Origin: Verrucomicrobiota bacterium
GTDB lineage: Bacteria > Verrucomicrobiota > Verrucomicrobiia > Limisphaerales > JACPZS01
Assembly: GCA_016195385.1 (NCBI GenBank)
Contig: JACPZS010000086.1
Location: 5,671 to 69,670, forward strand
Direction of reading: 5' to 3'
DNA: 64,000 nt
The notes under the pieces were generated by a model that searched no databases, was not told the origin of the DNA, and was given only the letters and a program-made list of their open reading frames with translations. Every line of letters begins with the position of its first letter. Position 1 is the first letter of the stretch. The position numbers and the translations under genes were made by a program. Positions 1 through 64,000 of this stretch are shown in pieces.

Positions 1-134
1 TGGACGAACACTGATACGCATCACGTGACACCGAGCCAGCATCTGAAAAACGTCGCTAACGGCGGCTTCTTTCCCAGTTCGGGACTCGTTTGGCCGTTGT
101 GAATTTATCTTGAACTACTTGGCGGTTTGGCAGA

Positions 135-755
135 ATGAACGATTACTTCGCTCTGTTTGGCGAGCAACGCCGGCCGTGGCTTGATCCCGACGCGCTCAAG
201 GAAAAATTTCTCCAGTTCTCCAGCGAAGTGCATCCCGACCGCGTTCACGCTGCGAGCGCCGAAGTCAAAGCCGCCGCCCAGAGTCGCTACACGGAACTCG
301 TTACTGCCTACCATACCCTTCGCGAACCGCGCGACCGCCTCGGGCATTGGCTGGAACTGGAGCACGGCGCGAAACCTGCGCCGCTGCAATCACTGCCGCC
401 GTCGTTGCAACACTTGCTGTTTGAAGTTGGCCAGCTTCTTCGTGGCACCGATGCGCTGCGTGAGGAAAAATCCCGGGTCAGTTCCCCACTCCTGAAAGTC
501 CAGTTTTTTGAGCGCTGCCAGCCCGCCATCGACCGGCTGCAAGCCGCACTGAAAAAAATTGACGAACAACAAAACGCGCGGCTCGCGGAACTGAAGAATC
601 TGGACGCTGAATGGTTTGGGTTCGCCTCGCCTCAATCTCCGACAGACGGAGCAACCGTGCCCTTTGAACGGCTCGAAGAGATTTATCACGCGCTTGGTTT
701 TCTGGCCCGGTCGGCGGCTCAACTTCGGGAACGCGTGTTCCAACTCGGGCTTTGA
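135..755 (+). CDS. hscB: Fe-S cluster co-chaperone HscB-like J-domain protein
   Basis: ATG ORF of 206 aa. The N-terminus MNDYFALFGE...LDPDALKEKFLQFSSEVHPDRV carries the J-domain HPD tripeptide and aligns in register with my recollection of E. coli HscB (MDYFTLFGLP...YHPDKF). The C-terminal half is helical, as in HscB. Confidence 0.75.
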   Translation: MNDYFALFGEQRRPWLDPDALKEKFLQFSSEVHPDRVHAASAEVKAAAQSRYTELVTAYHTLREPRDRLGHWLELEHGAKPAPLQSLPPSLQHLLFEVGQLLRGTDALREEKSRVSSPLLKVQFFERCQPAIDRLQAALKKIDEQQNARLAELKNLDAEWFGFASPQSPTDGATVPFERLEEIYHALGFLARSAAQLRERVFQLGL

Positions 756-782
756 CTTCCCGCTGACGCGCACCGGAACTTT

Positions 783-2147
783 TCAGCGGACCGTGACAAC
801 CGCGCGTCCCGTTTCTCGATTCAGGAAATTTCCGTTGCTCCGCTCGACGGTCACCGTCAACGCCACGCGGTCGCCTTTTTTCTTGCTGTATAAAATCCGG
901 GCCGCCGTCAGCGCGTCCACGGTCGGCTCGCCGTCAATGGCCGAAATGATGTAGCGCTTCTGCAAATCGGCGGCCTCGGCGGGACTGTTTTTTTCGACGG
1001 CAGTCACAATGAGACCGCTCGTGATGCGCACACGAAAACGCTCGGCCGATTCCGGTGTGAGCGGTTGCACCGTGGCTCCGAGCTTCTGTTTGATGAGGTC
1101 GGCGTTGAAAAAATTGGCCAGCGGGATCAGTTGCAGCGACAGATTTTTTTTGCCGCCCGCGCGCTCGACCACAAGCGACACCGGGCGCTCGTCCTCGGCG
1201 GCGAGCAACTCGGCGTTAAAGTCGATCAAACTTTTCGGTGTCTTGCGATCAATCTCCACGATTGCATCGCCCGCGCGTAAACCGGCCTTTTCCGCCGGGC
1301 TGCCGGACTGGACTTCCGCCACTTTGAGTGGCAGCACGCCGCCCGCAAGCCGCGCGCCGAACCATAGCGAACTCACAATCTCGGGCGTAAAAATATCCGC
1401 GAGGGTTTCGGACACTTGCTTGATCGGGATGGCGAAGCCGATTCCCTGGCCCTGCCGATAAACCGCGACATTGATGCCGATGACTTCGCCGCGCAGGTTG
1501 ATGAGCGGTCCGCCGCTGTTGCCGGGATTGATCGCGGCGTCCGTTTGCAACCAATCCGGAACTTCGAGTGATTCCCCTTCTGCCGCCGTCGCGCGCCGAT
1601 TCTTGGAACTCAAAATGCCACGGCTGACGGAGCCGCCGAGTCCAAACGGATTTCCCAGCGCGATGACGGTTTCGCCCAGCAGCAAATCATCCGGCGCGGC
1701 AAACTTTGCGGCGGCGAATTTACGCGGCGTCTTGCTTACGAGTTTGAGCAGGGCGATGTCGCTCTTGCGCGTGCCACGGATGATTTCTGCGGGCACAATC
1801 TCGCCGTCGGAAAGTTTGCAAAGAATTTCATCGGCTTCCTCCACGACGTGAACGTTGGTCAAAACGTAGCCCGCTTCGTCCACGATGACGCCGGAGCCGG
1901 CGCTTAACTGCGGCGGAAGTTTTTGCGAGTACGGCATCAAATTGTCGCGCCACCAATCATAAAAATATCCGCGCCGCTCCCGCTGTGTCCGGCACATGAT
2001 GTTGACGACGCTGGGCAGGACACGTTCGACGACCTGCACCGTCGCATCACGTCGGATGTCGTCCGCCGCGCCCCAGCCACGCTGCGCAACCAACGCGGCC
2101 AGCATGGTTAAAAAGAAAAATTTCGCCGTAGTTTTCATTTTCGACAT
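783..2147 (-). CDS. htrA: HtrA/DegP-family periplasmic serine protease with two PDZ domains
   Basis: The frame is open over 783..2663, but the upstream part is Arg-rich nonsense overlapping the MFS gene. I moved the start to the ATG at 2145-2147, which gives the signal peptide MSKMKTTAKFFFLTMLAALVA. Catalytic triad contexts TNVHVV, DIALLKL and NPGNSGGPLIN are present, followed by two PDZ-like segments (SPAEKAGLRAGD, SPAEAADLQ). Confidence 0.88.
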   Translation of the reverse strand: MSKMKTTAKFFFLTMLAALVAQRGWGAADDIRRDATVQVVERVLPSVVNIMCRTQRERRGYFYDWWRDNLMPYSQKLPPQLSAGSGVIVDEAGYVLTNVHVVEEADEILCKLSDGEIVPAEIIRGTRKSDIALLKLVSKTPRKFAAAKFAAPDDLLLGETVIALGNPFGLGGSVSRGILSSKNRRATAAEGESLEVPDWLQTDAAINPGNSGGPLINLRGEVIGINVAVYRQGQGIGFAIPIKQVSETLADIFTPEIVSSLWFGARLAGGVLPLKVAEVQSGSPAEKAGLRAGDAIVEIDRKTPKSLIDFNAELLAAEDERPVSLVVERAGGKKNLSLQLIPLANFFNADLIKQKLGATVQPLTPESAERFRVRITSGLIVTAVEKNSPAEAADLQKRYIISAIDGEPTVDALTAARILYSKKKGDRVALTVTVERSNGNFLNRETGRAVVTVR

Positions 2148-2188
2148 GCAAAATATTGTGACAAACCGGGAGCAAAAATGTTCATTTC

Positions 2189-3565
2189 TCAACTTTTCGG
2201 CAAGTCGCGCGCCGCTCCGATCGTGTCGCGACGGAGCAGGGTTGTGGCCGCGGCTATCAAAATTCCCGCGCCGGCGAGATAAATCAAACCGCCGTACGCA
2301 ATCGCGTGGCTCATGTTCGCCACGTCGCTGCCGTGCGATCCGTGGTCGGCGTACCAGCCGGTCAGCCACGTCGCAATCGCGCCGCCAATCCAGCCGACGG
2401 TGTTCATAATGCCCGCCGCTGTCGCGCGCGAACGCGGCGGCACCACGTCGTAAAGCGACGCGAAGATTCCCGCGTCGTAGCAGCCTTTGCACAGGCCGAA
2501 GCACGTCATCGCGATGAGCAGCGTTTTCACGTTTTCTGCCAAGCCAACCAACGAGAGGAATCCCGCGCCCACCAGCAGGCCGAACGCTTGCGCAAGGATG
2601 CGTCCACCCGCGTAGCGGCTTGCGAGCTTGTCGGCCAACATGCCGCAGAACGGCACGCTGCACGCGCTGGCGAGATGGATGTAAACCGCACCGTTCAAGC
2701 CGGCCGCCGCGAGTTGGAAATGAAATTTTTTAACGAGGAACGTCGGCGTCCAAAACAGAAAAACGCCGGCGACCGCGTTTGCTCCGGCGAACACGAGCAT
2801 CAACAGCGGTGCAGTGCGCGTGTGAAAAATGTCAGCGAGCGTTGTCCGAAGATCTGGCGATGCCGCAGGTGCGATTGAAGCGAATTCCGATTCGCCTCGT
2901 TTCGGTTCACGCAAAAAAACAAAGAGAGCGCCGGCGAGCACCATTCCCAGCGTGCCGAAAACGAAGAACGACAATTGCCAGCCTGCGGCGTTAAAGCTCA
3001 CGGTCTTACCGAACACATAGAGCATTACCTTCAAACTGAGTTCCTGCGCCAACAGCGCCCCCAACCAGCTTCCCAGAATCGTCCCGGCATAAACGCTCGA
3101 TTGATGGAACGCCATCGCGCGCGAACGGGTCTTCGGCGAGTGATAGTCGCTGACCAGCGACATCGAGGCGGGGAAATAAAATGTTTCGCCGAAACCTTCG
3201 AGCGCTCGCACGCCGATGAATTGCCAAAGTTGACTGCACCAACCGGTCGCGACGGTGACGACGCTCCAGAAAAAACAGCCGCCGAGAATCAGGTTCACTC
3301 GGCGAAAACGATCCGCGATGAAGCCGGCGAACGGCGCGCCCGCCGCGTAAATCCACATGAACGCCGAACCGATGAGGCCCATCTGGTCATTCGTGAAATG
3401 AAATTCTTCCTTGAGCTTGGGCGCGATGCCGGAGAGCGCCTGGCGGTCGGCGTAATTGAAAAAGCAGACGAACCACAACATGAAGACGACCCACCATTTG
3501 TAGTTGGGCGGCGTTGTGCGTCCGGCGGGCGAAGCCGCCGACTGCGGCTTCAGGTCAGCTTCCAT
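2189..3565 (-). CDS. MFS transporter (anion:cation symporter / hexuronate-galactonate-like)
   Basis: 458 aa with about 12 hydrophobic helices. It has the MFS loop motif ADRFRRVNLILGG and N-terminal FFNYADRQALSG. Its start overlaps the upstream aldolase gene by 16 nt, suggesting co-transcription. Confidence 0.8.
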   Translation of the reverse strand: MEADLKPQSAASPAGRTTPPNYKWWVVFMLWFVCFFNYADRQALSGIAPKLKEEFHFTNDQMGLIGSAFMWIYAAGAPFAGFIADRFRRVNLILGGCFFWSVVTVATGWCSQLWQFIGVRALEGFGETFYFPASMSLVSDYHSPKTRSRAMAFHQSSVYAGTILGSWLGALLAQELSLKVMLYVFGKTVSFNAAGWQLSFFVFGTLGMVLAGALFVFLREPKRGESEFASIAPAASPDLRTTLADIFHTRTAPLLMLVFAGANAVAGVFLFWTPTFLVKKFHFQLAAAGLNGAVYIHLASACSVPFCGMLADKLASRYAGGRILAQAFGLLVGAGFLSLVGLAENVKTLLIAMTCFGLCKGCYDAGIFASLYDVVPPRSRATAAGIMNTVGWIGGAIATWLTGWYADHGSHGSDVANMSHAIAYGGLIYLAGAGILIAAATTLLRRDTIGAARDLPKS

Positions 3566-4449
3566 TCGTTCAACAACTGCCGCACTTCGGCGATCAACGC
3601 CTGATACCGCGCTTGTGTCGCGGGCGACACGATGGATTTCGGCAGACCAACATGTCGGCCGCGCGCAGCCATTGCGGCGGAGACGTTCAGCGGAAATTCC
3701 AGTTTGTCCATCAAGCCGCCGAACGCGCTCATGATGCGAATCGCATCGGCGGCCTGTGCCGGCGTGCCAGCTTTCACGGCGTGAAAAATTTCAAGCACGA
3801 CTTCGGGAACCACGTTCGCCAGTCCGCTGACGCAACCGGTCACGCCGAGTGCCATCGCCTCGGCGAGCCGCGTATCCGCGCCCGTCAACACGACGAAATT
3901 TTTCTCGCGACCGAGTTGCACGAGTTCGCGATGATAGCTGAATTCCGCGCCGCTCTGCTTGACGCCGGCGAGCGGCACGCGCGCGGCAACCGCAGCAACC
4001 GTTTCGAGGCTGATACGCTGGCCGGTGCGCTCCGGAAAATTGTAGAGGAAGAGCGGCAGTTGCGCCATTTCCCCGGCACGCACGAAGAATTCGACGAGGT
4101 CGGCTTGCGCGAGCGCGAAGAACCACGGCGGCAGCGCGGTCACGGCGGCGCAACCAATTTGGCGCGCGTGAGTCGCCAACTCCGTTACGACTGCGAGACG
4201 TACATTACTGATGTTAGCAATGATCGGCAGCGGGCTGACTCGCCGCGTAACCAGTTCGAGGATTTCTTTTCGTTGAGCTGTATCGAAATGGACGAATTCG
4301 CCGGTGCTGCCCAGCGGCATGATGCCATGCACGTTTCGCGCGCGGATGAAATCGAGATTGGCTTCGAGTTCGCGGGTCAGCAGTTGCCCGCGTTCATCGG
4401 TCGGTGTCCAGAGCGCGACAATAATTCCTTCGCGCGGAGTCGGTATCAT
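3550..4449 (-). CDS. DapA / N-acetylneuraminate-lyase family class I aldolase
   Basis: 299 aa. It carries the GSTGEF motif (PLGSTGEFVHF) and a Schiff-base lysine context (LAGVKQSG) typical of the DHDPS/NAL family. Substrate is not assignable from sequence alone. Confidence 0.8.
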   Translation of the reverse strand: MIPTPREGIIVALWTPTDERGQLLTRELEANLDFIRARNVHGIMPLGSTGEFVHFDTAQRKEILELVTRRVSPLPIIANISNVRLAVVTELATHARQIGCAAVTALPPWFFALAQADLVEFFVRAGEMAQLPLFLYNFPERTGQRISLETVAAVAARVPLAGVKQSGAEFSYHRELVQLGREKNFVVLTGADTRLAEAMALGVTGCVSGLANVVPEVVLEIFHAVKAGTPAQAADAIRIMSAFGGLMDKLEFPLNVSAAMAARGRHVGLPKSIVSPATQARYQALIAEVRQLLNEWKLT

Positions 4450-4553
4450 GCAAAGAAACTAGGAAGAAATTTTTCCGCTGTCGCGACATTTTGCGGCAAA
4501 TTTTTGTCGATTTCAGCGCAACGTGGATTCATTCTTGCCGGACAAAATCAAAA

Positions 4554-5975
4554 ATGAACTCTCCGTCCGCTTATCGAAACTTGCCTCCCTTGGCGGGCAT
4601 CTGCTCGCTGGACGAAGCGATGAAGCCCGGCCTCTCCGTTGAGCAGTGTGTTGCCCGCCTCAAACGGTATCACTACGCGTTCAAGCGGCTTCACGAAATC
4701 TTCGTCGCGCGACTCACGGCCGAGCCGATCTACGAATTGAAAATGGCTTTCAGCCTCCACGCGCACATTTGCGCCGAACACGTCGCTGCTTTGCGCAAGC
4801 GTGTCGGCGAAATGCGCGAGCCGCCGTTGGGTCTCGAAGAAATTCCTGATCCGAATCTCGAAATCTTTTTCGATGAAATTCTCGCCGCGCCGACAACCGA
4901 AGAATTGATCGTCGCGCTTTACGCGAAGGCGGTTCCCGCTTTGCAGGCCGCGCTCGAAAATCATTTGTGCGAGACGAATCCGCTCGCGGATCACCCGAGC
5001 GTGCGGCTGTGCCGGTTCGCGCTTCTCGACTTCGCCAACTTGCTGAAATATGGCGCGCAGGCCATCACTTCGTTGACCGATGCGAAACGGCGAGCGGCGA
5101 ACCAGACGTGGATCGGGCTGTTGGACGAATGTCTTGCGGCTGCGGGCGGACTCGACGGAACGCAAACACCGAGCGGAAACTCCGTCACACGTCAACATTC
5201 AGCCAAGCCGTTTCAATTCGACGCCCGGCCGCGACGTGACGAGCGCTTCCCCGACCCGTACAACATGGGCGTGAATGCCGAGGTGTTTCTTTACGACGAG
5301 AAATTTCCGCCGGAGCCGAAGACGCTGATGATGTTTTACAAACGGCTGCGCGAGATCGACGTGCCCGAAATGATGGCCAGCATCATCACCGAGACGCCGG
5401 GCAAGCCGTGGGATTATTACCGCGACATGACGCGCCAGCTCTGGGACGAAGCGCGCCACGCGATGATGGGCGAAGTGGGCTTCACGCAGCTCGGCGTCGA
5501 TTGGCGCAAGGTGATGATCAACTTCACCTGGTCGCTGGCGCTCAATACGCAGCTCAAACCGATTGAGCGCCACGCCGTGCTTTATTTCATCGAGCAAGGG
5601 TTGATGCCCAAGAATGGCAAGCGCTTCGAGTGGGAAGTCGGCCTCGCGTCGCACAATCCGCTCTCGGCGCTGTTCCAGGATTACGATTGGGCGGATGAAG
5701 TGCTCCACGCGAAGATCGGCCGTGATTGGTATCTCAAGGAATTCAGCGACGCCAAAAGCGCCGTCCAATATGGCGACGCCTGCTGGTCGCGCATTTTGAT
5801 GGGCTGGAAACAATGGCGCGACGATGGGCTGACGCAACATCGTAACTGGTGGCCTGACGTTTATCGCGCCGCATGCGAACGCTGGGGCGTCACGCCCGAT
5901 CCCAAAGTGCTGGCCTACGCGACGACCTACGAAACGGTGCGCGCGGATCTCAAGGCGATTTCCGCGTCCGCTTGA
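4554..5975 (+). CDS. hypothetical protein with ferritin-like / di-iron-type E-x-x-H motifs
   Basis: The ORF track gives 4491..5975. The first ATG clear of the divergent aldolase start is at 4554. Codon usage looks coding throughout. ExxH pairs (WDEARHAMMGE, WADEVLHAKIG) resemble ferritin-like di-iron proteins. The product call is weak. Confidence 0.55.
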   Translation: MNSPSAYRNLPPLAGICSLDEAMKPGLSVEQCVARLKRYHYAFKRLHEIFVARLTAEPIYELKMAFSLHAHICAEHVAALRKRVGEMREPPLGLEEIPDPNLEIFFDEILAAPTTEELIVALYAKAVPALQAALENHLCETNPLADHPSVRLCRFALLDFANLLKYGAQAITSLTDAKRRAANQTWIGLLDECLAAAGGLDGTQTPSGNSVTRQHSAKPFQFDARPRRDERFPDPYNMGVNAEVFLYDEKFPPEPKTLMMFYKRLREIDVPEMMASIITETPGKPWDYYRDMTRQLWDEARHAMMGEVGFTQLGVDWRKVMINFTWSLALNTQLKPIERHAVLYFIEQGLMPKNGKRFEWEVGLASHNPLSALFQDYDWADEVLHAKIGRDWYLKEFSDAKSAVQYGDACWSRILMGWKQWRDDGLTQHRNWWPDVYRAACERWGVTPDPKVLAYATTYETVRADLKAISASA

Positions 5976-6270
5976 CCGGTCGAGTTTTTTTCCGCAGTCG
6001 GAGCACGCCGGCGAACTGTTTTCGCGGGCGATGATTTGCGGTTCATGGAACGCGGGCAGGGCCACCGGCGCGCGATTCGTGCGAACTACGTTGAGTATGC
6101 TCCTCGATTGGAAAAACCGTTGCGTGAGCTTGCAATAGAAATCTTGATTAGTCATCACCAGCAGGGTGCAATCCGATTTTGAACGCAGCTGAATTCTTTG
6201 GCAGGCAGTATCCGATGATTTTGTGGTTGCCGGACTGAGTCACTGCTGTGAATCCGCGGAGAAGTAGAAA

Positions 6271-7440
6271 ATGAGCCGATTGACCGTTATCAGTTTGGCC
6301 GTGCTCGCGTTGTCCGCTTGCCAGTTGTGGGGACAAGCGGAGGCGCAAATCCGAATACACTGTTTGTCGGTGCTCTTTCACCCGGTGCCTACCAACATCC
6401 AAACGGTGACCTATTCCTTGGAGTTGGGGGCGGTCGATGCTTCGCTCGGCCCTCCGAATGGAGAATTGTTTCCCAACTTCAGTGATTCGGTCGGTGATTT
6501 TACGAGTCTCCGGGGCTACTACCGTTTCACTGCCAGCAACCGTCAAAAACCTTTTGCGGACGACTTCATTGTTGAAATTCCGCCGTTTGTTGATTTGAAC
6601 GGAAACGGGATCAGTGACTTTTTTGAAATCGGCCAGGGCGTTCCGACGACTACTACCGGCGGGCTTTTTGAAGACACCGGCATCCAAGGCGGTTCGATTC
6701 AGGCGACCTGGACGCGTCCGGCTAATTCCGCAAACGGAATCGTTCAGATGTCGATGAAAAGTTCCATTCTCAAGCTGGATGCGACCTTCATAATTCCGTT
6801 CGAGATTTTGGAGTATGCCGGCACGTTTGAATACACACCGGGAAACACGACGACGGAGGGTTCGATAACCTTTGTCCGGGTTTCGCAACCGAACCTGAGC
6901 CTCGCGGGCACGGTAAAATTCAAGAAAGACGCGGCCGACTTGATCGATCTCCTTCCCGGATCTTGGGCCGACGCTGCTGGCAAAGCGATCCCGTACCAAG
7001 GTTACCTTTCAGTGTCGTCACAGACCGCGCTGATTCAAAGGTTGGGGTCGAATTATGAAGGTCTGATCGCCTTCGATGACGGGACGTTCAGTCGAACCGG
7101 GCCGGTCTTCGATCTGAATAGAAACATCCAGCCCATCGTTTGGGATTTGTCCATCGCGGACCCCAATGATTTCGATGCCAACGGTATTCCCGATTTGAGC
7201 GACTCGACGTTGCCCCCGCTTCGGCCCCGGCGGCCCTACTTGTCATTGAGCCGTTCGTCGAATCGCCTTTTGTTTTCCCTGCTCGGCCAGGTCGGGCAGA
7301 GTTACCAAATCGAGCAGAGCCTGGACTTGGTTCAAGCCAACTGGACGACGGTCTTGTCCGTGCAACTCACCAATGAAACGCAGGTCTTCCTTTGGCCGCC
7401 GCCGCCGGCCAACGCATTCTGGCGGGCGCGAATTCCTTGA
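6271..7440 (+). CDS. exported hypothetical protein, paralog of 10637..11734 (P-family copy 1)
   Basis: A GGAG sits 8 nt upstream of the ATG. The signal peptide is MSRLTVISLAVLALSACQLWG. Asp/Asn calcium-loop-like motifs DLNGNGISDFFE and DPNDFDANGIPDLSD are present. The C-terminal beta-rich module ends AFWRARIP. Similarity to the second copy runs along the whole length. Confidence 0.8.
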   Translation: MSRLTVISLAVLALSACQLWGQAEAQIRIHCLSVLFHPVPTNIQTVTYSLELGAVDASLGPPNGELFPNFSDSVGDFTSLRGYYRFTASNRQKPFADDFIVEIPPFVDLNGNGISDFFEIGQGVPTTTTGGLFEDTGIQGGSIQATWTRPANSANGIVQMSMKSSILKLDATFIIPFEILEYAGTFEYTPGNTTTEGSITFVRVSQPNLSLAGTVKFKKDAADLIDLLPGSWADAAGKAIPYQGYLSVSSQTALIQRLGSNYEGLIAFDDGTFSRTGPVFDLNRNIQPIVWDLSIADPNDFDANGIPDLSDSTLPPLRPRRPYLSLSRSSNRLLFSLLGQVGQSYQIEQSLDLVQANWTTVLSVQLTNETQVFLWPPPPANAFWRARIP

Positions 7441-7591
7441 CTCAAGTGCGCCCTGGCTTGGCCACGCAAAGAAACACATCAAAGCAACAAGTGAAAGCCG
7501 CGAGGCCGATGACTATTTGCTGCTCACAAAAATGATCCGCTTCGCCGCCACACGTTTGCCGGAGCGAATGATTGACTCAAATCGCGCACCG

Positions 7592-9529
7592 CTATTTTCC
7601 GCTGGCTGGCGAGGGATTTTTCGTTTGTTCTGAGATAATCTGGCGAATGAGTTCGATGTTTTCGCGCGCGATGGCATCGTCCGGGTTTAGACGAAGCGCC
7701 TTTTCAAATTGTGCGGTCGCTTCTGGAAGTTGACCGAGCCGAAGGTAAACGTTACCCAAACTTCCTTGCGCGCGGTTGTCCGCGGGGTCGAGTCGTACCG
7801 CAGCCTCGAATGCTTTTTGGGCTTGGGGCAGCCAGCCTTCCTGCAACAGAAGGACTCCCACATCAAAGTAAGCTTGTTGATAGTCCGGTTTGAGTTCGAT
7901 GGCTTTCGTGAAATGTTGTAGCGCTTCGTCGCGCTTTCCCTGATCACACAAGAGGGTGCCAAGCGTTAAATGCGCTTTGGCATCGTTCGGATTTTTTCGC
8001 AGGGCGTGCTGGCTGCTCTCAAAGAAAAGCGCCTGGGTCTTTTGCGCGTACGCCCGGCTCAATTTCGACCGGTCGCCCGCGTCGCGCACGAGCAATTGCA
8101 GCCATAACTCGCCCATCTCATCCGATGATTGCGCGCCGTAGCTGATGAGCTTCGGCGGGTTGTTTGGATTGCGGATGTTGTTGGTGGAATTGTCGTAGGT
8201 GTAGCGCATCGCCAGCGTGGTTCCTTTCGGCAACAAGATTGGCTCGGCGTACCGGTAATCGCCCTGCCACTTGAAGTCCCAATTCTTGATTTCAATGAGC
8301 TTTTTCGTGATGCCGTCCGGCAGCGTCGCCGTGCCGATCATTTCCCGCGCGACGTAATGAGCGTGTGGCAGAACGCCGACCACTGAGGCATCAACCGGCA
8401 GGGTGAACGAATCGGTCACTGCGTAGTTGGATTCGCCGGGTGGGATTTCGATGCTAAGCGAGTTCAACACCATTTTGAACGGTGTGTTGGTCGGAGCGTG
8501 GTCGGTGAAGTAAAAGCCAATGGAGGATTGGAGTGTTTCCGGTTTGCCGGTCGGGTTCATGTGTACCTGGAGCACGAGATCGCTTTTCGGCTCCAGCGTC
8601 CACGCGAGTCCTTCCGGCGCGACCAATGGCATTTTGCCAGGTTGATAGCTGAGAAACTGGCCTTCCGGCATTTGAACGCCGTCCGGCGGACGTATGCCCG
8701 GAAACCCTGGTTGCGGCTCTTTGGCAGCAAGCCGACGAGATTGCTGTGTGCGGTCGATGTACATGAATGCGTGATGGACAATGCGCGAGTTCCCGGGACG
8801 CAACTCGATGGCTTTTACATAGCGTCGTTTGTCGGTCGGTATCGGAATGACAAAGTTGCGGTAAACGTCACGACCTTCAGCGTCCAGTGTGTACTGTAGG
8901 GGCATGGTCACCACCAGATCGGGTGGACCAAGAAACCACCCGTCCGGCCAGTTTGGTGCGGAGGGCAGATCCGATAGGTTCCCTTCGACGGCACCCTCGG
9001 CGATCCACTGCTGCAATCTTCCGAGTTCACTGGCCGTCAGAAGTCTTTCGTTTTCGAACCTTGCTTCGCCGGTCTCCGGCGACCACGGCGGCATGATTCG
9101 TCTGGCCGTCACCTCGGCGATTTGCGTCGTTCGCTTCTTCACATCGGCGTAAGTAAGCAAACTGAACGGCGCCGCCTGGCCAGCACGATGGCAGGGAGAG
9201 CAGCGGTTCCAGACAATCATCGCGATATTCTTATTGAACGTCAGCGCTGGCAATGCGCGTTCTGAATCATGTGGAGGCGCCTGGGCATCGCGCGGCGCTG
9301 GGGTGGCAGCGGCCGCAAGCAATCCCAGGTCAATCGAAATTGCATGAATCCACGTTACGATGAAACACGTGAGGAGGAATGTTCTGAACCGCCGGAAGCC
9401 TGTGAACGATGGTGGCAAACAATTGACACTCGCCCTCGGCATGAGCGCAGCTCCCGCGAGCTTGGGCAATAATTTCAATCCGGTCCGGCTTTTCATGGAA
9501 ACACAACCAAGACTCAACTCGATTGACAC
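7592..9529 (-). CDS. membrane-anchored/exported fusion protein: CXXCH motif + copper type II monooxygenase-like domain + C-terminal TPR repeats
   Basis: 645-aa ORF from a GTG at 9529, with an alternative ATG at 9496. It has a hydrophobic anchor (FLLTCFIVTWIHAISIDLGLLAAAA) and a single CSPCH motif. A His/Met ligand series VHHAF ... LQVHM ... LPHAHY ... SSDEMGE follows. The tail has about four TPR-like repeats (AKAHLTLGTLL..., AYFDVGVLLLQEG..., AQGSLGNVYLRLG...). Confidence 0.78.
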   Translation of the reverse strand: MSIELSLGCVSMKSRTGLKLLPKLAGAALMPRASVNCLPPSFTGFRRFRTFLLTCFIVTWIHAISIDLGLLAAAATPAPRDAQAPPHDSERALPALTFNKNIAMIVWNRCSPCHRAGQAAPFSLLTYADVKKRTTQIAEVTARRIMPPWSPETGEARFENERLLTASELGRLQQWIAEGAVEGNLSDLPSAPNWPDGWFLGPPDLVVTMPLQYTLDAEGRDVYRNFVIPIPTDKRRYVKAIELRPGNSRIVHHAFMYIDRTQQSRRLAAKEPQPGFPGIRPPDGVQMPEGQFLSYQPGKMPLVAPEGLAWTLEPKSDLVLQVHMNPTGKPETLQSSIGFYFTDHAPTNTPFKMVLNSLSIEIPPGESNYAVTDSFTLPVDASVVGVLPHAHYVAREMIGTATLPDGITKKLIEIKNWDFKWQGDYRYAEPILLPKGTTLAMRYTYDNSTNNIRNPNNPPKLISYGAQSSDEMGELWLQLLVRDAGDRSKLSRAYAQKTQALFFESSQHALRKNPNDAKAHLTLGTLLCDQGKRDEALQHFTKAIELKPDYQQAYFDVGVLLLQEGWLPQAQKAFEAAVRLDPADNRAQGSLGNVYLRLGQLPEATAQFEKALRLNPDDAIARENIELIRQIISEQTKNPSPASGK

Positions 9530-9610
9530 ACACGGGCATCGACGATGTCGAAATGTGGGCTGTTAAGTATCGGAGTCAATTGTCATTTTATTACAGTCTT
9601 GGTGTTCATC

Positions 9611-9657
9611 TTGAGTCGAAATTCAAATATTGCGGGTTTCTTCCAGTCCTGTACAAC
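9611..9657 (+). promoter_or_regulatory. conserved upstream element of pseudopilin-like genes (copy 1)
   Basis: TTGAGTCGAAATTCAAATATTGCGGGTTTCTTCCAGTCCTGTACAAC ends 40 nt upstream of the ATG at 9698. It matches the reverse complement of 12781..12826, including an identical 15-nt core TTGCGGGTTTCTTCC. Confidence 0.45.
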
Positions 9658-9697
9658 TCGGTAGTCCTCGCAAAGCCAGCAGTCGGGTCCAAACTGT

Positions 9698-10591
9698 ATG
9701 AAGGTTCGTTCGGGTTCGCTTGAAAAGCGCCGTGTCCGTCCGCGACAGCGAGCGGGTTTCACGCTCATCGAACTGCTCGTCGTAATCGCCATTATCGCCA
9801 TCCTGGCGAGCCTGTTGTTGCCGGCCTTAGCGCAAGCCAAGGCCAAGGCGCAGGCCATCACCTGCCTGAACAATCATCGGCAGTTGCTGCTCGCATGGAA
9901 GCTTTACGCGGATGACAACGAAGAGCGCCTGCCGGGTGCCGGCCGTGGTCAAATCATCGGGAATGGCGAACTGGCCAGTTGGAGCGGCGACAACTGGGAG
10001 GTTTTATATCCTTATCAGTATGAAGGGAATTGGAACGCCGAGAAATTTCTGACGCGCAGTCCGCTCTGGCCGTATTGCGGCCGTTCTTTTTCAATCTTCC
10101 GCTGCCCCAGTGACAAAAGCATCGGCATTGACGATCGGGGCAGACGCGTTCCGCGCATCCGCAGCGTGTCGATGAACAATTGGGTTGGCGGACCGGAATG
10201 GGCCGCCTCCGGTCCGGGATGGATCGTTTATCGGAAGGCGACCGACATGAACTCTCCGGGATCGGCGAGCACGTGGGTTTTTCTCGACGAACGCGCGGAT
10301 AGCATCGACGACGGCTGTTTTTTTGTGGACATGAAGGGTTACTCCAACAAGCCAGATGCGCTTCGGATGATGGATTATCCAGCCGCCTATCACAACGGTT
10401 CCTGCACCTTCGCGTTCGCGGACAGTCACGCGGAATTCAAACGCTGGCGGGATTCGCGAACCACGCCGCCTTTTTCACCAGCCGGCCTGAGCTTTCTCAC
10501 TCAACGCAACATTGCCATGCCGGCGAACAATGACATCGCCTGGCTCCAGGAACGAAGCACTCGCAATACGTCCGCCAGTGCGAATTATTGA
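9698..10591 (+). CDS. prepilin-type N-terminal cleavage/methylation protein, DUF1559 / H-X9-DG pseudopilin-like
   Basis: The class III signal [27 protein letters not shown] is present. A C-terminal [12 protein letters not shown] (H-X9-DS) is followed by HAEFKRWRD. This architecture is typical of the PVC-expanded family. Confidence 0.9.
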
Positions 10592-10636
10592 CTTGAGGCC
10601 GTGGTCCAAAAGAGATCTTCAGACTTGCCAAGCGAT

Positions 10637-11734
10637 ATGAAACGGCTTCTCCACAGCTTGCTCTTGGCGCTTTTCACTTTCTGGGGTTTCAGCGCATGCG
10701 GCGCGACGGCGCAAGTGCATCTTTATTGCATGTCGGTGCATTTTGACCGCACGGATTTGTACGTGGGCGATCAAGACTACTTCGTCGAGTTCATCGCGGA
10801 TTTGGCCCGCAGTCCTTACGATGGCGAGCTCGCGCCCAACCCCGTTTTCAAGACGAACGAGGTGAAAGGCTTTTATCATTTTTATCTCCCCGGAGCTGAC
10901 ATCCCGACACGCGATGATCTCGTGTTGGGCGTGCCGTTGGGCCTGGATTCCAATAACAATGGCGTTGATGATTTCTATGAATCTGCCGTTGCCTTGGATC
11001 TTGTCACCACCAGCGGGGTTTTCGAAGACGGCACGGGCAATGGGCGTCCGGCGGGTCTCTTCGCCACGTGGAGCCGCGACGCGGGTTCCGACTCGGGCGT
11101 GTGCACCATGCAATTCGACACGGCTTTGGGACTCAGCACCTGGTCGGTCAATTTTCGCGTCCGGGAATTTTCCGGCACGTTGGATTACGCGCGTCAAGGA
11201 GTCAATGCCGTGGGCTTGATCTCCCTCGCCGACGGACACGGGCAATCACTGACCGGCCAATTGCAGGTGTCTTCGGCCAAGACGAATCAAATAAGCATGC
11301 TGAGCGGCGAATGGAACTTGGGAAACCAGGGAGTTTTCGTGACTCCAGTGTCAATGCTGGATCGCCGCGGTTCTAATTATTTCGGAAAAATCATGCTCTC
11401 GGATGGTGACTTGACCACAACCTACCCGGATTACCTGCAGTGGATACTTCACATCACGGATCCGAACGACGCCGACCACAACGGGATTCCTGACTTGACA
11501 GATCGGGTACATCAGTCGCAGAGCGCGCAACTGACAATTACCCGCGGCAGCAGCGGATTGGCGCTGACCATCGAAGGGGAAACCGGTAATTCATACGAAA
11601 TTCAAGCGACTCCTGTGCTCAATTCGTCCACCTGGCTGCCGGTTCAAAGTGTGACGCTGACGAATTCAATTCAAATGCTGGTTCTGCCGCTGCCCACCAA
11701 CGCGACCGCATTCTGGAGGTTGCGATCGTTGTAG
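10637..11734 (+). CDS. exported hypothetical protein, paralog of 6271..7440 (P-family copy 2)
   Basis: The ORF track starts at a GTG at 10601. The ATG at 10637 gives the signal peptide MKRLLHSLLLALFTFWGFSACG. Motifs DSNNNGVDDFYE, DPNDADHNGIPDLTD and RRGSNYFG are present, and the protein ends AFWRLRSL. It starts 45 nt after the pseudopilin-like gene stop. Confidence 0.8.
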   Translation: MKRLLHSLLLALFTFWGFSACGATAQVHLYCMSVHFDRTDLYVGDQDYFVEFIADLARSPYDGELAPNPVFKTNEVKGFYHFYLPGADIPTRDDLVLGVPLGLDSNNNGVDDFYESAVALDLVTTSGVFEDGTGNGRPAGLFATWSRDAGSDSGVCTMQFDTALGLSTWSVNFRVREFSGTLDYARQGVNAVGLISLADGHGQSLTGQLQVSSAKTNQISMLSGEWNLGNQGVFVTPVSMLDRRGSNYFGKIMLSDGDLTTTYPDYLQWILHITDPNDADHNGIPDLTDRVHQSQSAQLTITRGSSGLALTIEGETGNSYEIQATPVLNSSTWLPVQSVTLTNSIQMLVLPLPTNATAFWRLRSL

Positions 11735-11895
11735 CATTGCGGCGGTGTGGTTGCTCGACAGCACAGGTCATGGTTTAGCCCCTGCTGACGAAGTTGAGTC
11801 GGATCGGACCGTCGGCACGTTGCGCTTTTAACGGAACGACGCCTGTCCCACCTGTCGTGTCGTCGTACGTTGAGCCGTCCAACTCCATCGTTGAG

Positions 11896-12732
11896 TCAGT
11901 TGTGAACGGTGGTTCTCTGCTGCAGCCAAATCACATCGTTGTTCAGCGGCGAGGGATCGTCGTGTTTTCCAATGTTCAAGAGATCGGGGTTGAAAGTTCG
12001 CGCGTCTCGCCAGCGATGACTTTCCACGTGGCCGTCCGCGAAGGAATTATCGCTCGATTGAGCATGGTAGCTGGCCGGGTAATGGTAAATTCGCAATCGC
12101 CTTCCCCCGTCCATGTAAACGCCAAAGTAAGGCCGGTCAATGCTGTCCGGGTGAACCTCTTCAATCACCAATAAACCGGCCGGCGATGGAGCGGCGATGG
12201 CGGAAGTTTTTTGAAACACTTTGTAATTGTCGGCATCGGGTATGCCTCGATTGGGCGCGCCACTCCAGCCGACGTACGCGTTCATCGCGTAGCTGCGGAC
12301 ACGCGGCAGGTCAATTCGTCCGCTGGTGCCCGGCGTTCGGTCAGACGGGCACTTGTAGATGCTGCTGGCGGTGATGTACGTGGCGAACAGCGCGTATTGC
12401 GGGTCGATCAGCAGCAGTGTGTTCGTCGCGTCATTGGGGCTGAGTCGGAAGCTTCCGCGAATCCACGTTTTCGTGTCCAAACCCGTGCCATTGGCAGCAA
12501 GGGCATCCTCATTATCGCCGGCGTAGAGCGCCCCGGTGAGCGCCAACTGTTTCAAGTTGCTCACGCACTTAATCCGGCGCGCGGATTCCTTCGCCCGGGC
12601 CAGGGCTGGAAGTAATAGACTTGCCAGAATCGCGATGATGGCGATTACGACGAGCAGCTCGATGAGCGTGAAGCCGGCTCGCGGTCCCGGACGGACACGG
12701 GATTGTTTGTGCGAACCGGAACGAATGTTCAC
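11896..12732 (-). CDS. prepilin-type N-terminal cleavage/methylation protein, DUF1559 / H-X9-DG pseudopilin-like
   Basis: [27 protein letters not shown] is present, with an exact H-X9-DG ([12 protein letters not shown]) followed by HVESHRWRD. The ORF track starts at a TTG at 12771. I prefer the GTG at 12732 because [15 protein letters not shown] then aligns with [15 protein letters not shown] of the paralog. Confidence 0.88.
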
Positions 12733-12780
12733 CGTACGCTTGGAGCAGACTGCTGAGGGCTGGTTTTGCAAACGATGCTG

Positions 12781-12826
12781 GTTTTACACGATGGGAAGAA
12801 ACCCGCAACATTGTATTTTGACTCAA
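12781..12826 (-). promoter_or_regulatory. conserved upstream element of pseudopilin-like genes (copy 2)
   Basis: The reverse complement reads TTGAGTCAAAATACAATGTTGCGGGTTTCTTCCCATCGTGTAAAAC. It ends 48 nt upstream of the GTG at 12732 and shares TTGAGTC and the 15-nt core TTGCGGGTTTCTTCC with 9611..9657. Confidence 0.45.
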
Positions 12827-13231
12827 CGATCAGGGCGCTTATCCGCGCATGCAATGCCGAAACTCATCAGCCGGAAAACTTCGTCGAAACGAGGACTGTC
12901 AATCTCGCGTTCAGACAAGACTGCCAATGCCTATACTCGTTCACCCTCAAACTCAGTAACCTGAACGAAGATGCAAACCGGCGGCTTCCTGCGAAGAAGT
13001 TCCAATGATTGTCCGGGCGAAAAATCTGGCGACGCGTTTTCATAAAACTTTTCCATCTCCGCCACTTTTTTGTTGCATCCTTGCTTTTGCTGTGCTGACA
13101 TCACCCCGTTCCAGTAAAAATTAGGCAAAGAAATGTCGAGTTCAATGAATACCTTTGGGGTGATTCGCCCTTGCTTGGTAGATGCTTTTTGTTGTTCTTC
13201 GGCTGACTAACCCAAAAAACCTGAGAGTACT

Positions 13232-15963
13232 ATGCGACAAACACTGCTCACAAAAATAACCCTAGGCGGCTTGCTGCTCGTTGCGGCAGGCGCTTTCTCA
13301 ACTCACGCCGCCGCACCCCCGGGACCCCAGGGGGCCGTTACCGCCAAAGAGTTCTTGGACATTGGCGGCACGGCCATCCAACCGATGCGAGACGACCCTC
13401 GCTTCCCGAACAGCCCGAGCGGCACCTACTATCCACCACGCTTGGAATGGCCCACCGGATCGGATGACGCCACGCCTCCGGCTGGCAACGTGAAAGACAA
13501 TTACGGCGTGCTGATTCAGGGTTACATTTACCCGCCAGCGGATGGCGATTACATCTTCGCCATCGCGACAGACGACAACGGCGAGTTTTGGTTGAGCACC
13601 GACGACACTCCGGCAAAGATTGCGCAAATCTGCGCTGAACCACAGTGGAACCCGGTGCGCCAGTTTAGTGCCTTGGATCGCCGCAACCCGGACGCCCCGG
13701 AAAACGTTTCTGCGAAAATCAAACTTGCCAAAGGCAAAGCTTACTACTTCGAAGCCTTGATGAAAGAAGGCGGCGGCGGTGACAACCTGGCGATTGCGTG
13801 GACCGGACCGAATCCGGCGGCTGCGCCTCAAAATAACGACATTCCAATTATCGGAAAGTACCTGGCCACGGTCGATAAAACATTTGCCACGCCGGAAGTG
13901 CTGGCCTCCAGTGCGAATCTGTTTGGCGTTAGCTTCACCGTAGTTGAAGGCGGTGGCACGGCTGCCACGCTCGATGCTGCCTCGGTGAAAGTGACGATCG
14001 ACGGAGTTGCCGCAGCCGCGACAACCACCAAGGATGTCTCGATTAATAGCATCACCACAAAGCCGCAACGCCGTTCGCTTCGGACTCCAAGCACACGGCG
14101 GTGCTTTCGGCCAAAGACTCCAAGGGTGGCGCTGTCGGTGCTACCTTCTCCTTCACAACCGAGCATTACGGCACACTCACGCCGGACTTGAAGGTCAATG
14201 CGGACAAAAGCAAGCCTGGCTTCATATTTAATGCCAGCCAAGTTTCTCTGGGAGACCCGAATTCGCTGGCATTCCTCGAGAAGCAGCTCAATGGCACGCT
14301 TAAAGACGCGGACGGGAACAGTGTGGCCAACGATGCGGATCCTTCGTCTATTGGAAACGCCAAAGGTGCCGGCAAAGTTGTTGGCCCTCTCGTTCAGTTT
14401 GAAGTTGAAGGCGTTATCAACTACGACTCGACATCCGATGCAGGTGCCAACGGCAATTTCCAGCCTGACATCCGTATGCCTGGTTTCCCTGGCACGGGTG
14501 GCAGCACGGATAACGCAGGTGCGGAAGTATTGACCTTTGTTGATCTTCCGGCCGGCTTTCTGACGATGGGTGTCAACAGCGACGACGGCTTCCGAGTCAC
14601 TGCTGGCAATGTTGGCGATGCGCTCGCGGCAATTAACCTTGGGCAATTCGATGGCGGTCGTGGCGCGTCAGACACACTCTTCGATGTGTATGTTGCCGAA
14701 GCCGGCACTTATGCGCTGCGTTGCATCTGGGAAAACGGCGGTGGTGGTTCCAACCTTGAATGGTTCACCATCGTCAACGGTAAAAAAGTTCTCCTCAACG
14801 ATGCCGCGAACGGAGGCCTAAAAGCCTATCGCGCCCTCGCCGCCGGAGCCAGTAGTCCAGTGGTGGTCAAGTCCGTTTCGCCCACACCCGGCCAACTAGA
14901 AGTGAGTACTGCTCCCACGATTACGGTGATCCTCGCGGATGGCGCGGCGAAAGTTGATAAAGCATCAGTCAAACTGAACGTCGCTGGCAAAGATGTCGCG
15001 GCGAAGGTTGACCAGGCGGGTGGTACCACGACCGTCAGCTACACGGTTTCACCTGACTTCGACACCGCCACGACAGTCGCTGCATCATTGAGCTTCAAAG
15101 ATACTGCGGGTGCTTCGCGCACCGCGACGTGGAACTTCACCACCACCGTACTTGGCAAAGAAGCCCTCTACATCGAAGCGGAAGACTTCAACTTCGGTGG
15201 TGGCCAATGGGTGCAAGACAAGAACATCGGCATGGACAAGAAGCCCTATGCTGGTGGTGACTACAAAGACCTCGGCACCGATGCGGATGCGGAAATCGAT
15301 TATCACAACCCCGGTGGCAACGCCGGCCAAGCCTATCGTTCTGGAACTGGTGTTGCGGCGGGCAAGGAAAACGGCTCGGCTGGTTCCTTCCGTGGTTACT
15401 TCGATGTGACCGATTGGTGGACGGTCGGCTGGAACGACGCGGGTGACTGGCAGAACTACACTCGCAAATTCCCGACACCCGCCGCGAAGTACAACGTCTT
15501 TGGACATGTCTCATCGGGTGGAAGTCCGATCGACTTCGAGTTGGCGCAAGTCACCTCGGATCCAACCAAACCGGATCAGACCACCAAGCTCCTCGCGGAA
15601 ATCAAACCTGGCCGTGCCACCGCTGGCTGGGATACGTTGGAAATCTTCCCATTCACGACTCCGGGAACTCAGGACTTGGCTGTGGTCGAACTTGGTGGGT
15701 TGACCACCTTGCGCATCACGTTGCCGGGTGGCAACGGCGATATCGACTACATCGTCTTCTCACCGGCAAAAGCTGTTACTCCCCCAACCAATCCGCCCAA
15801 GTTGGGCATTGCGGCCACCGGTGGCAAAGTGGTCATCACGTATGAAGGAACGCTCCAAGGTTCCGATACGGTCAACGGCACATTCGCCGATGTGGCCGGG
15901 GCGACAAGTCCCTTCACAGCCGATACATCCAAAGCGGCGAAATTCTACAAAGCCAGACGGTAG
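13232..15963 (+). pseudogene. PA14 + Ig-like + CBM6-like giant exported protein, interrupted by a single-nucleotide frameshift (or assembly error)
   Basis: Two overlapping ORFs (13232..14191 and 14101..15963) lie in frames differing by -1. The first has a signal peptide and a PA14 signature (GYIYPPADGDYIFAIATDDNGEFWLSTDD ... KEGGGGDNLAIAW), then decays into an Arg/Pro/Ser-rich tail after ...DVSINSITTK. The second frame is open from 14050 and reads on sensibly (AATPFASDSKHTAVLSAKDSKGG...). Adding one A to the A-run at 14059-14061 fuses them into about 910 aa, similar in length and C-terminal architecture to 16513..19332. Confidence 0.7.
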
Positions 15964-15985
15964 TTTGGTCCAGTGGGAACTAATT

Positions 15986-16018
15986 GAGGCCGGACGAAAG
16001 TCCGGCCTCTTTTGTTTT
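15986..16018 (+). terminator. Rho-independent terminator
   Basis: Perfect 10-bp GC-rich stem GAGGCCGGAC / GTCCGGCCTC with a GAAA tetraloop, followed by TTTTGTTTT. It starts 23 nt after the stop codon. Confidence 0.85.
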
Positions 16019-16512
16019 CGGGTGGTCACCCGCTCGATTGCGCTATCAACGAAAGCGTCTTAACAATCCTGACTCGGTGCGTGCAAAATCCGCTGCTCTG
16101 GTTCAGCGATGGTCCAGAATATTCCGGCTCAGTCTGAACGCAAAGTCCTCTTTGCTGATCGGCCCGTCGGACTTGCTGGCCGGGGCAAGCACCGACTGCT
16201 ACGAGGTGCGCATTGCCGGGTTTCGGGCCGTCACGTCACCGTCAGTCAAGTTGCGCTGGATCGAAGCATTCCGGTTGAGCGTTTCTGCCGGAGTGATGCG
16301 AGAAATGTGTCGCAGAAAATTTTATTTGCAAAAGAGATCACCGTGTGCTGTGATGTGCGGCGTTCCAAAAAAATTGGTCTAGTGAAAATGTCGATGCCAA
16401 CAGACTTTGCTTCAGCACCAAGTGCTGAGGTCTTGCGAACTGCCGGCGGATGTCTTTATCGGTCTGCCGGCTGGCATCATTAAAAGCATAAAACCTCAAA
16501 ACAAGCTAAGTC

Positions 16513-19332
16513 ATGAAAGATACGTTAACTATCCCTCCCAGATTGGCTTCATCTCCGCGAGGAGTGAAGGCTCGGTTTGTCCCCGGCCTGCTGGCTGCGG
16601 TCGGCATGTTGCTCGGCCTCGGTTCCGCACGCGCGGGCACGGTAACTTACGACTTCAAAACGGATCCCACCACGGGTCCCAACGCGATTCAAGTGTTCCA
16701 GAGCGGGTTCGCCGATGATTCCGGCAACTCCGTCTATTGGAAGGATTCCGGCGGCAATCCGGATGGCTTCCTGGCCATCACCTGGCCGCTCGGCAGCTCC
16801 AGCACGATCGCGATCTTCCCCGACATTGACGGCGGAAAGACCGTGACGGCGTTCAAGTTTGAAACCGATCTGCGCATTGGAAATCCGCAACAGAACGTGC
16901 GCGCGGCGGATGGTTTCAGTATTAACTTTGCCCGCAGTAGCGATGATGTGTTCGTGAATCACGCGTCGAGCGACTTCGCCACTTCCGGCGCGGTCGAAAC
17001 CGGCACGAAGACCGGCTTGGCGATCAGCTTCGATACGTGGTCGGGAAACACCCTGCCCGACGGAGCCGACATCGAAGGCATCATCGTTCGCGTGGACAAT
17101 GTGACCGTCCTGCGCTACGGGATGCCCACGCGCAACGGGGATTGCAACGATACCACCTCGCTGCAGACCGGGCCGAGAGATACTGCCTACTGGGAAGATC
17201 CCACCACAGGTGCCAAGAATGCCGGCACACTCCCTGGTGCCGCCTTTTTGCCTGCCTCTTGGGCGGGTCTCTGCTGGCAACATCTGAGCGTCGAACTTGA
17301 CGACCAGTCCAAATTGACGGTGATCTGGAAGGGTAAAACGATCCTCGACCACTTTCAGACCTCATTCTTCCCATCGCCGGGTGGAATTGTTCTCGCTGGA
17401 CGCACCGGTGGCGCTGATGAACATACTCACTTCGACAATCTCAAACTCACCACGACTGCCTCCACCGATGCCAAACCGCCTACTGCAGCGTCCAACCTCA
17501 AAGCAGCCAGCATCAAAGCGCGAAAAGTCGTGCTGACGTGGGATCCGGCGACTGACGATTCAGGCCGGGTTGGTTACAACATCTATCGCGACGGAACATT
17601 GCTGGCTACGAGCGTGTCCCCCACTTATACCGACCGGGCGGTCTCGCCGACCAAGACCTACTCCTATGCAGTTGAAGCTATTGACCCTTCGCAAAATAAA
17701 GCGGCCAAAACTGCGCCTCTCTCGGTTACCACGCTGGCTGAAGCGCTGATTCCGCTCAAAGGTTATGCGACCTTTGAAACTTGGGATAATATCGGCACCA
17801 CTGCGGTTGATGCCCTGACGTCGGATGCGCGATATCCGGATTCACCGACTTTCAAGTCCCTCGCTACCGCGTTGGATACGCGGACCGTTTATGCGGATGA
17901 CAGCCACGAGAATTACGGCGGCCGGATGACGGCTTTGTTGACGCCCACAGACACGGCGAACTACGACTTCTTCCTCCGCAGCGATGACGCCTCGCAATTG
18001 TGGTTGAGCACGGATGACAAGCCGGCGAATTTGGCGCAAATTGCCGAAGAGACGGGCTGTTGCGCGGCGTTCCAGGAACCCGGCGATCCCCGGACAACCG
18101 CCGCGCCCATCAAACTGACGGCCGGCAAGTCTTACTATGTCCAGGTGCTCTGGAAAGAAGGTGGTGGTGGTGATTATGCCCAAGTCGCTTGGCGGAAAGC
18201 AGGTGATACCACGGCAGCGTCGCTGTTGTCCCCGATTCCAGGGTCGTTCCTCTCCACTCAAGGAGACCCGACTGCTGGCCCGCCCGTTATCACCAAGAAG
18301 CCCGCTGGAACCGAAGCCGCCATCGGTGGCTCGGCGACCTTCACGGTGGAGTCCACAGTTGGGGAAGATCCAAAGACCTACCAGTGGTCTCATGGTGGAT
18401 CGGCCATCGCCGGTGCGACTAGTGCGTCCTACACCCTCAACAATGTGGCCATTTCGGATCTTGGACTCTACACAGTGACGGTTAGTAATGGTGAGGGTTC
18501 GGTTTCGGCCAGTGCCGCCTTGTTCATCAAAGGCACCCTGTTCATCGAAGCGGAAGACTTCGATTACGGTGGCGGAAAGACTATCACGGACAAGCCCATT
18601 GGAATGACCGGCAAGTATCCCGGCGGTGATTTCCGTGATTTGGGAACCGATGCAGATGCCGACATCGATTGGCATAACGGTGGCAACGCTGGCCAGCCCT
18701 ATCGCCCCAATACAGCAGTCGCGGCCGGCAAACCGAATCAGCACCCCGATGGCATTCCTCGTGGCTCCTTCGACGTTACTGTCAATCACGTAGTCGGTTG
18801 GAACGATGACGGCGATTGGCAGAATTACTCCCGCACCTTCCCGGCGGCGGCGGACTACAACATCTATGGCCGCTTGTCCTCCGGTGGCAATCCGATTCAT
18901 TCCGAGCTCGATGAAGTAACGGCGGGCTTTGGCACGGCCAATCAAACCCTCTCCAAAATTGGCGAGTTCAATCCTAAGCGCGCAACTGCGGGCTGGGATA
19001 GCATGGAATACTTCCCGCTGGTTGACGACGCTGGAAAGCCAGTGGTGATTAAAGGTTGGGGCGGCAAGAAAACCATCCGATGGACCGCCCTCCCAGGTGC
19101 AAACCAGGACATTGATTACATCATGTTCATCCCGGCTGCTGCTGCTTCCAACGGTGGGGGCGCTCCCAAGTTGAGCGTCGCTGTTGTCGCTGGCAAAGTC
19201 GTCATTACCTTTGAAGGCACTCTTCAAGGTTCGGACACGGTCAACGGCACATTCGCCGATGTGGCTGGAGCGACCAGTCCCTTTACGGCCGACACCAGCA
19301 AAGGCGCCAAGTTCTACAAAGCGAAGCGATAG
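16513..19332 (+). CDS. giant exported lectin-like protein: ConA/LamG-like + fibronectin III + PA14 + Ig-like + CBM6-like + conserved C-terminal module
   Basis: 939 aa with a signal peptide (...LLAAVGMLLGLGSARAG). There is a lectin-like N-domain (ADGFSINFAR) and an FN3-like segment (KVVLTWDPATDDSGRVGYNIYRDG). PA14 is marked by YDFFLRSDDASQLWLSTDD ... KEGGGGDYAQVAW. An Ig-like segment contains YTLNNVAISDLGLYTVTVSN. The CBM6-like part reads FIEAEDFDYGGG ... GWNDDGDWQNY. The last 55 aa are nearly identical to the end of 13232..15963. Confidence 0.9.
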   Translation: MKDTLTIPPRLASSPRGVKARFVPGLLAAVGMLLGLGSARAGTVTYDFKTDPTTGPNAIQVFQSGFADDSGNSVYWKDSGGNPDGFLAITWPLGSSSTIAIFPDIDGGKTVTAFKFETDLRIGNPQQNVRAADGFSINFARSSDDVFVNHASSDFATSGAVETGTKTGLAISFDTWSGNTLPDGADIEGIIVRVDNVTVLRYGMPTRNGDCNDTTSLQTGPRDTAYWEDPTTGAKNAGTLPGAAFLPASWAGLCWQHLSVELDDQSKLTVIWKGKTILDHFQTSFFPSPGGIVLAGRTGGADEHTHFDNLKLTTTASTDAKPPTAASNLKAASIKARKVVLTWDPATDDSGRVGYNIYRDGTLLATSVSPTYTDRAVSPTKTYSYAVEAIDPSQNKAAKTAPLSVTTLAEALIPLKGYATFETWDNIGTTAVDALTSDARYPDSPTFKSLATALDTRTVYADDSHENYGGRMTALLTPTDTANYDFFLRSDDASQLWLSTDDKPANLAQIAEETGCCAAFQEPGDPRTTAAPIKLTAGKSYYVQVLWKEGGGGDYAQVAWRKAGDTTAASLLSPIPGSFLSTQGDPTAGPPVITKKPAGTEAAIGGSATFTVESTVGEDPKTYQWSHGGSAIAGATSASYTLNNVAISDLGLYTVTVSNGEGSVSASAALFIKGTLFIEAEDFDYGGGKTITDKPIGMTGKYPGGDFRDLGTDADADIDWHNGGNAGQPYRPNTAVAAGKPNQHPDGIPRGSFDVTVNHVVGWNDDGDWQNYSRTFPAAADYNIYGRLSSGGNPIHSELDEVTAGFGTANQTLSKIGEFNPKRATAGWDSMEYFPLVDDAGKPVVIKGWGGKKTIRWTALPGANQDIDYIMFIPAAAASNGGGAPKLSVAVVAGKVVITFEGTLQGSDTVNGTFADVAGATSPFTADTSKGAKFYKAKR

Positions 19333-19355
19333 CGACGTTTGACATCATTCACGAA

Positions 19356-19387
19356 GAGGCCGGACGAAAGTCCGGCCTCTTTTTTTT
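19356..19387 (+). terminator. Rho-independent terminator (same hairpin as 15986..16009)
   Basis: Identical stem-loop GAGGCCGGAC-GAAA-GTCCGGCCTC followed by eight T residues. Confidence 0.88.
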
Positions 19388-19448
19388 CAGGGCATGTTCG
19401 CTCCTTTCATTTGTTGAAAAATCGCACGAAGCATTGAAGACTCAAACC

Positions 19449-21068
19449 ATGTTCCAGTTGCGACGCACATTGTTGTTGGTTCATGGAAAGCGAGTTGGTG
19501 CATTGATGCTTGCCTCGATGGTTTTGTGCGATGCTTGGCTGATCAACGCCGCAACCATTCCTGCGCCGAACATTGTTACGCAACCAGATCTTCAGAATAT
19601 TCCCCGTTTGCCCGAAGGCGCGACCGGCTCCCAACTGGCGCAGATCTACTGCCAGATTTGTCACGTGCTGCCGCGTCCCGACCTGCTCGACAAGAAGACA
19701 TGGCGTGAGCAGACCCTGCCGCGCATGAGAGTTTGGCTGGGCCTGGCACCCGAGTCGATCGAACGCAACAAGGACGCCAAATGGCTTAAGGCCAGCGGGC
19801 GGTTCCCCACGAAGCCCGTGCTGCCGCTGGAGCAGTTTGAGCGCATCGTCGATTTCTACGTTGCCAAAGCACCGGAGCAGGCGCTTCCACAAGCCTCAAA
19901 CGCGGAAATTGAGGTTGGTCTGACTAATCTATTCAAACTGGAAAAGCCGGCGTTCAAGCATTCGCCGCCCGCCACCACGCTCGTGCAGATCAACGAAACT
20001 CAAAAGCGCATCTATGTCGGTGACGCGGATGCGAAGTCGCTCGACGTGCTGGATTCCAACGGCAAAATTCTTTCGTCGCTCAATGTTTCGAACGTCCCCG
20101 TCGCACTGGCGGAAACGGCGCAAGGGACTTACCTGACGATGATCGGAAGTTTTCTGCCGACGGAAAATCCCCTCGGCGCGTTGCAACTTTTGGAAAAGAC
20201 GCAGATCGGCCTCGAACTCGGACGAATCATTTTAAAAGACCTTCCCCGCACGACGGACACGCAGTTCGCCGATCTGAACGGCGATGGGAAAGTCGATTTT
20301 GTCATCTCGATTTACGGCAACATTGTCGGCCGATTTTCCTGGTACGAAAATCTGGGCGATGGCCAATACCGCGAGCATGTGTTGATTCCCAAATCCGGCG
20401 CGCTCCGCTCGGTCGTGCGGGATTTGAACGGCGACGGGTTTCCGGACATTGCGGTGCTCGTCGCCCAGGAAAACGAGACACTGTTCATCCTGACCAACGA
20501 CGGCCGCGGAAATTTCGCGCCAACGACCGTCTTCAAACAGCATCCGCTTTACGGCCACACATATTTTGAAATGGCGGACTTCAATGGCGATGGCCGCCCG
20601 GATTTGCTGGTGACCAACGGCGACAATGGCGAATACCCCTCGCCACTCAAGCGCTATCACGGCATCCGCATCTATTTGAACCAAGGTGAAAATCGATTCG
20701 AGGAGGCGTTCTTTTTTCCACTCAACGGCGCGTTCAAAGCCGTGGCGCGCGACTTTGACGGAGATGGCGATCTGGACATCGCGGCGATTTCGTTTTTTCC
20801 TGATTACGAGAGCAAGCCAACGGAGAGTTTTGTCTATCTGGAGAATCAGGGCGGTTTGCGTTTCAATCCTTCGACCTTCCGGGAGTGCATTTCCGGCCGC
20901 TGGCTGACGATGGACGCCGGGGACATCGACGGCGACGGAGACATCGACATCGTCCTCGGCTCGCACATTTATGGGCCAACGGAAGTGCCTGAGTTTCTCA
21001 TGCGCGATTGGGAAACCATCGGCCCGTCCGTGGTGATCTTGCGCAATAAACTGCGCACTTCAAAATGA
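19449..21068 (+). CDS. exported FG-GAP/VCBS repeat protein with N-terminal single CXXCH motif
   Basis: The ORF track starts at a TTG at 19434. The ATG at 19449 gives MFQLRRTLLLVHGKRVGALMLASMVL. A CQICH motif is present. Five or more DxNGDG/DxDGDG loops follow (DLNGDGKVDFVIS, DLNGDGFPDIAVL, DFNGDGRPDLLV, DFDGDGDLDIAAI, DIDGDGDIDIVLG). Confidence 0.85.
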   Translation: MFQLRRTLLLVHGKRVGALMLASMVLCDAWLINAATIPAPNIVTQPDLQNIPRLPEGATGSQLAQIYCQICHVLPRPDLLDKKTWREQTLPRMRVWLGLAPESIERNKDAKWLKASGRFPTKPVLPLEQFERIVDFYVAKAPEQALPQASNAEIEVGLTNLFKLEKPAFKHSPPATTLVQINETQKRIYVGDADAKSLDVLDSNGKILSSLNVSNVPVALAETAQGTYLTMIGSFLPTENPLGALQLLEKTQIGLELGRIILKDLPRTTDTQFADLNGDGKVDFVISIYGNIVGRFSWYENLGDGQYREHVLIPKSGALRSVVRDLNGDGFPDIAVLVAQENETLFILTNDGRGNFAPTTVFKQHPLYGHTYFEMADFNGDGRPDLLVTNGDNGEYPSPLKRYHGIRIYLNQGENRFEEAFFFPLNGAFKAVARDFDGDGDLDIAAISFFPDYESKPTESFVYLENQGGLRFNPSTFRECISGRWLTMDAGDIDGDGDIDIVLGSHIYGPTEVPEFLMRDWETIGPSVVILRNKLRTSK

Positions 21069-21087
21069 GCGGCCACTTGGCAAGACG

Positions 21088-24000
21088 GTGAATGTTCCAT
21101 CGAAATTGCGGAGAGTTGGACTTGCGTTCATCGGCGTGCTTTTGGGTGAGCTTCTCGGTTTCTTCGCGCACGGCAACGGGCTTGAGTGGGAGTCGTCGAA
21201 TGGCTTCCGCAGCGCGCCGCTCGTAGTCCCAGCGGCTGGCAAAACTGGCTTCACGCTGCTGTCCGCGAGCGCGACCGGAATCAACTTTACGAACCTGCTG
21301 TCGGTCGAGCGCTCTCTCACAAATCAAATTCTGTTGAACGGCTCCGGTGTCGCAGCGGGCGATGTCGATGGCGACGGCTGGTGTGATTTGTATTTTTGCG
21401 GACTGGACGGGCCGAACAAATTGTTTCGCAATCTGGGCAACTGGAAGTTTGAAGACATCACCGCCGTCGCCGGTGTCGCTTGTCCGGATCTGGATGCCAC
21501 GGGCGCGGCGTTTGCCGACATCGACGGCGATGGTGACTTGGATCTCATTGTAAATTCCGTCGCTGGCGGCACGCACATATTTTTGAACGACGGTCGAGGC
21601 CACTTCACAAAATCCGCCGTGCTCAACCTGAACAAAGGCGGCATGTCGCTCGCGCTCGCGGACATTGATGGCGACGGCGATTTGGATCTCTACGTCGCGA
21701 ATTACCGCACGGTCACAGTCCGCGATCAGCCGTCGGCGCGCATCAAAGGCACGTATATCGATGGCAAACCAGTCGTGGCGACGTTCAACGACCGTCCGGC
21801 GACGGATCCGGATTTGGTCGGCCGCTTCACGATGCAGGAGAATGGAAAAATCATCGAGAACGGCGAAGTCGATGTCCTCTTTCGCAACGATGGCAAAGGT
21901 CATTTCACGCCACTCTCGTTCACCGATGGAACCTTTCTGGACGAGGAAGGCAAGCCGTTGACTGGGCCGCCGTACGATTGGGGATTGTCCGTCATGATGC
22001 GCGATCTTAATGGCGACGGAGCGCCGGACATTTATGTGTGCAATGACTTTCGTTCGCCGGATCGCATCTGGCTCAACGACGGCAAAGGCAAATTTCGCGC
22101 GCTGCCGCGGCTGGCGTTGCGCACCACGAGCATGTTCTCGATGGGCGTCGATGTCGCCGATCTGAATCGCGACGGCTTCGATGACATTTTTGTCGCCGAC
22201 ATGTTGAGCCGCGATCATCGCCGCCGGCAAATTCAGGTAGGCGATCTCGTGCCGAGCTTTTTGAAAATCGGCCAGATCGACGACCGACCGCCGTACTCGC
22301 GCAACACGCTCTTGCTGAATCGCAGTGACGGAACGTACGCTGAGATCGCGCAATTCAGCGGCCTGCATGCTTCCGAGTGGACGTGGACGCCTGCGTTTTT
22401 GGATGTCGATCTCGACGGTTATGAAGATCTGCTGCTCACGAGCGGCCACGAACGCGACGCGATGAATGCTGATGTGTCCGCACGCGCGGAGGCGATGAAG
22501 GCGAACAAAAAAATGTCCGGCCTCGAACTGCTCACCTTGAATAAAATGTTCGCGCGACTGGACACCGGCAAGATCGCCTTTCGCAATCGCGGCGATTTGA
22601 CGTTTGAAGAAGTCAGCGCCGCGTGGGGGTTCGACACGCCTGGCGTCTCACACGGAATGGCGCTCGTGGATTTGGACAACGACGGTGATCTCGATGTCGT
22701 CGTGAACAATTTGAACGGCGCGGCTGGGATTTATCGAAATGAAACAGTCGCGCCGCGCGTGAGTGTCCGTCTGCGCGGACGGTCGCCGAACACGCACGGT
22801 ATCGGCGCGAAGATTAAAGTGCTCGGTGGGCCGGTGCCGCAGAGCCAGGAGATGATTTGCGGCGGCCGCTATTTGTCGAGTGACGAGGCGATGCGGACGT
22901 TCGCATCCGGTTCGCTCACGAACCAACTGCGCATCGAGGTGACTTGGCGTGATGGGAAAAAAAGCGTCGCAGCCGATGCAAAGCCAAATCGAGCTTACGA
23001 AATCGACGAAGCGACGGCGACTTTGGTGAAAGAGCCGGAGGCAAAGCAGCCAATGCCGCTGTTCGCAGACGTGAGCGACTTGATCAAACACACGCATCAC
23101 GAGGAAGCGTTCGATGATTTTGCTCGGCAGAGTTTGTTGCCGAAGCGGCTGAGTCAACTCGGCCCCGGCGTGGCGTGGTATGACGTGGATGACGATGGCT
23201 GGGATGATTTGATCATCACGAGCGGTTTGGGTGGACAACTCGCGGTTTTTCGCAATGACGGTCACGGCGGTTTTTCGCCGATGACTGAAGCGCCGTTTAA
23301 CCGGCCCGTTTCGCGCGACCAGACGACAGTGCTCGGGTTTGGTTCAACGCTGCTCGTCGGCGCGGCCAATTACGAAGATGGCTCGACGAATGGCGGCTGG
23401 ATTCGCATCCACGATCTCAAACGCAAAGTGGCTGGCGACAGCATTCTTGGGCCGACTGCCAGTTGCGGCCCGCTCGCGGCGGCGGATGTGGATGGCGATG
23501 GTGATTTGGATTTGTTCATCGGGGGGCGCGTGATCGCGGGCCGGTATCCCGAACCGGCGATGTCTCTGTTGATGAAGAACGAAGGCGGCCGGCTGGTGCC
23601 CGCGCAACGCTTTGAGAAACTCGGCCTCGTGAGTGGCGCGGTGTTCAGCGATCTCGACGGCGATGGTTTTCCCGAACTGATTCTCGCGTGCGAGTGGGGG
23701 CCGGTGCGCGTGTTCCGAAATCAAAATGGCCAATTCGCCGAAGCGACCGACGAGCTTGGGTTGGGGAAATTTCGCGGCTGGTGGAATGGCGTGACGACAG
23801 GCGATCTCGATGGTGACGGCCGGCCGGACATTATCGCGAGCAACTGGGGATTGAACCAACGCTACCAAACTCAGGGCGCGTCCAACGTGCGGCTGTTTTA
23901 TGGTGATTTCGCTGGCAATGGCGGCGTTGAAATGATCGAGTCTTACTTCGAGTCGGCAATGAATAAAGTCGTTCTGTTCCGCAGTTTGAAGGAAGTTGAG

Positions 24001-24774
24001 AAAAATCTGCCGTGGGTGCGTGAACGCACGCCGACCTTTGCCGCGTACGCAGAAGCCAGTGTCGCGGAGTTTCTCGGTGACCGAATGAGCGCCGCGAAGG
24101 AACTCCGCGTGGATACGTTTGCGTCGATGGTTTTTCTGAATCGAGGAGATCATTTTGAAGCGCGACCGCTGCCGTTCGACGCGCAGCTTGCGCCCGCGTT
24201 CGGCATTTCAGTCGGCGACGCTGATGGCGACGGCAATGAGGACGTTTTTCTCAGCCAGAATTTTTTTGATGCGCAAGCCGAGATGCCTCGGTGCGACGCG
24301 GGGCGCGGCTTGTGGTTGCGCGGCGATGGCAAAGGTGGCCTGCAGGCGATGAACGGGCCGGAGAGCGGAGTGCTGGTTTATGGCGAGCAACGCGGTTGCG
24401 CGTTGAGTGATTACGATGGCGATGGGCGAGTTGATCTGGTCGTGACGCAAAATGGGGCGGCTACGAAACTTTTCCACAACGTTGGCGCAAAGCCGGGGCT
24501 GCGCGTGCGGCTGCAAGGCCCGGCTGGCAACACGTACGCGGTGGGCGCGAGCTTGCGGCTGATATTCGGCGACCGATCCGGGCCGGTGCGCGAGATCCAC
24601 GCTGGCAGCGGCTATTGGTCGCAGGACAGCGGAGTCCAGGTGCTCGGCACGCCGGAGCCACCGACTGGTATTTTGGTGCGCTGGCCCGGCGGCAAATCCA
24701 CCACTTCGCCGATCCTGGGCGGAGCCAAAGAGATTGTGGTGAGTCCCGACGGTGCGGTAAAAGTGAAGCGCTGA
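21088..24774 (+). CDS. CRTAC1 / ASPIC-UnbV family FG-GAP repeat protein, double-module (paralog 1)
   Basis: GTG start 19 nt after the upstream stop, 1228 aa. It has a signal-anchor and many FG-GAP calcium loops (GDVDGDGWCDLYF, ADIDGDGDLDL...). Two UnbV/ASPIC-like segments are present (GIGAKIKVLGG...EMICGGRYLS mid-protein and AVGASLRL...HAGSGYWSQD at the C-terminus). Confidence 0.9.
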   Translation: MNVPSKLRRVGLAFIGVLLGELLGFFAHGNGLEWESSNGFRSAPLVVPAAGKTGFTLLSASATGINFTNLLSVERSLTNQILLNGSGVAAGDVDGDGWCDLYFCGLDGPNKLFRNLGNWKFEDITAVAGVACPDLDATGAAFADIDGDGDLDLIVNSVAGGTHIFLNDGRGHFTKSAVLNLNKGGMSLALADIDGDGDLDLYVANYRTVTVRDQPSARIKGTYIDGKPVVATFNDRPATDPDLVGRFTMQENGKIIENGEVDVLFRNDGKGHFTPLSFTDGTFLDEEGKPLTGPPYDWGLSVMMRDLNGDGAPDIYVCNDFRSPDRIWLNDGKGKFRALPRLALRTTSMFSMGVDVADLNRDGFDDIFVADMLSRDHRRRQIQVGDLVPSFLKIGQIDDRPPYSRNTLLLNRSDGTYAEIAQFSGLHASEWTWTPAFLDVDLDGYEDLLLTSGHERDAMNADVSARAEAMKANKKMSGLELLTLNKMFARLDTGKIAFRNRGDLTFEEVSAAWGFDTPGVSHGMALVDLDNDGDLDVVVNNLNGAAGIYRNETVAPRVSVRLRGRSPNTHGIGAKIKVLGGPVPQSQEMICGGRYLSSDEAMRTFASGSLTNQLRIEVTWRDGKKSVAADAKPNRAYEIDEATATLVKEPEAKQPMPLFADVSDLIKHTHHEEAFDDFARQSLLPKRLSQLGPGVAWYDVDDDGWDDLIITSGLGGQLAVFRNDGHGGFSPMTEAPFNRPVSRDQTTVLGFGSTLLVGAANYEDGSTNGGWIRIHDLKRKVAGDSILGPTASCGPLAAADVDGDGDLDLFIGGRVIAGRYPEPAMSLLMKNEGGRLVPAQRFEKLGLVSGAVFSDLDGDGFPELILACEWGPVRVFRNQNGQFAEATDELGLGKFRGWWNGVTTGDLDGDGRPDIIASNWGLNQRYQTQGASNVRLFYGDFAGNGGVEMIESYFESAMNKVVLFRSLKEVEKNLPWVRERTPTFAAYAEASVAEFLGDRMSAAKELRVDTFASMVFLNRGDHFEARPLPFDAQLAPAFGISVGDADGDGNEDVFLSQNFFDAQAEMPRCDAGRGLWLRGDGKGGLQAMNGPESGVLVYGEQRGCALSDYDGDGRVDLVVTQNGAATKLFHNVGAKPGLRVRLQGPAGNTYAVGASLRLIFGDRSGPVREIHAGSGYWSQDSGVQVLGTPEPPTGILVRWPGGKSTTSPILGGAKEIVVSPDGAVKVKR

Positions 24775-24776
24775 TT

Positions 24777-27700
24777 ATGTCGTTCTCCAATTCGCGTTGC
24801 GCGCTTGCCGTTCTTTTTCTGACGGTCCCACTGCTTTTCCAAACGTCTGCGCGCGCGCTTGAATGGAAAACCGGCGATGGATTCCGCAGCGCGGAATTGC
24901 CCGTGCCGAAGTCTGGCAAAACCGGTTTCACGCTGCTGCCGCCTACGCAGACCGGCATCACGTTTGCCAACGATCTTCCGGACGAACGCTCGATCACAAA
25001 TCGTAATCTCCTCAGTGGTTCCGGCGTTGCGGCGGGTGACATCGACGGCGACGGTTGGTGTGATCTTTATTTCTGCCATCTCGGTGGGCCGAATGTTCTC
25101 TATCGCAATCTTGGCGGCTGGAAATTTGAAGATGTGACGGCGGCGGCGGGCGTCGCGTGTGCCGGGCAGGATTCGACCGGCGCGACCTTTGCCGACGTCG
25201 ATGGCGATGGTGATTTGGATCTGCTCGTCAATTCGTTCGGCGGCGGCACGCGGCTTTTTCTCAACGACGGCAAAGGGCATTTTCAGGAAGCGACCATGGC
25301 TGCGGGTTTGAGTTCGCGCACCGGCAGCACGTCGCTGGCGCTGGCGGACATCGATGGCGACGGCGATTTGGATCTTTATGTCGCGAATTTCCGGCCAACG
25401 ACGATCAAGGACAATCCGCGCACCAAGTTTCGCATCCAGATGGTGAATGATCGTCCGGTGGTTGCGCTGGTCGATGGCGTGCCAACGACGACGCCGGAAT
25501 TGACGAATCGATTTGTGATGACGCCCTCGGGAGTTATTCTCGAATACGGCGAACCGGACGTGCTTTATCTCAACGACGGCAAAGGCCATTTCACGCCGGT
25601 TTCGTTTACGGGCGGATCGTTCCTCGACGAAGACGGGCACCCGTTGCGCGGCGCGCCTCATGATTGGGGACTCGCAGTGCAGTTCCATGATTTGAATGGT
25701 GACGGCGCTCCAGATATTTACGTATGCAACGATTTGTTCACGCCGGATCGGATTTGGATCAACGACGGCAAGGGAAAATTCCGCGCCCTGTCGCGGGTCG
25801 CGTTGCGGAACACGAGCACGTTTTCAATGGGCGTGGATTTCGGCGATTTGGATCGGGATGGCAACGTGGATTTTTTTGTCGTCGATATGTTGAGTCGCGA
25901 ACACTCGAAGCGACACACGCAAATGAGCGAGTCGCGTCCGGCGACGTGGCCGCCGGGTGTGTTTGAGAATCGGCCCCAACTCGTCCGCAATACGCTGCAG
26001 ATAGGACGCGGCGACGGCACGTTCGCCGAGATTGCCTACTTTGCGGGCGTCGAAGCCTCCGATTGGTCTTGGGGGCCGATTTTTTTAGACGTCGATCTGG
26101 ATGGCTACGAGGACATTCTGGTCAGCAACGGCCAGCTTCGCGATTTTCAAAACGCCGACATGGGCGCACGCATCGAAGCGGCGAAATCCGCGAAAGAAGT
26201 CACGCAGGCGGACATCAGCAAATTGATGAAGGCATTTCCGCCGCTGGCCTCGCCGAAATTGATTTTTCGCAACCGCGGTAATTTGACCTTTGAAGAAGTG
26301 GGCGCGGCGTGGGGATTCAACACCGTCGGCATCGGGCAGGGAATGGCGCTGGCGGATCTCGACAACGACGGCGATCTGGATGTCATCATCAACAACCTGA
26401 ACGCGCCCGCTGGCGTGTATCGAAACGACGGCGTGAAGCCGCGCGTGGCCGTGCGCCTTAAAGGACTGCCGCCGAATCGGCAAGGCATCGGCGCTAAAAT
26501 CAAAGTGCTTGGCGGGCCGGTCACGCAGACGCAGGAGATGATTTGCGGCGGACGCTACATGTCAGGCGATGATCCGATGCGCGTCTTTGCTGCCGGTTCG
26601 CTTACGAACGATTTGACGATTGAAGTCATTTGGCGGAACGGGAAAAAGAGCGTCGTGTCGCACGCTGCGCCGAATCGGATTTATGAAATTGCCGAAACGG
26701 GTGCGACGGAAAATCCGACGAGCGCTCCGCCAACACCAAAACCGATTTTTCAGGACGTCAGCGACCTGATCAAACATGTGCATCACGAGGAACAGTTTGA
26801 TGATTTTGAGCGCCAGCCGCTGCTGCCCAACCGTCTCGGCCAACTCGGCCCCGGCGTGAGTTGGTTCGATGTGGACGGCGATGGTTGGGACGATTTGATC
26901 ATCGGTAGTGGCCGGGGTGGGCAACTCGCCGTGTTCCAAAACAACGGCCACGGCGGTTTCACGCCGCTGGCCGACGCGATGTTCGCGACTCCGGTCGCGC
27001 GCGACCAAACGACCGTGCTCGGCTGGACGCCGTCGCCGGGCGCGACTGCGCTGCTCGCTGGTTCGGCGAATTACGAAGATGGTTTTACCAACGGCTCCGT
27101 TGCGCGGATTTACGATCTCAAAAACAAGGTGACGGATGACAGTCTGCCCGGCCAACTCAGCAGCACGGGTCCGCTGGCGTTGGCCGACGTCGATGGCGAC
27201 GGTGATCTGGATTTGTTTGTCGGCGGGCGCGTCGTGCCGGGACGTTATCCCGAGGCGGCGGCTTCGTTGCTATTCCGAAACGAGAGCGGAAAATTGCAAC
27301 TCGACGGGCAAAACAATTTGTTGTTCGCAAAAGTGGGCTTGGTTAGCGGTGCGGTGTTCAGCGATCTTGATGGTGATGGGTTTCCGGAGTTGATTCTCGC
27401 GTGCGAATGGGGGCCGGTGCGTGTTTTTAAGAACGATCACGGCAAGTTTACCGAAACGACGGAGCAACTCGGCCTCGCCAAGTTCAACGGTTGGTGGAAC
27501 GGCGTGACGACCGGTGACATCGATGGCGACGGCCGGCTCGACATCATCGCGTCGAACTGGGGACTCAACAGCAAGTATCGGCCGACGCCGCAGCATCCCG
27601 ATCATCTCTATTTCGGCGACTACGACGGCAACACATCGGTTGATTTGATCGAGAGCCATTTCGACGAGACGATGCAGAAGGAAGTTCCCGAACGCGGTTT

Positions 27701-28487
27701 GCGCGCCATTTCGACCACACTGCCATTCGTGCGCGAAAAAGTTGCAACTTACGAAGCATACGGTCTTGCCGGTGTGATGGAAATTTTTGGAGACAATCTT
27801 AAAAACGGCGGCGCGCTGGAAGCCAGCACGCTGGCTTCGATGGTTTTCTTCAATCGAGGCGATCATTTTGAAGCGGCACCGTTGCCGCGTGAAGCGCAAT
27901 GGGCACCGGCCTTCGGGGTTTGTGTCGGCGACATGGATGGCGACGGAAACGAAGATATTTTTCTGAGTCAGAATTTTTTCGCGACCACACCGGAGAGTTC
28001 ACGCAATGACGCTGGACGCGGCCTCTGGCTGCGCGGCGACGGCAAACGCGGCTTGTCGCCGGTCGCGGGGCAGGACAGCGGCATCAAAGTGTATGGCGAA
28101 CAGCGTGGTTGCGCGTTGAGTGATTTTGACGGAGACGGGCGAGTTGATCTCGTCGTCACTCAAAATGGAGCGGCGACAAAATTGTTTCGCAACGTGACGG
28201 CGAAGCCCGGCTTGCGCGTGCGTCTGGCCGGGCCGCCCGGAAATCCGACTGGCGTGGGCGCGAGTGTACGGCTCATGTTCGGCAAAAAATTCGGCCCGAC
28301 ACGCGAGGTTCACGCCGGTTCTGGCTACTGGTCGCAGGACAGTGCGGTGCAAGTGCTGGGGACTCCAGAAGCGGCGACGCAAGTGTGGGTGCGTTGGCCC
28401 GGCGGGAAAACTTTGACGACCAATTTGCAACCGAACGCGCGCGAAATTGCCGTCGATGAAACGGGGAAACTGAAAGTCGTGAAGTGA
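24777..28487 (+). CDS. CRTAC1 / ASPIC-UnbV family FG-GAP repeat protein, double-module (paralog 2)
   Basis: The ORF track starts at 24615 inside the previous gene. The ATG at 24777, 2 nt after the upstream stop, gives the signal peptide MSFSNSRCALAVLFLTVPLLFQTSARA. It is collinear with paralogs 1 and 3 over the full length. Confidence 0.9.
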   Translation: MSFSNSRCALAVLFLTVPLLFQTSARALEWKTGDGFRSAELPVPKSGKTGFTLLPPTQTGITFANDLPDERSITNRNLLSGSGVAAGDIDGDGWCDLYFCHLGGPNVLYRNLGGWKFEDVTAAAGVACAGQDSTGATFADVDGDGDLDLLVNSFGGGTRLFLNDGKGHFQEATMAAGLSSRTGSTSLALADIDGDGDLDLYVANFRPTTIKDNPRTKFRIQMVNDRPVVALVDGVPTTTPELTNRFVMTPSGVILEYGEPDVLYLNDGKGHFTPVSFTGGSFLDEDGHPLRGAPHDWGLAVQFHDLNGDGAPDIYVCNDLFTPDRIWINDGKGKFRALSRVALRNTSTFSMGVDFGDLDRDGNVDFFVVDMLSREHSKRHTQMSESRPATWPPGVFENRPQLVRNTLQIGRGDGTFAEIAYFAGVEASDWSWGPIFLDVDLDGYEDILVSNGQLRDFQNADMGARIEAAKSAKEVTQADISKLMKAFPPLASPKLIFRNRGNLTFEEVGAAWGFNTVGIGQGMALADLDNDGDLDVIINNLNAPAGVYRNDGVKPRVAVRLKGLPPNRQGIGAKIKVLGGPVTQTQEMICGGRYMSGDDPMRVFAAGSLTNDLTIEVIWRNGKKSVVSHAAPNRIYEIAETGATENPTSAPPTPKPIFQDVSDLIKHVHHEEQFDDFERQPLLPNRLGQLGPGVSWFDVDGDGWDDLIIGSGRGGQLAVFQNNGHGGFTPLADAMFATPVARDQTTVLGWTPSPGATALLAGSANYEDGFTNGSVARIYDLKNKVTDDSLPGQLSSTGPLALADVDGDGDLDLFVGGRVVPGRYPEAAASLLFRNESGKLQLDGQNNLLFAKVGLVSGAVFSDLDGDGFPELILACEWGPVRVFKNDHGKFTETTEQLGLAKFNGWWNGVTTGDIDGDGRLDIIASNWGLNSKYRPTPQHPDHLYFGDYDGNTSVDLIESHFDETMQKEVPERGLRAISTTLPFVREKVATYEAYGLAGVMEIFGDNLKNGGALEASTLASMVFFNRGDHFEAAPLPREAQWAPAFGVCVGDMDGDGNEDIFLSQNFFATTPESSRNDAGRGLWLRGDGKRGLSPVAGQDSGIKVYGEQRGCALSDFDGDGRVDLVVTQNGAATKLFRNVTAKPGLRVRLAGPPGNPTGVGASVRLMFGKKFGPTREVHAGSGYWSQDSAVQVLGTPEAATQVWVRWPGGKTLTTNLQPNAREIAVDETGKLKVVK

Positions 28488-31400
28488 GCGACGAAACGCT
28501 GCGCCCTGTTTTTCGACGAGCTTCTTGCGGTCGGGCGCGCTTTGCAATTTGGTCCCGCGTGTTCTGTATCGTGGCGTGTTGCCTCTCGCTGAATTCAGCT
28601 GAGTTGAAGTGGCAATCTGCCGCTGGCTATCGCTGGGCCGAGTTGTCGCCGCCGCCAAGTGAAAAAGTCGGATTCACGCTTCTACCGTCCGCAACGACCG
28701 GGATTACATTTTCCAATCGACTCACGGAAGCGCAAGCGGCGGAGAATCGGATTTTGGAAAATGGCTCCGGCGTCGCGTTGGGCGACATCGACGGCGACGG
28801 CTGGTGCGACATTTACTTCTGCCGGCTCGACGGGCCGAACGTGCTCTACCGTAATCTTGGCGACTGGAAGTTTGAAGACATCACGGCGAGCGCGGGCGTG
28901 GCTTGTGTCGGTCAATTTTCCACGGGTGCGGTCTTCGCGGATGTCGATGGCGACGGTGACTTGGATCTGCTTGTGAACGGCATCGGTGCGGGCACGCGGT
29001 GTTTTCTCAACGACGGCAAGGGTCATTTCAGCGAATTGAACGAGTCCGGGTTGATTCGGAAATTTGGCAGCACGTCGCTCGCGCTTGCGGACGTGGATGG
29101 CGATGGGGACTTGGATCTCTACGTGACAAATTATCGCACGACGAATTTCAAGGACGCGCCGCCGGGCGTCGCGCCGCAGATCAAAATGGTCGATGGTAAG
29201 CCCGTCGCTACGCCGGCTGACCGTTTCACCGCGATCGTCACCACCCAGAACGGGGCGCCCGCCGGCGCGTTGATTGAGAAAGGCGAAGCGGACTTTCTCT
29301 ATTTGAACGACGGCAAAGGCCATTTTGTTCCAGCGTCGTGGACGGATGGATCTTTTCGTAACGAAGATGGCAACGCGCTGACCGGCCCGCCGCAGGACTG
29401 GGGCTTGAGCGTCATGTTCCGCGATTTGAATGGCGATGGCGCGCCGGATCTTTACGTGTGCAACGATTACCTTTTTTTCCCGGATCGCGTATGGATGAAC
29501 GATGGCCACGGGAAATTCCGCGCGATTCCGAAACTGGCACTGCGTCACGGCAGCGGCTCGTCGATGACGGTAGATTTCGCGGACATCAATCGTGATGGGT
29601 TCGACGATTTTTTTGTAGCGGACATGTTGAGCCGCGATCATCAAATGACGTTGCGTCAGCGGCCGCGGATTTTGCGCGAAGCAGTCGCGTCGCCGTTCGG
29701 CGCAATCGACAATCGCCCTGAAGTGAATCGCAACACGCTTTTTTTGAATCGCGGTGACGGCACGTTTGCGGAGATTGCACATCTCGCCGGATTGCCCGCC
29801 AGCGAGTGGTCGTGGAGTGCCGTCTTTCTCGATGTCGATTTGGACGGCTACGAGGATTTACTCGTCGCGACGGGAAATTTCCATGATGTGCTCGACGGCG
29901 ACATGTTGAAGCAAGTGTCCGCCACCAGCTCGCGCGCGTCGGCCGAGGAACATCAAAAAAACCTTCTCAAGTTTCCTCATCTTGAGCGGGCCAAACTTGC
30001 GTTTCGTAATCGCCGCGACCTGACATTCGAGGAGATCGGCGCGGCGTGGGGCTTCGAAGCAATTGGTGTCTCACATGGAATGGCGCTGGCTGATCTGGAT
30101 CACGATGGTGATCTGGACGTGGTGATCAACAATCTGAATGCGCCCGCCGGGATTTATCGGAATGACACCGCCGCGTCGCGTGTCGCGGTGCGCCTGAAAG
30201 GGCGTGCGCCGAACACGGCCGGTGTCGGCGCGCGAGTTCGCGTGCTCGGTGGGCCGGTGGCGCAAAGCCAGGAGATGATTTGCGGCGGCCGTTATCTTTC
30301 CGGCGACGAGGCGATGCGTGTCTTTGCGGCGGGATCGTTCACAAACGATTTGACGATTGAAGTCAACTGGCGTGGCGGACAGCGGAGTGTGGTGGCGCAC
30401 GCGCGCGCGAATCGTGTTTACGAAATCGACGATGCGGGTGCGACGACGACGGCGACGACGCTCGCCAACGAAGGCGCACGTGGAAAGGAAAACGCCGCCG
30501 TCACGAACACGCCGGCTTTTTTCCAAGACGTGAGCGCGTTGATCGCGCACGTTCATCACGACGAGCCGTTCGATGATTTCGAGCGCCAGCCGTTGTTGCC
30601 GAAACGACTCAGCCAGCTCGGGCCAGGCGTGGCGTGGTTTGATTTCGATGGCGACGGTTGGGACGATTTGTTGATTGGGAGTGGCAAAGGTGGCCGGCTG
30701 GCGGTCTTCCGCAACGACACGCGCGGCGGTTTTCAACCCATTGAAGAACTTCAACGAACGGGTGCGGTGGCGCGGGATCAAACAACGATTCTTGGCTGGT
30801 CGCCGAATCCCGGTGACGCGGTGGTCTTCGTCGGCGCGGCGAACTACGAAGACGGCAAGACGAATGGCGCGTGCGTGCGCGCCTACGATCTGAAACGCAA
30901 GGAGATCGAAAATCTGCTGCCGGCGCGGGTAGCGAGCGTAGGCGCGATCGCGCTGGCAGACATTGATGGCGATGGAGACTTGGATCTGTTTGTCGGCGGC
31001 CGCGTGCTTGCAGGGCGCTATCCTGAAGCGGCTTCGTCGTGCCTCTATCGCAATGTGGATGGCAAATTTGAGTTGGATGAAATGAACAGCGCGCGTTTGG
31101 ACAAGATTGGCCTGGTAAGCGCAGCGGTATTCAGTGACATCGACGGCGACGGTGACGCGGATCTGATTCTGGCGTGCGAGTGGGGGCCGGTTCGCATTTT
31201 CCGAAACGATACCGGGCAATTCGTCGAAGCGACGAAGGATTTCGGCTTGGACAAGTTCACTGGCTGGTGGAACGGCGTGACTACTGGTGACGTGGACGGC
31301 GATGGGCGGCTCGACATCATCGCCTCGAACTGGGGTCGCAACACAAAATACCGAACGCACCTCGAACAGCCGTTGCGGATTTACTACGGCGATTTCGACG

Positions 31401-32260
31401 GCAACGGCACGCTCGACGTGATCGAGGCGCACTTCGATCGCGCGATGAACAAAATCGTTCCGTGGCGGGATTGGGAAACGGTGACGAAGGCGGTTCCTTA
31501 CTTGATCGGCAGGACAGCCAGTTTTCGCGCCTTCGCGGCAGCGAGCGTGGCGGAGATTTTGGGAGACGATTTTGTTCGCGCAAAGGAATGGAGTGCGACC
31601 ACGCTCGATTCGATGGTGTTTTTGAATCGCGGCTCCCGCTTTGAAGCGAAACCGTTGCCCGTGGAAGCGCAATTCGCGCCGGCTTTCGGTGTGTGCGTCG
31701 GTGACTTCGACGGCGACGGGCACGAGGATATTTTTCTCAGTCAAAATTTTTTCGATCAAGAATGGGAGACGTCGCGCTACGACGCCGGGCAGGGCCTTTG
31801 GTTGCGCGGCGACGGCGCGGGGAATTTTTCGGCGATGAGCGGTTCGGCGAGTGGCATCAAAATTTTCGGCGAGCAACGCGGCTGTGCGCTGGCGGATTTC
31901 GATGGCGATGGGCGAGTGGATTTGGTGGTCGCGCAAAATGCGGCGGCGACGAAATTGTTCCGGAACGTCGGCGCCAAGCCGGGTTTACGCGTGCGGTTGA
32001 ATGCGGGGCCGCACAACTCGACGGGCGTCGGCGCGGTGGCGCGCTTGCTGATCGGCGAAGTAGCCGGCCCGGCGCGGGAAGTTCATCTCGGTTCCGGTTA
32101 TTGGTCGCAGGACAGCGCGGTGCAAGTAATGAACGGGCGCGGTGCGCCAACCGCGATGCAAGTACGTTGGCCCGGCGGCAAAACAACGACGACGGCAATC
32201 CCAGTGCAGGCGCGGGAGATCGAAGTGAACAATTCGGGCGAGCTTAAAGTGCTTCACTAG
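28484..32260 (+). CDS. CRTAC1 / ASPIC-UnbV family FG-GAP repeat protein, double-module (paralog 3)
   Basis: The GTG start overlaps the upstream TGA (GTGA), 1258 aa. It has a hydrophobic N-terminal segment (FAIWSRVFCIVACCLSL). The FG-GAP loops and two UnbV/ASPIC-like segments occur in the same order as in paralogs 1 and 2. Confidence 0.9.
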   Translation: MSDETLRPVFRRASCGRARFAIWSRVFCIVACCLSLNSAELKWQSAAGYRWAELSPPPSEKVGFTLLPSATTGITFSNRLTEAQAAENRILENGSGVALGDIDGDGWCDIYFCRLDGPNVLYRNLGDWKFEDITASAGVACVGQFSTGAVFADVDGDGDLDLLVNGIGAGTRCFLNDGKGHFSELNESGLIRKFGSTSLALADVDGDGDLDLYVTNYRTTNFKDAPPGVAPQIKMVDGKPVATPADRFTAIVTTQNGAPAGALIEKGEADFLYLNDGKGHFVPASWTDGSFRNEDGNALTGPPQDWGLSVMFRDLNGDGAPDLYVCNDYLFFPDRVWMNDGHGKFRAIPKLALRHGSGSSMTVDFADINRDGFDDFFVADMLSRDHQMTLRQRPRILREAVASPFGAIDNRPEVNRNTLFLNRGDGTFAEIAHLAGLPASEWSWSAVFLDVDLDGYEDLLVATGNFHDVLDGDMLKQVSATSSRASAEEHQKNLLKFPHLERAKLAFRNRRDLTFEEIGAAWGFEAIGVSHGMALADLDHDGDLDVVINNLNAPAGIYRNDTAASRVAVRLKGRAPNTAGVGARVRVLGGPVAQSQEMICGGRYLSGDEAMRVFAAGSFTNDLTIEVNWRGGQRSVVAHARANRVYEIDDAGATTTATTLANEGARGKENAAVTNTPAFFQDVSALIAHVHHDEPFDDFERQPLLPKRLSQLGPGVAWFDFDGDGWDDLLIGSGKGGRLAVFRNDTRGGFQPIEELQRTGAVARDQTTILGWSPNPGDAVVFVGAANYEDGKTNGACVRAYDLKRKEIENLLPARVASVGAIALADIDGDGDLDLFVGGRVLAGRYPEAASSCLYRNVDGKFELDEMNSARLDKIGLVSAAVFSDIDGDGDADLILACEWGPVRIFRNDTGQFVEATKDFGLDKFTGWWNGVTTGDVDGDGRLDIIASNWGRNTKYRTHLEQPLRIYYGDFDGNGTLDVIEAHFDRAMNKIVPWRDWETVTKAVPYLIGRTASFRAFAAASVAEILGDDFVRAKEWSATTLDSMVFLNRGSRFEAKPLPVEAQFAPAFGVCVGDFDGDGHEDIFLSQNFFDQEWETSRYDAGQGLWLRGDGAGNFSAMSGSASGIKIFGEQRGCALADFDGDGRVDLVVAQNAAATKLFRNVGAKPGLRVRLNAGPHNSTGVGAVARLLIGEVAGPAREVHLGSGYWSQDSAVQVMNGRGAPTAMQVRWPGGKTTTTAIPVQAREIEVNNSGELKVLH

Positions 32261-32297
32261 GACGGGCGTTGAAATTATTCTGTGACGCGAAGCCCGT

Positions 32298-34259
32298 ATG
32301 AATTTGGAATGGCTGTTGTTTCTGTTGCTCGTGCCGTTCGTGCTCCTGCCGCTGTTCACGCGGACACGCAGATCGAATGCGTGGAGGTGGGGAGCGGGTT
32401 TGAGCGTCGTCGCGTTGACTGTTTTGGGCGCGGGCTTCTGGGAGCGAAAACAATTTCTGCGTGCTTCAACTCGTGAAGCATTTCTCAAAACGGTGCCGCG
32501 CCAGGGCCGGCCGGATGGTTACCTTTCTTCCGACCAATGCGCTTCGTGTCATCCCGATCAATACGCGAGTTGGCATGGTACGTTTCATCGCACCATGACG
32601 CAGTACGCCTCACTCAGCGCGGTGGTCGGGCGCTTTGACGTCACGCCACTCGAGTTGAACGGCGAAACCTACCGGCTGGAGAAACGCGGCGAGGAATTTT
32701 GGGTCGAGATGCCGGATCCAGATTGGAAAAGCGACCCGGTGAATGCCCAGCGCGCGAAGCTCGGCACGCTCGCGCCCGCGCCGCGGGTTTGGAAGCGAGT
32801 TGGTTTGCTCACCGGCTCGCATCACATGCAGATTTACTGGGTGTCGAGCCGTGTGGGAAATTTGCAGCGGCTCTTTCCGTTTGCTTGGTTGATCGCCGAC
32901 CAGCGCTGGGTGCCGGTGCATGACACGTTTCTGCGCGACCCGACCTTCCCGCCGTTTGACCACATCTGGAACGTTAATTGCATCAAATGCCACAGCACCG
33001 GCGGCCAGCCGCAAGTGGACGCGCGCACGGGCACCGTGGACACGCGTGCAGGTGAACTCGGCATTGCCTGCGAAGCCTGCCACGGCCCCGCCGAGGAACA
33101 CGTGCGTGTGAATCACGATCTGCGGCGTCGGTACCTGGCGCATCGTGAGAACAAGGGCGACGTGACGGTTTTCAATCCGAAGCGGTCGAATAAACAAGTT
33201 TCTTCGCAAGCGTGCGGGCAGTGCCACGGCATCAAATGGATTCCAGCGGCGGAGAATTTTAACGCTCATGGATTTCGTTTTCGTCCGGGCCAGGATTTGA
33301 ATGAAACAACGCCAGTTGTCCGTCCCGCGCTCGCGAGCCAAAAGGTCTGGTTGAGTGAACGGCTGAAGCAAAGTCCAAAATTTGTGGAAGAGCATTATTG
33401 GTCGGACGGAATGGTGCGCGTTTCGGGCCGCGAGTATAACGGCCTCGTGGACTCGGCCTGCCACGAACGGGGCGAATTGAGTTGTGTCTCATGTCATTCG
33501 GCGCACGCGAGCAAGCCCGACGATCAATTGGCCGCGAAGATGGAGACGAGCGAAGCGTGCCTGCAATGCCACGATTCGTTTCGCAAAAAAATTCGCGAGC
33601 ACACGCATCACGCGCCGGGTTCGAGCGGCAGCGAATGTTACAACTGCCACATGCCGTACACGACTTACGGGCTGTTGAAAGCGATTCGCAGTCACAAGAT
33701 CGACAGTCCCAGCGTGAGCAGCAGCGTCCAGACGGGCCGGCCCAACGCCTGCAACTTGTGTCATCTCGATCAAAGTCTCGGCTGGACGGCGCAGCATTTG
33801 AAGGAGTGGTACAACCTCGCGCCGGTGGAATTAACGACGGAACAAAAAGAAATTTCCGCCGCCGTGTTGTGGTTGCTCAAAGGCGACGCCGGTCAGCGCG
33901 CGCTCATCGCCTACAGCATGGGCTGGGACGTGGCAAAAATGGTTTCGGGACAAGACTGGCTCGCGCCTTATCTGGCGCAATTGCTCGTCGATCCATATTC
34001 AGCGGTGCGCTACATCGCCGGGCGCTCGCTGCAACGGCTGCAGGGCTACGAAAAATTGAACTATGATTTTGTCGCGTCACCGAATGAGCGCGCGAAGGCG
34101 CAAACCAGCGCACTCGGGATTTGGAGGCAGGCGTCGGCGAGCCGGTTGGATCGCAGCGGCGCGAGGATCTTGATTGAATCGGGCACGGGTTTGCAGCAAG
34201 AGCGCTTTGATCGAATTTTGAAGCAGCGCGACGATCACTCGATGGATTTGCAGGAGTGA
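32298..34259 (+). CDS. membrane-anchored multiheme (eight CXXCH) cytochrome c with C-terminal HEAT-like repeats
   Basis: 653 aa with N-terminal hydrophobic helices. The eight CXXCH motifs are CASCH, CIKCH, CEACH, CGQCH, CVSCH, CLQCH, CYNCH and CNLCH. The C-terminal helical repeats resemble HEAT repeats (DPYSAVRYIAGRSLQRL). Confidence 0.85.
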   Translation: MNLEWLLFLLLVPFVLLPLFTRTRRSNAWRWGAGLSVVALTVLGAGFWERKQFLRASTREAFLKTVPRQGRPDGYLSSDQCASCHPDQYASWHGTFHRTMTQYASLSAVVGRFDVTPLELNGETYRLEKRGEEFWVEMPDPDWKSDPVNAQRAKLGTLAPAPRVWKRVGLLTGSHHMQIYWVSSRVGNLQRLFPFAWLIADQRWVPVHDTFLRDPTFPPFDHIWNVNCIKCHSTGGQPQVDARTGTVDTRAGELGIACEACHGPAEEHVRVNHDLRRRYLAHRENKGDVTVFNPKRSNKQVSSQACGQCHGIKWIPAAENFNAHGFRFRPGQDLNETTPVVRPALASQKVWLSERLKQSPKFVEEHYWSDGMVRVSGREYNGLVDSACHERGELSCVSCHSAHASKPDDQLAAKMETSEACLQCHDSFRKKIREHTHHAPGSSGSECYNCHMPYTTYGLLKAIRSHKIDSPSVSSSVQTGRPNACNLCHLDQSLGWTAQHLKEWYNLAPVELTTEQKEISAAVLWLLKGDAGQRALIAYSMGWDVAKMVSGQDWLAPYLAQLLVDPYSAVRYIAGRSLQRLQGYEKLNYDFVASPNERAKAQTSALGIWRQASASRLDRSGARILIESGTGLQQERFDRILKQRDDHSMDLQE

Positions 34260-34314
34260 ATCTTGCGAATCGGTATGAACCGAGGCGAATTTTTTTTGAA
34301 ACCCCAAACACGAC

Positions 34315-34815
34315 ATGAAATATAGACCTGACGATGGAGTTGCCGCTTGCGCCCGCAAACACCTGCGATGCGGTTGGTGGGCGCTGTTGTTTTTTTTGAC
34401 GCTGGGCATCTTGTTGGAGGCGCTGCATGGATTCAAAGTTGGCGCCTATTTGAACGTGAGCAATTCGACACGCCGACTGATGTGGACGCTGGCGCACGCG
34501 CACGGGGCCTTGCTGGCCCTCATCAACATCGCGTTCGGATTGACCGTGCGAGCGTTGACCGAGTGGCCGGCCAACCGGCGGAGCGTGGCTTCGGCCTGCC
34601 TCGTCGGCGCGAGTGTGCTGTTGCCGGGCGGATTTTTTGTTGGAGGAATCGTCATTTACGGCGGTGATCCAGGGCTGGGAATTTTGCTCGTTCCTCTCGG
34701 CGCGCTGTTGCTTTTCATCGCGGTGTTCCAGACGGCACGCGCGACGAATGGAATCAAGTCAACGGATGTGACCGAAGCGGCTTCTGCCAGAAAAAGCGGC
34801 GCGGATAAACACTGA
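34315..34815 (+). CDS. small integral membrane protein (about 4 TM helices), function unknown
   Basis: 166 aa with four hydrophobic stretches (WWALLFFLTLGILLEAL, LMWTLAHAHGALLALINIAFGL, ACLVGASVLLPGGFFVGGIVI, LGILLVPLGALLLFIAVF). It starts 55 nt after the cytochrome gene on the same strand. Confidence 0.6.
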   Translation: MKYRPDDGVAACARKHLRCGWWALLFFLTLGILLEALHGFKVGAYLNVSNSTRRLMWTLAHAHGALLALINIAFGLTVRALTEWPANRRSVASACLVGASVLLPGGFFVGGIVIYGGDPGLGILLVPLGALLLFIAVFQTARATNGIKSTDVTEAASARKSGADKH

Positions 34816-34910
34816 ACGGACTTTGAGTGACAGGTTGCGGACATGGACGAAGTGCGCTGCCGACGGGCATTTTGCGCCGCAATTGCAGCAGGAGGATTTT
34901 GCAGCACGAG

Positions 34911-34954
34911 TTTGTAACTGATTCGTAACAATTCCGACCTTTGTCCGTAACCTG
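34911..34954 (+). promoter_or_regulatory. Pho-box-like array: four 11-bp phased units (TTTGTAACTGA TTCGTAACAAT TCCGACCTTTG TCCGTAACCTG)
   Basis: GTAAC recurs at 34914, 34925 and 34947 in exact 11/22-bp phasing, and the array ends 51 nt upstream of the porin ATG. The same 44-bp architecture is found upstream of pstS at 46127..46170. Confidence 0.5.
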
Positions 34955-35004
34955 ACTTCCTTAGTTTAACGGCGAACAAACGACAACCTTTGGATAACCA
35001 GAAC

Positions 35005-36399
35005 ATGAAACAATCGAGTAAGCGATGGAGGATGAACCGAAACCTGCGGATTGCGGCCGCCGCGCTGTTGGCGAGCACGGCGTTTGTCGAGGCGGCGCAC
35101 AGCCAGGCGGTGGATGCGTTGCTCGACAAGCTGGTGGAGAAAGGAATTTTGAGCACCAAGGAAGCCAACGCACTGAAGCAGGAGAGCGATGAGGGATTCA
35201 CTAAAGCCTATCAGGTGAAGAGTGGCATGCCGGATTGGGTCAGCAGCCTGAAATTCAACGGTGATTTCCGCGGGCGAATTGAAGCATTCAATTCCGACAA
35301 TCCGGCCAGCATTGACCGCACTCGCTATCGCTACCGCCTACGCTACGGAGTAGTGGCGACCCTGAAAGATGACTTTGAAGTTGGTTTTCGCCTCGCTTCG
35401 GCCGACGCGACCGGCGGGTTTGGTGGCAATCCAGTTTCCGCCAATACCACGCTTCAAGGTGGCGGCTCGCGAAAATTTGTTTACATCGATGTGGCCTACG
35501 CGAAATGGACTCCGCTGCATGATGGCACGTGGACTGCCAGCGCAACGATTGGAAAAATGGACAACCCGTTTCAGGTTTCCAGCATGATTCTTGACCCGGA
35601 TTATCAGCCCGAGGGCGCGGCTTTGCAGGCTGGCTACAACTTCAACGAAAAGCACGGTCTCAAGTTGAATGGCGCGTTCTTTGCGCTTGCTGAACTCAAC
35701 CAGGCCACGCTGGCAAATCCCGCTCCAAGCCATGACCCGTTCCTGATCGGGGCCCAATTAGTTTGGGAAGCGAAATGGACGAAGAAAATCGAAACAGCCC
35801 TCGGGATCTCGGCGTTCAACCTGGCGAACAAGTCCAATCTGGATAACGCAATCGTTCCAAACGTCAACGACGGGAACACGCGCGGTGGCGACGGCTTGCT
35901 GGCGAATAATTACAACCCCATCGTAGGAAGCGCTGCCATCACTTTCAAGTTGGACAGTTTTCCGCTCTACCAGGGACAATTTCCAATTCGCCTGGCTGGC
36001 GAGTTTATGAAGAATCCGGGCGCGCCTTCGCAGAACGAAGGCCGTTGGGGCGGAGTCATGTTCGGCAAAGCGGGTCATAAGGGAGCGTGGGATCTTTCTT
36101 ACCGCTATCAACGTCTCGAGGCGGATGCCTGGTATGAAGAGGTCGTGGATGACGATAACGGGGCTTACTATCAGCAGCAGCTCATCGGCGCAGGTTTTAC
36201 CAGCGGCACCAATCCGGCTGGGGCCGGTTATCGTGGCGGCACCAATGTGAAGGGCCACTTGATCAAGGCCAACTATTCCATCACGGACGCCCTTACCTTC
36301 ACGCTGACCTACTATATGAACGAGTTAATCAAGGTCAGCCCGGCAGGTTCGGTGAACGGTGCTAATCATTTCATGGCGGATCTCAGTTGGAAATTCTGA
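35005..36399 (+). CDS. outer-membrane beta-barrel porin, probably phosphate-starvation inducible
   Basis: The ATG at 35005 gives the signal peptide MKQSSKRWRMNRNLRIAAAALLASTAFVEAAHS. An N-terminal helical segment (LLDKLVEKGILSTKEANALK) is followed by an alternating beta-strand pattern. The C-terminal ...ADLSWKF has the aromatic terminus typical of OM barrels. The Pho linkage is inferred from the upstream repeat array. The stop lies only 6 nt from the stop of the convergent TolC-like gene. Confidence 0.72.
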   Translation: MKQSSKRWRMNRNLRIAAAALLASTAFVEAAHSQAVDALLDKLVEKGILSTKEANALKQESDEGFTKAYQVKSGMPDWVSSLKFNGDFRGRIEAFNSDNPASIDRTRYRYRLRYGVVATLKDDFEVGFRLASADATGGFGGNPVSANTTLQGGGSRKFVYIDVAYAKWTPLHDGTWTASATIGKMDNPFQVSSMILDPDYQPEGAALQAGYNFNEKHGLKLNGAFFALAELNQATLANPAPSHDPFLIGAQLVWEAKWTKKIETALGISAFNLANKSNLDNAIVPNVNDGNTRGGDGLLANNYNPIVGSAAITFKLDSFPLYQGQFPIRLAGEFMKNPGAPSQNEGRWGGVMFGKAGHKGAWDLSYRYQRLEADAWYEEVVDDDNGAYYQQQLIGAGFTSGTNPAGAGYRGGTNVKGHLIKANYSITDALTFTLTYYMNELIKVSPAGSVNGANHFMADLSWKF

Positions 36400-36405
36400 T
36401 GCCGC

Positions 36406-37713
36406 CTACTTCGCCATTTGGCTGCCAGCCTTATGTCCAGTCTGGAAGTCGAGGACGGCCCGCTGGATGAGTTGTTCGTATCGCGCCGTGGCCAGTGCGA
36501 CTTCTGCGGTTGTCTTGTTCAATTGTGACTGGGTAAGTTCAGCAAGCGAACTGATACCGGCCTTGTACCTGGCCTCGGCGAGTTCAAACGAGCGGCTCGC
36601 TGTTTGGAATAACTTCTCGGTGAGGCCAACTCTTTCGGCGGCGTTGCGCGCATTGAGCCACGCCACGCGGACATCGCTGATGATGATCTCTTCTTCGCCG
36701 CGCAATTCCTCCGCAGCGACCCTGCTCTTGAGCAGGGCCGCTTTGCGCCTCGATTCAAATTGCCAGCCGTTGAAAATTGGCAGGCTCAGGTTAAGTCCGG
36801 CGGCGAGATAATTGTCCGGCAGTTTGGAGTTATGTTCGGGAAGCAATCCGCCGACGCCGATGGCACTGATGACGGGATAATGCAAAGCCCGTTCGGCATC
36901 GGCGAATTTTTTCGCGGCGTCGCGTTCCAGACTCAGGCGTGCCACTTCCGGCCGGTTGGCAAGAGCGGCGGCGATGAACAAGTGAACTTCGTCGGCCAGT
37001 ACGGCCGGCGGCGGCTCGTCGGCAAGCAATCGAACATAACCCTCCCGATCTCCCAACAGCGCGGCCAGCCGGGATTGCGCGGCCTTTTCGTCATTCTCCG
37101 CGCGCGACATGAGCACGCTGGCTTCGGCGAGCGCGGTTTCGGCGAAGCTGACATCCAGTTCAGACTTGAGCCGATTGGCGGCCAGCAACGCTACTTGATC
37201 GCGCAACAACTGACGCGTATTCACCGTTTGCTCGGCTACCTGGCGCACGGCTTTGGCTTGGAGCGATGAAAAGTAGGCGAAGTCCACCAATAGCAAAATT
37301 TGGGCGCGTGTCGCTTCGACATTTTTTTGTGCGGCCCGGGCATGGAGTCGGGCGCTCTCCAACAGATTCCAGGTTCGTCCAAAGTCAAACACCTGCCAGT
37401 TGACGGTTAAGCCGAAAGCCCCTCGATCATAAATGATCGGGTTGTTCAGCCCTCCGGCCGCGACTCGATTGTTGTCGCCATCGGTACCAACGACTGTGGC
37501 GTTGCCGGTCAGCGAAGGGAAAAATGGTGACCGCGCCTCGATGTCACTTTCTTTGGCAACGAGGGCGCGCAGTTCCGCGATCGTGATGCGCGGATGCACC
37601 TTCAACGCCAGTTCTTCCGCATCGTGTAAAGTCAGGGGAAGTGCATTGGTTTCCGCAGTAGCCGGGACAACCACAGCGAACAAAAGGATCAAGAACGAGG
37701 TGAATCGTCTCAT
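36406..37713 (-). CDS. TolC-like outer membrane efflux factor
   Basis: The ORF track starts at 37767, overlapping the RND gene. The ATG at 37713 gives the signal peptide MRRFTSFLILLFAVVVPATA. It has a two-fold repeat helical/beta architecture, and the LTLHDAEELALKVHP and SLQAKAVRQVAEQ segments are typical of the OMF family. Confidence 0.85.
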   Translation of the reverse strand: MRRFTSFLILLFAVVVPATAETNALPLTLHDAEELALKVHPRITIAELRALVAKESDIEARSPFFPSLTGNATVVGTDGDNNRVAAGGLNNPIIYDRGAFGLTVNWQVFDFGRTWNLLESARLHARAAQKNVEATRAQILLLVDFAYFSSLQAKAVRQVAEQTVNTRQLLRDQVALLAANRLKSELDVSFAETALAEASVLMSRAENDEKAAQSRLAALLGDREGYVRLLADEPPPAVLADEVHLFIAAALANRPEVARLSLERDAAKKFADAERALHYPVISAIGVGGLLPEHNSKLPDNYLAAGLNLSLPIFNGWQFESRRKAALLKSRVAAEELRGEEEIIISDVRVAWLNARNAAERVGLTEKLFQTASRSFELAEARYKAGISSLAELTQSQLNKTTAEVALATARYEQLIQRAVLDFQTGHKAGSQMAK

Positions 37714-37732
37714 GCGATTGGGAAGAGGGATT

Positions 37733-40700
37733 TCAATCGGGCGACGCTGTTGAAGCGGTTGTGACACTGGAAGGCGAGCTTGAATCGCGATCGCTGTGTC
37801 GATAGACGATCAAATACGCTGCCGGTACGATGAAGATGGTGAGCACGACCGAAACGGCCAAGCCGCCGATAATCGCGCGGGCCAGGGGCGCGTAGGCTTC
37901 CGAGCCGGCCCCGAGGCTGAAGGCCATCGGCAGCAAGCCGATGAGCGTCGCTAGTGATGTCATCAACACTGGGCGCAGTCGCACGCGGCAGGCCAGCGAC
38001 ACGGCTTCACGCAGCGGCTTTCCGTCCTCGCGCAGGCGGTGCGTGAACTCGACGATGAGGATGCTGTTGGACACCACGATCCCGACCATCATCACGACGC
38101 CCATCAGCGACATGACGTTGAGTGTCGTGCCAGTGATCAGCAACGTGATCAGCACACCGATCAGACCCGTCGGCACGGCGAGAAGAATGAGCAACGGATC
38201 GATCCAAGACTTAAACTGCGCGACGAGGATCAAATAGACGAGCACGACCGAAAGCAGCAGCCCCAGCCCAAAGCTTTTGAACGATGCCTGCATTCCTTGC
38301 ACCGAACCGCGCACGGTCACGCGCACGCCTTCGGGCAGGTTTGTCTCGACGATAATTTTGTTTACCGCGCCCAAAATCTTTCCCAAGTCTTCGCCCGTAG
38401 GAGCCACATAAACATCAATGACGCGGCGAAGTTGATAGTGATCCACTTCGGTCGGCGCGTGGATGTGCCGCAGACCGCTCACGGCATCAAGCCGGGCAGT
38501 CTTGGTCCTGGTCGCCGCGCGCACTGGAATGGCCTGAAGTTCCTCGAAAGTTTTCACGTGATTCTCAGGGTATTGAACCGTGAGCAGGTAATCGTTGCCG
38601 CTTTTGGGATCAACCCAGTAGCTCGGCGCGATCATCTGGTCGGAGGCCAGTGCCGTGATAACGTTGCCGACAACTTCCTTCGAGGTCAGGCCAAGCTGAC
38701 TGGCATGTTCGCGATCGATGTCGAGTTGCAAGGCCGGGTAATCGACATCCTGCGGCACCAGCACGTCGCTCACGCCGGGGAGGGCGCGCATTTTTCGCGC
38801 GAGTTCCGTGGCGGTTTGATGGGTGAGTTCGAGTTTGGATCCGCTCACCTGGATGTCCATCGGCGCGGGCAGACCGAGGTTCAACACGGCATCGACGAGG
38901 CCGCCGGATTGGAAATAGGCGCTGATCTCCGGCAACTCTTTTTCCAACCGCCGCCGCACACGGTTCATGTATTCGTAGCTGCCGATCTTGTGGGACTCTT
39001 TGAGACTGGCTTGCACAAACGCGGTATGTTGCGCGGAGTTCGGCGTGTACATCGAAGAAAAACCGGGCGTGACACCGATGTTGGCCACGATGATGCCGAG
39101 GTCGGTCGGCGCGACCTCTTCACGAATGATGTCCTCCACTTTTTTCACGAGTTGCTCGGTGTTTTCGAGTCGCGTGCCGGTCGTGGCTTTGAGATTGATG
39201 ACAAATTGCGCCGGGTCGGTGCGCGGAAAATAGGCGACGCCGATGAACGGGAACAGCCCGAGGCTCAGGAGAAAAGCGCCGGTCAGTCCCGCCACCGTGG
39301 CGGCTGGCCGCAGCAGCGCAACGCCCAGCCATCGCTCATAAGCATCGAGCAAGTTGTGGAACTTGCGGTTGAACCAGACATTGAAACGCTGACCACGCGA
39401 CTTCGACTTCTCCGGTTTGTTCGCGTCGTGCATTTGATGGCCTCGGATGAATTTCGCGCAGAACAGCGGCACGACCGTGAGCGCCACGAAGTAGGACGCG
39501 AAGAGCGAAAGCACCACGGACAGCGCCAGGGCGACGAACAAGAACCGGCTCACGCCGTACAGAAAAGTTACCGGGAAAAACACCACTGCCGTGGTAAGTG
39601 TCGCGGCCAGCACGGGCAGCGCCACTTCGCGTCCGCCCTTCTCAGCGGCGACCTCGGGTGTTTCGCCCAGTTCGAGATGACGGAAAATATTTTCCAGCAC
39701 GACGACGGAGTTGTCGATCAGTCGGGAGAATGCCAGCGCCAGTCCGCCCAGCACCATCGTATTCACCGTGCCTCCGCCGAGCGACAACGAAAAAAAAGTT
39801 GCGAGCGCCGAAAGTGGAATCGAGAGAAAAACGCCGAGTGTGGCGCGCATACTGCCAAGGAAAATCAAAATCATCACGCCAGTGAGAATCAGCCCGATGG
39901 CACCTTCGTGGATGAGGTTCTCGATCGCGTTGCGGACGAACACCGATTGATCGAAGACCACTTTGGTGACGAGTTCTTTCGGCACGTCCAGTAAGTGCGC
40001 CACGCCATCCTTGATGCCATCCACGACGGCGATGGTGTTGGCGTCGCCGCCCTGCTTGAGCACCGGCAGATACACAGATTTCTGGCCATCGACCCGCACG
40101 ATGTTGTTTTGGATTTGCGAAGCGTCCTTTGCCACGCCGACGTCACCGACCAGAACCGAGGCCTGACCGACCGTCTTGAGCGGAATGCGGTTGATGTCCT
40201 CGATTTTCTCAATCTGACTGTTGCAATAAATGTTGTAGTCGATGGGGCCGATCTTCACGTCGCCGGCGGGCAGGATCAAATTCGAGTCGTTCACCGCGCG
40301 AACCACGTCCATCACGCTCAACTGATGCGCCTCCAATTTCAGTGGATCGACATACACCATGATCTGCCGGTAGCGCCCACCGAACGGCTGCGGCACGGAC
40401 GCGCCGGGCACGCCGGCGATCTGGTTGCGCACAGTGTACTGGCCGAGGTCGCGCAGTTGCGTTTCGTTCAAGCCTTCACCTTTCAACGTCACGAGACACA
40501 CCGGCAGACTTGACGCGTCGAATTTCAACACGACCGGCGGCAGCGTCCCGGGCGGCAGACGGCGCAAATTCGCGGAAGCCAGGTTGGCAATGACACTGAC
40601 GGCGTTGTCCGCGTTCATGCCGGGTTGGAAATAGACTTTGATCAAACTCACGCCCGGCAACGAGCGTGATTCGATGTGGTCGATGCCGCTGGCCAGCGTG

Positions 40701-40906
40701 AAAAAGCGCTCGAAGCGTCCGGTGATGTCATTTTCAATTTGTTCCGGCGGCATCCCGGAAAAAAATGTGGCGACGACAACGACCGGAATTTTAATTGGCG
40801 GGAACAAATCCACCGGCATCCGCACCACACTGGTCACGCCGAGCACGCAAGTGACGAGACAAAGCACGATGATCAAATACGGGTAGCGAAGCGCGAAGCG
40901 TGACAT
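37733..40906 (-). CDS. RND efflux transporter permease (AcrB/CzcA superfamily)
   Basis: 1057 aa starting MSRFALRYPYLIIVLCLVTCVLGVTSVVRMPVDLFP. It has 12-TM topology with two large periplasmic loops. Conserved TM4-region motifs are present (LGGLALAFSRLIDNSVVVLENI). Confidence 0.95.
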   Translation of the reverse strand: MSRFALRYPYLIIVLCLVTCVLGVTSVVRMPVDLFPPIKIPVVVVATFFSGMPPEQIENDITGRFERFFTLASGIDHIESRSLPGVSLIKVYFQPGMNADNAVSVIANLASANLRRLPPGTLPPVVLKFDASSLPVCLVTLKGEGLNETQLRDLGQYTVRNQIAGVPGASVPQPFGGRYRQIMVYVDPLKLEAHQLSVMDVVRAVNDSNLILPAGDVKIGPIDYNIYCNSQIEKIEDINRIPLKTVGQASVLVGDVGVAKDASQIQNNIVRVDGQKSVYLPVLKQGGDANTIAVVDGIKDGVAHLLDVPKELVTKVVFDQSVFVRNAIENLIHEGAIGLILTGVMILIFLGSMRATLGVFLSIPLSALATFFSLSLGGGTVNTMVLGGLALAFSRLIDNSVVVLENIFRHLELGETPEVAAEKGGREVALPVLAATLTTAVVFFPVTFLYGVSRFLFVALALSVVLSLFASYFVALTVVPLFCAKFIRGHQMHDANKPEKSKSRGQRFNVWFNRKFHNLLDAYERWLGVALLRPAATVAGLTGAFLLSLGLFPFIGVAYFPRTDPAQFVINLKATTGTRLENTEQLVKKVEDIIREEVAPTDLGIIVANIGVTPGFSSMYTPNSAQHTAFVQASLKESHKIGSYEYMNRVRRRLEKELPEISAYFQSGGLVDAVLNLGLPAPMDIQVSGSKLELTHQTATELARKMRALPGVSDVLVPQDVDYPALQLDIDREHASQLGLTSKEVVGNVITALASDQMIAPSYWVDPKSGNDYLLTVQYPENHVKTFEELQAIPVRAATRTKTARLDAVSGLRHIHAPTEVDHYQLRRVIDVYVAPTGEDLGKILGAVNKIIVETNLPEGVRVTVRGSVQGMQASFKSFGLGLLLSVVLVYLILVAQFKSWIDPLLILLAVPTGLIGVLITLLITGTTLNVMSLMGVVMMVGIVVSNSILIVEFTHRLREDGKPLREAVSLACRVRLRPVLMTSLATLIGLLPMAFSLGAGSEAYAPLARAIIGGLAVSVVLTIFIVPAAYLIVYRHSDRDSSSPSSVTTASTASPD

Positions 40907-40917
40907 GGGAAATTATT

Positions 40918-41631
40918 TTAAGGCCGGGGCAAGGTGCTCTCACTCATCTCGCGGAGCGTCGCGCGGAGTTTTTCCGGGGAGAAATCACCGGCGCGGCAGG
41001 CGGTGATGAGCCGGCGTTCTTTTGCGATGATTTGGGCGGCTGCTGCGGGAATGTCTCTGGCCAGATCGATGGGGACCGAAAGAATTCCGTGAGCGTTGCC
41101 GTGGAGCAAATCGCCCGGCTGAATTTTAAGTCCCGCGACTTTTACTTCGCCGCCGATGCTCACGATGTGCGCGTACGCGTGCGATACCGTCAGGCCACCT
41201 GCGAACAACGGAAAGCCCAGCGCTTCAACCGCAGGCGCGTCGCGCACGGTGCCATTCGTAACCGTGCCGACGCAGCCCAACGCGCGCAGGATGTTCGCAT
41301 GAACTTCGCCGAGCAATGAGCCGGTGCCGGGCGCGTCGTCCACATCTTCGATGACCACGACACGCGGCGCGGGAATGCTCTGGATGAAATCCCACCAGTC
41401 GGTGCGGTCGAGATAATGATGTCCATCCGGCGGTGGCGAGGAACACCGAATCCGCACCGTGACCGCGTAACCGAGCAACGCGGGCAAGCGAGGAAACAGG
41501 CAGCGGATGCGGGCGTCGGTAAATCCCTCGTTGCGGAGGCGGAAATTAAAGGTCTCGATGGCGTTGGCCACGGTGCAGGTGTCCATCTGGCGGAGCGCCT
41601 CGAACTGTTCGGAGTTGAGCGGGTTGTTCAT
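40918..41631 (-). CDS. RraA-family protein (RNase E regulator / HMG-CHA aldolase-like fold)
   Basis: 237 aa. The motifs TCTVANAIE, GSLLGEVHANILRALGCVGTVTNGTVRD and GDLLHGNAHGIL match the RraA / dimethylmenaquinone-methyltransferase-like family. Its ATG overlaps the adaptor stop (ATGA), and it ends 11 nt before the RND start. Confidence 0.8.
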   Translation of the reverse strand: MNNPLNSEQFEALRQMDTCTVANAIETFNFRLRNEGFTDARIRCLFPRLPALLGYAVTVRIRCSSPPPDGHHYLDRTDWWDFIQSIPAPRVVVIEDVDDAPGTGSLLGEVHANILRALGCVGTVTNGTVRDAPAVEALGFPLFAGGLTVSHAYAHIVSIGGEVKVAGLKIQPGDLLHGNAHGILSVPIDLARDIPAAAAQIIAKERRLITACRAGDFSPEKLRATLREMSESTLPRP

Positions 41632-42863
41632 GGGGCGTTGGTGGCGCTGATGAGCTTCGGGGCGACGAGCTGGCCTGGTTTGACTTGAGTGCGATTGCCA
41701 ATCATCACCAGCTCGTTTTCATTCAAGCCACTCAACACTTCGATCTTGGACGGCGTTTCAAGACCGAGCGCAAGCGGGCGTTCTTCGATGTGGTTCTCCC
41801 GATTCACGACAAAGACGGTCGTGGTCTGGCCACGCGCGAGCGCCTCGACCGGGACGGCCAGCGCGCGCTCGCGGCGATCCAGTTTGAGCGTGACTGACGC
41901 ATACATGCCAGGGACGAGCGCCATATCCCGGTTGAGCACATCGACTTCGATCTCCATTTTCCGGGTTGCCGAATCTACTTTGTGGGTGGAGCGCGCGATG
42001 GTCCCGAGGAACGGTTTACTGCTCGACTCGACATGCACTTGGGCCGGGTCGCCCATCTTGATGCGGGCAACATGCGATACGGAGACGGGAAACACCAGCC
42101 GCAGTCGGTCATTTTGCGACAGCCGCACCAACGGGAGCGCCTGCGTGCTCGATGCCGTGCCGGCTTGAATCAGCGCGCCCGGATCGGCGAAGCGCCTGGT
42201 AATGACGCCGGCAAAGGGAGCGGTAATGCGCGAATATTTGAGCATTGTCCGGAGTTTGCTGACTTCAGCGCGGGCGACGTCCACCTGGGATTTCGTGGCG
42301 GCGAGCGTGGCTGCGGCCACGCGGTCTTTGCCCTGCGCGGCATCAAGATCCTGTTGGGCGATGAGGTTGGGCTGTGATTTTTCGACGGCTACCAGACGTA
42401 CGTAGGCAAGGTGCGTTTCTTCGTAGGCGGCTTCGGCGCGAGTGACTTCCTGTTCGCTGCGTTTTTGCATGGCCTCGGTGCGCGTGATGTCGTCGGCCAA
42501 TTCCGGCACTTCAATCACCGCAAGAAGCTGCCCAGCCTCGACGTGGTCGCCAATGTCCACGCTGATGCTCTCCAAGTAACCTGCGACTTTGGCGTGCAAC
42601 TCAATTTCCTGATAGGGCCGCAATTCGGCATCCACGATCAACTCCTGCGCCAAGTCCGCGCGCGACACTTTGACGACGGCAACCGGCGGGATTTTGCCCG
42701 ACGTGGTGTCTGCCTTGGCGTGAACGCGCACGGCGCGATAAAGCGGAATTGCCGCCGCCGCGAACACGACGAAGAAGGCGATCCGCCAGCCCAACATTTT
42801 CGAAATGCGCTTTGGAGGCTGACTCGCGGGCGGATGGGTTTGTTCCTGAATTTCAGTGCTCAT
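41628..42863 (-). CDS. RND efflux periplasmic adaptor (membrane fusion protein)
   Basis: 411 aa with an N-terminal anchor. It has a lipoyl-like segment (HAKVAGYLESISVDIGDHVEAGQLLAVIE), a coiled-coil hairpin, and a beta-barrel segment (ITAPFAGVITRRFADPGALIQ). Confidence 0.9.
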   Translation of the reverse strand: MSTEIQEQTHPPASQPPKRISKMLGWRIAFFVVFAAAAIPLYRAVRVHAKADTTSGKIPPVAVVKVSRADLAQELIVDAELRPYQEIELHAKVAGYLESISVDIGDHVEAGQLLAVIEVPELADDITRTEAMQKRSEQEVTRAEAAYEETHLAYVRLVAVEKSQPNLIAQQDLDAAQGKDRVAAATLAATKSQVDVARAEVSKLRTMLKYSRITAPFAGVITRRFADPGALIQAGTASSTQALPLVRLSQNDRLRLVFPVSVSHVARIKMGDPAQVHVESSSKPFLGTIARSTHKVDSATRKMEIEVDVLNRDMALVPGMYASVTLKLDRRERALAVPVEALARGQTTTVFVVNRENHIEERPLALGLETPSKIEVLSGLNENELVMIGNRTQVKPGQLVAPKLISATNAP

Positions 42864-44284
42864 GATTTTTGCCCGGCTTGTTCCGTAGGCGTTGACGCCA
42901 GCGGGAGTTCCACTCGGAAGCGGCTGCCCTGGCCGGGCGTGCTGCTGACTTCGACGTGCCCGTGGTGGGCCGCGCAGATGGATTGCACGATCGACAAACC
43001 CAGCCCCGCGCCGCCCAGTTCGCGCGAGCGCGCTTTATCGACCCGATAGAATCGTTCAAATACATGCGGCAGCGCCTCCGCCGGGATGCCGATGCCGTTG
43101 TCAGAAACTTCCAGCACAGTTTTGCCGTCGTGAGCGGCTACGGTCAAACCGATGGTGCCGTTCTCCATCGTGTATTTGATCGCATTGTCGAGCAGGTTCA
43201 CCACGACTTGTTTTAAGCGCGCGCGGTCGCCTTCGACCCAAGCGCCTCTGGCAGCGATGCAAGTGACGCGGATGTGCTTGTCATCGGCGAGCAGCAGCAT
43301 CTGATCGGATGTCGAAGCCGCCAATTGAGCGAGGTCAAAAACCTTCCATTCCACCTGTGCCTCGCCCACGTCGAGACGGGCGATGGCAAAAAGGCCTTCC
43401 ACGATGCGGGCCAACCGCTCGGCTTCCTCCAGCGTGCTGCCGATTCGTTCGTGCAAATCCGAGTTGAGGCATTCTTCCTGGACGAGGTTCTCCAGTTCGC
43501 CGCGCACCACGGTGAGTGGCGTGCGCAGTTCGTGCGACACGTCGGCGAGAAAAAGGCGGTTGTATTGAAATGCTTCATCGAGCCGCGCGATCATCCGGTT
43601 CAACGCCTGCGAAAGATGCTCGAACTCGTCGCCCGTCGGCGTCACCACCAGACGTTCGCTCAAGTTGCGCGATGTAATCCGCTCGGCGCTGCGCGTGATC
43701 TCTTCGACCGGCCGCAACGCTCGGCGCACGAGTAGAAAGCCTCCGCCCAGCGCCATGCCCGCGACCGCTACGAAGCCTACGGCCAGCAACACCAGCAGCC
43801 GGCGCAATTCAACGAGCGCCGGCGCGAGGGATTCGCCAGTCTCGACGAAAAAGCGGACTGCGCCATTCGAACTGGCTGCGGCTGTGGCGAGCAAGAGTTC
43901 GCCGCCATCGGTAAGCGTTTCCTTGCGCGTGCCTGGCTGCCGGGGCGGCGGGGAAATTTGCGCGGGGTTGAAACTCTGGTCGAGCGGGGCGCTGGACTCG
44001 TAAATGACAACGCCGTCGGGTCGCGAGACGCGAATGAAGCGGCTGCTGGCCTCCGGCGCAAAGCGCGTGGTGATTTCCTCCGCCAAATTTTTCTCCGGGA
44101 TGAGATTCATGCGCGACACCAGAGTGGCGATGCGTTGCGCCCGTTGCATTTGCGCGCTTCCGAGGTTGTGCTCCAGGTAATGGCGCAGCCCAAAATAAAT
44201 CAATGCGCCCGCTGTCACGAAGATTCCGCCCAGCCAGAGCGCATACCACAACACCAGCCGGAAGCGCAGCGAGTGGACGTTCAT
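42860..44284 (-). CDS. sensor histidine kinase (2 TM + HAMP + HisKA + HATPase), heavy-metal-sensor-like architecture
   Basis: N-terminal LRFRLVLWYALWLGGIF. The H-box is FLADVSHELRTPLTVVRGELE. N/G boxes are present (DNAIKYT, DNGIGIP, GGAGLGLSIV). ATGA overlaps occur at both ends. Confidence 0.9.
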   Translation of the reverse strand: MNVHSLRFRLVLWYALWLGGIFVTAGALIYFGLRHYLEHNLGSAQMQRAQRIATLVSRMNLIPEKNLAEEITTRFAPEASSRFIRVSRPDGVVIYESSAPLDQSFNPAQISPPPRQPGTRKETLTDGGELLLATAAASSNGAVRFFVETGESLAPALVELRRLLVLLAVGFVAVAGMALGGGFLLVRRALRPVEEITRSAERITSRNLSERLVVTPTGDEFEHLSQALNRMIARLDEAFQYNRLFLADVSHELRTPLTVVRGELENLVQEECLNSDLHERIGSTLEEAERLARIVEGLFAIARLDVGEAQVEWKVFDLAQLAASTSDQMLLLADDKHIRVTCIAARGAWVEGDRARLKQVVVNLLDNAIKYTMENGTIGLTVAAHDGKTVLEVSDNGIGIPAEALPHVFERFYRVDKARSRELGGAGLGLSIVQSICAAHHGHVEVSSTPGQGSRFRVELPLASTPTEQAGQKS

Positions 44285-44961
44285 GCCGGCTCCTCGTCAG
44301 TAAGACAATAGCCTGCGCCGCGCACCGTGCGGATGAGCTTGCGCTCGTGCGGCTCGTCTACTTTGGTCCGCAAGTGACGCACATAAACATCAACGATGTT
44401 CGTCAATCCCTCGAAACTTTCGTCCCAGACATGCTCGATGATCATCGTGCGCGTGAGCACGCGACCGGGGTGAGCGGCCAGGTATTCGAGGAGGGCGTAT
44501 TCTTTCGCGGTCAGGTCGATTCGCTTGCCGGCGCGACGCACTTGTTGCGTGAGGCGATCCATTTCGAGGTCGGCTACGCGCAATGTGTGACTGCGGCTGG
44601 CCGGCGGACGGCGCAGGAGCGCCTTTACGCGCACCACCAATTCTGCGAACGCGAACGGTTTTGTGAGATAATCGTCGGCACCCGCTTCGAAATTTTCGAT
44701 CTTGTCGCTCGTGGCGTCTCGGGCGGTCAGCACAAGCACCGCCGCGTTGCCGCCGCGTCGCCGGAGGCGGCGAAGCAACTCCGTGCCGCTGAGTCCAGGC
44801 AGCATGAGATCGAGGATGATCAAGTCATAATCCACGTTCGCGGCCATTTCCCATCCACTGAGGCCATCAACGGCGACATCGACAGCGAAGCGCTCGGCCC
44901 GCAGTCCGCGGGCGATGAAATCAGCCACCTTCCGTTCGTCTTCAACGAGTAGTAAGCGCAT
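44281..44961 (-). CDS. OmpR/PhoB-family response regulator
   Basis: The ATG at 44961 gives MRLLLVEDERKVADFI. The receiver has DLIILDLMLPGLSG and GADDYLTKPF. A complete winged helix is present (LTAKEYALLEYLAAHPGRVLTRTMIIEHVW ... VRGAGYCL). Confidence 0.9.
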   Translation of the reverse strand: MRLLLVEDERKVADFIARGLRAERFAVDVAVDGLSGWEMAANVDYDLIILDLMLPGLSGTELLRRLRRRGGNAAVLVLTARDATSDKIENFEAGADDYLTKPFAFAELVVRVKALLRRPPASRSHTLRVADLEMDRLTQQVRRAGKRIDLTAKEYALLEYLAAHPGRVLTRTMIIEHVWDESFEGLTNIVDVYVRHLRTKVDEPHERKLIRTVRGAGYCLTDEEPA

Positions 44962-45029
44962 TCCAATTCGCGATAACCGACGCACCATAACGCAGGACCA
45001 TTAAAGCACGCTGAACCGCGAATTAAAAT

Positions 45030-45407
45030 CTATTCAGAATCTTCCAGCATCATACAATAATGACCATGGGGCAGGACCGTTTTGTTCGGGACTCGACCGA
45101 ACGGTCTCGTCATTTCCGGTTCGGCGTGAGGTTGATGGGATTGGCTTTGATGTTCAAAAGCCACGCAGAACTGCTCCAACACCTCGCGTTCGGCTCGGAG
45201 CCAATCGCTTAAGGCAATGCCTTGGCGTGAGCCTCCGGCAAGCCAGAACTTGTGCGCCCGCCTCTCAATCTCTTCCTGAACCCATCGGTGTTGCTCTGCC
45301 GTAAAATAGGTTCGAGTGGGGGTTATGTACTCGATTTTAATCCTCATACGACTTCTCCTCCAGTCACGCATTGTTGTGCGATTCAACTGACAAGCGCGCT
45401 CTTTCAT
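45030..45407 (-). CDS. small protein with DUF2934-like motif
   Basis: EIERRAHKFWLAGGSRQGIALSDWLRAEREVLEQF resembles the DUF2934 signature (RAYxxW...G...DWxxAE). The start overlaps the upstream stop (ATGA). Internal ATG starts are also possible. Confidence 0.5.
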   Translation of the reverse strand: MKERACQLNRTTMRDWRRSRMRIKIEYITPTRTYFTAEQHRWVQEEIERRAHKFWLAGGSRQGIALSDWLRAEREVLEQFCVAFEHQSQSHQPHAEPEMTRPFGRVPNKTVLPHGHYCMMLEDSE

Positions 45408-45766
45408 GCTCTCACCTCCACCACCGAATTAAGCGAGCCCGAGGCGTTGGGCACGTTCTTGAAAGCCTTATTGTCATGAAGCCATTCGCCGTCCACGACG
45501 AACTTGTATTCATACCTACCTGGCACCAGCGCCAGCCGTTTTTCCCAATGGCCGTTCTCCTTGCGCCGAATCATCTCTAAACCGACTGGCGACCATCCAT
45601 TGAAATCGCCGCAAAGGTAAACTTCCCTAGCTTTGGGAAATTCCAGTGTGAAAATCGTCTCGACAAATTTCGGGGTGATTGGAAACCGCCGGTCCGAAGA
45701 TCCTCGCTGCTTGTTTGATTTTGGAACGTTTCGCTTTTCACTGGCATCACAATTTCTTTCGTTCAT
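45404..45766 (-). CDS. small CBM48 / AMPK-beta-type glycogen-binding-domain protein
   Basis: VYLCGDFNGWSPVGLEMIRRKENGHWEKRLALVPGRYEYKFVVDGEWLHD matches the CBM48 pattern (GDFNNW...G.W...L.PG.YEYKF.VDG.W). The ORF is open to 45949, but the upstream part looks non-coding. The ATG at 45766 is my choice, and the start remains uncertain. Confidence 0.6.
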   Translation of the reverse strand: MNERNCDASEKRNVPKSNKQRGSSDRRFPITPKFVETIFTLEFPKAREVYLCGDFNGWSPVGLEMIRRKENGHWEKRLALVPGRYEYKFVVDGEWLHDNKAFKNVPNASGSLNSVVEVRA

Positions 45767-46126
45767 AAGAATCACTTTCTTTTTATTTGGTCCGGTAACA
45801 TTGTTATTGACTGGCCAGCGGTTTCCCGGCTCCTTCAAGATTGTAGCCTGTCGCCAGGCAGCACCGCACGCACACCAGAACCAGTCACTCATAAGCAGGC
45901 ATTGTTTCTTTGGAACGGAACTTTGCTCTTGTCTCAAGAGCGAGAGCATTTCCGTTCATTCTCATAGACAGCCCGTACATTAACGTCCGATGAAAGCTAA
46001 ATTAAAATTGTAACGGCGGGTGAAATGTTCGAAGCCACAACCATGAATCTCCCGCCGCCTTCAGCACGTGAAAAATGCATGAAGGCGACTCAAACTAGGG
46101 TGCTCCCCATAGACTGTGCGGGAGGG

Positions 46127-46170
46127 TTTGTAACCAATTCGTAACAATTCCGACCTCTATCCGTAACGCG
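46127..46170 (+). promoter_or_regulatory. Pho-box-like array upstream of pstS (TTTGTAACCAA TTCGTAACAAT TCCGACCTCTA TCCGTAACGCG)
   Basis: It has the same four-unit, 11-bp phased architecture as 34911..34954, with GTAAC at 46130, 46141 and 46163. Units 2 and 3 are identical to the porin copy except for two positions. Confidence 0.5.
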
Positions 46171-46294
46171 CAGTCTTTAACTTGTGGGCGAACGAGAACA
46201 CATGAATCACGCCAGCATGAAACAAACAAGTGGCCGAATGAAGATACAGCAACAACAGCGGGTCGCCGTAGCGGCCATCGTAGCTTGAGAAATT

Positions 46295-47155
46295 ATGAAT
46301 CACACTACTTGCTTAACCAATAAAGCTTCGCTGCTTGCCGTCCTGCTGATGAACGCAGCGGCAAATCTGCCCGCCCGCGACATCACGGTCAAAGGCTCCG
46401 ACACCATGGTAGTCCTGGCTCAAAAATGGGCCGAGGTTTACATGGGCAAAAATGCCGACGCCAAAATCCAGGTGACAGGCGGCGGTTCCGGCACGGGCTT
46501 TTCCGCGTTGCAACAGAACAAGACGGATCTTTGCAACGCGTCGCGCAAAATAAAGCCGAAGGAAATCGAAGCCTGCATTCAGGCGTTCAGCAAACGCCCG
46601 ACCGAATACAAAGTCGCGCTCGACGGCTTGTCGGTTTACGTCAACGAGGACAATAAACTCAGAACGTTGAGCCTCGACGAACTCGAAGCCATCTTTACCG
46701 GCAAGATCAAGAATTGGAACGAAGTGGGCGGTCACGACGCTCCGATCACCGTTTACAGTCGTGAGAACAGTTCCGGCACTTACGAGTTCTTCAAGGAGCA
46801 CGTGCTCAAGAACAAGGATTTCGTGGCCAGCGCGCAGACGATGCCGGGCACGGCGGCGGTGTTGCAGGCCGTCGCCAAGGACAAGAACGGGATCGGCTAC
46901 GGCGGCGCGGCGTACGGCGTGGGGGCCAAGCACCTGGCCGTGAGCCGTGAAAAAGGCGGCGAAGCGATTGAGCCGAGTGAAGAAAATGTGGTCAACGGGA
47001 AGTATCCAATTTGGCGTTACTTGTTCATTTACCTGAACCCGGCTTTGGACAAGGGACCGATTGGCGCGTACTTGAGTTGGATTCGCAGCGACGACGGACA
47101 AAAGATTGTGAAAGAAGTTGGCTACTACTCGTTGCCGAAAAATCTTCGGCAATAA
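46295..47155 (+). CDS. pstS: phosphate ABC transporter substrate-binding protein PstS
   Basis: 286 aa with a signal peptide. ITVKGSDTMVVLAQKWAEVY and VTGGGSGTGFSAL are typical of the PstS-family PBP. It is the first gene of a pstSCAB-phoU array. Confidence 0.9.
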   Translation: MNHTTCLTNKASLLAVLLMNAAANLPARDITVKGSDTMVVLAQKWAEVYMGKNADAKIQVTGGGSGTGFSALQQNKTDLCNASRKIKPKEIEACIQAFSKRPTEYKVALDGLSVYVNEDNKLRTLSLDELEAIFTGKIKNWNEVGGHDAPITVYSRENSSGTYEFFKEHVLKNKDFVASAQTMPGTAAVLQAVAKDKNGIGYGGAAYGVGAKHLAVSREKGGEAIEPSEENVVNGKYPIWRYLFIYLNPALDKGPIGAYLSWIRSDDGQKIVKEVGYYSLPKNLRQ

Positions 47156-47201
47156 CCCGTCGATGACAATTTGAGCGTCAGTTCCTCCTGCGATCAAATC
47201 T

Positions 47202-47251
47202 GGGCGGGCGCGTTCGTAACCTGATTGTTGGTTGCCCGGACGCGCCCGCCC
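47202..47251 (+). other. GC-rich stem-loop in the pstS-pstC intergenic region
   Basis: A 12-bp perfect stem GGGCGGGCGCGT / ACGCGCCCGCCC encloses a 26-nt loop. No T-tract follows it. Confidence 0.5.
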
Positions 47252-47268
47252 TTAATAGTCTTTAACGC

Positions 47269-48456
47269 ATGAGCATCCCGACGCCATCCGCAAAACGCAC
47301 CATCGGTTGGATGGGAATCCAACGCGGCCATCGCGCGCGCCCGTTCGAGTGGTTGATGGAGAAATTCATCTTTCTCGTTTCACTGTCGGCCATCTTGATG
47401 GTCTTCCTGATTTTCATCTTTGTGGCGCGCGAAGCCTTGCCGATTTTTTTCGGACAGATGAACAGCGCACCGGTCCAGCCCGCCCTGCCCGTCGAGGAGA
47501 TGAACAAGTTGCCGAAGGAGAAACTGCGCGAGTACCTGGGCTTGTCGCCGGCGAAATTTGCCGCGATGGACGAGGAAACGAAGAAGCTGCTCATGGAGGC
47601 ACGTCTTGAGGCGCAAACTGAGATCCCTGAAGCATTGCGTCAGAACAAAGACGCGATGCTCAATACCACGCAGTGGCGTTACTTGCTCCAGCCGTATCAA
47701 TGGACGGATTACGACAAACCCGAATACATCTGGCAGCCCATCGGCCAGATTCACAAATACAACATCATGCCTTTGCTGATCGGCAGTTTGAAGACCACGT
47801 TCGCCGGGCTGGTGTTCGCCGTGCCGCTGGCGATTGCCGCCGCAATTTACGTTTCGCAACTGGCCCGGCCGCGCTGGCGCGAAATCATCAAGCCCGGCAT
47901 TGAGCTTTTGTCGGCGATCCCCTCCGTGGTCGTCGGCTCCTTCACGATGCTCGTGTTGGCGACGTTTTTGCAGAAAGTCTTCGGCTATCAAACACGTCTC
48001 AATGCCTTTGTAGCTGGCGTCGGCCTCAGTCTGGCGGTGATTCCAGTCGTGTTCACAATCGCGGAAGACGCGTTGACCAGTGTGCCGCGCAGTTACACAC
48101 AGGCGGCGCTCGCGCTGGGCGCGTCGAAATGGCAGGCGGCGTGGCAAATCGTCCTGCCGGCGGGTTTGCCCGGAGTGTTCGCCGCCGTCGTGCTCGGCTT
48201 TGGCCGCGCCATCGGCGAGACAATGATCGTGCTGATGGTGTGCTCGGCGAGCGTGATGTCGTGGAGCTTGTTCGATTCGGCGCGGAGCATCACGACGACC
48301 ATCGCGGCGGAAATGGCGGAGGCCGTGGCAGGCAGCCATCATTATCGGATCCTTTTCATGCTCGGCGCGCTGCTGTTCGCGGTGACGTTTGTGACGAACA
48401 TGATCGGCGACCTCGTCATCCACCGGCTCAAGCGCAAACTGGAGGGCAAACGCTGA
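47269..48456 (+). CDS. pstC: phosphate ABC transporter permease PstC
   Basis: 395 aa with an extended periplasmic N-terminal loop. The EAA-type loop AALALGASKWQAAWQIVLPAGLPGV and GRAIGETMIVLMV are present. Confidence 0.9.
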   Translation: MSIPTPSAKRTIGWMGIQRGHRARPFEWLMEKFIFLVSLSAILMVFLIFIFVAREALPIFFGQMNSAPVQPALPVEEMNKLPKEKLREYLGLSPAKFAAMDEETKKLLMEARLEAQTEIPEALRQNKDAMLNTTQWRYLLQPYQWTDYDKPEYIWQPIGQIHKYNIMPLLIGSLKTTFAGLVFAVPLAIAAAIYVSQLARPRWREIIKPGIELLSAIPSVVVGSFTMLVLATFLQKVFGYQTRLNAFVAGVGLSLAVIPVVFTIAEDALTSVPRSYTQAALALGASKWQAAWQIVLPAGLPGVFAAVVLGFGRAIGETMIVLMVCSASVMSWSLFDSARSITTTIAAEMAEAVAGSHHYRILFMLGALLFAVTFVTNMIGDLVIHRLKRKLEGKR

Positions 48457-49419
48457 ATGAACTCCACGCCTCTCGCCTCGCCTGAACTGCGCCGTGATTT
48501 TCGCGCCAAGTCCTTTGACTTTGCATCGTTCCTGTTTGGCGGCGCGACAGGCCTGGCGACGTTGCTGATCCTCGGCATCCTGGCAGTGATCCTGATCAAT
48601 ACACTGGTCAATGGTTGGTCCGGTTTGTCCTGGCGGTTCGTTTCCACCATCGCCAAAAAAGATTTCTTCGATCCGGATACGGCTGCGATTTTGCCAATGA
48701 TTGTGGGGACCACGCTGCGAGTTTTCGTAATGACATTTTTCGTCATTCCAGTCGGCGTGATCACGGCGATTTATTTAACTGAGTACGCGCACAACACTTC
48801 TGTCTTCACGCGCATCATTCGCAGTGCGGTCAACAATCTGGCCGGCGTTCCATCCATTGTGTTCGGCCTGTTCGGGTTGGGCTTCTTCATCAACTTCATC
48901 GGTCGCAACCTGGACACGCTGCTGCGCTACGATCAGCCGACATGGGGTCACGAATCCATCTTGTGGGCTTCGATGACACTGGCCGTGATGACCTTGCCGG
49001 TCGTTATCGTCGCGACGGAGGAATCGTTGAAAGCGATTCCGACCGGTTTGCGCGAGGCGAGTCTTGCGCTGGGTGCCACGAAGCTGGAAACGATTCTCAA
49101 GATCGTGCTGCCCCAGGCGTTGCCTGGCATTTTGACGGGCGGTATTCTGGCGGTGAGTCGCGCGGCGGGCGAGGTCGCGCCGATTCTCTTCACGGGCGCG
49201 GCGTATTTCATCGCGGATTTGCCGCACAAACTGACCGACCAATTCATGGATCTGGGCTACCACGTTTATGTGCTGTCCACGCAATCGGACAACATCGAAA
49301 AAACGCGGCCCATTCTTTTCGCCACGATTTTGGCGCTCTTGTTGTTGACGTTCGCGTTGAATGTCGTCGCGATTTTTGTGCGCGCCAATATGCGGAAAAA
49401 ACTGCGCTCTCTCCAATGA
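48457..49419 (+). CDS. pstA: phosphate ABC transporter permease PstA
   Basis: The ATG immediately follows the pstC stop. ASLALGATKLETILKIVLPQALPGILTGGILAVSRAAGEVAPILFTGA is typical of PstA. Confidence 0.9.
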   Translation: MNSTPLASPELRRDFRAKSFDFASFLFGGATGLATLLILGILAVILINTLVNGWSGLSWRFVSTIAKKDFFDPDTAAILPMIVGTTLRVFVMTFFVIPVGVITAIYLTEYAHNTSVFTRIIRSAVNNLAGVPSIVFGLFGLGFFINFIGRNLDTLLRYDQPTWGHESILWASMTLAVMTLPVVIVATEESLKAIPTGLREASLALGATKLETILKIVLPQALPGILTGGILAVSRAAGEVAPILFTGAAYFIADLPHKLTDQFMDLGYHVYVLSTQSDNIEKTRPILFATILALLLLTFALNVVAIFVRANMRKKLRSLQ

Positions 49420-49427
49420 ACTGATTT

Positions 49428-50249
49428 ATGACCGAGACGACTGTTTCCCGGCTGAATGTCACCGCAGCGACTGCCGTCGCGGCTGGCGGGGACATTGCGC
49501 CGCTTATTGATGTGCGGGAGCTTTCGCTGTTTTACGGCCCGACGCAGGCGCTCAAACGGATTTCCCTCACGATTCGGGAAAAACTGGTGACGGCTTTCAT
49601 CGGGCCGTCCGGCTGCGGCAAGTCCACGTTCCTGCGCTGCTTCAACCGGATGAACGATCTCATCGACAACGTTCGCATCGAAGGCGAAGTCAAAATTGCC
49701 GGACAGGACATCAACAGCCGCGAGGTGGACGTGATCGAATTGCGCAAACGCGTGGGCATGGTCTTCCAGCGCTCCAATCCGTTTCCGAAATCGATCTACG
49801 AAAACATCGCGTATGGTTTGCGGCTCCACGGCACGCGCGACAAATCGACCCTGGATGGCGTCGTCGAACAAAGCCTCCGCAGCGCGGCGCTCTGGGGTGA
49901 GGTCAAAGATCGTTTGCAGTCGAGTGCGCTGGGATTGTCAGGCGGCCAGCAACAGCGACTCTGCATTGCGCGCGCGATTGCGATCCGGCCGGAGATTATT
50001 TTGATGGACGAGCCGGCGTCGGCGCTGGATCCCATCGCCACGGCCAAGATCGAAGACTTGATTCTCGAACTGAAGCGCGAGTTCACTATTGTGATCGTGA
50101 CACATAACATGCAGCAGGCCGCGCGCATCTCCGACCACACGGCGTTTTTTTACCTGGGCGAATTGATCGAGTACGACAACACGCATAAAATTTTTACGAA
50201 CCCGGCGAAGAAACAAACGGAAGACTACGTGACCGGACGCTTTGGTTGA
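49428..50249 (+). CDS. pstB: phosphate ABC transporter ATP-binding protein PstB
   Basis: Walker A is GPSGCGKST, the signature is [14 protein letters not shown], and Walker B is [11 protein letters not shown]. The PstB-specific motif FNRMNDLI is present. Confidence 0.95.
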
Positions 50250-50327
50250 GCAAGGATCGAGAGCGCGTCGAATTGGCAATGAAATCTCTCCGGCAGATAC
50301 AAACGACAATCACAAACGAAATTGGTT

Positions 50328-50990
50328 ATGACTCATTTTGAAGGCGAACTGGCGGAGTTGAAGGAGAAGCTGCTGTTGATGGCAAGTCATGCCACCGCTG
50401 CGGTCACGGACTCGGTCAAAGCCCTGGTGGATCGCAATGACGACCTGGCCCGCTCAGTCGTGGCGCGGGATGACGTCATCGATCAATTGGAGATGGCGAT
50501 TGATGAATTGAGCATCACGCTGCTTTCCAAGGCCCCGCTGGCGACAGATTTGCGGCTGATCACGGTGGCGATGAAGGCGGCGCGTGATTTGGAGCGCATC
50601 GGTGACGAAGCGACGAGCATCGCCAAGCGCGCGATCGAACTGAGCGAGGAACCACAGCTCAAGCCGTACGTCGATATTCCCCGCATGGCCTCCATCGCGC
50701 TGGAGATGTTCAAAGACGCCCTCGATGCCTTCGTCAATCACGACACGGAAAAGGCGCGCGCCGTGATTCCACGCGACAAGGAGGTGGATGCGATCAACAA
50801 ACAGCTTCATCGCGAACTGGCCAGTTACATGGTGGAGCGACCGGCGACGATTTCGCGCTGTCTCAAATTGATGGCGATTTCCAAACGACTGGAACGGGTC
50901 GCCGATCACGCCAAGAACGTTGCCGAAGAGGTCGTTTATTTGTATGAAGGCTGCGACATTCGACACGGTGGTGGCGGAACCAAAGCTTAA
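50328..50990 (+). CDS. phoU: phosphate signalling regulator PhoU
   Basis: The two-repeat helical PhoU fold is present. MTHFEGELAELKEKLLLMASH, DDVIDQLEMAIDE and ERIGDEATSIAKR / ERVADHAKNVAEE are the paired E(R)xxD motifs. An alternative TTG start is at 50322. Confidence 0.9.
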   Translation: MTHFEGELAELKEKLLLMASHATAAVTDSVKALVDRNDDLARSVVARDDVIDQLEMAIDELSITLLSKAPLATDLRLITVAMKAARDLERIGDEATSIAKRAIELSEEPQLKPYVDIPRMASIALEMFKDALDAFVNHDTEKARAVIPRDKEVDAINKQLHRELASYMVERPATISRCLKLMAISKRLERVADHAKNVAEEVVYLYEGCDIRHGGGGTKA

Positions 50991-51010
50991 CCAAGCTCAC
51001 AAAAAATCCT

Positions 51011-51487
51011 GTGAACGAAGAACTAATCCCGAGCAATCCAACTGAATCGTCGCCCAGTGCCGGGAGCGCGATCGTTTCGCCGCCGACCGGTGTCAAAAAA
51101 GCCGCGCCGTTGAAAAGAAAAGTGATTTCCGTTTCGCCACTGGCCCGCTCTGTCCGTGTGGCGGCCCGGCGAAAGGCAAAGCCGCCGGCTGTGGGAAAAG
51201 GCCAGTTCAAAGAGTTGTTGAATCGGTTGCAACGGCTTCGCCAAATCACGCGGGAAACTGCGCTGGCCTACCTCACTAAAATTGATCTCGACCTGTCGGC
51301 TATTGTGAAGCGTTTGACTGATGACGGCAAAGCGGGCAAGCGCCGTCCGCTGAAGGGCGGCACGCTCAAGCAGATGCTCAAGCTCGCCAAGAAGATTGAT
51401 CTCAAACCGGCCAAAGGGCGGCGCAAGGATTTGCGAAAAATTGAAAAAGCGGTCGCTCAGATCAAACGCCGCATGGACCGCAAATAA
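51011..51487 (+). CDS. highly basic hypothetical protein
   Basis: GTG-initiated ORF of 158 aa between phoU and the CHAD gene on the same strand. By my hand count about 42 Lys/Arg occur in the last ~130 residues. I recognise no domain, and coding status is moderately supported only. Confidence 0.5.
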   Translation: MNEELIPSNPTESSPSAGSAIVSPPTGVKKAAPLKRKVISVSPLARSVRVAARRKAKPPAVGKGQFKELLNRLQRLRQITRETALAYLTKIDLDLSAIVKRLTDDGKAGKRRPLKGGTLKQMLKLAKKIDLKPAKGRRKDLRKIEKAVAQIKRRMDRK

Positions 51488-51495
51488 CGCCGGCG

Positions 51496-52470
51496 GTGCT
51501 GCTGTCACCATTGGCCATCACGTTTCGTCCGGGATGGAAGGCGATGGAAGAATCAAAGACCAATCACTGCGCTGGTCTGCGCGTGAACAAATTGCTGGCG
51601 CAATCGTTCGCGGCGCGCGAACGCGGTTTTCGCAAGGCGTTCAAGCGCTGCCGCCGTCATTGCTCGGAGCGCACGGTTCATGAATTGCGGGTTTCGTCGC
51701 GGCGGCTGATTGCGACGCTGGAAGTGTTGGGAAGCATTGTGTCCATCGGCGAGATTGAAGAAGCGCGCCGCGCCTTGAAAAAACTCCTGCGTTTGTTTGG
51801 GCCGCTGCGCGACGCGCACATCCGCTTGCTTTACTTCGAGGAGTTGCTGCCCCAATTTCCCGCGCTGGAAAAACCGTTCCGGGCCGCCGCGCAACAGGAG
51901 CAGGACTTCATGGAAAAAGTGGGCCGGGTTTTGCGCCGAACCAAACTCGGCAGTTTGGCAAAACAACTGGCGCGTGTGCGGTTCACGCTGAACAAGAAAC
52001 TCCGGAACGCGGCTTCCGCGGATCAGCTCAGGACTTTGCGGGCGGTGGTGGATGAGGCGTTCGGCCTCGTCCAGCACCGGCGTGGGCGGGTGGACGCCGC
52101 CGATGTGTCGACGATCCACCGCGTGCGTGTCGCTTTCAAAAAATTTCGCTACATGGCGGAGGCGCTCCAGCGGCTTTTGCCGCGCATGAGCGAGCGCCGT
52201 TTGGAAGCGATGCGCAATTTTCAGGCGCGCCTGGGTGACATTCAGGATCTCGAAGTGATCGCCGGCTATTTGCGAGACTATGCGATGGAGCGGAAGCCGA
52301 AGTTCAGAAAAGTATTGGCGCCCGCGTTGCATGAACTTCAAATGAAGCACGACGAATTGATCCGGACTTTTGTCCAGAATCAAAGCCAGCTCGATCGGTT
52401 CCGGCCTTCGCCAAAGCGTCACTCGCGGGCGTGGCGAACACCGCGAATCGTTTTCAAATCCAACGCATGA
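51496..52470 (+). CDS. CHAD domain protein (polyphosphate-granule-associated family)
   Basis: Repeated CHAD helices carry the conserved H..R motifs (VHELRVSSRRLIATLEVL, IHRVRVAFKKFRYMAEAL). The GTG at 51496 or the ATG at 51544 are possible starts. Confidence 0.8.
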   Translation: MLLSPLAITFRPGWKAMEESKTNHCAGLRVNKLLAQSFAARERGFRKAFKRCRRHCSERTVHELRVSSRRLIATLEVLGSIVSIGEIEEARRALKKLLRLFGPLRDAHIRLLYFEELLPQFPALEKPFRAAAQQEQDFMEKVGRVLRRTKLGSLAKQLARVRFTLNKKLRNAASADQLRTLRAVVDEAFGLVQHRRGRVDAADVSTIHRVRVAFKKFRYMAEALQRLLPRMSERRLEAMRNFQARLGDIQDLEVIAGYLRDYAMERKPKFRKVLAPALHELQMKHDELIRTFVQNQSQLDRFRPSPKRHSRAWRTPRIVFKSNA

Positions 52471-52973
52471 ACTTTTATTTGCTGAGACACGCCAAAGCCG
52501 AGGATCTCGGCGCGCGCGACACGCGCCGGGATTCCGGGCGCGTGCTGGTTCCCGCGGGCGTCAAGCGGATGCGTCGCGCAGCGAAAGGAATGCGTGCTCT
52601 CGATTTACGGTTTGACGTAATCCTTTCGAGTCCGTTTCGCCGCGCGCGCGAGACGGCGGAAATTGTGGCCGACGTTTTCAAAGCTACGAAGAAATTACGC
52701 AACGTGGCAGCGCTGGAGCCGGAAAACGATCCGGAGGACATCTTGGACTATTTGCGGCAGTTCGAGCGAGCGACGGACGACGTGTTGCTCGTCGGGCATG
52801 AACCTCATCTGAGCCGGTTGGTGGCCGCCTTGGTTGCCGGCGGCGGCGCGATCAGCCTCAATTTCAAGAAGGCCGGGCTGTGCAAGCTGCGCGGCGAGTT
52901 GCGACGCGGACGGGCGGCGGCGAGTTTGGAATGGTTTTTGACGCCGCGTCAGTTGGAGCAGCTCGCGGATTAA
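52467..52973 (+). CDS. sixA: phosphohistidine phosphatase SixA
   Basis: The ATG overlaps the CHAD stop (ATGA). The N-terminus is MNFYLLRHAKAE (RHA/RHG catalytic motif). SSPFRRARETAEI and LLVGHEPHLS are typical of SixA-type histidine phosphatases. Confidence 0.8.
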   Translation: MNFYLLRHAKAEDLGARDTRRDSGRVLVPAGVKRMRRAAKGMRALDLRFDVILSSPFRRARETAEIVADVFKATKKLRNVAALEPENDPEDILDYLRQFERATDDVLLVGHEPHLSRLVAALVAGGGAISLNFKKAGLCKLRGELRRGRAAASLEWFLTPRQLEQLAD

Positions 52974-53068
52974 AGGCCGGCGGGTATTTGCGCTGACACC
53001 CATTTGTCACCTGGTTGTTTCCGAGGTGTCGTTGTGAGCGGGTGCGTGTGCGGTTAAACTTTGGTCAG

Positions 53069-53608
53069 ATGCATAGAGTATTAGTTGTGGACGACGAGGC
53101 GGATGTCGTGGATTTGGTTGCCTTCAATTTCAAGAATGCGGGCTACGAAGTGGTCACGGCATCCAATGGCGATGAAGCGTTGACCAAGGCGCGGACAACT
53201 TCGCCGTCCATTATTTTGCTGGATGTGATGCTTCCCGGCATTGATGGCTTTGAAGTGTGCCGCCTCCTGCGCCGCGACCCGACGACGAGCGGGCTGCCAA
53301 TCATCATGGTGACGGCGCGAGCGACCGAGCTTTCGCGCGCGGTGGGTCTGGAATCAGGCGCGGACGCTTACATGACCAAGCCCTTCAGCCCGCGCGAGCT
53401 GGTGGTGCGGGCGAACCATCTGTTGTTGGGCCGGGATTTGCGCGCGGAGGCGCCCGAGGAATACAATTTGAAGGACGTGTTCATCGATGTGCCCGGACAA
53501 TTTGTTTCGGTGAATGGTCAGCGCATGGATCTCACCGCGCCGGAGATCAAACTGGTGAGCCAATTGACGAACGCCATTTTGCGCCGTTTGGATGCGGACT
53601 GGATCTGA
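53069..53608 (+). CDS. PhoB-like response regulator with truncated winged-helix domain
   Basis: It has a complete receiver (VLVVDDEADVVDLV, IILLDVMLPGIDG, GADAYMTKPFSPRELV). The output domain stops after the first helix (MDLTAPEIKLVSQLTNAILRRLDADWI-stop). The recognition helix and wing are therefore missing. Confidence 0.75.
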   Translation: MHRVLVVDDEADVVDLVAFNFKNAGYEVVTASNGDEALTKARTTSPSIILLDVMLPGIDGFEVCRLLRRDPTTSGLPIIMVTARATELSRAVGLESGADAYMTKPFSPRELVVRANHLLLGRDLRAEAPEEYNLKDVFIDVPGQFVSVNGQRMDLTAPEIKLVSQLTNAILRRLDADWI

Positions 53609-53664
53609 CCCCGGCTGTCGCAAGCCTCCGCGATGGCTCGCAGGCAAAACTTGATTGTAAGAAT

Positions 53665-54393
53665 ATGGTCGTTGAAGAACAATTGCCACCGGTGGCCGCC
53701 AAAAATAAATCCACGGCAAAGATTCTGGTCGTTGACGACGAGCCAGATGCCATCGAATTGATCCGTTTCAACTTGAACGCGGCTGGTTACGAAGTAATCA
53801 CCGCCGAGGATGGCGAGGAGGCGCTCAAACGCGCTCGTGCAACCGCGCCGGACTTGATCCTGCTGGACATCATGCTGCCGGAAGTGGACGGACTGGAAGT
53901 CTGCAAAATTCTCCGGCGCGATCCTGCCACGTCGGCGATTCCCATCATCATGCTGACGGCGAAGGCGGCGGAGATTGACCGCGTGCTGGGATTGGAGTTG
54001 GGCGCGGATGATTACGTGACCAAACCATTTAGTCCGCGCGAATTGGTGCTGCGCATCAAGAGCAGGTTGCGGCGGAACCAGCCGAACGAAACCAAGGCGG
54101 ATCAAATCCGGCTCGGCGAGTTGCACATCGACATTCCCCGGCATCAGGTGCTCGTGCAGGGCAAGGAAATTGATCTGACGGCCACCGAGTTCAAGTTGCT
54201 CACGGTGCTGGCGCAGCGCCGTGGACGCGTGCAGTCACGCGATCAACTCCTGCAAGATGTGTGGGAGTACGACAACATGATCGATACGCGCACGGTGGAC
54301 ACGCACATGCGCCGCTTGCGCGAGAAATTGGGGCGAGCCGCGAAGTATCTGGATACAGTTCGCGGCGTTGGTTATCGTTTCGTGGAAAGCTGA
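53665..54393 (+). CDS. phoB: phosphate regulon response regulator PhoB
   Basis: The ATG at 53665 gives MVVEEQ...KILVVDDEPDAIELI. The receiver has LILLDIMLPEVDG and GADDYVTKPFSPRELV. The winged helix is full length (LTATEFKLLTVLAQRRGRVQSRDQLLQDVW ... VRGVGYRF). It is adjacent to a PhoR-like kinase and the pst-phoU genes. Confidence 0.85.
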   Translation: MVVEEQLPPVAAKNKSTAKILVVDDEPDAIELIRFNLNAAGYEVITAEDGEEALKRARATAPDLILLDIMLPEVDGLEVCKILRRDPATSAIPIIMLTAKAAEIDRVLGLELGADDYVTKPFSPRELVLRIKSRLRRNQPNETKADQIRLGELHIDIPRHQVLVQGKEIDLTATEFKLLTVLAQRRGRVQSRDQLLQDVWEYDNMIDTRTVDTHMRRLREKLGRAAKYLDTVRGVGYRFVES

Positions 54394-54487
54394 AGCGCGA
54401 CCGGCGAATGCGCTTCGCGTCCCGCCGATTGACTGGCGCGGGTTCGCGCTTGCTTTACCTTCCCTCATTTCGCCACCGTTTCTCCGT

Positions 54488-55669
54488 ATGTTCTGGCCGG
54501 CATTGGCAATCGTTTTCGGTTTGGCGTTGGGCGCTGCCTGGTATTATTGGCGTCAGCACCAGGCGGAAGCGAAGCGCGAGCTGGCAGCGCGTGAAACTCG
54601 TGTTGCGGAACTGGAGGAACAGCAGCGGTTGATTCGTGAACAAGCCCGTGATCAGCAGCAGGCGTTGTTCAACAGCATGGTCGAAGGCGTGCTGTTTGTG
54701 GATCGCGACGGGCGCATTCAATCCGCCAATTCATCGCTGGAACAACTTTTCGGACTGACCACCGACATCCGCGGACAGACGATTCTCGAAGCTTTGCGGA
54801 CGCATGAGCTTTCCGAACTGGCCGCGCGATTATTGCGCGACGGCACGGTTTCCGGACTCGAATTAAATTTGGCGGGGTTGAATTCACGTTGTCTCGAAGT
54901 GAATGCGGCGACTGTGTTGAACCAGACCGGCGAGCGACAGGGCGCGATTTTTGTCTTCCACGATTTGACGAGGATCAAACAACTGGAAAACACGCGGCAG
55001 GAATTCGTTGCCAACGTGAGCCATGAGTTGCGCACACCGCTGTCGTTGATCAAAGGATTTGTCGAAACACTGCTCGATGGCGCGAAGAACGATCCCGAAG
55101 TGGCGACGCGCTTTTTGCAGACGATCGAGAAGCATACTGATCGGCTGACTTACCTCATCGAAGATTTGCTGACGATTTCGCGGCTGGAATCAGGCCAAAT
55201 CGTGTTGAACCTGCAAAGTGTTGATTTGCGCGCGGCGGCCGGGCAAGTCATCGCCGACTTGAGTTCCCGGGCCAAGGCCAAGTCGGTGACTTTGGAAAAT
55301 CACGTGCCCGCGGGCTTGAGCGCCCGGGCGGACTCGGATCGATTGCAACAGGTGTTTTTCAACTTGATTGACAATGCGATCAAATACGGACGCGAAGGCG
55401 GTCGGGTGGAAGTGATGGGGGCTGCGTTCGCCGACTGGCAAGTGGAATTGCGCGTGACTGATGACGGAGCGGGCATTCCGCCCGAAGCGCAGGAGCGTGT
55501 GTTCGAGCGGTTTTATCGCGTGGATCGAGCGCGTTCGCGCGATACCGGCGGCACGGGACTGGGCCTGGCGATTGTCAAACACATCGTCCAATCGCATCAC
55601 GGCGAGGTGAGCGTGACCAGCGTGCCCGGCGAAGGAACATCGTTTCTCTTTCGGCTGCCAGAAAAGTGA
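54488..55669 (+). CDS. phoR: phosphate regulon sensor histidine kinase PhoR
   Basis: The ATG at 54488 gives the TM helix MFWPALAIVFGLALGAAWYYW. A PAS-like segment is present (MVEGVLFVDRDGRIQSAN). The H-box is FVANVSHELRTPLSLIKGF, with N/G boxes DNAIKYG, DDGAGIP and GGTGLGLAIV. Confidence 0.85.
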   Translation: MFWPALAIVFGLALGAAWYYWRQHQAEAKRELAARETRVAELEEQQRLIREQARDQQQALFNSMVEGVLFVDRDGRIQSANSSLEQLFGLTTDIRGQTILEALRTHELSELAARLLRDGTVSGLELNLAGLNSRCLEVNAATVLNQTGERQGAIFVFHDLTRIKQLENTRQEFVANVSHELRTPLSLIKGFVETLLDGAKNDPEVATRFLQTIEKHTDRLTYLIEDLLTISRLESGQIVLNLQSVDLRAAAGQVIADLSSRAKAKSVTLENHVPAGLSARADSDRLQQVFFNLIDNAIKYGREGGRVEVMGAAFADWQVELRVTDDGAGIPPEAQERVFERFYRVDRARSRDTGGTGLGLAIVKHIVQSHHGEVSVTSVPGEGTSFLFRLPEK

Positions 55670-55792
55670 CGAGGACCGGGCCTCGGCGTAATGCCGCCGG
55701 CGCGATTTCGCCTTAAGTTTGTGGCGGGCCTGCCGAATTACTCGTGTGGATTAGAAATTGGCACGCACGAGAATTTGCAGAAGTTGTAATTT

Positions 55793-57010
55793 ATGCCCAC
55801 CTACACATATTTGGCCCGCGACGCCGCCAGCGGCAGAGAAACCCGGAGCACGCTTGACGCCGCAACCGAACAAGCGGCCATCGCCGCGTTGTTGAACCGG
55901 AATCTTTTGGTCGTTTCCATCGAGGAGAAGCTTGCCCGCAAAGGGAAAAGTTCCGGCGGCACCATTCCCCTGGCCGATCTCGTCGTGTTCACGCGGCAAT
56001 TGGCGACGATGATTGACGCCGGTCTCGCGATGGTGCAGTCGCTCCAAGCGTTGGCGGAGCAAACTTCCAACAAAGTCATGCGCGACGTGATCAAGGATGT
56101 CTGCGCGCGTGTGGAAGGCGGCGACAATTTTTCGGCCGCGTTGCAAAAGCACCCCAAAGTTTTCAACCGGCTGTATGTCTGCATGGTGGACGCCGGCGAA
56201 AAAGGCGGTTTGCTTGCGGAAATTCTGGCGCGGCTGGCGACTTATCTGGAAAACACCGCGCGGCTGCGCAAGAAGGTCAAGTCAGCGATGATGTATCCCA
56301 CGGCCGTGACCGTTGTCGCCATCGGCATTACGATCTTCCTGCTGGTGAAAGTCGTGCCCGTGTTCGCGGAGATTTTTTCGGGCTTCGGCGCGCAGCTTCC
56401 CGCTCCAACGCAGTTTCTGATCGACCTGAGCAAGTTCGTCCAAAAGTATTTCATCTACATCATCATGGGTCTGGGCGGCAGCGTGTATGGCTGGCTCGCT
56501 TACATAAAAACGAAGCAGGGGCGCGAGTTCTGGGATCGCACGCGTATCAAGCTCCCGATCTTCGGCCAGATTGCGCATAAAATCTGTCTCGCGCGCTTCA
56601 CCCGCACGCTGGCATCGCTCATCCGCAGCGGCGTGCCCATCCTCGAAGTGTTGAACATCGTGGGCAACACGTGCGGCAACGTAATCATGGAAAAGGCCAT
56701 TCGCGCCGCGATGGGCGACATCGAACGCGGCGAAGGCATCTCCAACGCGCTCTCCAAACATCCCATCTTTCCGGTGATGATCATCCGCATGATGACGGCC
56801 GGCGAACAAACCGGCAAAATCGACGCGATGCTCGAGCGTGTGGCCGACTTCCTCGACGAGGAAATCGAAACGACGCTCTCCGGTTTGACCTCGCTGATCG
56901 AACCGCTCCTCATCGTCTTTCTTGGCGTCGTCATCGGCGGCATGGTTGTGGCGATGTTTATGCCCATCTTCAAGATGAGCGACATCATCAATCCGCCGCG
57001 CAAACGCTGA
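55793..57010 (+). CDS. GspF/PilC-family inner-membrane platform protein (type II secretion / type IV pilus)
   Basis: 405 aa with two T2SSF repeats and three TM helices (FTRQLATMIDAGLAMVQSL; FTRTLASLIRSGVPILEVL; LIEPLLIVFLGVVIGGMVVAMFMPIF). Confidence 0.85.
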   Translation: MPTYTYLARDAASGRETRSTLDAATEQAAIAALLNRNLLVVSIEEKLARKGKSSGGTIPLADLVVFTRQLATMIDAGLAMVQSLQALAEQTSNKVMRDVIKDVCARVEGGDNFSAALQKHPKVFNRLYVCMVDAGEKGGLLAEILARLATYLENTARLRKKVKSAMMYPTAVTVVAIGITIFLLVKVVPVFAEIFSGFGAQLPAPTQFLIDLSKFVQKYFIYIIMGLGGSVYGWLAYIKTKQGREFWDRTRIKLPIFGQIAHKICLARFTRTLASLIRSGVPILEVLNIVGNTCGNVIMEKAIRAAMGDIERGEGISNALSKHPIFPVMIIRMMTAGEQTGKIDAMLERVADFLDEEIETTLSGLTSLIEPLLIVFLGVVIGGMVVAMFMPIFKMSDIINPPRKR

Positions 57011-57065
57011 ACGCGCTTTCATCCGTCCACTCGGCCGGCTCTCTGGGTCTTGGCGTTAAAAGCAA

Positions 57066-57095
57066 AAACCCCTTCCGCTTGCGCGGAAGGGGTTT
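57066..57095. terminator. bidirectional intrinsic terminator between convergent genes
   Basis: AAACCCCTTCCGC-TTGC-GCGGAAGGGGTTT. The 10-bp GC-rich stem is flanked by an A-run upstream and a short T-run downstream. It lies between the GspF/PilC stop (57010) and the porin stop (57115). Confidence 0.7.
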
Positions 57096-57114
57096 GAAGC
57101 TTTAGTGAGTTCGC

Positions 57115-58308
57115 TTAGAACTTGTAGATGACGTTCAGAGCGAGTGACAAGGCGTTCTTCTGGCCGAGCGGATAATGATCGGTCGCGAAAGTACCACCGG
57201 GTCCGCCGCGCAAGTCATGATCCCAACGGAATTCAACCCGGCTGATGACATTCGCCCACAGCGAGTAATCGACCGTGAAGGTTTCGCCGATGAGTTGCGG
57301 GTGATGGTTCGTCGTGGCCGCAGCCGAGGCGAGGGAATCTTCTACTTCGCCTGGATAGTAATAGCCACTGACACCAAATGGGTTGTAGGAATTTCCTGAG
57401 GTCGCGTATTCAAAGCGATTGTTGAAACTCCATTTGTCGTGCTTGTAAGTCGTGTAGAACGACGCTGCATTCGCATAGCCTGACGGATTAAACCCATCCC
57501 GGTGGCTGAAGCCTTGGTAGTCGTACGACGCGCCAACTGAGAGGCCTTCAAGGCCGGTCGGCGTAGTCACGCCCACGTAATAGTTTTGAGTGTCCACGCT
57601 GGGAGCGACTTGCTTGCCGTGGTCAACGATGCCCGCATAGAGTGCCGCGCCTTTGAGCGAGCCCCAACTTTCGGGTGCGGTAAACACGACAGAAGCCATG
57701 TAGCTCTTCACGGATTCAATCTGAGAGCGGTTGTTGATACCGAAGCCGACACCAGGATCAGCCACGCCCGCCGTCACGCTCATCCAATCTGCGACCTTGT
57801 AGCTGGCTTGGAGGCCCGTGTAAGTGGTCGGTTCGAGCAGGTAGCCGAACGAACGGCTGTAGTTGGGATTGCTGCCGGCATCGAATACTTCATAGCCGAT
57901 GATGGTGTCCCAGACGCCCATCTTCACGTCAACTCCATTGCCCACCGGCACGCGCAGCGCGACGTAGGCTTGCTTGATGTTGGAGCCAAACGTTCCGGCA
58001 TCGGGGCCGACCAGGAAATCGACCTTATAGCCGGCCGACCATTGGCCTTCATCCAACGGTTTTTCGAGGGACACTTTGACGACGTTCAGGTTGAACCCGT
58101 CCTGCTTGGCGGGTCCGTCGTAGGAACGGCCAACCACATTTGCGCCCGTGCCAAACTTCCAGATTGCCGACGTATCCACATACCCGCTCAGGGTGGTGGA
58201 AGAGAGCGCCGTCATGACTTGACTGGCCGCTTCTTCAGCGTTTACTGCCGATGCCAGGCTGATGACGCCTGCCGCGGCCAAACCAACTGTCCATTGATTC
58301 AACTTCAT
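57115..58308 (-). CDS. outer-membrane beta-barrel porin
   Basis: 397 aa with the signal peptide MKLNQWTVGLAAAGVISLASAVNA. It has an alternating amphipathic strand pattern and Tyr/Gly-rich loops. The C-terminal LALNVIYKF is an aromatic terminus. Confidence 0.7.
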   Translation of the reverse strand: MKLNQWTVGLAAAGVISLASAVNAEEAASQVMTALSSTTLSGYVDTSAIWKFGTGANVVGRSYDGPAKQDGFNLNVVKVSLEKPLDEGQWSAGYKVDFLVGPDAGTFGSNIKQAYVALRVPVGNGVDVKMGVWDTIIGYEVFDAGSNPNYSRSFGYLLEPTTYTGLQASYKVADWMSVTAGVADPGVGFGINNRSQIESVKSYMASVVFTAPESWGSLKGAALYAGIVDHGKQVAPSVDTQNYYVGVTTPTGLEGLSVGASYDYQGFSHRDGFNPSGYANAASFYTTYKHDKWSFNNRFEYATSGNSYNPFGVSGYYYPGEVEDSLASAAATTNHHPQLIGETFTVDYSLWANVISRVEFRWDHDLRGGPGGTFATDHYPLGQKNALSLALNVIYKF

Positions 58309-58676
58309 TTCGTAGTTCCTCCAGCGATGTTATTATTCTGCGTTTTTATGCGTTAATTCGGGGTAAAAACAGTTTACCCGCGCACCAAAACGGTGCATTT
58401 AAGCGCTGAAGCTAGGGAATCAACCGGACGTTGACAACAATTATTTTTGATTCAAGAACATCTTCGACGGAACTCAGTGTCGCTTGCCAGGCCCGGATCG
58501 ACGTTGGACAGGTTGTGCCGGAGGCAGCATTCCATAAAATTCAGCCCATTGAGCGGTTGAATCTGCGTGCGGTTTGCATGACGAATTCAGCTTGATCATC
58601 AAGTTGTCGCGTTTTTTTTGGCCATCCGCTTTCGTAAAAAGTTCGCTCGCTGCTGTTGAGCCGCTAGATTCAAGCC

Positions 58677-59327
58677 GTGAATCTGCTCGCCGATTGCCGG
58701 CTTTACGGATTTGTCGATACGGCTTACCTGCACGGACGCGCGGCGGACGAAGTGGCGCGGGCGTTGTGCGCCGGCGGCTGCGATTTGATTCAACTTCGGG
58801 CGAAAGGCGCGACGCTGGATCTCGTGCGCCAAATGGCGGCGGCAATTTTGGCGGTGACGGATCGCGCCGGAGTCGGGCTGGTGATCAATGACCATCCAAT
58901 CATCGCCGCCGAAGCTGGCGCGCCGCTTTGTCATCTTGGACAGGAAGACTTCTTTGACGCCGGCCACCGGCACGTTGGCGAATTGACCGCGGGCGGACGC
59001 CTGCAAATTGGTTTGAGCACGCATGCGCCGACGCAAGCCGGGCGTGCGGTTGAGGCAGGTGCCGCGTACGTGGCAATTGGACCGGTTTTCCCAACCGGCA
59101 CAAAACCGACGGCGCGTCCGGTGTCGCTGGAATACGTGCGTTGGGCGGCGCGCGAAGTCACGATCCCGTGGTTCGCGATTGGCGGCATCACTTTGGAAAA
59201 CGTGGACGACGTGCTCGCGGCCGGCGCACGGCGCATTTGCGTCGTGTCCGCAATTTTGAATGCGCCGGACATTGTGGAAGCTTGTCAGGCGTTTCGGAAC
59301 CGCCTAAGTTCCGCGCCGCTCCGCTGA
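58677..59327 (+). CDS. thiE: thiamine-phosphate synthase
   Basis: GTG start, 216 aa. LYGFVD, IQLRAK, LVINDH, HLGQED, GLSTH, YVAIGPVFPTGTK and WFAIGGI occur in the order characteristic of ThiE. Confidence 0.85.
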   Translation: MNLLADCRLYGFVDTAYLHGRAADEVARALCAGGCDLIQLRAKGATLDLVRQMAAAILAVTDRAGVGLVINDHPIIAAEAGAPLCHLGQEDFFDAGHRHVGELTAGGRLQIGLSTHAPTQAGRAVEAGAAYVAIGPVFPTGTKPTARPVSLEYVRWAAREVTIPWFAIGGITLENVDDVLAAGARRICVVSAILNAPDIVEACQAFRNRLSSAPLR

Positions 59328-59372
59328 CGGGCGGCGCGAAACAGTTCAAATCGCAAAGCAAAATTTATTCAA

Positions 59373-60272
59373 ATGAGCGTACTCGTAGTTGGTTCAACGG
59401 CGTTGGATTCGATCAAAACACCGAAAAGCGAAAATCCCCGGCTGCTCGGCGGCTCGGCAAGTCATGCCGCGGTGGCCGCGAGCTTCTTTTCGCCGGTGAA
59501 ACTCGTCGGCGTCGTCGGCGAAGATTTTCCGAAGCGCTACGTGCAGCTTTATCGCAAGCACGGCATCGACCTCGAGGGGCTCCAAGTCACACGCGGAAAA
59601 ACGTTTCATTGGGCGGGCGAATACGAGGTGAACATGAACAACCGGCGCACGCTCGCGACGGAGCTGGGCGTCTTTGAAACCTTCACACCGACGTTGCCTG
59701 GCCAGCATCACGACACACCGTATGTGCTGCTGGCAAATATCGCGCCGGCTTTGCAGCACCATGTCCTCGACCAGATGCGCCGGCCGAAATTCATCGTCGC
59801 CGACACGATGGATTTGTGGCTGAACATCGCGCTGCCGGATTTGTTGAAATTGCTCCGCCGTGTGGATGCGTTCGTGTTGAACGACAGCGAGGCGCGCCAG
59901 TTGACGAAAGAAGATAACGTCGTTGTCGCCGCCAGGAAAATTCATCGTCTCGGCCCGAAATACGTCATCGTCAAAAAGGGCGAGCACGGCGCGATTCTGT
60001 CTTCGCCATCCGGCCTGTTCGTCGCGCCGGCCTATCCGCTGCGCAAAGTGGTTGATCCGACGGGCGCGGGCGATTCGTTCGTCGGCGGGCTTGTCGGTTA
60101 TCTCGCCAGCCGCAAGGGATCCATCGACGCGAACCTGCGGCGTGGCATGATTTGCGGTAGTGTCGTCGCCTCGTTTTGCTGCGAGGGATTCGGCTTGCGC
60201 AAAACCACCCAGGTGACGCGGTCGATGATTGACGCGCGCGTGAAGGAACTCGAGGGGCTGGTGAAATTTTGA
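59373..60272 (+). CDS. PfkB-family carbohydrate/nucleoside kinase
   Basis: 299 aa with the N-terminal motif VLVVGSTALD. The C-terminal ATP/anion-hole motif is DPTGAGDSFVGGLVGYL. Substrate is not assignable. Confidence 0.85.
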   Translation: MSVLVVGSTALDSIKTPKSENPRLLGGSASHAAVAASFFSPVKLVGVVGEDFPKRYVQLYRKHGIDLEGLQVTRGKTFHWAGEYEVNMNNRRTLATELGVFETFTPTLPGQHHDTPYVLLANIAPALQHHVLDQMRRPKFIVADTMDLWLNIALPDLLKLLRRVDAFVLNDSEARQLTKEDNVVVAARKIHRLGPKYVIVKKGEHGAILSSPSGLFVAPAYPLRKVVDPTGAGDSFVGGLVGYLASRKGSIDANLRRGMICGSVVASFCCEGFGLRKTTQVTRSMIDARVKELEGLVKF

Positions 60273-60459
60273 GCAACACGCTCGCGGGGATCTCCTCTGG
60301 CGAAAAACGGTCGGGCAGGTTTTTCTGCCACGCCATCCCGGTGGCACCAGCGCGCAACTGGAGCCAACGTCGCGCGGGCCGCGACCATTGGCCATTTTCA
60401 ACTTTTCGCGCCAATTGGAACCGGCCGGGCGCGTGAAAAATTTCCGACGTGGACAATTC

Positions 60460-60475
60460 TGGCAGTGTTATTGCT
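60460..60475 (+). promoter_or_regulatory. sigma-54-type -24/-12 promoter-like element (TGGCAG-TGTTA-TTGCT)
   Basis: GG at 60461-62 and GC at 60473-74 are separated by exactly 10 nt. The element matches TGGCAC-N5-TTGCW at 10 of 11 specified positions and ends 34 nt upstream of the rpoN ATG. Confidence 0.45.
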
Positions 60476-60509
60476 TGAGTTGCGAATGGGAACTCCGATA
60501 ATTCCCACA

Positions 60510-62003
60510 ATGGCTCAAGGTCTGTATTTGTCGCAGAAGATGTCGTTGCAACAGGTGCTCGCACCGCAGTTGCAACAATCGCTGGCGTTGCTCCACGCGC
60601 CGACGTTGGAATTGCAGGCGCTCATCCAGCAGGAGCTGAACAACAATGTGACGCTAGAGGAAGTGCCGCTCGAAGACGTGGCGCAGGAGGAAAAGCAGGA
60701 GCGCACCGAAGAAGCCGTGTCGCTCGATCCGACGGAACCGCCGGCCGACGTCACGTTTGACCCCGCGACGGAAAAGGCGAACGGCGAGCCGGTGGATGAA
60801 TTCGCGGCGGAACTGGAAAAATTGATGCAGCTTGATCAGGAATGGCGCGACCACTATTCGCAGGCAAACCTTCCGGTGCGCCATAGTCCCGAGGATGAAG
60901 AAAAGCGGCAGTTCTTGTTCGATTCCCTGACGACCGGCACTTCGCTGCAGGAAGATTTGTTGGAGCAATTGCGCACTTCCGATCTGCCGCCGGACACGCA
61001 CCAAGTGGCGGAGATGATCATCGGCAACATCGACGAGCACGGCTATCTGCAGACCACCGTCGAAGATCTTGCGGCCTCGACGGCCATCCCCGCCGAAAAA
61101 ATCCTCGCCGTGCTCAAGTCCGTCCAGGAGTTCGATCCGCCGGGCGTGGGCGCGCGGGATTTGCGCGAATGTCTCATGCTCCAGCTCGAACGGGCCGGCA
61201 GGCGCGACACGCTTGAATACCGCGTCATTGACGAGTGCATGGAAGAATTGCAAAAACGACGCTTCCCGGAAATCGCCCGGCATTTTTCGATTTACGTGGA
61301 TGAAGTCCAGGACGCGGCGGAGAACATCGCCAAGCTGAATCCCAAACCGGGCCGGGTGTTTACGCCGGATGACCAGCAATACGTCGTGGCCGAAGTATTC
61401 ATCCAGCAACAGGATGGTGAATACGTGGTGAGCACGAACAAGGAGCACATCCCCCACCTGCGCATCAGCAACACCTACAAAGATGTCATGACTTCGGGCG
61501 GTTACGACAACACGACGCGCGAATATATCCGGGACAAAATTCGCGCCGCCAAATTCCTGATCAAGAGCATCCATCAGCGGCAGCAAACCATCCTCAACAT
61601 CGCGCGCGAAATCGTGGTTCGGCAGCGGGAGTTCCTCGAATTGGGTCCCGAGCACCTCAAGCCGATGACGATGCTGCAGATCGCCGAAGTCGTGGGCGTC
61701 CATGAAACGACCGTCAGCCGGGCCGTGTCGGGCAAATACATGCAGACGCCGCAGGGCATTTTCGAAATGAAATACTTTTTCAAATCGGGCGTGACCACCA
61801 GCACTGGACAGGCGATTTCCAATACGAGCGTCAAGGAGTTCATCCAGGAAATGTTCAAAAATGAAAACCCCGCCAACCCGATTTCGGATCAGGAAGTTGT
61901 GAAGCGCCTCAAGGAGCGCGGCATTGAAATCGCCCGTCGCACCGTGGCCAAATACCGTTCCGAACTGAACATCCTTCCGTCGAACTTACGCAAAGTTTAC
62001 TGA
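60510..62003 (+). CDS. rpoN: RNA polymerase sigma-54 factor RpoN
   Basis: The ATG at 60510 gives the Gln/Leu-rich region I (MAQGLYLSQKMSLQQVLAPQLQQSLALLHAPTLELQ). It has an acidic region II, an HTH (MTMLQIAEVVGVHETTVSRAV) and the RpoN box ARRTVAKYR. Confidence 0.95.
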   Translation: MAQGLYLSQKMSLQQVLAPQLQQSLALLHAPTLELQALIQQELNNNVTLEEVPLEDVAQEEKQERTEEAVSLDPTEPPADVTFDPATEKANGEPVDEFAAELEKLMQLDQEWRDHYSQANLPVRHSPEDEEKRQFLFDSLTTGTSLQEDLLEQLRTSDLPPDTHQVAEMIIGNIDEHGYLQTTVEDLAASTAIPAEKILAVLKSVQEFDPPGVGARDLRECLMLQLERAGRRDTLEYRVIDECMEELQKRRFPEIARHFSIYVDEVQDAAENIAKLNPKPGRVFTPDDQQYVVAEVFIQQQDGEYVVSTNKEHIPHLRISNTYKDVMTSGGYDNTTREYIRDKIRAAKFLIKSIHQRQQTILNIAREIVVRQREFLELGPEHLKPMTMLQIAEVVGVHETTVSRAVSGKYMQTPQGIFEMKYFFKSGVTTSTGQAISNTSVKEFIQEMFKNENPANPISDQEVVKRLKERGIEIARRTVAKYRSELNILPSNLRKVY

Positions 62004-62036
62004 CCCCGCTCGTTTTTGAGTTTCGTAAAACGGACG

Positions 62037-63617
62037 TTATTCTTCGGCGTCGGTTGGTGCGGAACGATGAAGCTTCGCGCTTACTAGATTGAAAATCTCC
62101 CACGCCGATCCAATCTTCAGCCAGAGCAGCGTTGCGACATAGAGCAGGCTGGCGGAGATGGCCGGGACAAACACCGCGCCGATGCGTTGCGGCAAATGTT
62201 CGTGGCCAATGTTCCGTTCCCAAAACCAACTCAGCGTCCACGCCAGCGCCGCCGCGCCCGCCGCCGCGCCGAGCATCGGCAGCATCCGCTCGAAGAGTGA
62301 CTGCAGCACCAACTGCGGCATCTTAACCCGCAGCGCATGGAGCAGCAGCCAGACGTTGAAGAGAGCGCTCATCGTGTTCGCCGCGCCGAGTCCGGCTTCG
62401 TGGAAAGGCACGATGGCCCAGAGTGCGAAGACCAGGTTGAGCGCGAGACAGGCGACGCTGATGCGCATCGGCGTCTGAATGTCACCCAGCGCGTAGAACG
62501 CGCGCGCCAGAATGTTCACAAGCGAAAACGCGATCAGGCCGGGAGCCATCGTGGCGACAGTCCACGCGACGCCGTACGTTGAAGCTGCGTCGAATTCGCC
62601 GCGCTCGAAGAGCAGCCGGACGATTGGTTCCGCGAGCACCAGCAACAACACCGAAGCAAGCAAGTTGATGAAGATGAGATACGAAACGCCCTGCTTGAGC
62701 GTGGCGCGAAACTCCGGAAATTTTTTCTCCGTCGCCAGTCCGGTCAGTGTCGGGAGCAGATAGGTCGCAAGCGAAATGCCGCAGACGCCTTGCGGCAACT
62801 CCATTAACCGGACGGCGTAGTTGAACGAGGCGACGATGGAGTGGCCGTACCAAAACGCGAAGCCGTAGGTCAGCGCGACGTTGATTTGAAACGCGGCGAC
62901 GCCGATGGTGCCCGGCAGCATTTTTTGCACGACCTGCCGCACAGTTTCATTTTTCCACGGGGCGATCCATTCAAAGCGATACCCTTCGCGACGCAGCGTC
63001 GGCAGTTGAAAGCCCGCCTGCGCGACCCCTGCGACGAGTACGCCGATGGCGAGGCCAAAGATTTGCGTCTGCGGCGTCGATCCCATGTGCGGAGCCAGGA
63101 ATAGCACCGAGGCAATCATTGCGAGGTTCAACATCGTCGCACCCATGGCGGGGATGAAAAAATGGCCGCGCGCGTTCAACATGCCCATGAAAGTCGCCGC
63201 CAGGCAGACGAGCAGCAGGTACGGAAACATCACCCGCAATAATTCGAGCATCAGGCGGGTTTTCGCCGTAAAAGTGCCGACGGCGAGCGTGATGGAAATT
63301 CCCAGCAGCGTCAGGCCGATGAGAATCGACGCTGCGACGACAAGGCCGGAGATCACCGCGTTGGCCGCGCGCCACATTTCCCGATCGCCTTCCTTTTTTT
63401 CCTTCTCCTTGAACAGCGGAATAAAGGCCGCCGTCAACGCGCCTTCGCCCAGCAGCCGGCGAAACAAATTGGGAATCGTGAACGCGAGAAAAAATGCGCT
63501 CGCCACCCATTTCGTGCCGAGAAAGTGCGCATAGACCATCTCGCGCACCATGCCGAGCACGCGGCTCAACAAAGTGGCCGCGCCCATCGAGCCGGAGGAT
63601 TTGAGCATTTGTGACAT
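62037..63617 (-). CDS. murJ: lipid II flippase MurJ (MviN)
   Basis: 526 aa with about 14 TM helices. The N-terminus MLKSSGSMGAATLLSRVLGMVREMVYAHFLG...FFLAFTIPNLFRRLLGEGALTAAFIPLF is typical of MurJ. Confidence 0.9.
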   Translation of the reverse strand: MSQMLKSSGSMGAATLLSRVLGMVREMVYAHFLGTKWVASAFFLAFTIPNLFRRLLGEGALTAAFIPLFKEKEKKEGDREMWRAANAVISGLVVAASILIGLTLLGISITLAVGTFTAKTRLMLELLRVMFPYLLLVCLAATFMGMLNARGHFFIPAMGATMLNLAMIASVLFLAPHMGSTPQTQIFGLAIGVLVAGVAQAGFQLPTLRREGYRFEWIAPWKNETVRQVVQKMLPGTIGVAAFQINVALTYGFAFWYGHSIVASFNYAVRLMELPQGVCGISLATYLLPTLTGLATEKKFPEFRATLKQGVSYLIFINLLASVLLLVLAEPIVRLLFERGEFDAASTYGVAWTVATMAPGLIAFSLVNILARAFYALGDIQTPMRISVACLALNLVFALWAIVPFHEAGLGAANTMSALFNVWLLLHALRVKMPQLVLQSLFERMLPMLGAAAGAAALAWTLSWFWERNIGHEHLPQRIGAVFVPAISASLLYVATLLWLKIGSAWEIFNLVSAKLHRSAPTDAEE

Positions 63618-63686
63618 GCGAGAGCTGATGAGTTCGAGCGAGCTTCGTGGCGTTGGAGCGGAGTTATGCGAATTGAGCCAGTGAAC

Positions 63687-64000
63687 TTAGCCGAACAAAA
63701 TCTCTTCGCCGGCGTGCGCGAACGAATGCGGAATTCCGCCGACCCTGACCTCGGCCAGCCGGCGCGTGGTGTCGAAATTATCCCAATACTTGCGGCTGAG
63801 GTGGACAAAGATGATTCGCTTGATGGCTTGACCGCGCAAGTAGTCGAACAATTTCTCTGCTTCGAAATGCGCGAGTTCGCTGACGAGCAAGTCGAGCGGC
63901 TTTTTCAGCAGTGGCACCAGATCCTCCGGGGCACCGATGTCCGCGCTGTGACCTACGCGAACGCCGTCGTGCTCGATCAAAAAGCTGAACGCTTCAAACG
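63687..64000 (-). CDS. partial CDS (5' end beyond window): probable MBL-fold metallo-hydrolase
   Basis: The frame stays open to the window edge (...FEAFSFLIEHDGVRVGHSADIG...). The C-terminal IIFVHLSRKY resembles the final His motif region of RNase Z/MBL-fold proteins. The assignment is weak. Confidence 0.45.
   Translation of the reverse strand, partial: FEAFSFLIEHDGVRVGHSADIGAPEDLVPLLKKPLDLLVSELAHFEAEKLFDYLRGQAIKRIIFVHLSRKYWDNFDTTRRLAEVRVGGIPHSFAHAGEEILFG

Follow-up and report, generated by a model that had tools for sequence, protein, structure and literature searches.

Direct-Repeat Arrays Upstream of a Porin Gene and pstS Are Very Likely a Lineage-Specific Pho Box in an Uncultured Order of Verrucomicrobia

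The window, a 64,000-nucleotide stretch of DNA from the metagenome-assembled genome of an uncultured Verrucomicrobiota bacterium, carries a porin gene and a complete phosphate uptake operon on its plus strand. The porin gene (35005..36399) matches Pfam family Porin_5 (PF16930, E = 2e-28); in its product, a beta-barrel comes after a helical N-terminal segment. The pstS-pstC-pstA-pstB-phoU operon (46295..50990, plus strand; genes at 46295-47155, 47269-48456, 48457-49419, 49428-50249 and 50322-50990) was assigned from Pfam and NCBIfam matches, including those to the PstS family TIGR02136 (252 bits) and to PhoU TIGR02135 (213 bits). A regulator-kinase pair adjoins pst-phoU, namely PhoB (53665..54393, plus strand) and a PhoR-type sensor kinase with PAS, HisKA and HATPase domains (54368..55669, plus strand). 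The Pfam and NCBIfam searches thus upheld the gene identities, namely the Porin_5 porin, PstS, PstC/A/B, PhoU and an OmpR-type regulator with its kinase. Between the porin gene and the pst operon lies a stretch of about 9.7 kb of genes on the minus strand, made up of an efflux operon with its own two-component system and two small protein genes.

Each of the two plus-strand transcription units is preceded by a 44-bp array of four 11-bp units, and we confirmed both arrays from the letters at the positions first described. The porin promoter array (34911..34954, plus strand) consists of TTTGTAACTGA (34911-21), TTCGTAACAAT (34922-32), TCCGACCTTTG (34933-43) and TCCGTAACCTG (34944-54). The pstS promoter array (46127..46170, plus strand) reads, in order, TTTGTAACCAA, TTCGTAACAAT, TCCGACCTCTA and TCCGTAACGCG. 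Units 1, 2 and 4 are strong and fit T-Y-GT[C/A]AC, while unit 3 (TCCGACCTTTG in the porin array) is degenerate and reads CC-G-C/A-C. The pattern YYYGTAAC-N3-YYYGTAAC was found in the window only in these two arrays (0.00 matches expected from shuffled sequences), and GTAAC-N6-GTAAC-N17-GTAAC was found only there in the whole 5.9-Mb assembly.

Alignment of the two arrays showed that 38 of 44 positions are identical and that the homology runs about 100 nt further downstream, into the region of a decayed porin start codon in the pstS leader. This vestigial porin 5' end (46202..46288, plus strand) is 52-66% identical to the porin start region and forms a 28-codon upstream open reading frame, whose peptide MNHASMKQTSGRMKIQQQQRVAVAAIVA, ending at a stop codon, parallels MKQSSKRWRMNRNLRIAAAAL of the porin (alignment A1). 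As judged from this alignment, the porin and pstS arrays are paralogous copies and not independent of each other. Much of their likeness is therefore common ancestry, and because of this shared ancestry a statistic that finds the pair more alike than chance overstates the evidence. A single ancestral promoter, which drove a porin-pstS operon, would have given rise to both present promoters. In this genome the operon would have been split by the minus-strand genes, with duplication of the promoter and the first porin codons.

It could be argued that the arrays resemble each other only as leftovers of a recent segmental duplication, without any role in regulation, and the extension of the homology past the array into the decayed porin start does point to shared ancestry. 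However, the homologous flank of the two arrays has fallen to only 52-66% identity (alignment A1), whereas the core positions are identical at 32 of 32. All six differences between the arrays fall in the spacers, at unit positions 9-11 (P = 1.3e-4 for this placement). The array is also kept in distant orthologous promoters and at unrelated phosphate genes, as described below, and we consider an explanation by duplication alone to be almost certainly wrong.

In relatives within the order, a two-unit anchor, GT[C/A]AC-N6-GTAAC, was present in 29 of 36 promoters of porin orthologues (since the relatives are related genomes, binomial P values for such counts overstate independence). The anchor lies 45-102 nt before the porin start in these 29 promoters, whose porins are 45-61% identical. 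Unit 4 was found in 25 of the 29, and columns outside the anchoring rule were likewise conserved. When distances between same-strand GT[AC]AC cores were collected without anchoring, 91 of 135 were multiples of 11, with 33 pairs at 11 nt, 28 at 22 nt and 27 at 33 nt. The controls gave no such pair on the opposite strand and one within coding sequence. Runs of three or four consecutive units, or a fifth unit, were seen in some promoters, again at multiples of 11. The 11-bp phased direct repeats, which the initial annotation had recognized in one genome, are accordingly kept upstream of porin and pstS operons across the order. Arrays also precede pstS loci that have no porin and operons with a second pstS type. 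The association of the porin with pstS was borne out by gene order, with pstS immediately after the porin orthologue in 16 of 38 loci.

We then scored the arrays with a 40-column position weight matrix (PWM) trained on the relatives alone, without the window's own arrays. The porin array scored 50.0 bits and the pstS array 44.5 bits, compared with 14.8 bits for the best remaining genomic site and at most 18.4 bits for permuted controls. These bit scores are inflated, since the anchoring rule had fixed the core columns, and the inflation is partly offset by the permuted-column and background-window controls.

The conservation across the order also refined the recognition core. It had been proposed that this lineage uses GTAAC instead of TGTCA. 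A conserved, lineage-specific motif stands, but the core is better written as T-Y-GT[C/A]AC followed by variable positions; unit 1, for example, has GTCAC in 15 of the 29 promoters and GTAAC in 13 of 29. Written in this way, the lineage core is in register with the E. coli CT-GTCAT/C and differs from it by essentially one base.

A Pho box has been defined as a head-to-tail series of at least two direct-repeat units of 11 nt, in each of which about 7 positions are conserved and 4 are less so (PMC4415409). The arrays show the same organization, with 11-nt head-to-tail direct repeats made up of conserved and variable positions. The operators of Streptomyces coelicolor PhoP, which are validated by binding assays, are built from 11-nt direct repeats with a GTTCACC core. 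They resemble the arrays here in having a variable number of unequally conserved 11-nt units, which make up simple or complex operators (PMC2275107; PMC4415409), and differ from them in core word and in regulator lineage. The closest parallel is the E. coli pstS promoter, where phosphorylated PhoB binds two tandem Pho boxes. Its four 11-bp units (CTGTCATAAAA CTGTCATATTC CTTACATATAA CTGTCACCTGT) are likewise arranged head to tail, the third being weak; we verified the sequence and position of this array in 5,423 of 5,426 E. coli genomes. The cores differ somewhat, being GT[C/A]AC here, with A preferred in units 2 and 4, and GTCAT/GTCAC in E. coli, and the spacers here are less A/T-rich.

The promoter geometry of the arrays was similar as well. 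In both promoters a putative -10 hexamer begins exactly 10 nt past the unit-4 core, TAGTTT at 34962..34967 for the porin and TAACTT at 46178..46183 for pstS (both plus strand), and MAFFT placed the two hexamers in the same columns. When this fixed offset was compared across 25 relatives, position 2 of the hexamer was A in 23 and position 6 was T in 23, giving the form c-A-n-n-n-T; its first base is mostly C, not T. No -35/-10 consensus promoter overlapping either array was found. E. coli pstS likewise has its array upstream of the gene, with 10 nt between the last core and the -10 hexamer and no -35 element. The E. coli -10 is presumably TATTTT. The proximal unit thus appears to take the place of the -35, as in activated Pho promoters, and transcription is predicted to start at about 34973-34975 for the porin and about 46189-46191 for pstS. 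Unlike the E. coli promoter, the promoter here would originally have driven a porin gene ahead of pstS.

The initial annotation had pointed to a shared TTTAAC, which does follow the arrays, 10 nt downstream at the porin and 5 nt downstream at pstS. As a common -10 element, however, TTTAAC is disfavored by this varying spacing, whereas the [C/T]AnnnT hexamer has a fixed offset, is aligned between the copies and is the element that is conserved. The TTTAAC likeness with its variable spacing is best read as a by-product of the paralogy.

Promoters of extracytoplasmic function (ECF) sigma factors can look rather similar to part of the array. Such a promoter is one oriented pair of a GAAC-like -35 and a CGT-like -10, set 16-17 nt apart immediately before the transcription start. 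The Bacillus sigma-X/W promoters have the form TGTAAC-N17-CGAC/CGTA, and in the arrays unit 2 (TCGTAAC) could be taken as the -35 and unit 4 (CGTAAC) as the -10, separated by 16-17 nt; GTAAC-N17-GTAAC with CG ahead of the second core is a superficial fit to such a pair. On the other hand, unit 1, which lies 11 nt further upstream, is conserved as well as unit 2, additional units occur at multiples of 11, and a distinct -10-like hexamer is kept 10 nt past unit 4. The arrays are not single -35/-10 pairs with 16-17 nt between them, and together with the ppk1 and Pit sites described below, this makes an ECF-type promoter very improbable.

A further idea, that the element works as RNA in the form of a leader or riboswitch-like motif of both transcripts, has nothing in its favor other than the shared sequence. 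We found no Rfam family at E <= 1 across 34000-47000. Because it precedes the conserved -10-like hexamer, the array is probably untranscribed, the strict 11-bp direct-repeat phase points to a protein on DNA, and at the Pit operon the motif would work in inverted orientation. A role as RNA is extremely unlikely.

If the arrays are protein-binding sites, PhoB is the proposed binder. Its best NCBIfam match is TIGR02154 PhoB, at 269 bits against a cut-off of 296 bits, and its sequence identity with E. coli PhoB is 45%. The two proteins have nearly identical recognition helices, RTVDTHMRRLR here and RTVDVHIRRLR in E. coli, and the wing TVRGVGYRF is kept (alignment A2); helix and wing are compatible with the half-site. 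The kinase matches PnpS NF046044 best (389 bits, cut-off 400) and PhoR TIGR02966 third (305 bits), which places both PhoB and the kinase just under their NCBIfam equivalog cut-offs. Since the nearest solved relative of the PhoB DNA-binding domain is not E. coli PhoB, the identification of PhoB leans on gene context.

Another OmpR-family response regulator, not the pst-adjacent PhoB, could be the one that binds the arrays, and one candidate is the efflux two-component regulator at about 44281-44988 on the minus strand. Phased direct repeats of 11 bp are typical of the entire OmpR family, this genome has five such regulators, one of them encoded between the arrays, and the PhoB score is below the NCBIfam cut-off. 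However, relatives in which pstS directly adjoins the porin gene, without an intervening efflux operon, also keep the motif, and the genes that bear it (pst, Pit and ppk1) are phosphate genes. The half-site is one base off the E. coli PhoB site, the PhoB helix is nearly unchanged, and whichever protein binds, its regulon would make it the phosphate regulator. We therefore regard another regulator as unlikely, and PhoB as the probable binder.

Two further features lie close to the regulator genes. A 179-amino-acid open reading frame (53069..53608, plus strand) encodes a PhoB-like receiver whose best NCBIfam match is to PhoB, over positions 3-167 of 226, and which is without the recognition helix and wing (alignment A2). 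In the 95-nt gap ahead of the regulator genes there is a weak phased array (52993..53036, plus strand; CTGACACCCAT TTGTCACCTGG TTGTTTCCGAG GTGTCGTTGTG), which a two-unit PWM scored at 13.7 bits, above the 99th but below the 99.9th percentile of the background. No -10 hexamer was found at the expected offset from it, and we treat it as a candidate autoregulation site only, without counting it as evidence.

We also searched the whole genome for the motif, as the initial annotation had proposed, and matches were found at Pit, ppk1 and CotH/VTC in addition to pst and the porin. Six sites exceeded every permuted-PWM control: those at the Pit operon, the porin, pstS, CotH and VTC-DUF4956, and one beside a dnaA-like gene. 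The last (C227:77962; 20.4 bits versus a control maximum of 20.1) has no phosphate link and is probably a chance match. Neither phoX nor phoD was usable as a test gene, phoX being absent from this genome and the sole phoD-like match being below the cut-off.

The ppk1 gene of this genome is preceded by a three-unit array and, after 10 nt, TATACT. Within the order, the motif was present at 13 of 28 ppk1 genes, in uniform orientation, at -63 to -98; outside it, we found the motif at 2 of 15 ppk1 promoters elsewhere in the class and, as a negative control, at 0 of 14 in other classes of the phylum. The ppk1 sites contain units 1-2 and TAnnnT hexamers and have no GTAAC at the unit-4 offset, an arrangement that argues against the pairing of unit 2 with unit 4 in an ECF-type promoter.

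For the DUF47-Pit genes of the order, the motif was found at 19 of 29 versus 0.29 expected. In eleven of these relatives it is inverted and stands beside the start codon, with its far edge 24-30 nt away, which would make no sense for a promoter core and suggests repression. The DUF47-DUF47-Pit operon of this genome likewise has an inverted box, with the near edge 12 nt from the start codon. In Sinorhizobium meliloti, orfA-pit is repressed by PhoB in phosphate starvation and has its Pho box just upstream of the translation start instead of ahead of the promoter (PMC3131613). There, a DUF47 (PhoU-like) gene, orfA, precedes Pit, a layout also seen here and in the eleven relatives; this genome differs in having two DUF47 genes before Pit and an inverted box, and repression here is an inference.

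A gene for a secreted CotH protein carries the motif in 3 of 7 relatives. On the other hand, VTC-DUF4956 could not be retained as a conserved regulon member, as none of 8 VTC orthologues has a site directly upstream. In three of the 8 cases CotH is encoded immediately before VTC on the same strand, and the VTC-associated box may therefore belong to CotH instead; some relatives have CotH and VTC-DUF4956 together in a single gene cluster. Pho boxes are found at promoters of genes for phosphate uptake and storage, pstS foremost, and the motif here occurs at pstS, the pst-linked porin, Pit, ppk1 and CotH.

PhoE of E. coli and OprP/OprO of Pseudomonas are Pho-regulated outer-membrane porins that are co-expressed with high-affinity phosphate uptake. 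The porin in the window resembles PhoE and OprP as an outer-membrane beta-barrel porin with predicted Pho-box control, and differs from them in probably being co-transcribed with pstS, now or ancestrally. Its AlphaFold model (pLDDT 80.8) matched OmpM1 best among PDB folds, with OprP at rank 10 and OprO at rank 22 (TM about 0.5). No sequence relatives were found in the PDB, and the only Pfam match was Porin_5, with none to Porin_O_P. Kinship with OprP/OprO is thus backed neither by sequence nor by fold, and in contrast to OprP/OprO the porin is a Porin_5 protein with an OmpM1-like fold and an N-terminal helical segment.

The constraint on the cores after duplication, the conserved footprint, the 11-bp phase, the promoter geometry, the regulon of phosphate genes and the nearly unchanged PhoB helix together lead us to conclude that the two arrays are, with high probability, tandem Pho boxes that serve as operators of phosphorylated PhoB (53665-54393). 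In the proposed mechanism, phosphate scarcity would lead PhoR (54368-55669) to activate PhoB, and phosphorylated PhoB would bind the four head-to-tail 11-bp units. The last unit would stand in place of the -35, its core ending 10 nt before the -10-like hexamer, and bound PhoB would recruit RNA polymerase in the manner of E. coli pstS, so that phosphate starvation would turn on the porin gene and pstSCAB-phoU. PhoB also appears to activate ppk1 and the gene for the secreted CotH/EF-hand protein, and it probably represses the low-affinity DUF47-DUF47-Pit operon via the inverted box. A wider reading, in which the PhoB regulon reaches beyond transport to the secreted CotH-kinase/EF-hand protein and the polyphosphate-type VTC-DUF4956 module and the Porin_5 porin, unrelated to PhoE or OprP, is a phosphate-starvation porin, is tentative and on balance somewhat doubtful.

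From sequence comparison, the GTAAC arrays are very likely a lineage-specific form of the Pho box that an uncultured order of Verrucomicrobia has conserved. We found no description of the Pho box of this lineage in the searchable literature. The finding extends the classical Pho mechanism to a new lineage and leaves the understanding of Pho regulation unchanged. It provides a concrete candidate PhoB recognition sequence for an order of soil and freshwater Verrucomicrobia that is large and mostly uncultured, and a first sketch of its Pho regulon, in which the porin, pstSCAB-phoU, ppk1 and CotH would be activated and DUF47-Pit probably repressed. A putative role is also assigned to a porin of the Porin_5 family, and there is a hint that phosphate physiology includes the CotH/VTC modules. 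If the wider reading is true, a bacterial VTC/CotH system would be directly controlled by phosphate starvation, and the porin would represent a new class of Pho porin. The split operon, with its duplicated promoter and decayed porin start, would be a tidy case of regulon control outlasting rearrangement. In metagenomes the motif could serve to annotate phosphate-starvation genes, and in metatranscriptomes it could provide a readout of phosphorus limitation.

The two arrays that the initial annotation had placed before the porin and pstS genes were read from the sequence exactly as claimed, at 34911-34954 (units TTTGTAACTGA TTCGTAACAAT TCCGACCTTTG TCCGTAACCTG) and at 46127-46170 (units TTTGTAACCAA TTCGTAACAAT TCCGACCTCTA TCCGTAACGCG). 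The gene identities were also borne out by Pfam and NCBIfam matches: a Porin_5 family porin (35005-36399), pstS-pstC-pstA-pstB-phoU (46295-50990), and an OmpR-type regulator with a PAS histidine kinase (53665-55669), whose best NCBIfam matches were PhoB and PnpS/PhoR, both slightly under the equivalog cut-offs. The two-unit pattern occurred in the window at just these two sites (0.00 expected from shuffles), and the three-core pattern GTAAC-N6-GTAAC-N17-GTAAC occurred only at these two arrays in the entire 5.9-Mb assembly. A Pho box consists of two 11-nt direct-repeat units with 7 conserved and 4 variable positions, and its consensus is species-specific (PMC4415409). The arrays are likewise composed of repeated 11-nt direct units with conserved and variable positions, and it is very likely that they are Pho boxes, the operators of PhoB. 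A reading of the repeats as an RNA element found no match in an Rfam search and is extremely improbable.

We then compared the arrays with the E. coli pstS promoter, the sequence of which was found in 5,423 of 5,426 genomes. It reads CTGTCATAAAA CTGTCATATTC CTTACATATAA CTGTCACCTGT, followed by TTGTCC and TATTTT, and ends 26 nt 5' of pstS. We take TATTTT to be the -10 hexamer of this promoter. The two systems are alike in having four 11-bp units, a weak third unit, and a 10-nt distance between the last core and the -10 hexamer. In register, the half-sites CT-GTCAT/C of E. coli and TY-GT[C/A]AC of this lineage are essentially one base apart, so that the proposed replacement of TGTCA by a GTAAC core had to be corrected.

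The porin orthologues compared (45-61% protein identity) belong to subdivision 3 Verrucomicrobiota known from metagenome assemblies and labelled Limisphaerales or the like; every one represents a separate family of the order. GT[C/A]A[C/T]-N6-GT[C/A]A[C/T] was present 45-102 nt 5' of the start codon in 29 of the 36 assessable loci. Among these 29 anchored promoters, unit 1 was GTCAC in 15 and GTAAC in 13, unit 2 was GTAAC in 23, unit 4 was found in 25, a canonical unit 3 in 1, and a fifth unit in 4. Columns outside the anchor were conserved too, with T-Y 5' of each core, C-A-A-T-Y between units 1 and 2, and G-C-C-n-T in the degenerate unit 3. An unanchored phase test of the porin upstream regions showed that 91 of 135 same-strand GT[AC]AC pair distances were multiples of 11, including 33 pairs at 11 nt, 28 at 22, and 27 at 33; the control gave zero pairs on the opposite strand and one in coding regions.

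A hexamer, c-A-n-n-n-T, begins exactly 10 nt past the unit-4 core, and its A and its T are each found in 23 of 25 relatives. The candidate -10 hexamers of the window, TAGTTT for the porin (34962-34967) and TAACTT for pstS (46178-46183), fall in the same MAFFT columns. The TTTAAC word previously regarded as a common downstream element overlaps these candidates, but its spacing is variable, and the conserved feature is the hexamer at a fixed offset. No -35/-10 consensus promoter was found overlapping either array, as would be expected of an activator-dependent promoter. In the relatives' loci L031-L066, the -10-like hexamer mostly starts with C (CAnnnT) and not the usual T, while the window's two copies have TA.

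In this genome the porin and pstS are separated by about 9.7 kb of minus-strand genes, namely, an efflux operon, its two-component system, and two small protein genes. Elsewhere, pstS (67-80% identical to the window pstS) starts about 25-160 nt past the porin stop in 16 of 38 porin-orthologue loci, and eight close pstS orthologues, fetched separately and including the sole same-family relative, have a porin C-terminus (…WKF and stop) immediately 5'. Because the porin lies directly 5' of pstS in relatives, the ancestral layout is a single promoter for porin-pstSCAB-phoU; the promoter and the first porin codons were duplicated in this genome. The prediction that the porin is part of the phosphate response was thus supported by gene order more than by the common motif. 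Three loci with an intact porin-pstS operon (L005, L012, and L014) carry an extra two-unit box in the spacer, at -53 to -58 from pstS (16-18 bits). The first unit of this box shares bases with the porin stop codon (TTTTAA or TTCTAA), and an internal PhoB-dependent pstS promoter is suggested. The phoU-to-regulator interval of the window (51011-52973) holds an open reading frame without a Pfam match, a CHAD-domain gene, and a His_Phos_1 (SixA-like) gene, all in the same direction as pst and phoBR. CHAD is a polyphosphate-associated family.

The porin and pstS regions have no similarity 5' of the arrays (41% identity with gaps), are identical at 38 of 44 positions within the arrays, and show 52-66% identity over the 100 nt 3' of them. 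The pstS leader contains a decayed porin start (MKQTSGRMKIQQQQRVAVAAIVA and stop, versus MKQSSKRWRMNRNLRIAAAAL in the porin), and a 28-codon upstream open reading frame in this leader (46202-46288) corresponds to the porin signal-peptide region in decayed form. Since the likeness between the arrays is largely inherited from common ancestry, it cannot by itself demonstrate function. The pattern of divergence between the copies can do so: all six differences fall at unit positions 9-11, leaving 32 of 32 core positions identical. The chance of such placement is 1.3e-4, and at a flank identity of about 59% the probability of 32 unchanged positions is about 5e-8. It is hardly credible that the arrays are a functionless remnant of duplication.

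We searched the genome with a PWM trained on 25 relatives, this genome being left out. The 40-column PWM scored 50.0 bits for the porin array and 44.5 for the pstS array; the next genomic site scored 14.8, and column-permuted controls reached at most 18.4. With the two-unit PWM, six sites, whose neighbours were identified by Pfam, exceeded all permuted controls (maximum, 20.1). Besides the porin and pstS promoters, they were a 25.4-bit site with its near edge 12 nt 5' of a PhoU_div-PhoU_div-PHO4 (Pit) operon and inverted relative to it, a 21.4-bit site 48 nt 5' of a secreted CotH/EF-hand protein gene, a 20.2-bit site 104 nt 5' of a VTC-DUF4956 pair, and a 20.4-bit site at C227:77962 (minus strand), adjoining the start of a divergent dnaA-like open reading frame. 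The last is probably due to chance; it falls in what could be an origin region. The search proposed in the initial annotation thus returned the Pit operon, porin, pstS, CotH, and VTC, together with a weaker three-unit array at ppk1 (ATGTGACGCAA ATGTCACTAGC CAAGTGACGGC) that begins 77 nt 5' of the ATG and has TATACT exactly 10 nt after it. Among the test genes proposed, phoX was absent from the genome and no convincing phoD was found. A 16.9-bit match at C112:5930, below the controls and not counted, lies 5' of a P-II (GlnB/K-like) gene, after which comes a probable ammonium transporter gene. Phosphate-nitrogen cross-talk occurs in other bacteria.

For the relatives, background was set by scanning random 310-nt windows and taking the highest two-unit score of each (99th percentile, 9.3 bits; 99.9th, 14.7). 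At or above the 99th percentile were 19 of 29 DUF47-Pit orthologues (0.29 expected) and 13 of 28 ppk1 orthologues (0.28 expected; 10 at the 99.9th); the binomial values are tiny, yet they overstate independence, since the genomes are related. Eleven DUF47-Pit orthologues repeat the layout found here, an inverted box with its far edge 24-30 nt from the ATG, and the ppk1 sites are all in one orientation at -63 to -98. For ppk1 in the class's other orders the count was 2 of 15 at the 99th (0.15 expected), and in the phylum's other classes, the negative control, 0 of 14 (0.14 expected). Three of seven close CotH orthologues reached the 99.9th (0.007 expected), one of them heading a CotH-VTC cluster, and VTC gave 0 of 8 at the 99th (0.08 expected), three being directly downstream of CotH. 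In three relatives (G021:C339, G024:C78, and G022:C21) CotH lies directly 5' of VTC on the same strand; here the secreted CotH-kinase/EF-hand gene (C216:23417) and the VTC-DUF4956 pair (C149:11406) are at separate loci, each with its own two-unit box. The adjacency in the three relatives suggests that CotH and VTC-DUF4956 form one functional module.

Porin-less pstS loci are also preceded by arrays (L016, 40.6 bits; L015, 27.0 bits). At L020, L022, and L027, full four-unit arrays (35-41 bits) lie about 1.2 kb 5' of a second, approximately 40%-identical pstS type, with another gene preceding this distant paralogue. Since arrays head these operons, the motif would control pst loci of at least two kinds in the order. 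An ECF-sigma promoter, which TGTAAC-N16/17-CGTAAC resembles, is a very unlikely alternative. It is contradicted by the further units in 11-bp phase, a -10 hexamer distinct from the repeats, ppk1 sites with two units, and Pit sites in inverted orientation.

The PhoB of the window (53665-54393) shares 45% identity with E. coli PhoB, with the recognition helix RTVDTHMRRLR in place of RTVDVHIRRLR and the wing TVRGxGYRF retained. With helix and wing almost unchanged, a near-identical half-site is expected. Among solved structures, the nearest relative of the DNA-binding domain is a protein other than E. coli PhoB; the name therefore depends on the best match, the helix, a PhoR-like partner, and the location beside pst-phoU. 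The genome encodes only five OmpR-type winged-helix regulators, and one of them, in the efflux operon between the arrays, could be the protein that binds there; binding by a different OmpR-family regulator is unlikely, as the motif is kept in relatives that lack the efflux-operon insertion. Directly 5' of phoB, a 179-aa PhoB-like open reading frame (53069-53608) encodes a complete receiver and linker but neither recognition helix nor wing. It may be a tandem duplicate in decay, or a free-standing receiver competing for PhoR phosphoryl groups.

We infer PhoB binding, the direction of regulation, and the start sites. Under phosphate limitation, PhoR would phosphorylate PhoB, protomers of which would occupy the 11-bp units head to tail. 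The protomer nearest the promoter, spaced 10 nt from the -10 hexamer, would replace the -35 contact and recruit RNA polymerase, thereby activating the genes for the porin, for the Pst transporter and PhoU, and for CotH, as well as ppk1. The DUF47-Pit box is oppositely oriented and closer to the start codon than any promoter could be; the simplest effect of PhoB binding there would be to block transcription. Sinorhizobium meliloti orfA-pit, which is repressed upon phosphate starvation, likewise has a box just 5' of the start codon (PMC3131613).

The AlphaFold model of the porin (25-sequence alignment; pLDDT, 80.8; pTM, 0.75) shows a helical segment at the N terminus and, after it, a porin-type beta-barrel. 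The best Foldseek match was OmpM1 of Veillonella (TM 0.72 on target), with OprP at rank 10 and OprO at rank 22 (TM about 0.5); neither a Porin_O_P match nor a PDB sequence match was found. In function the porin would parallel PhoE/OprP without belonging to their families. The Pho-box interpretation was supported, with its core word and -10 element corrected. No Pho box or Pho regulon described for Verrucomicrobia was found in the searchable literature. The underlying mechanism is a textbook one, and the arrays would represent known Pho control newly seen in this lineage.
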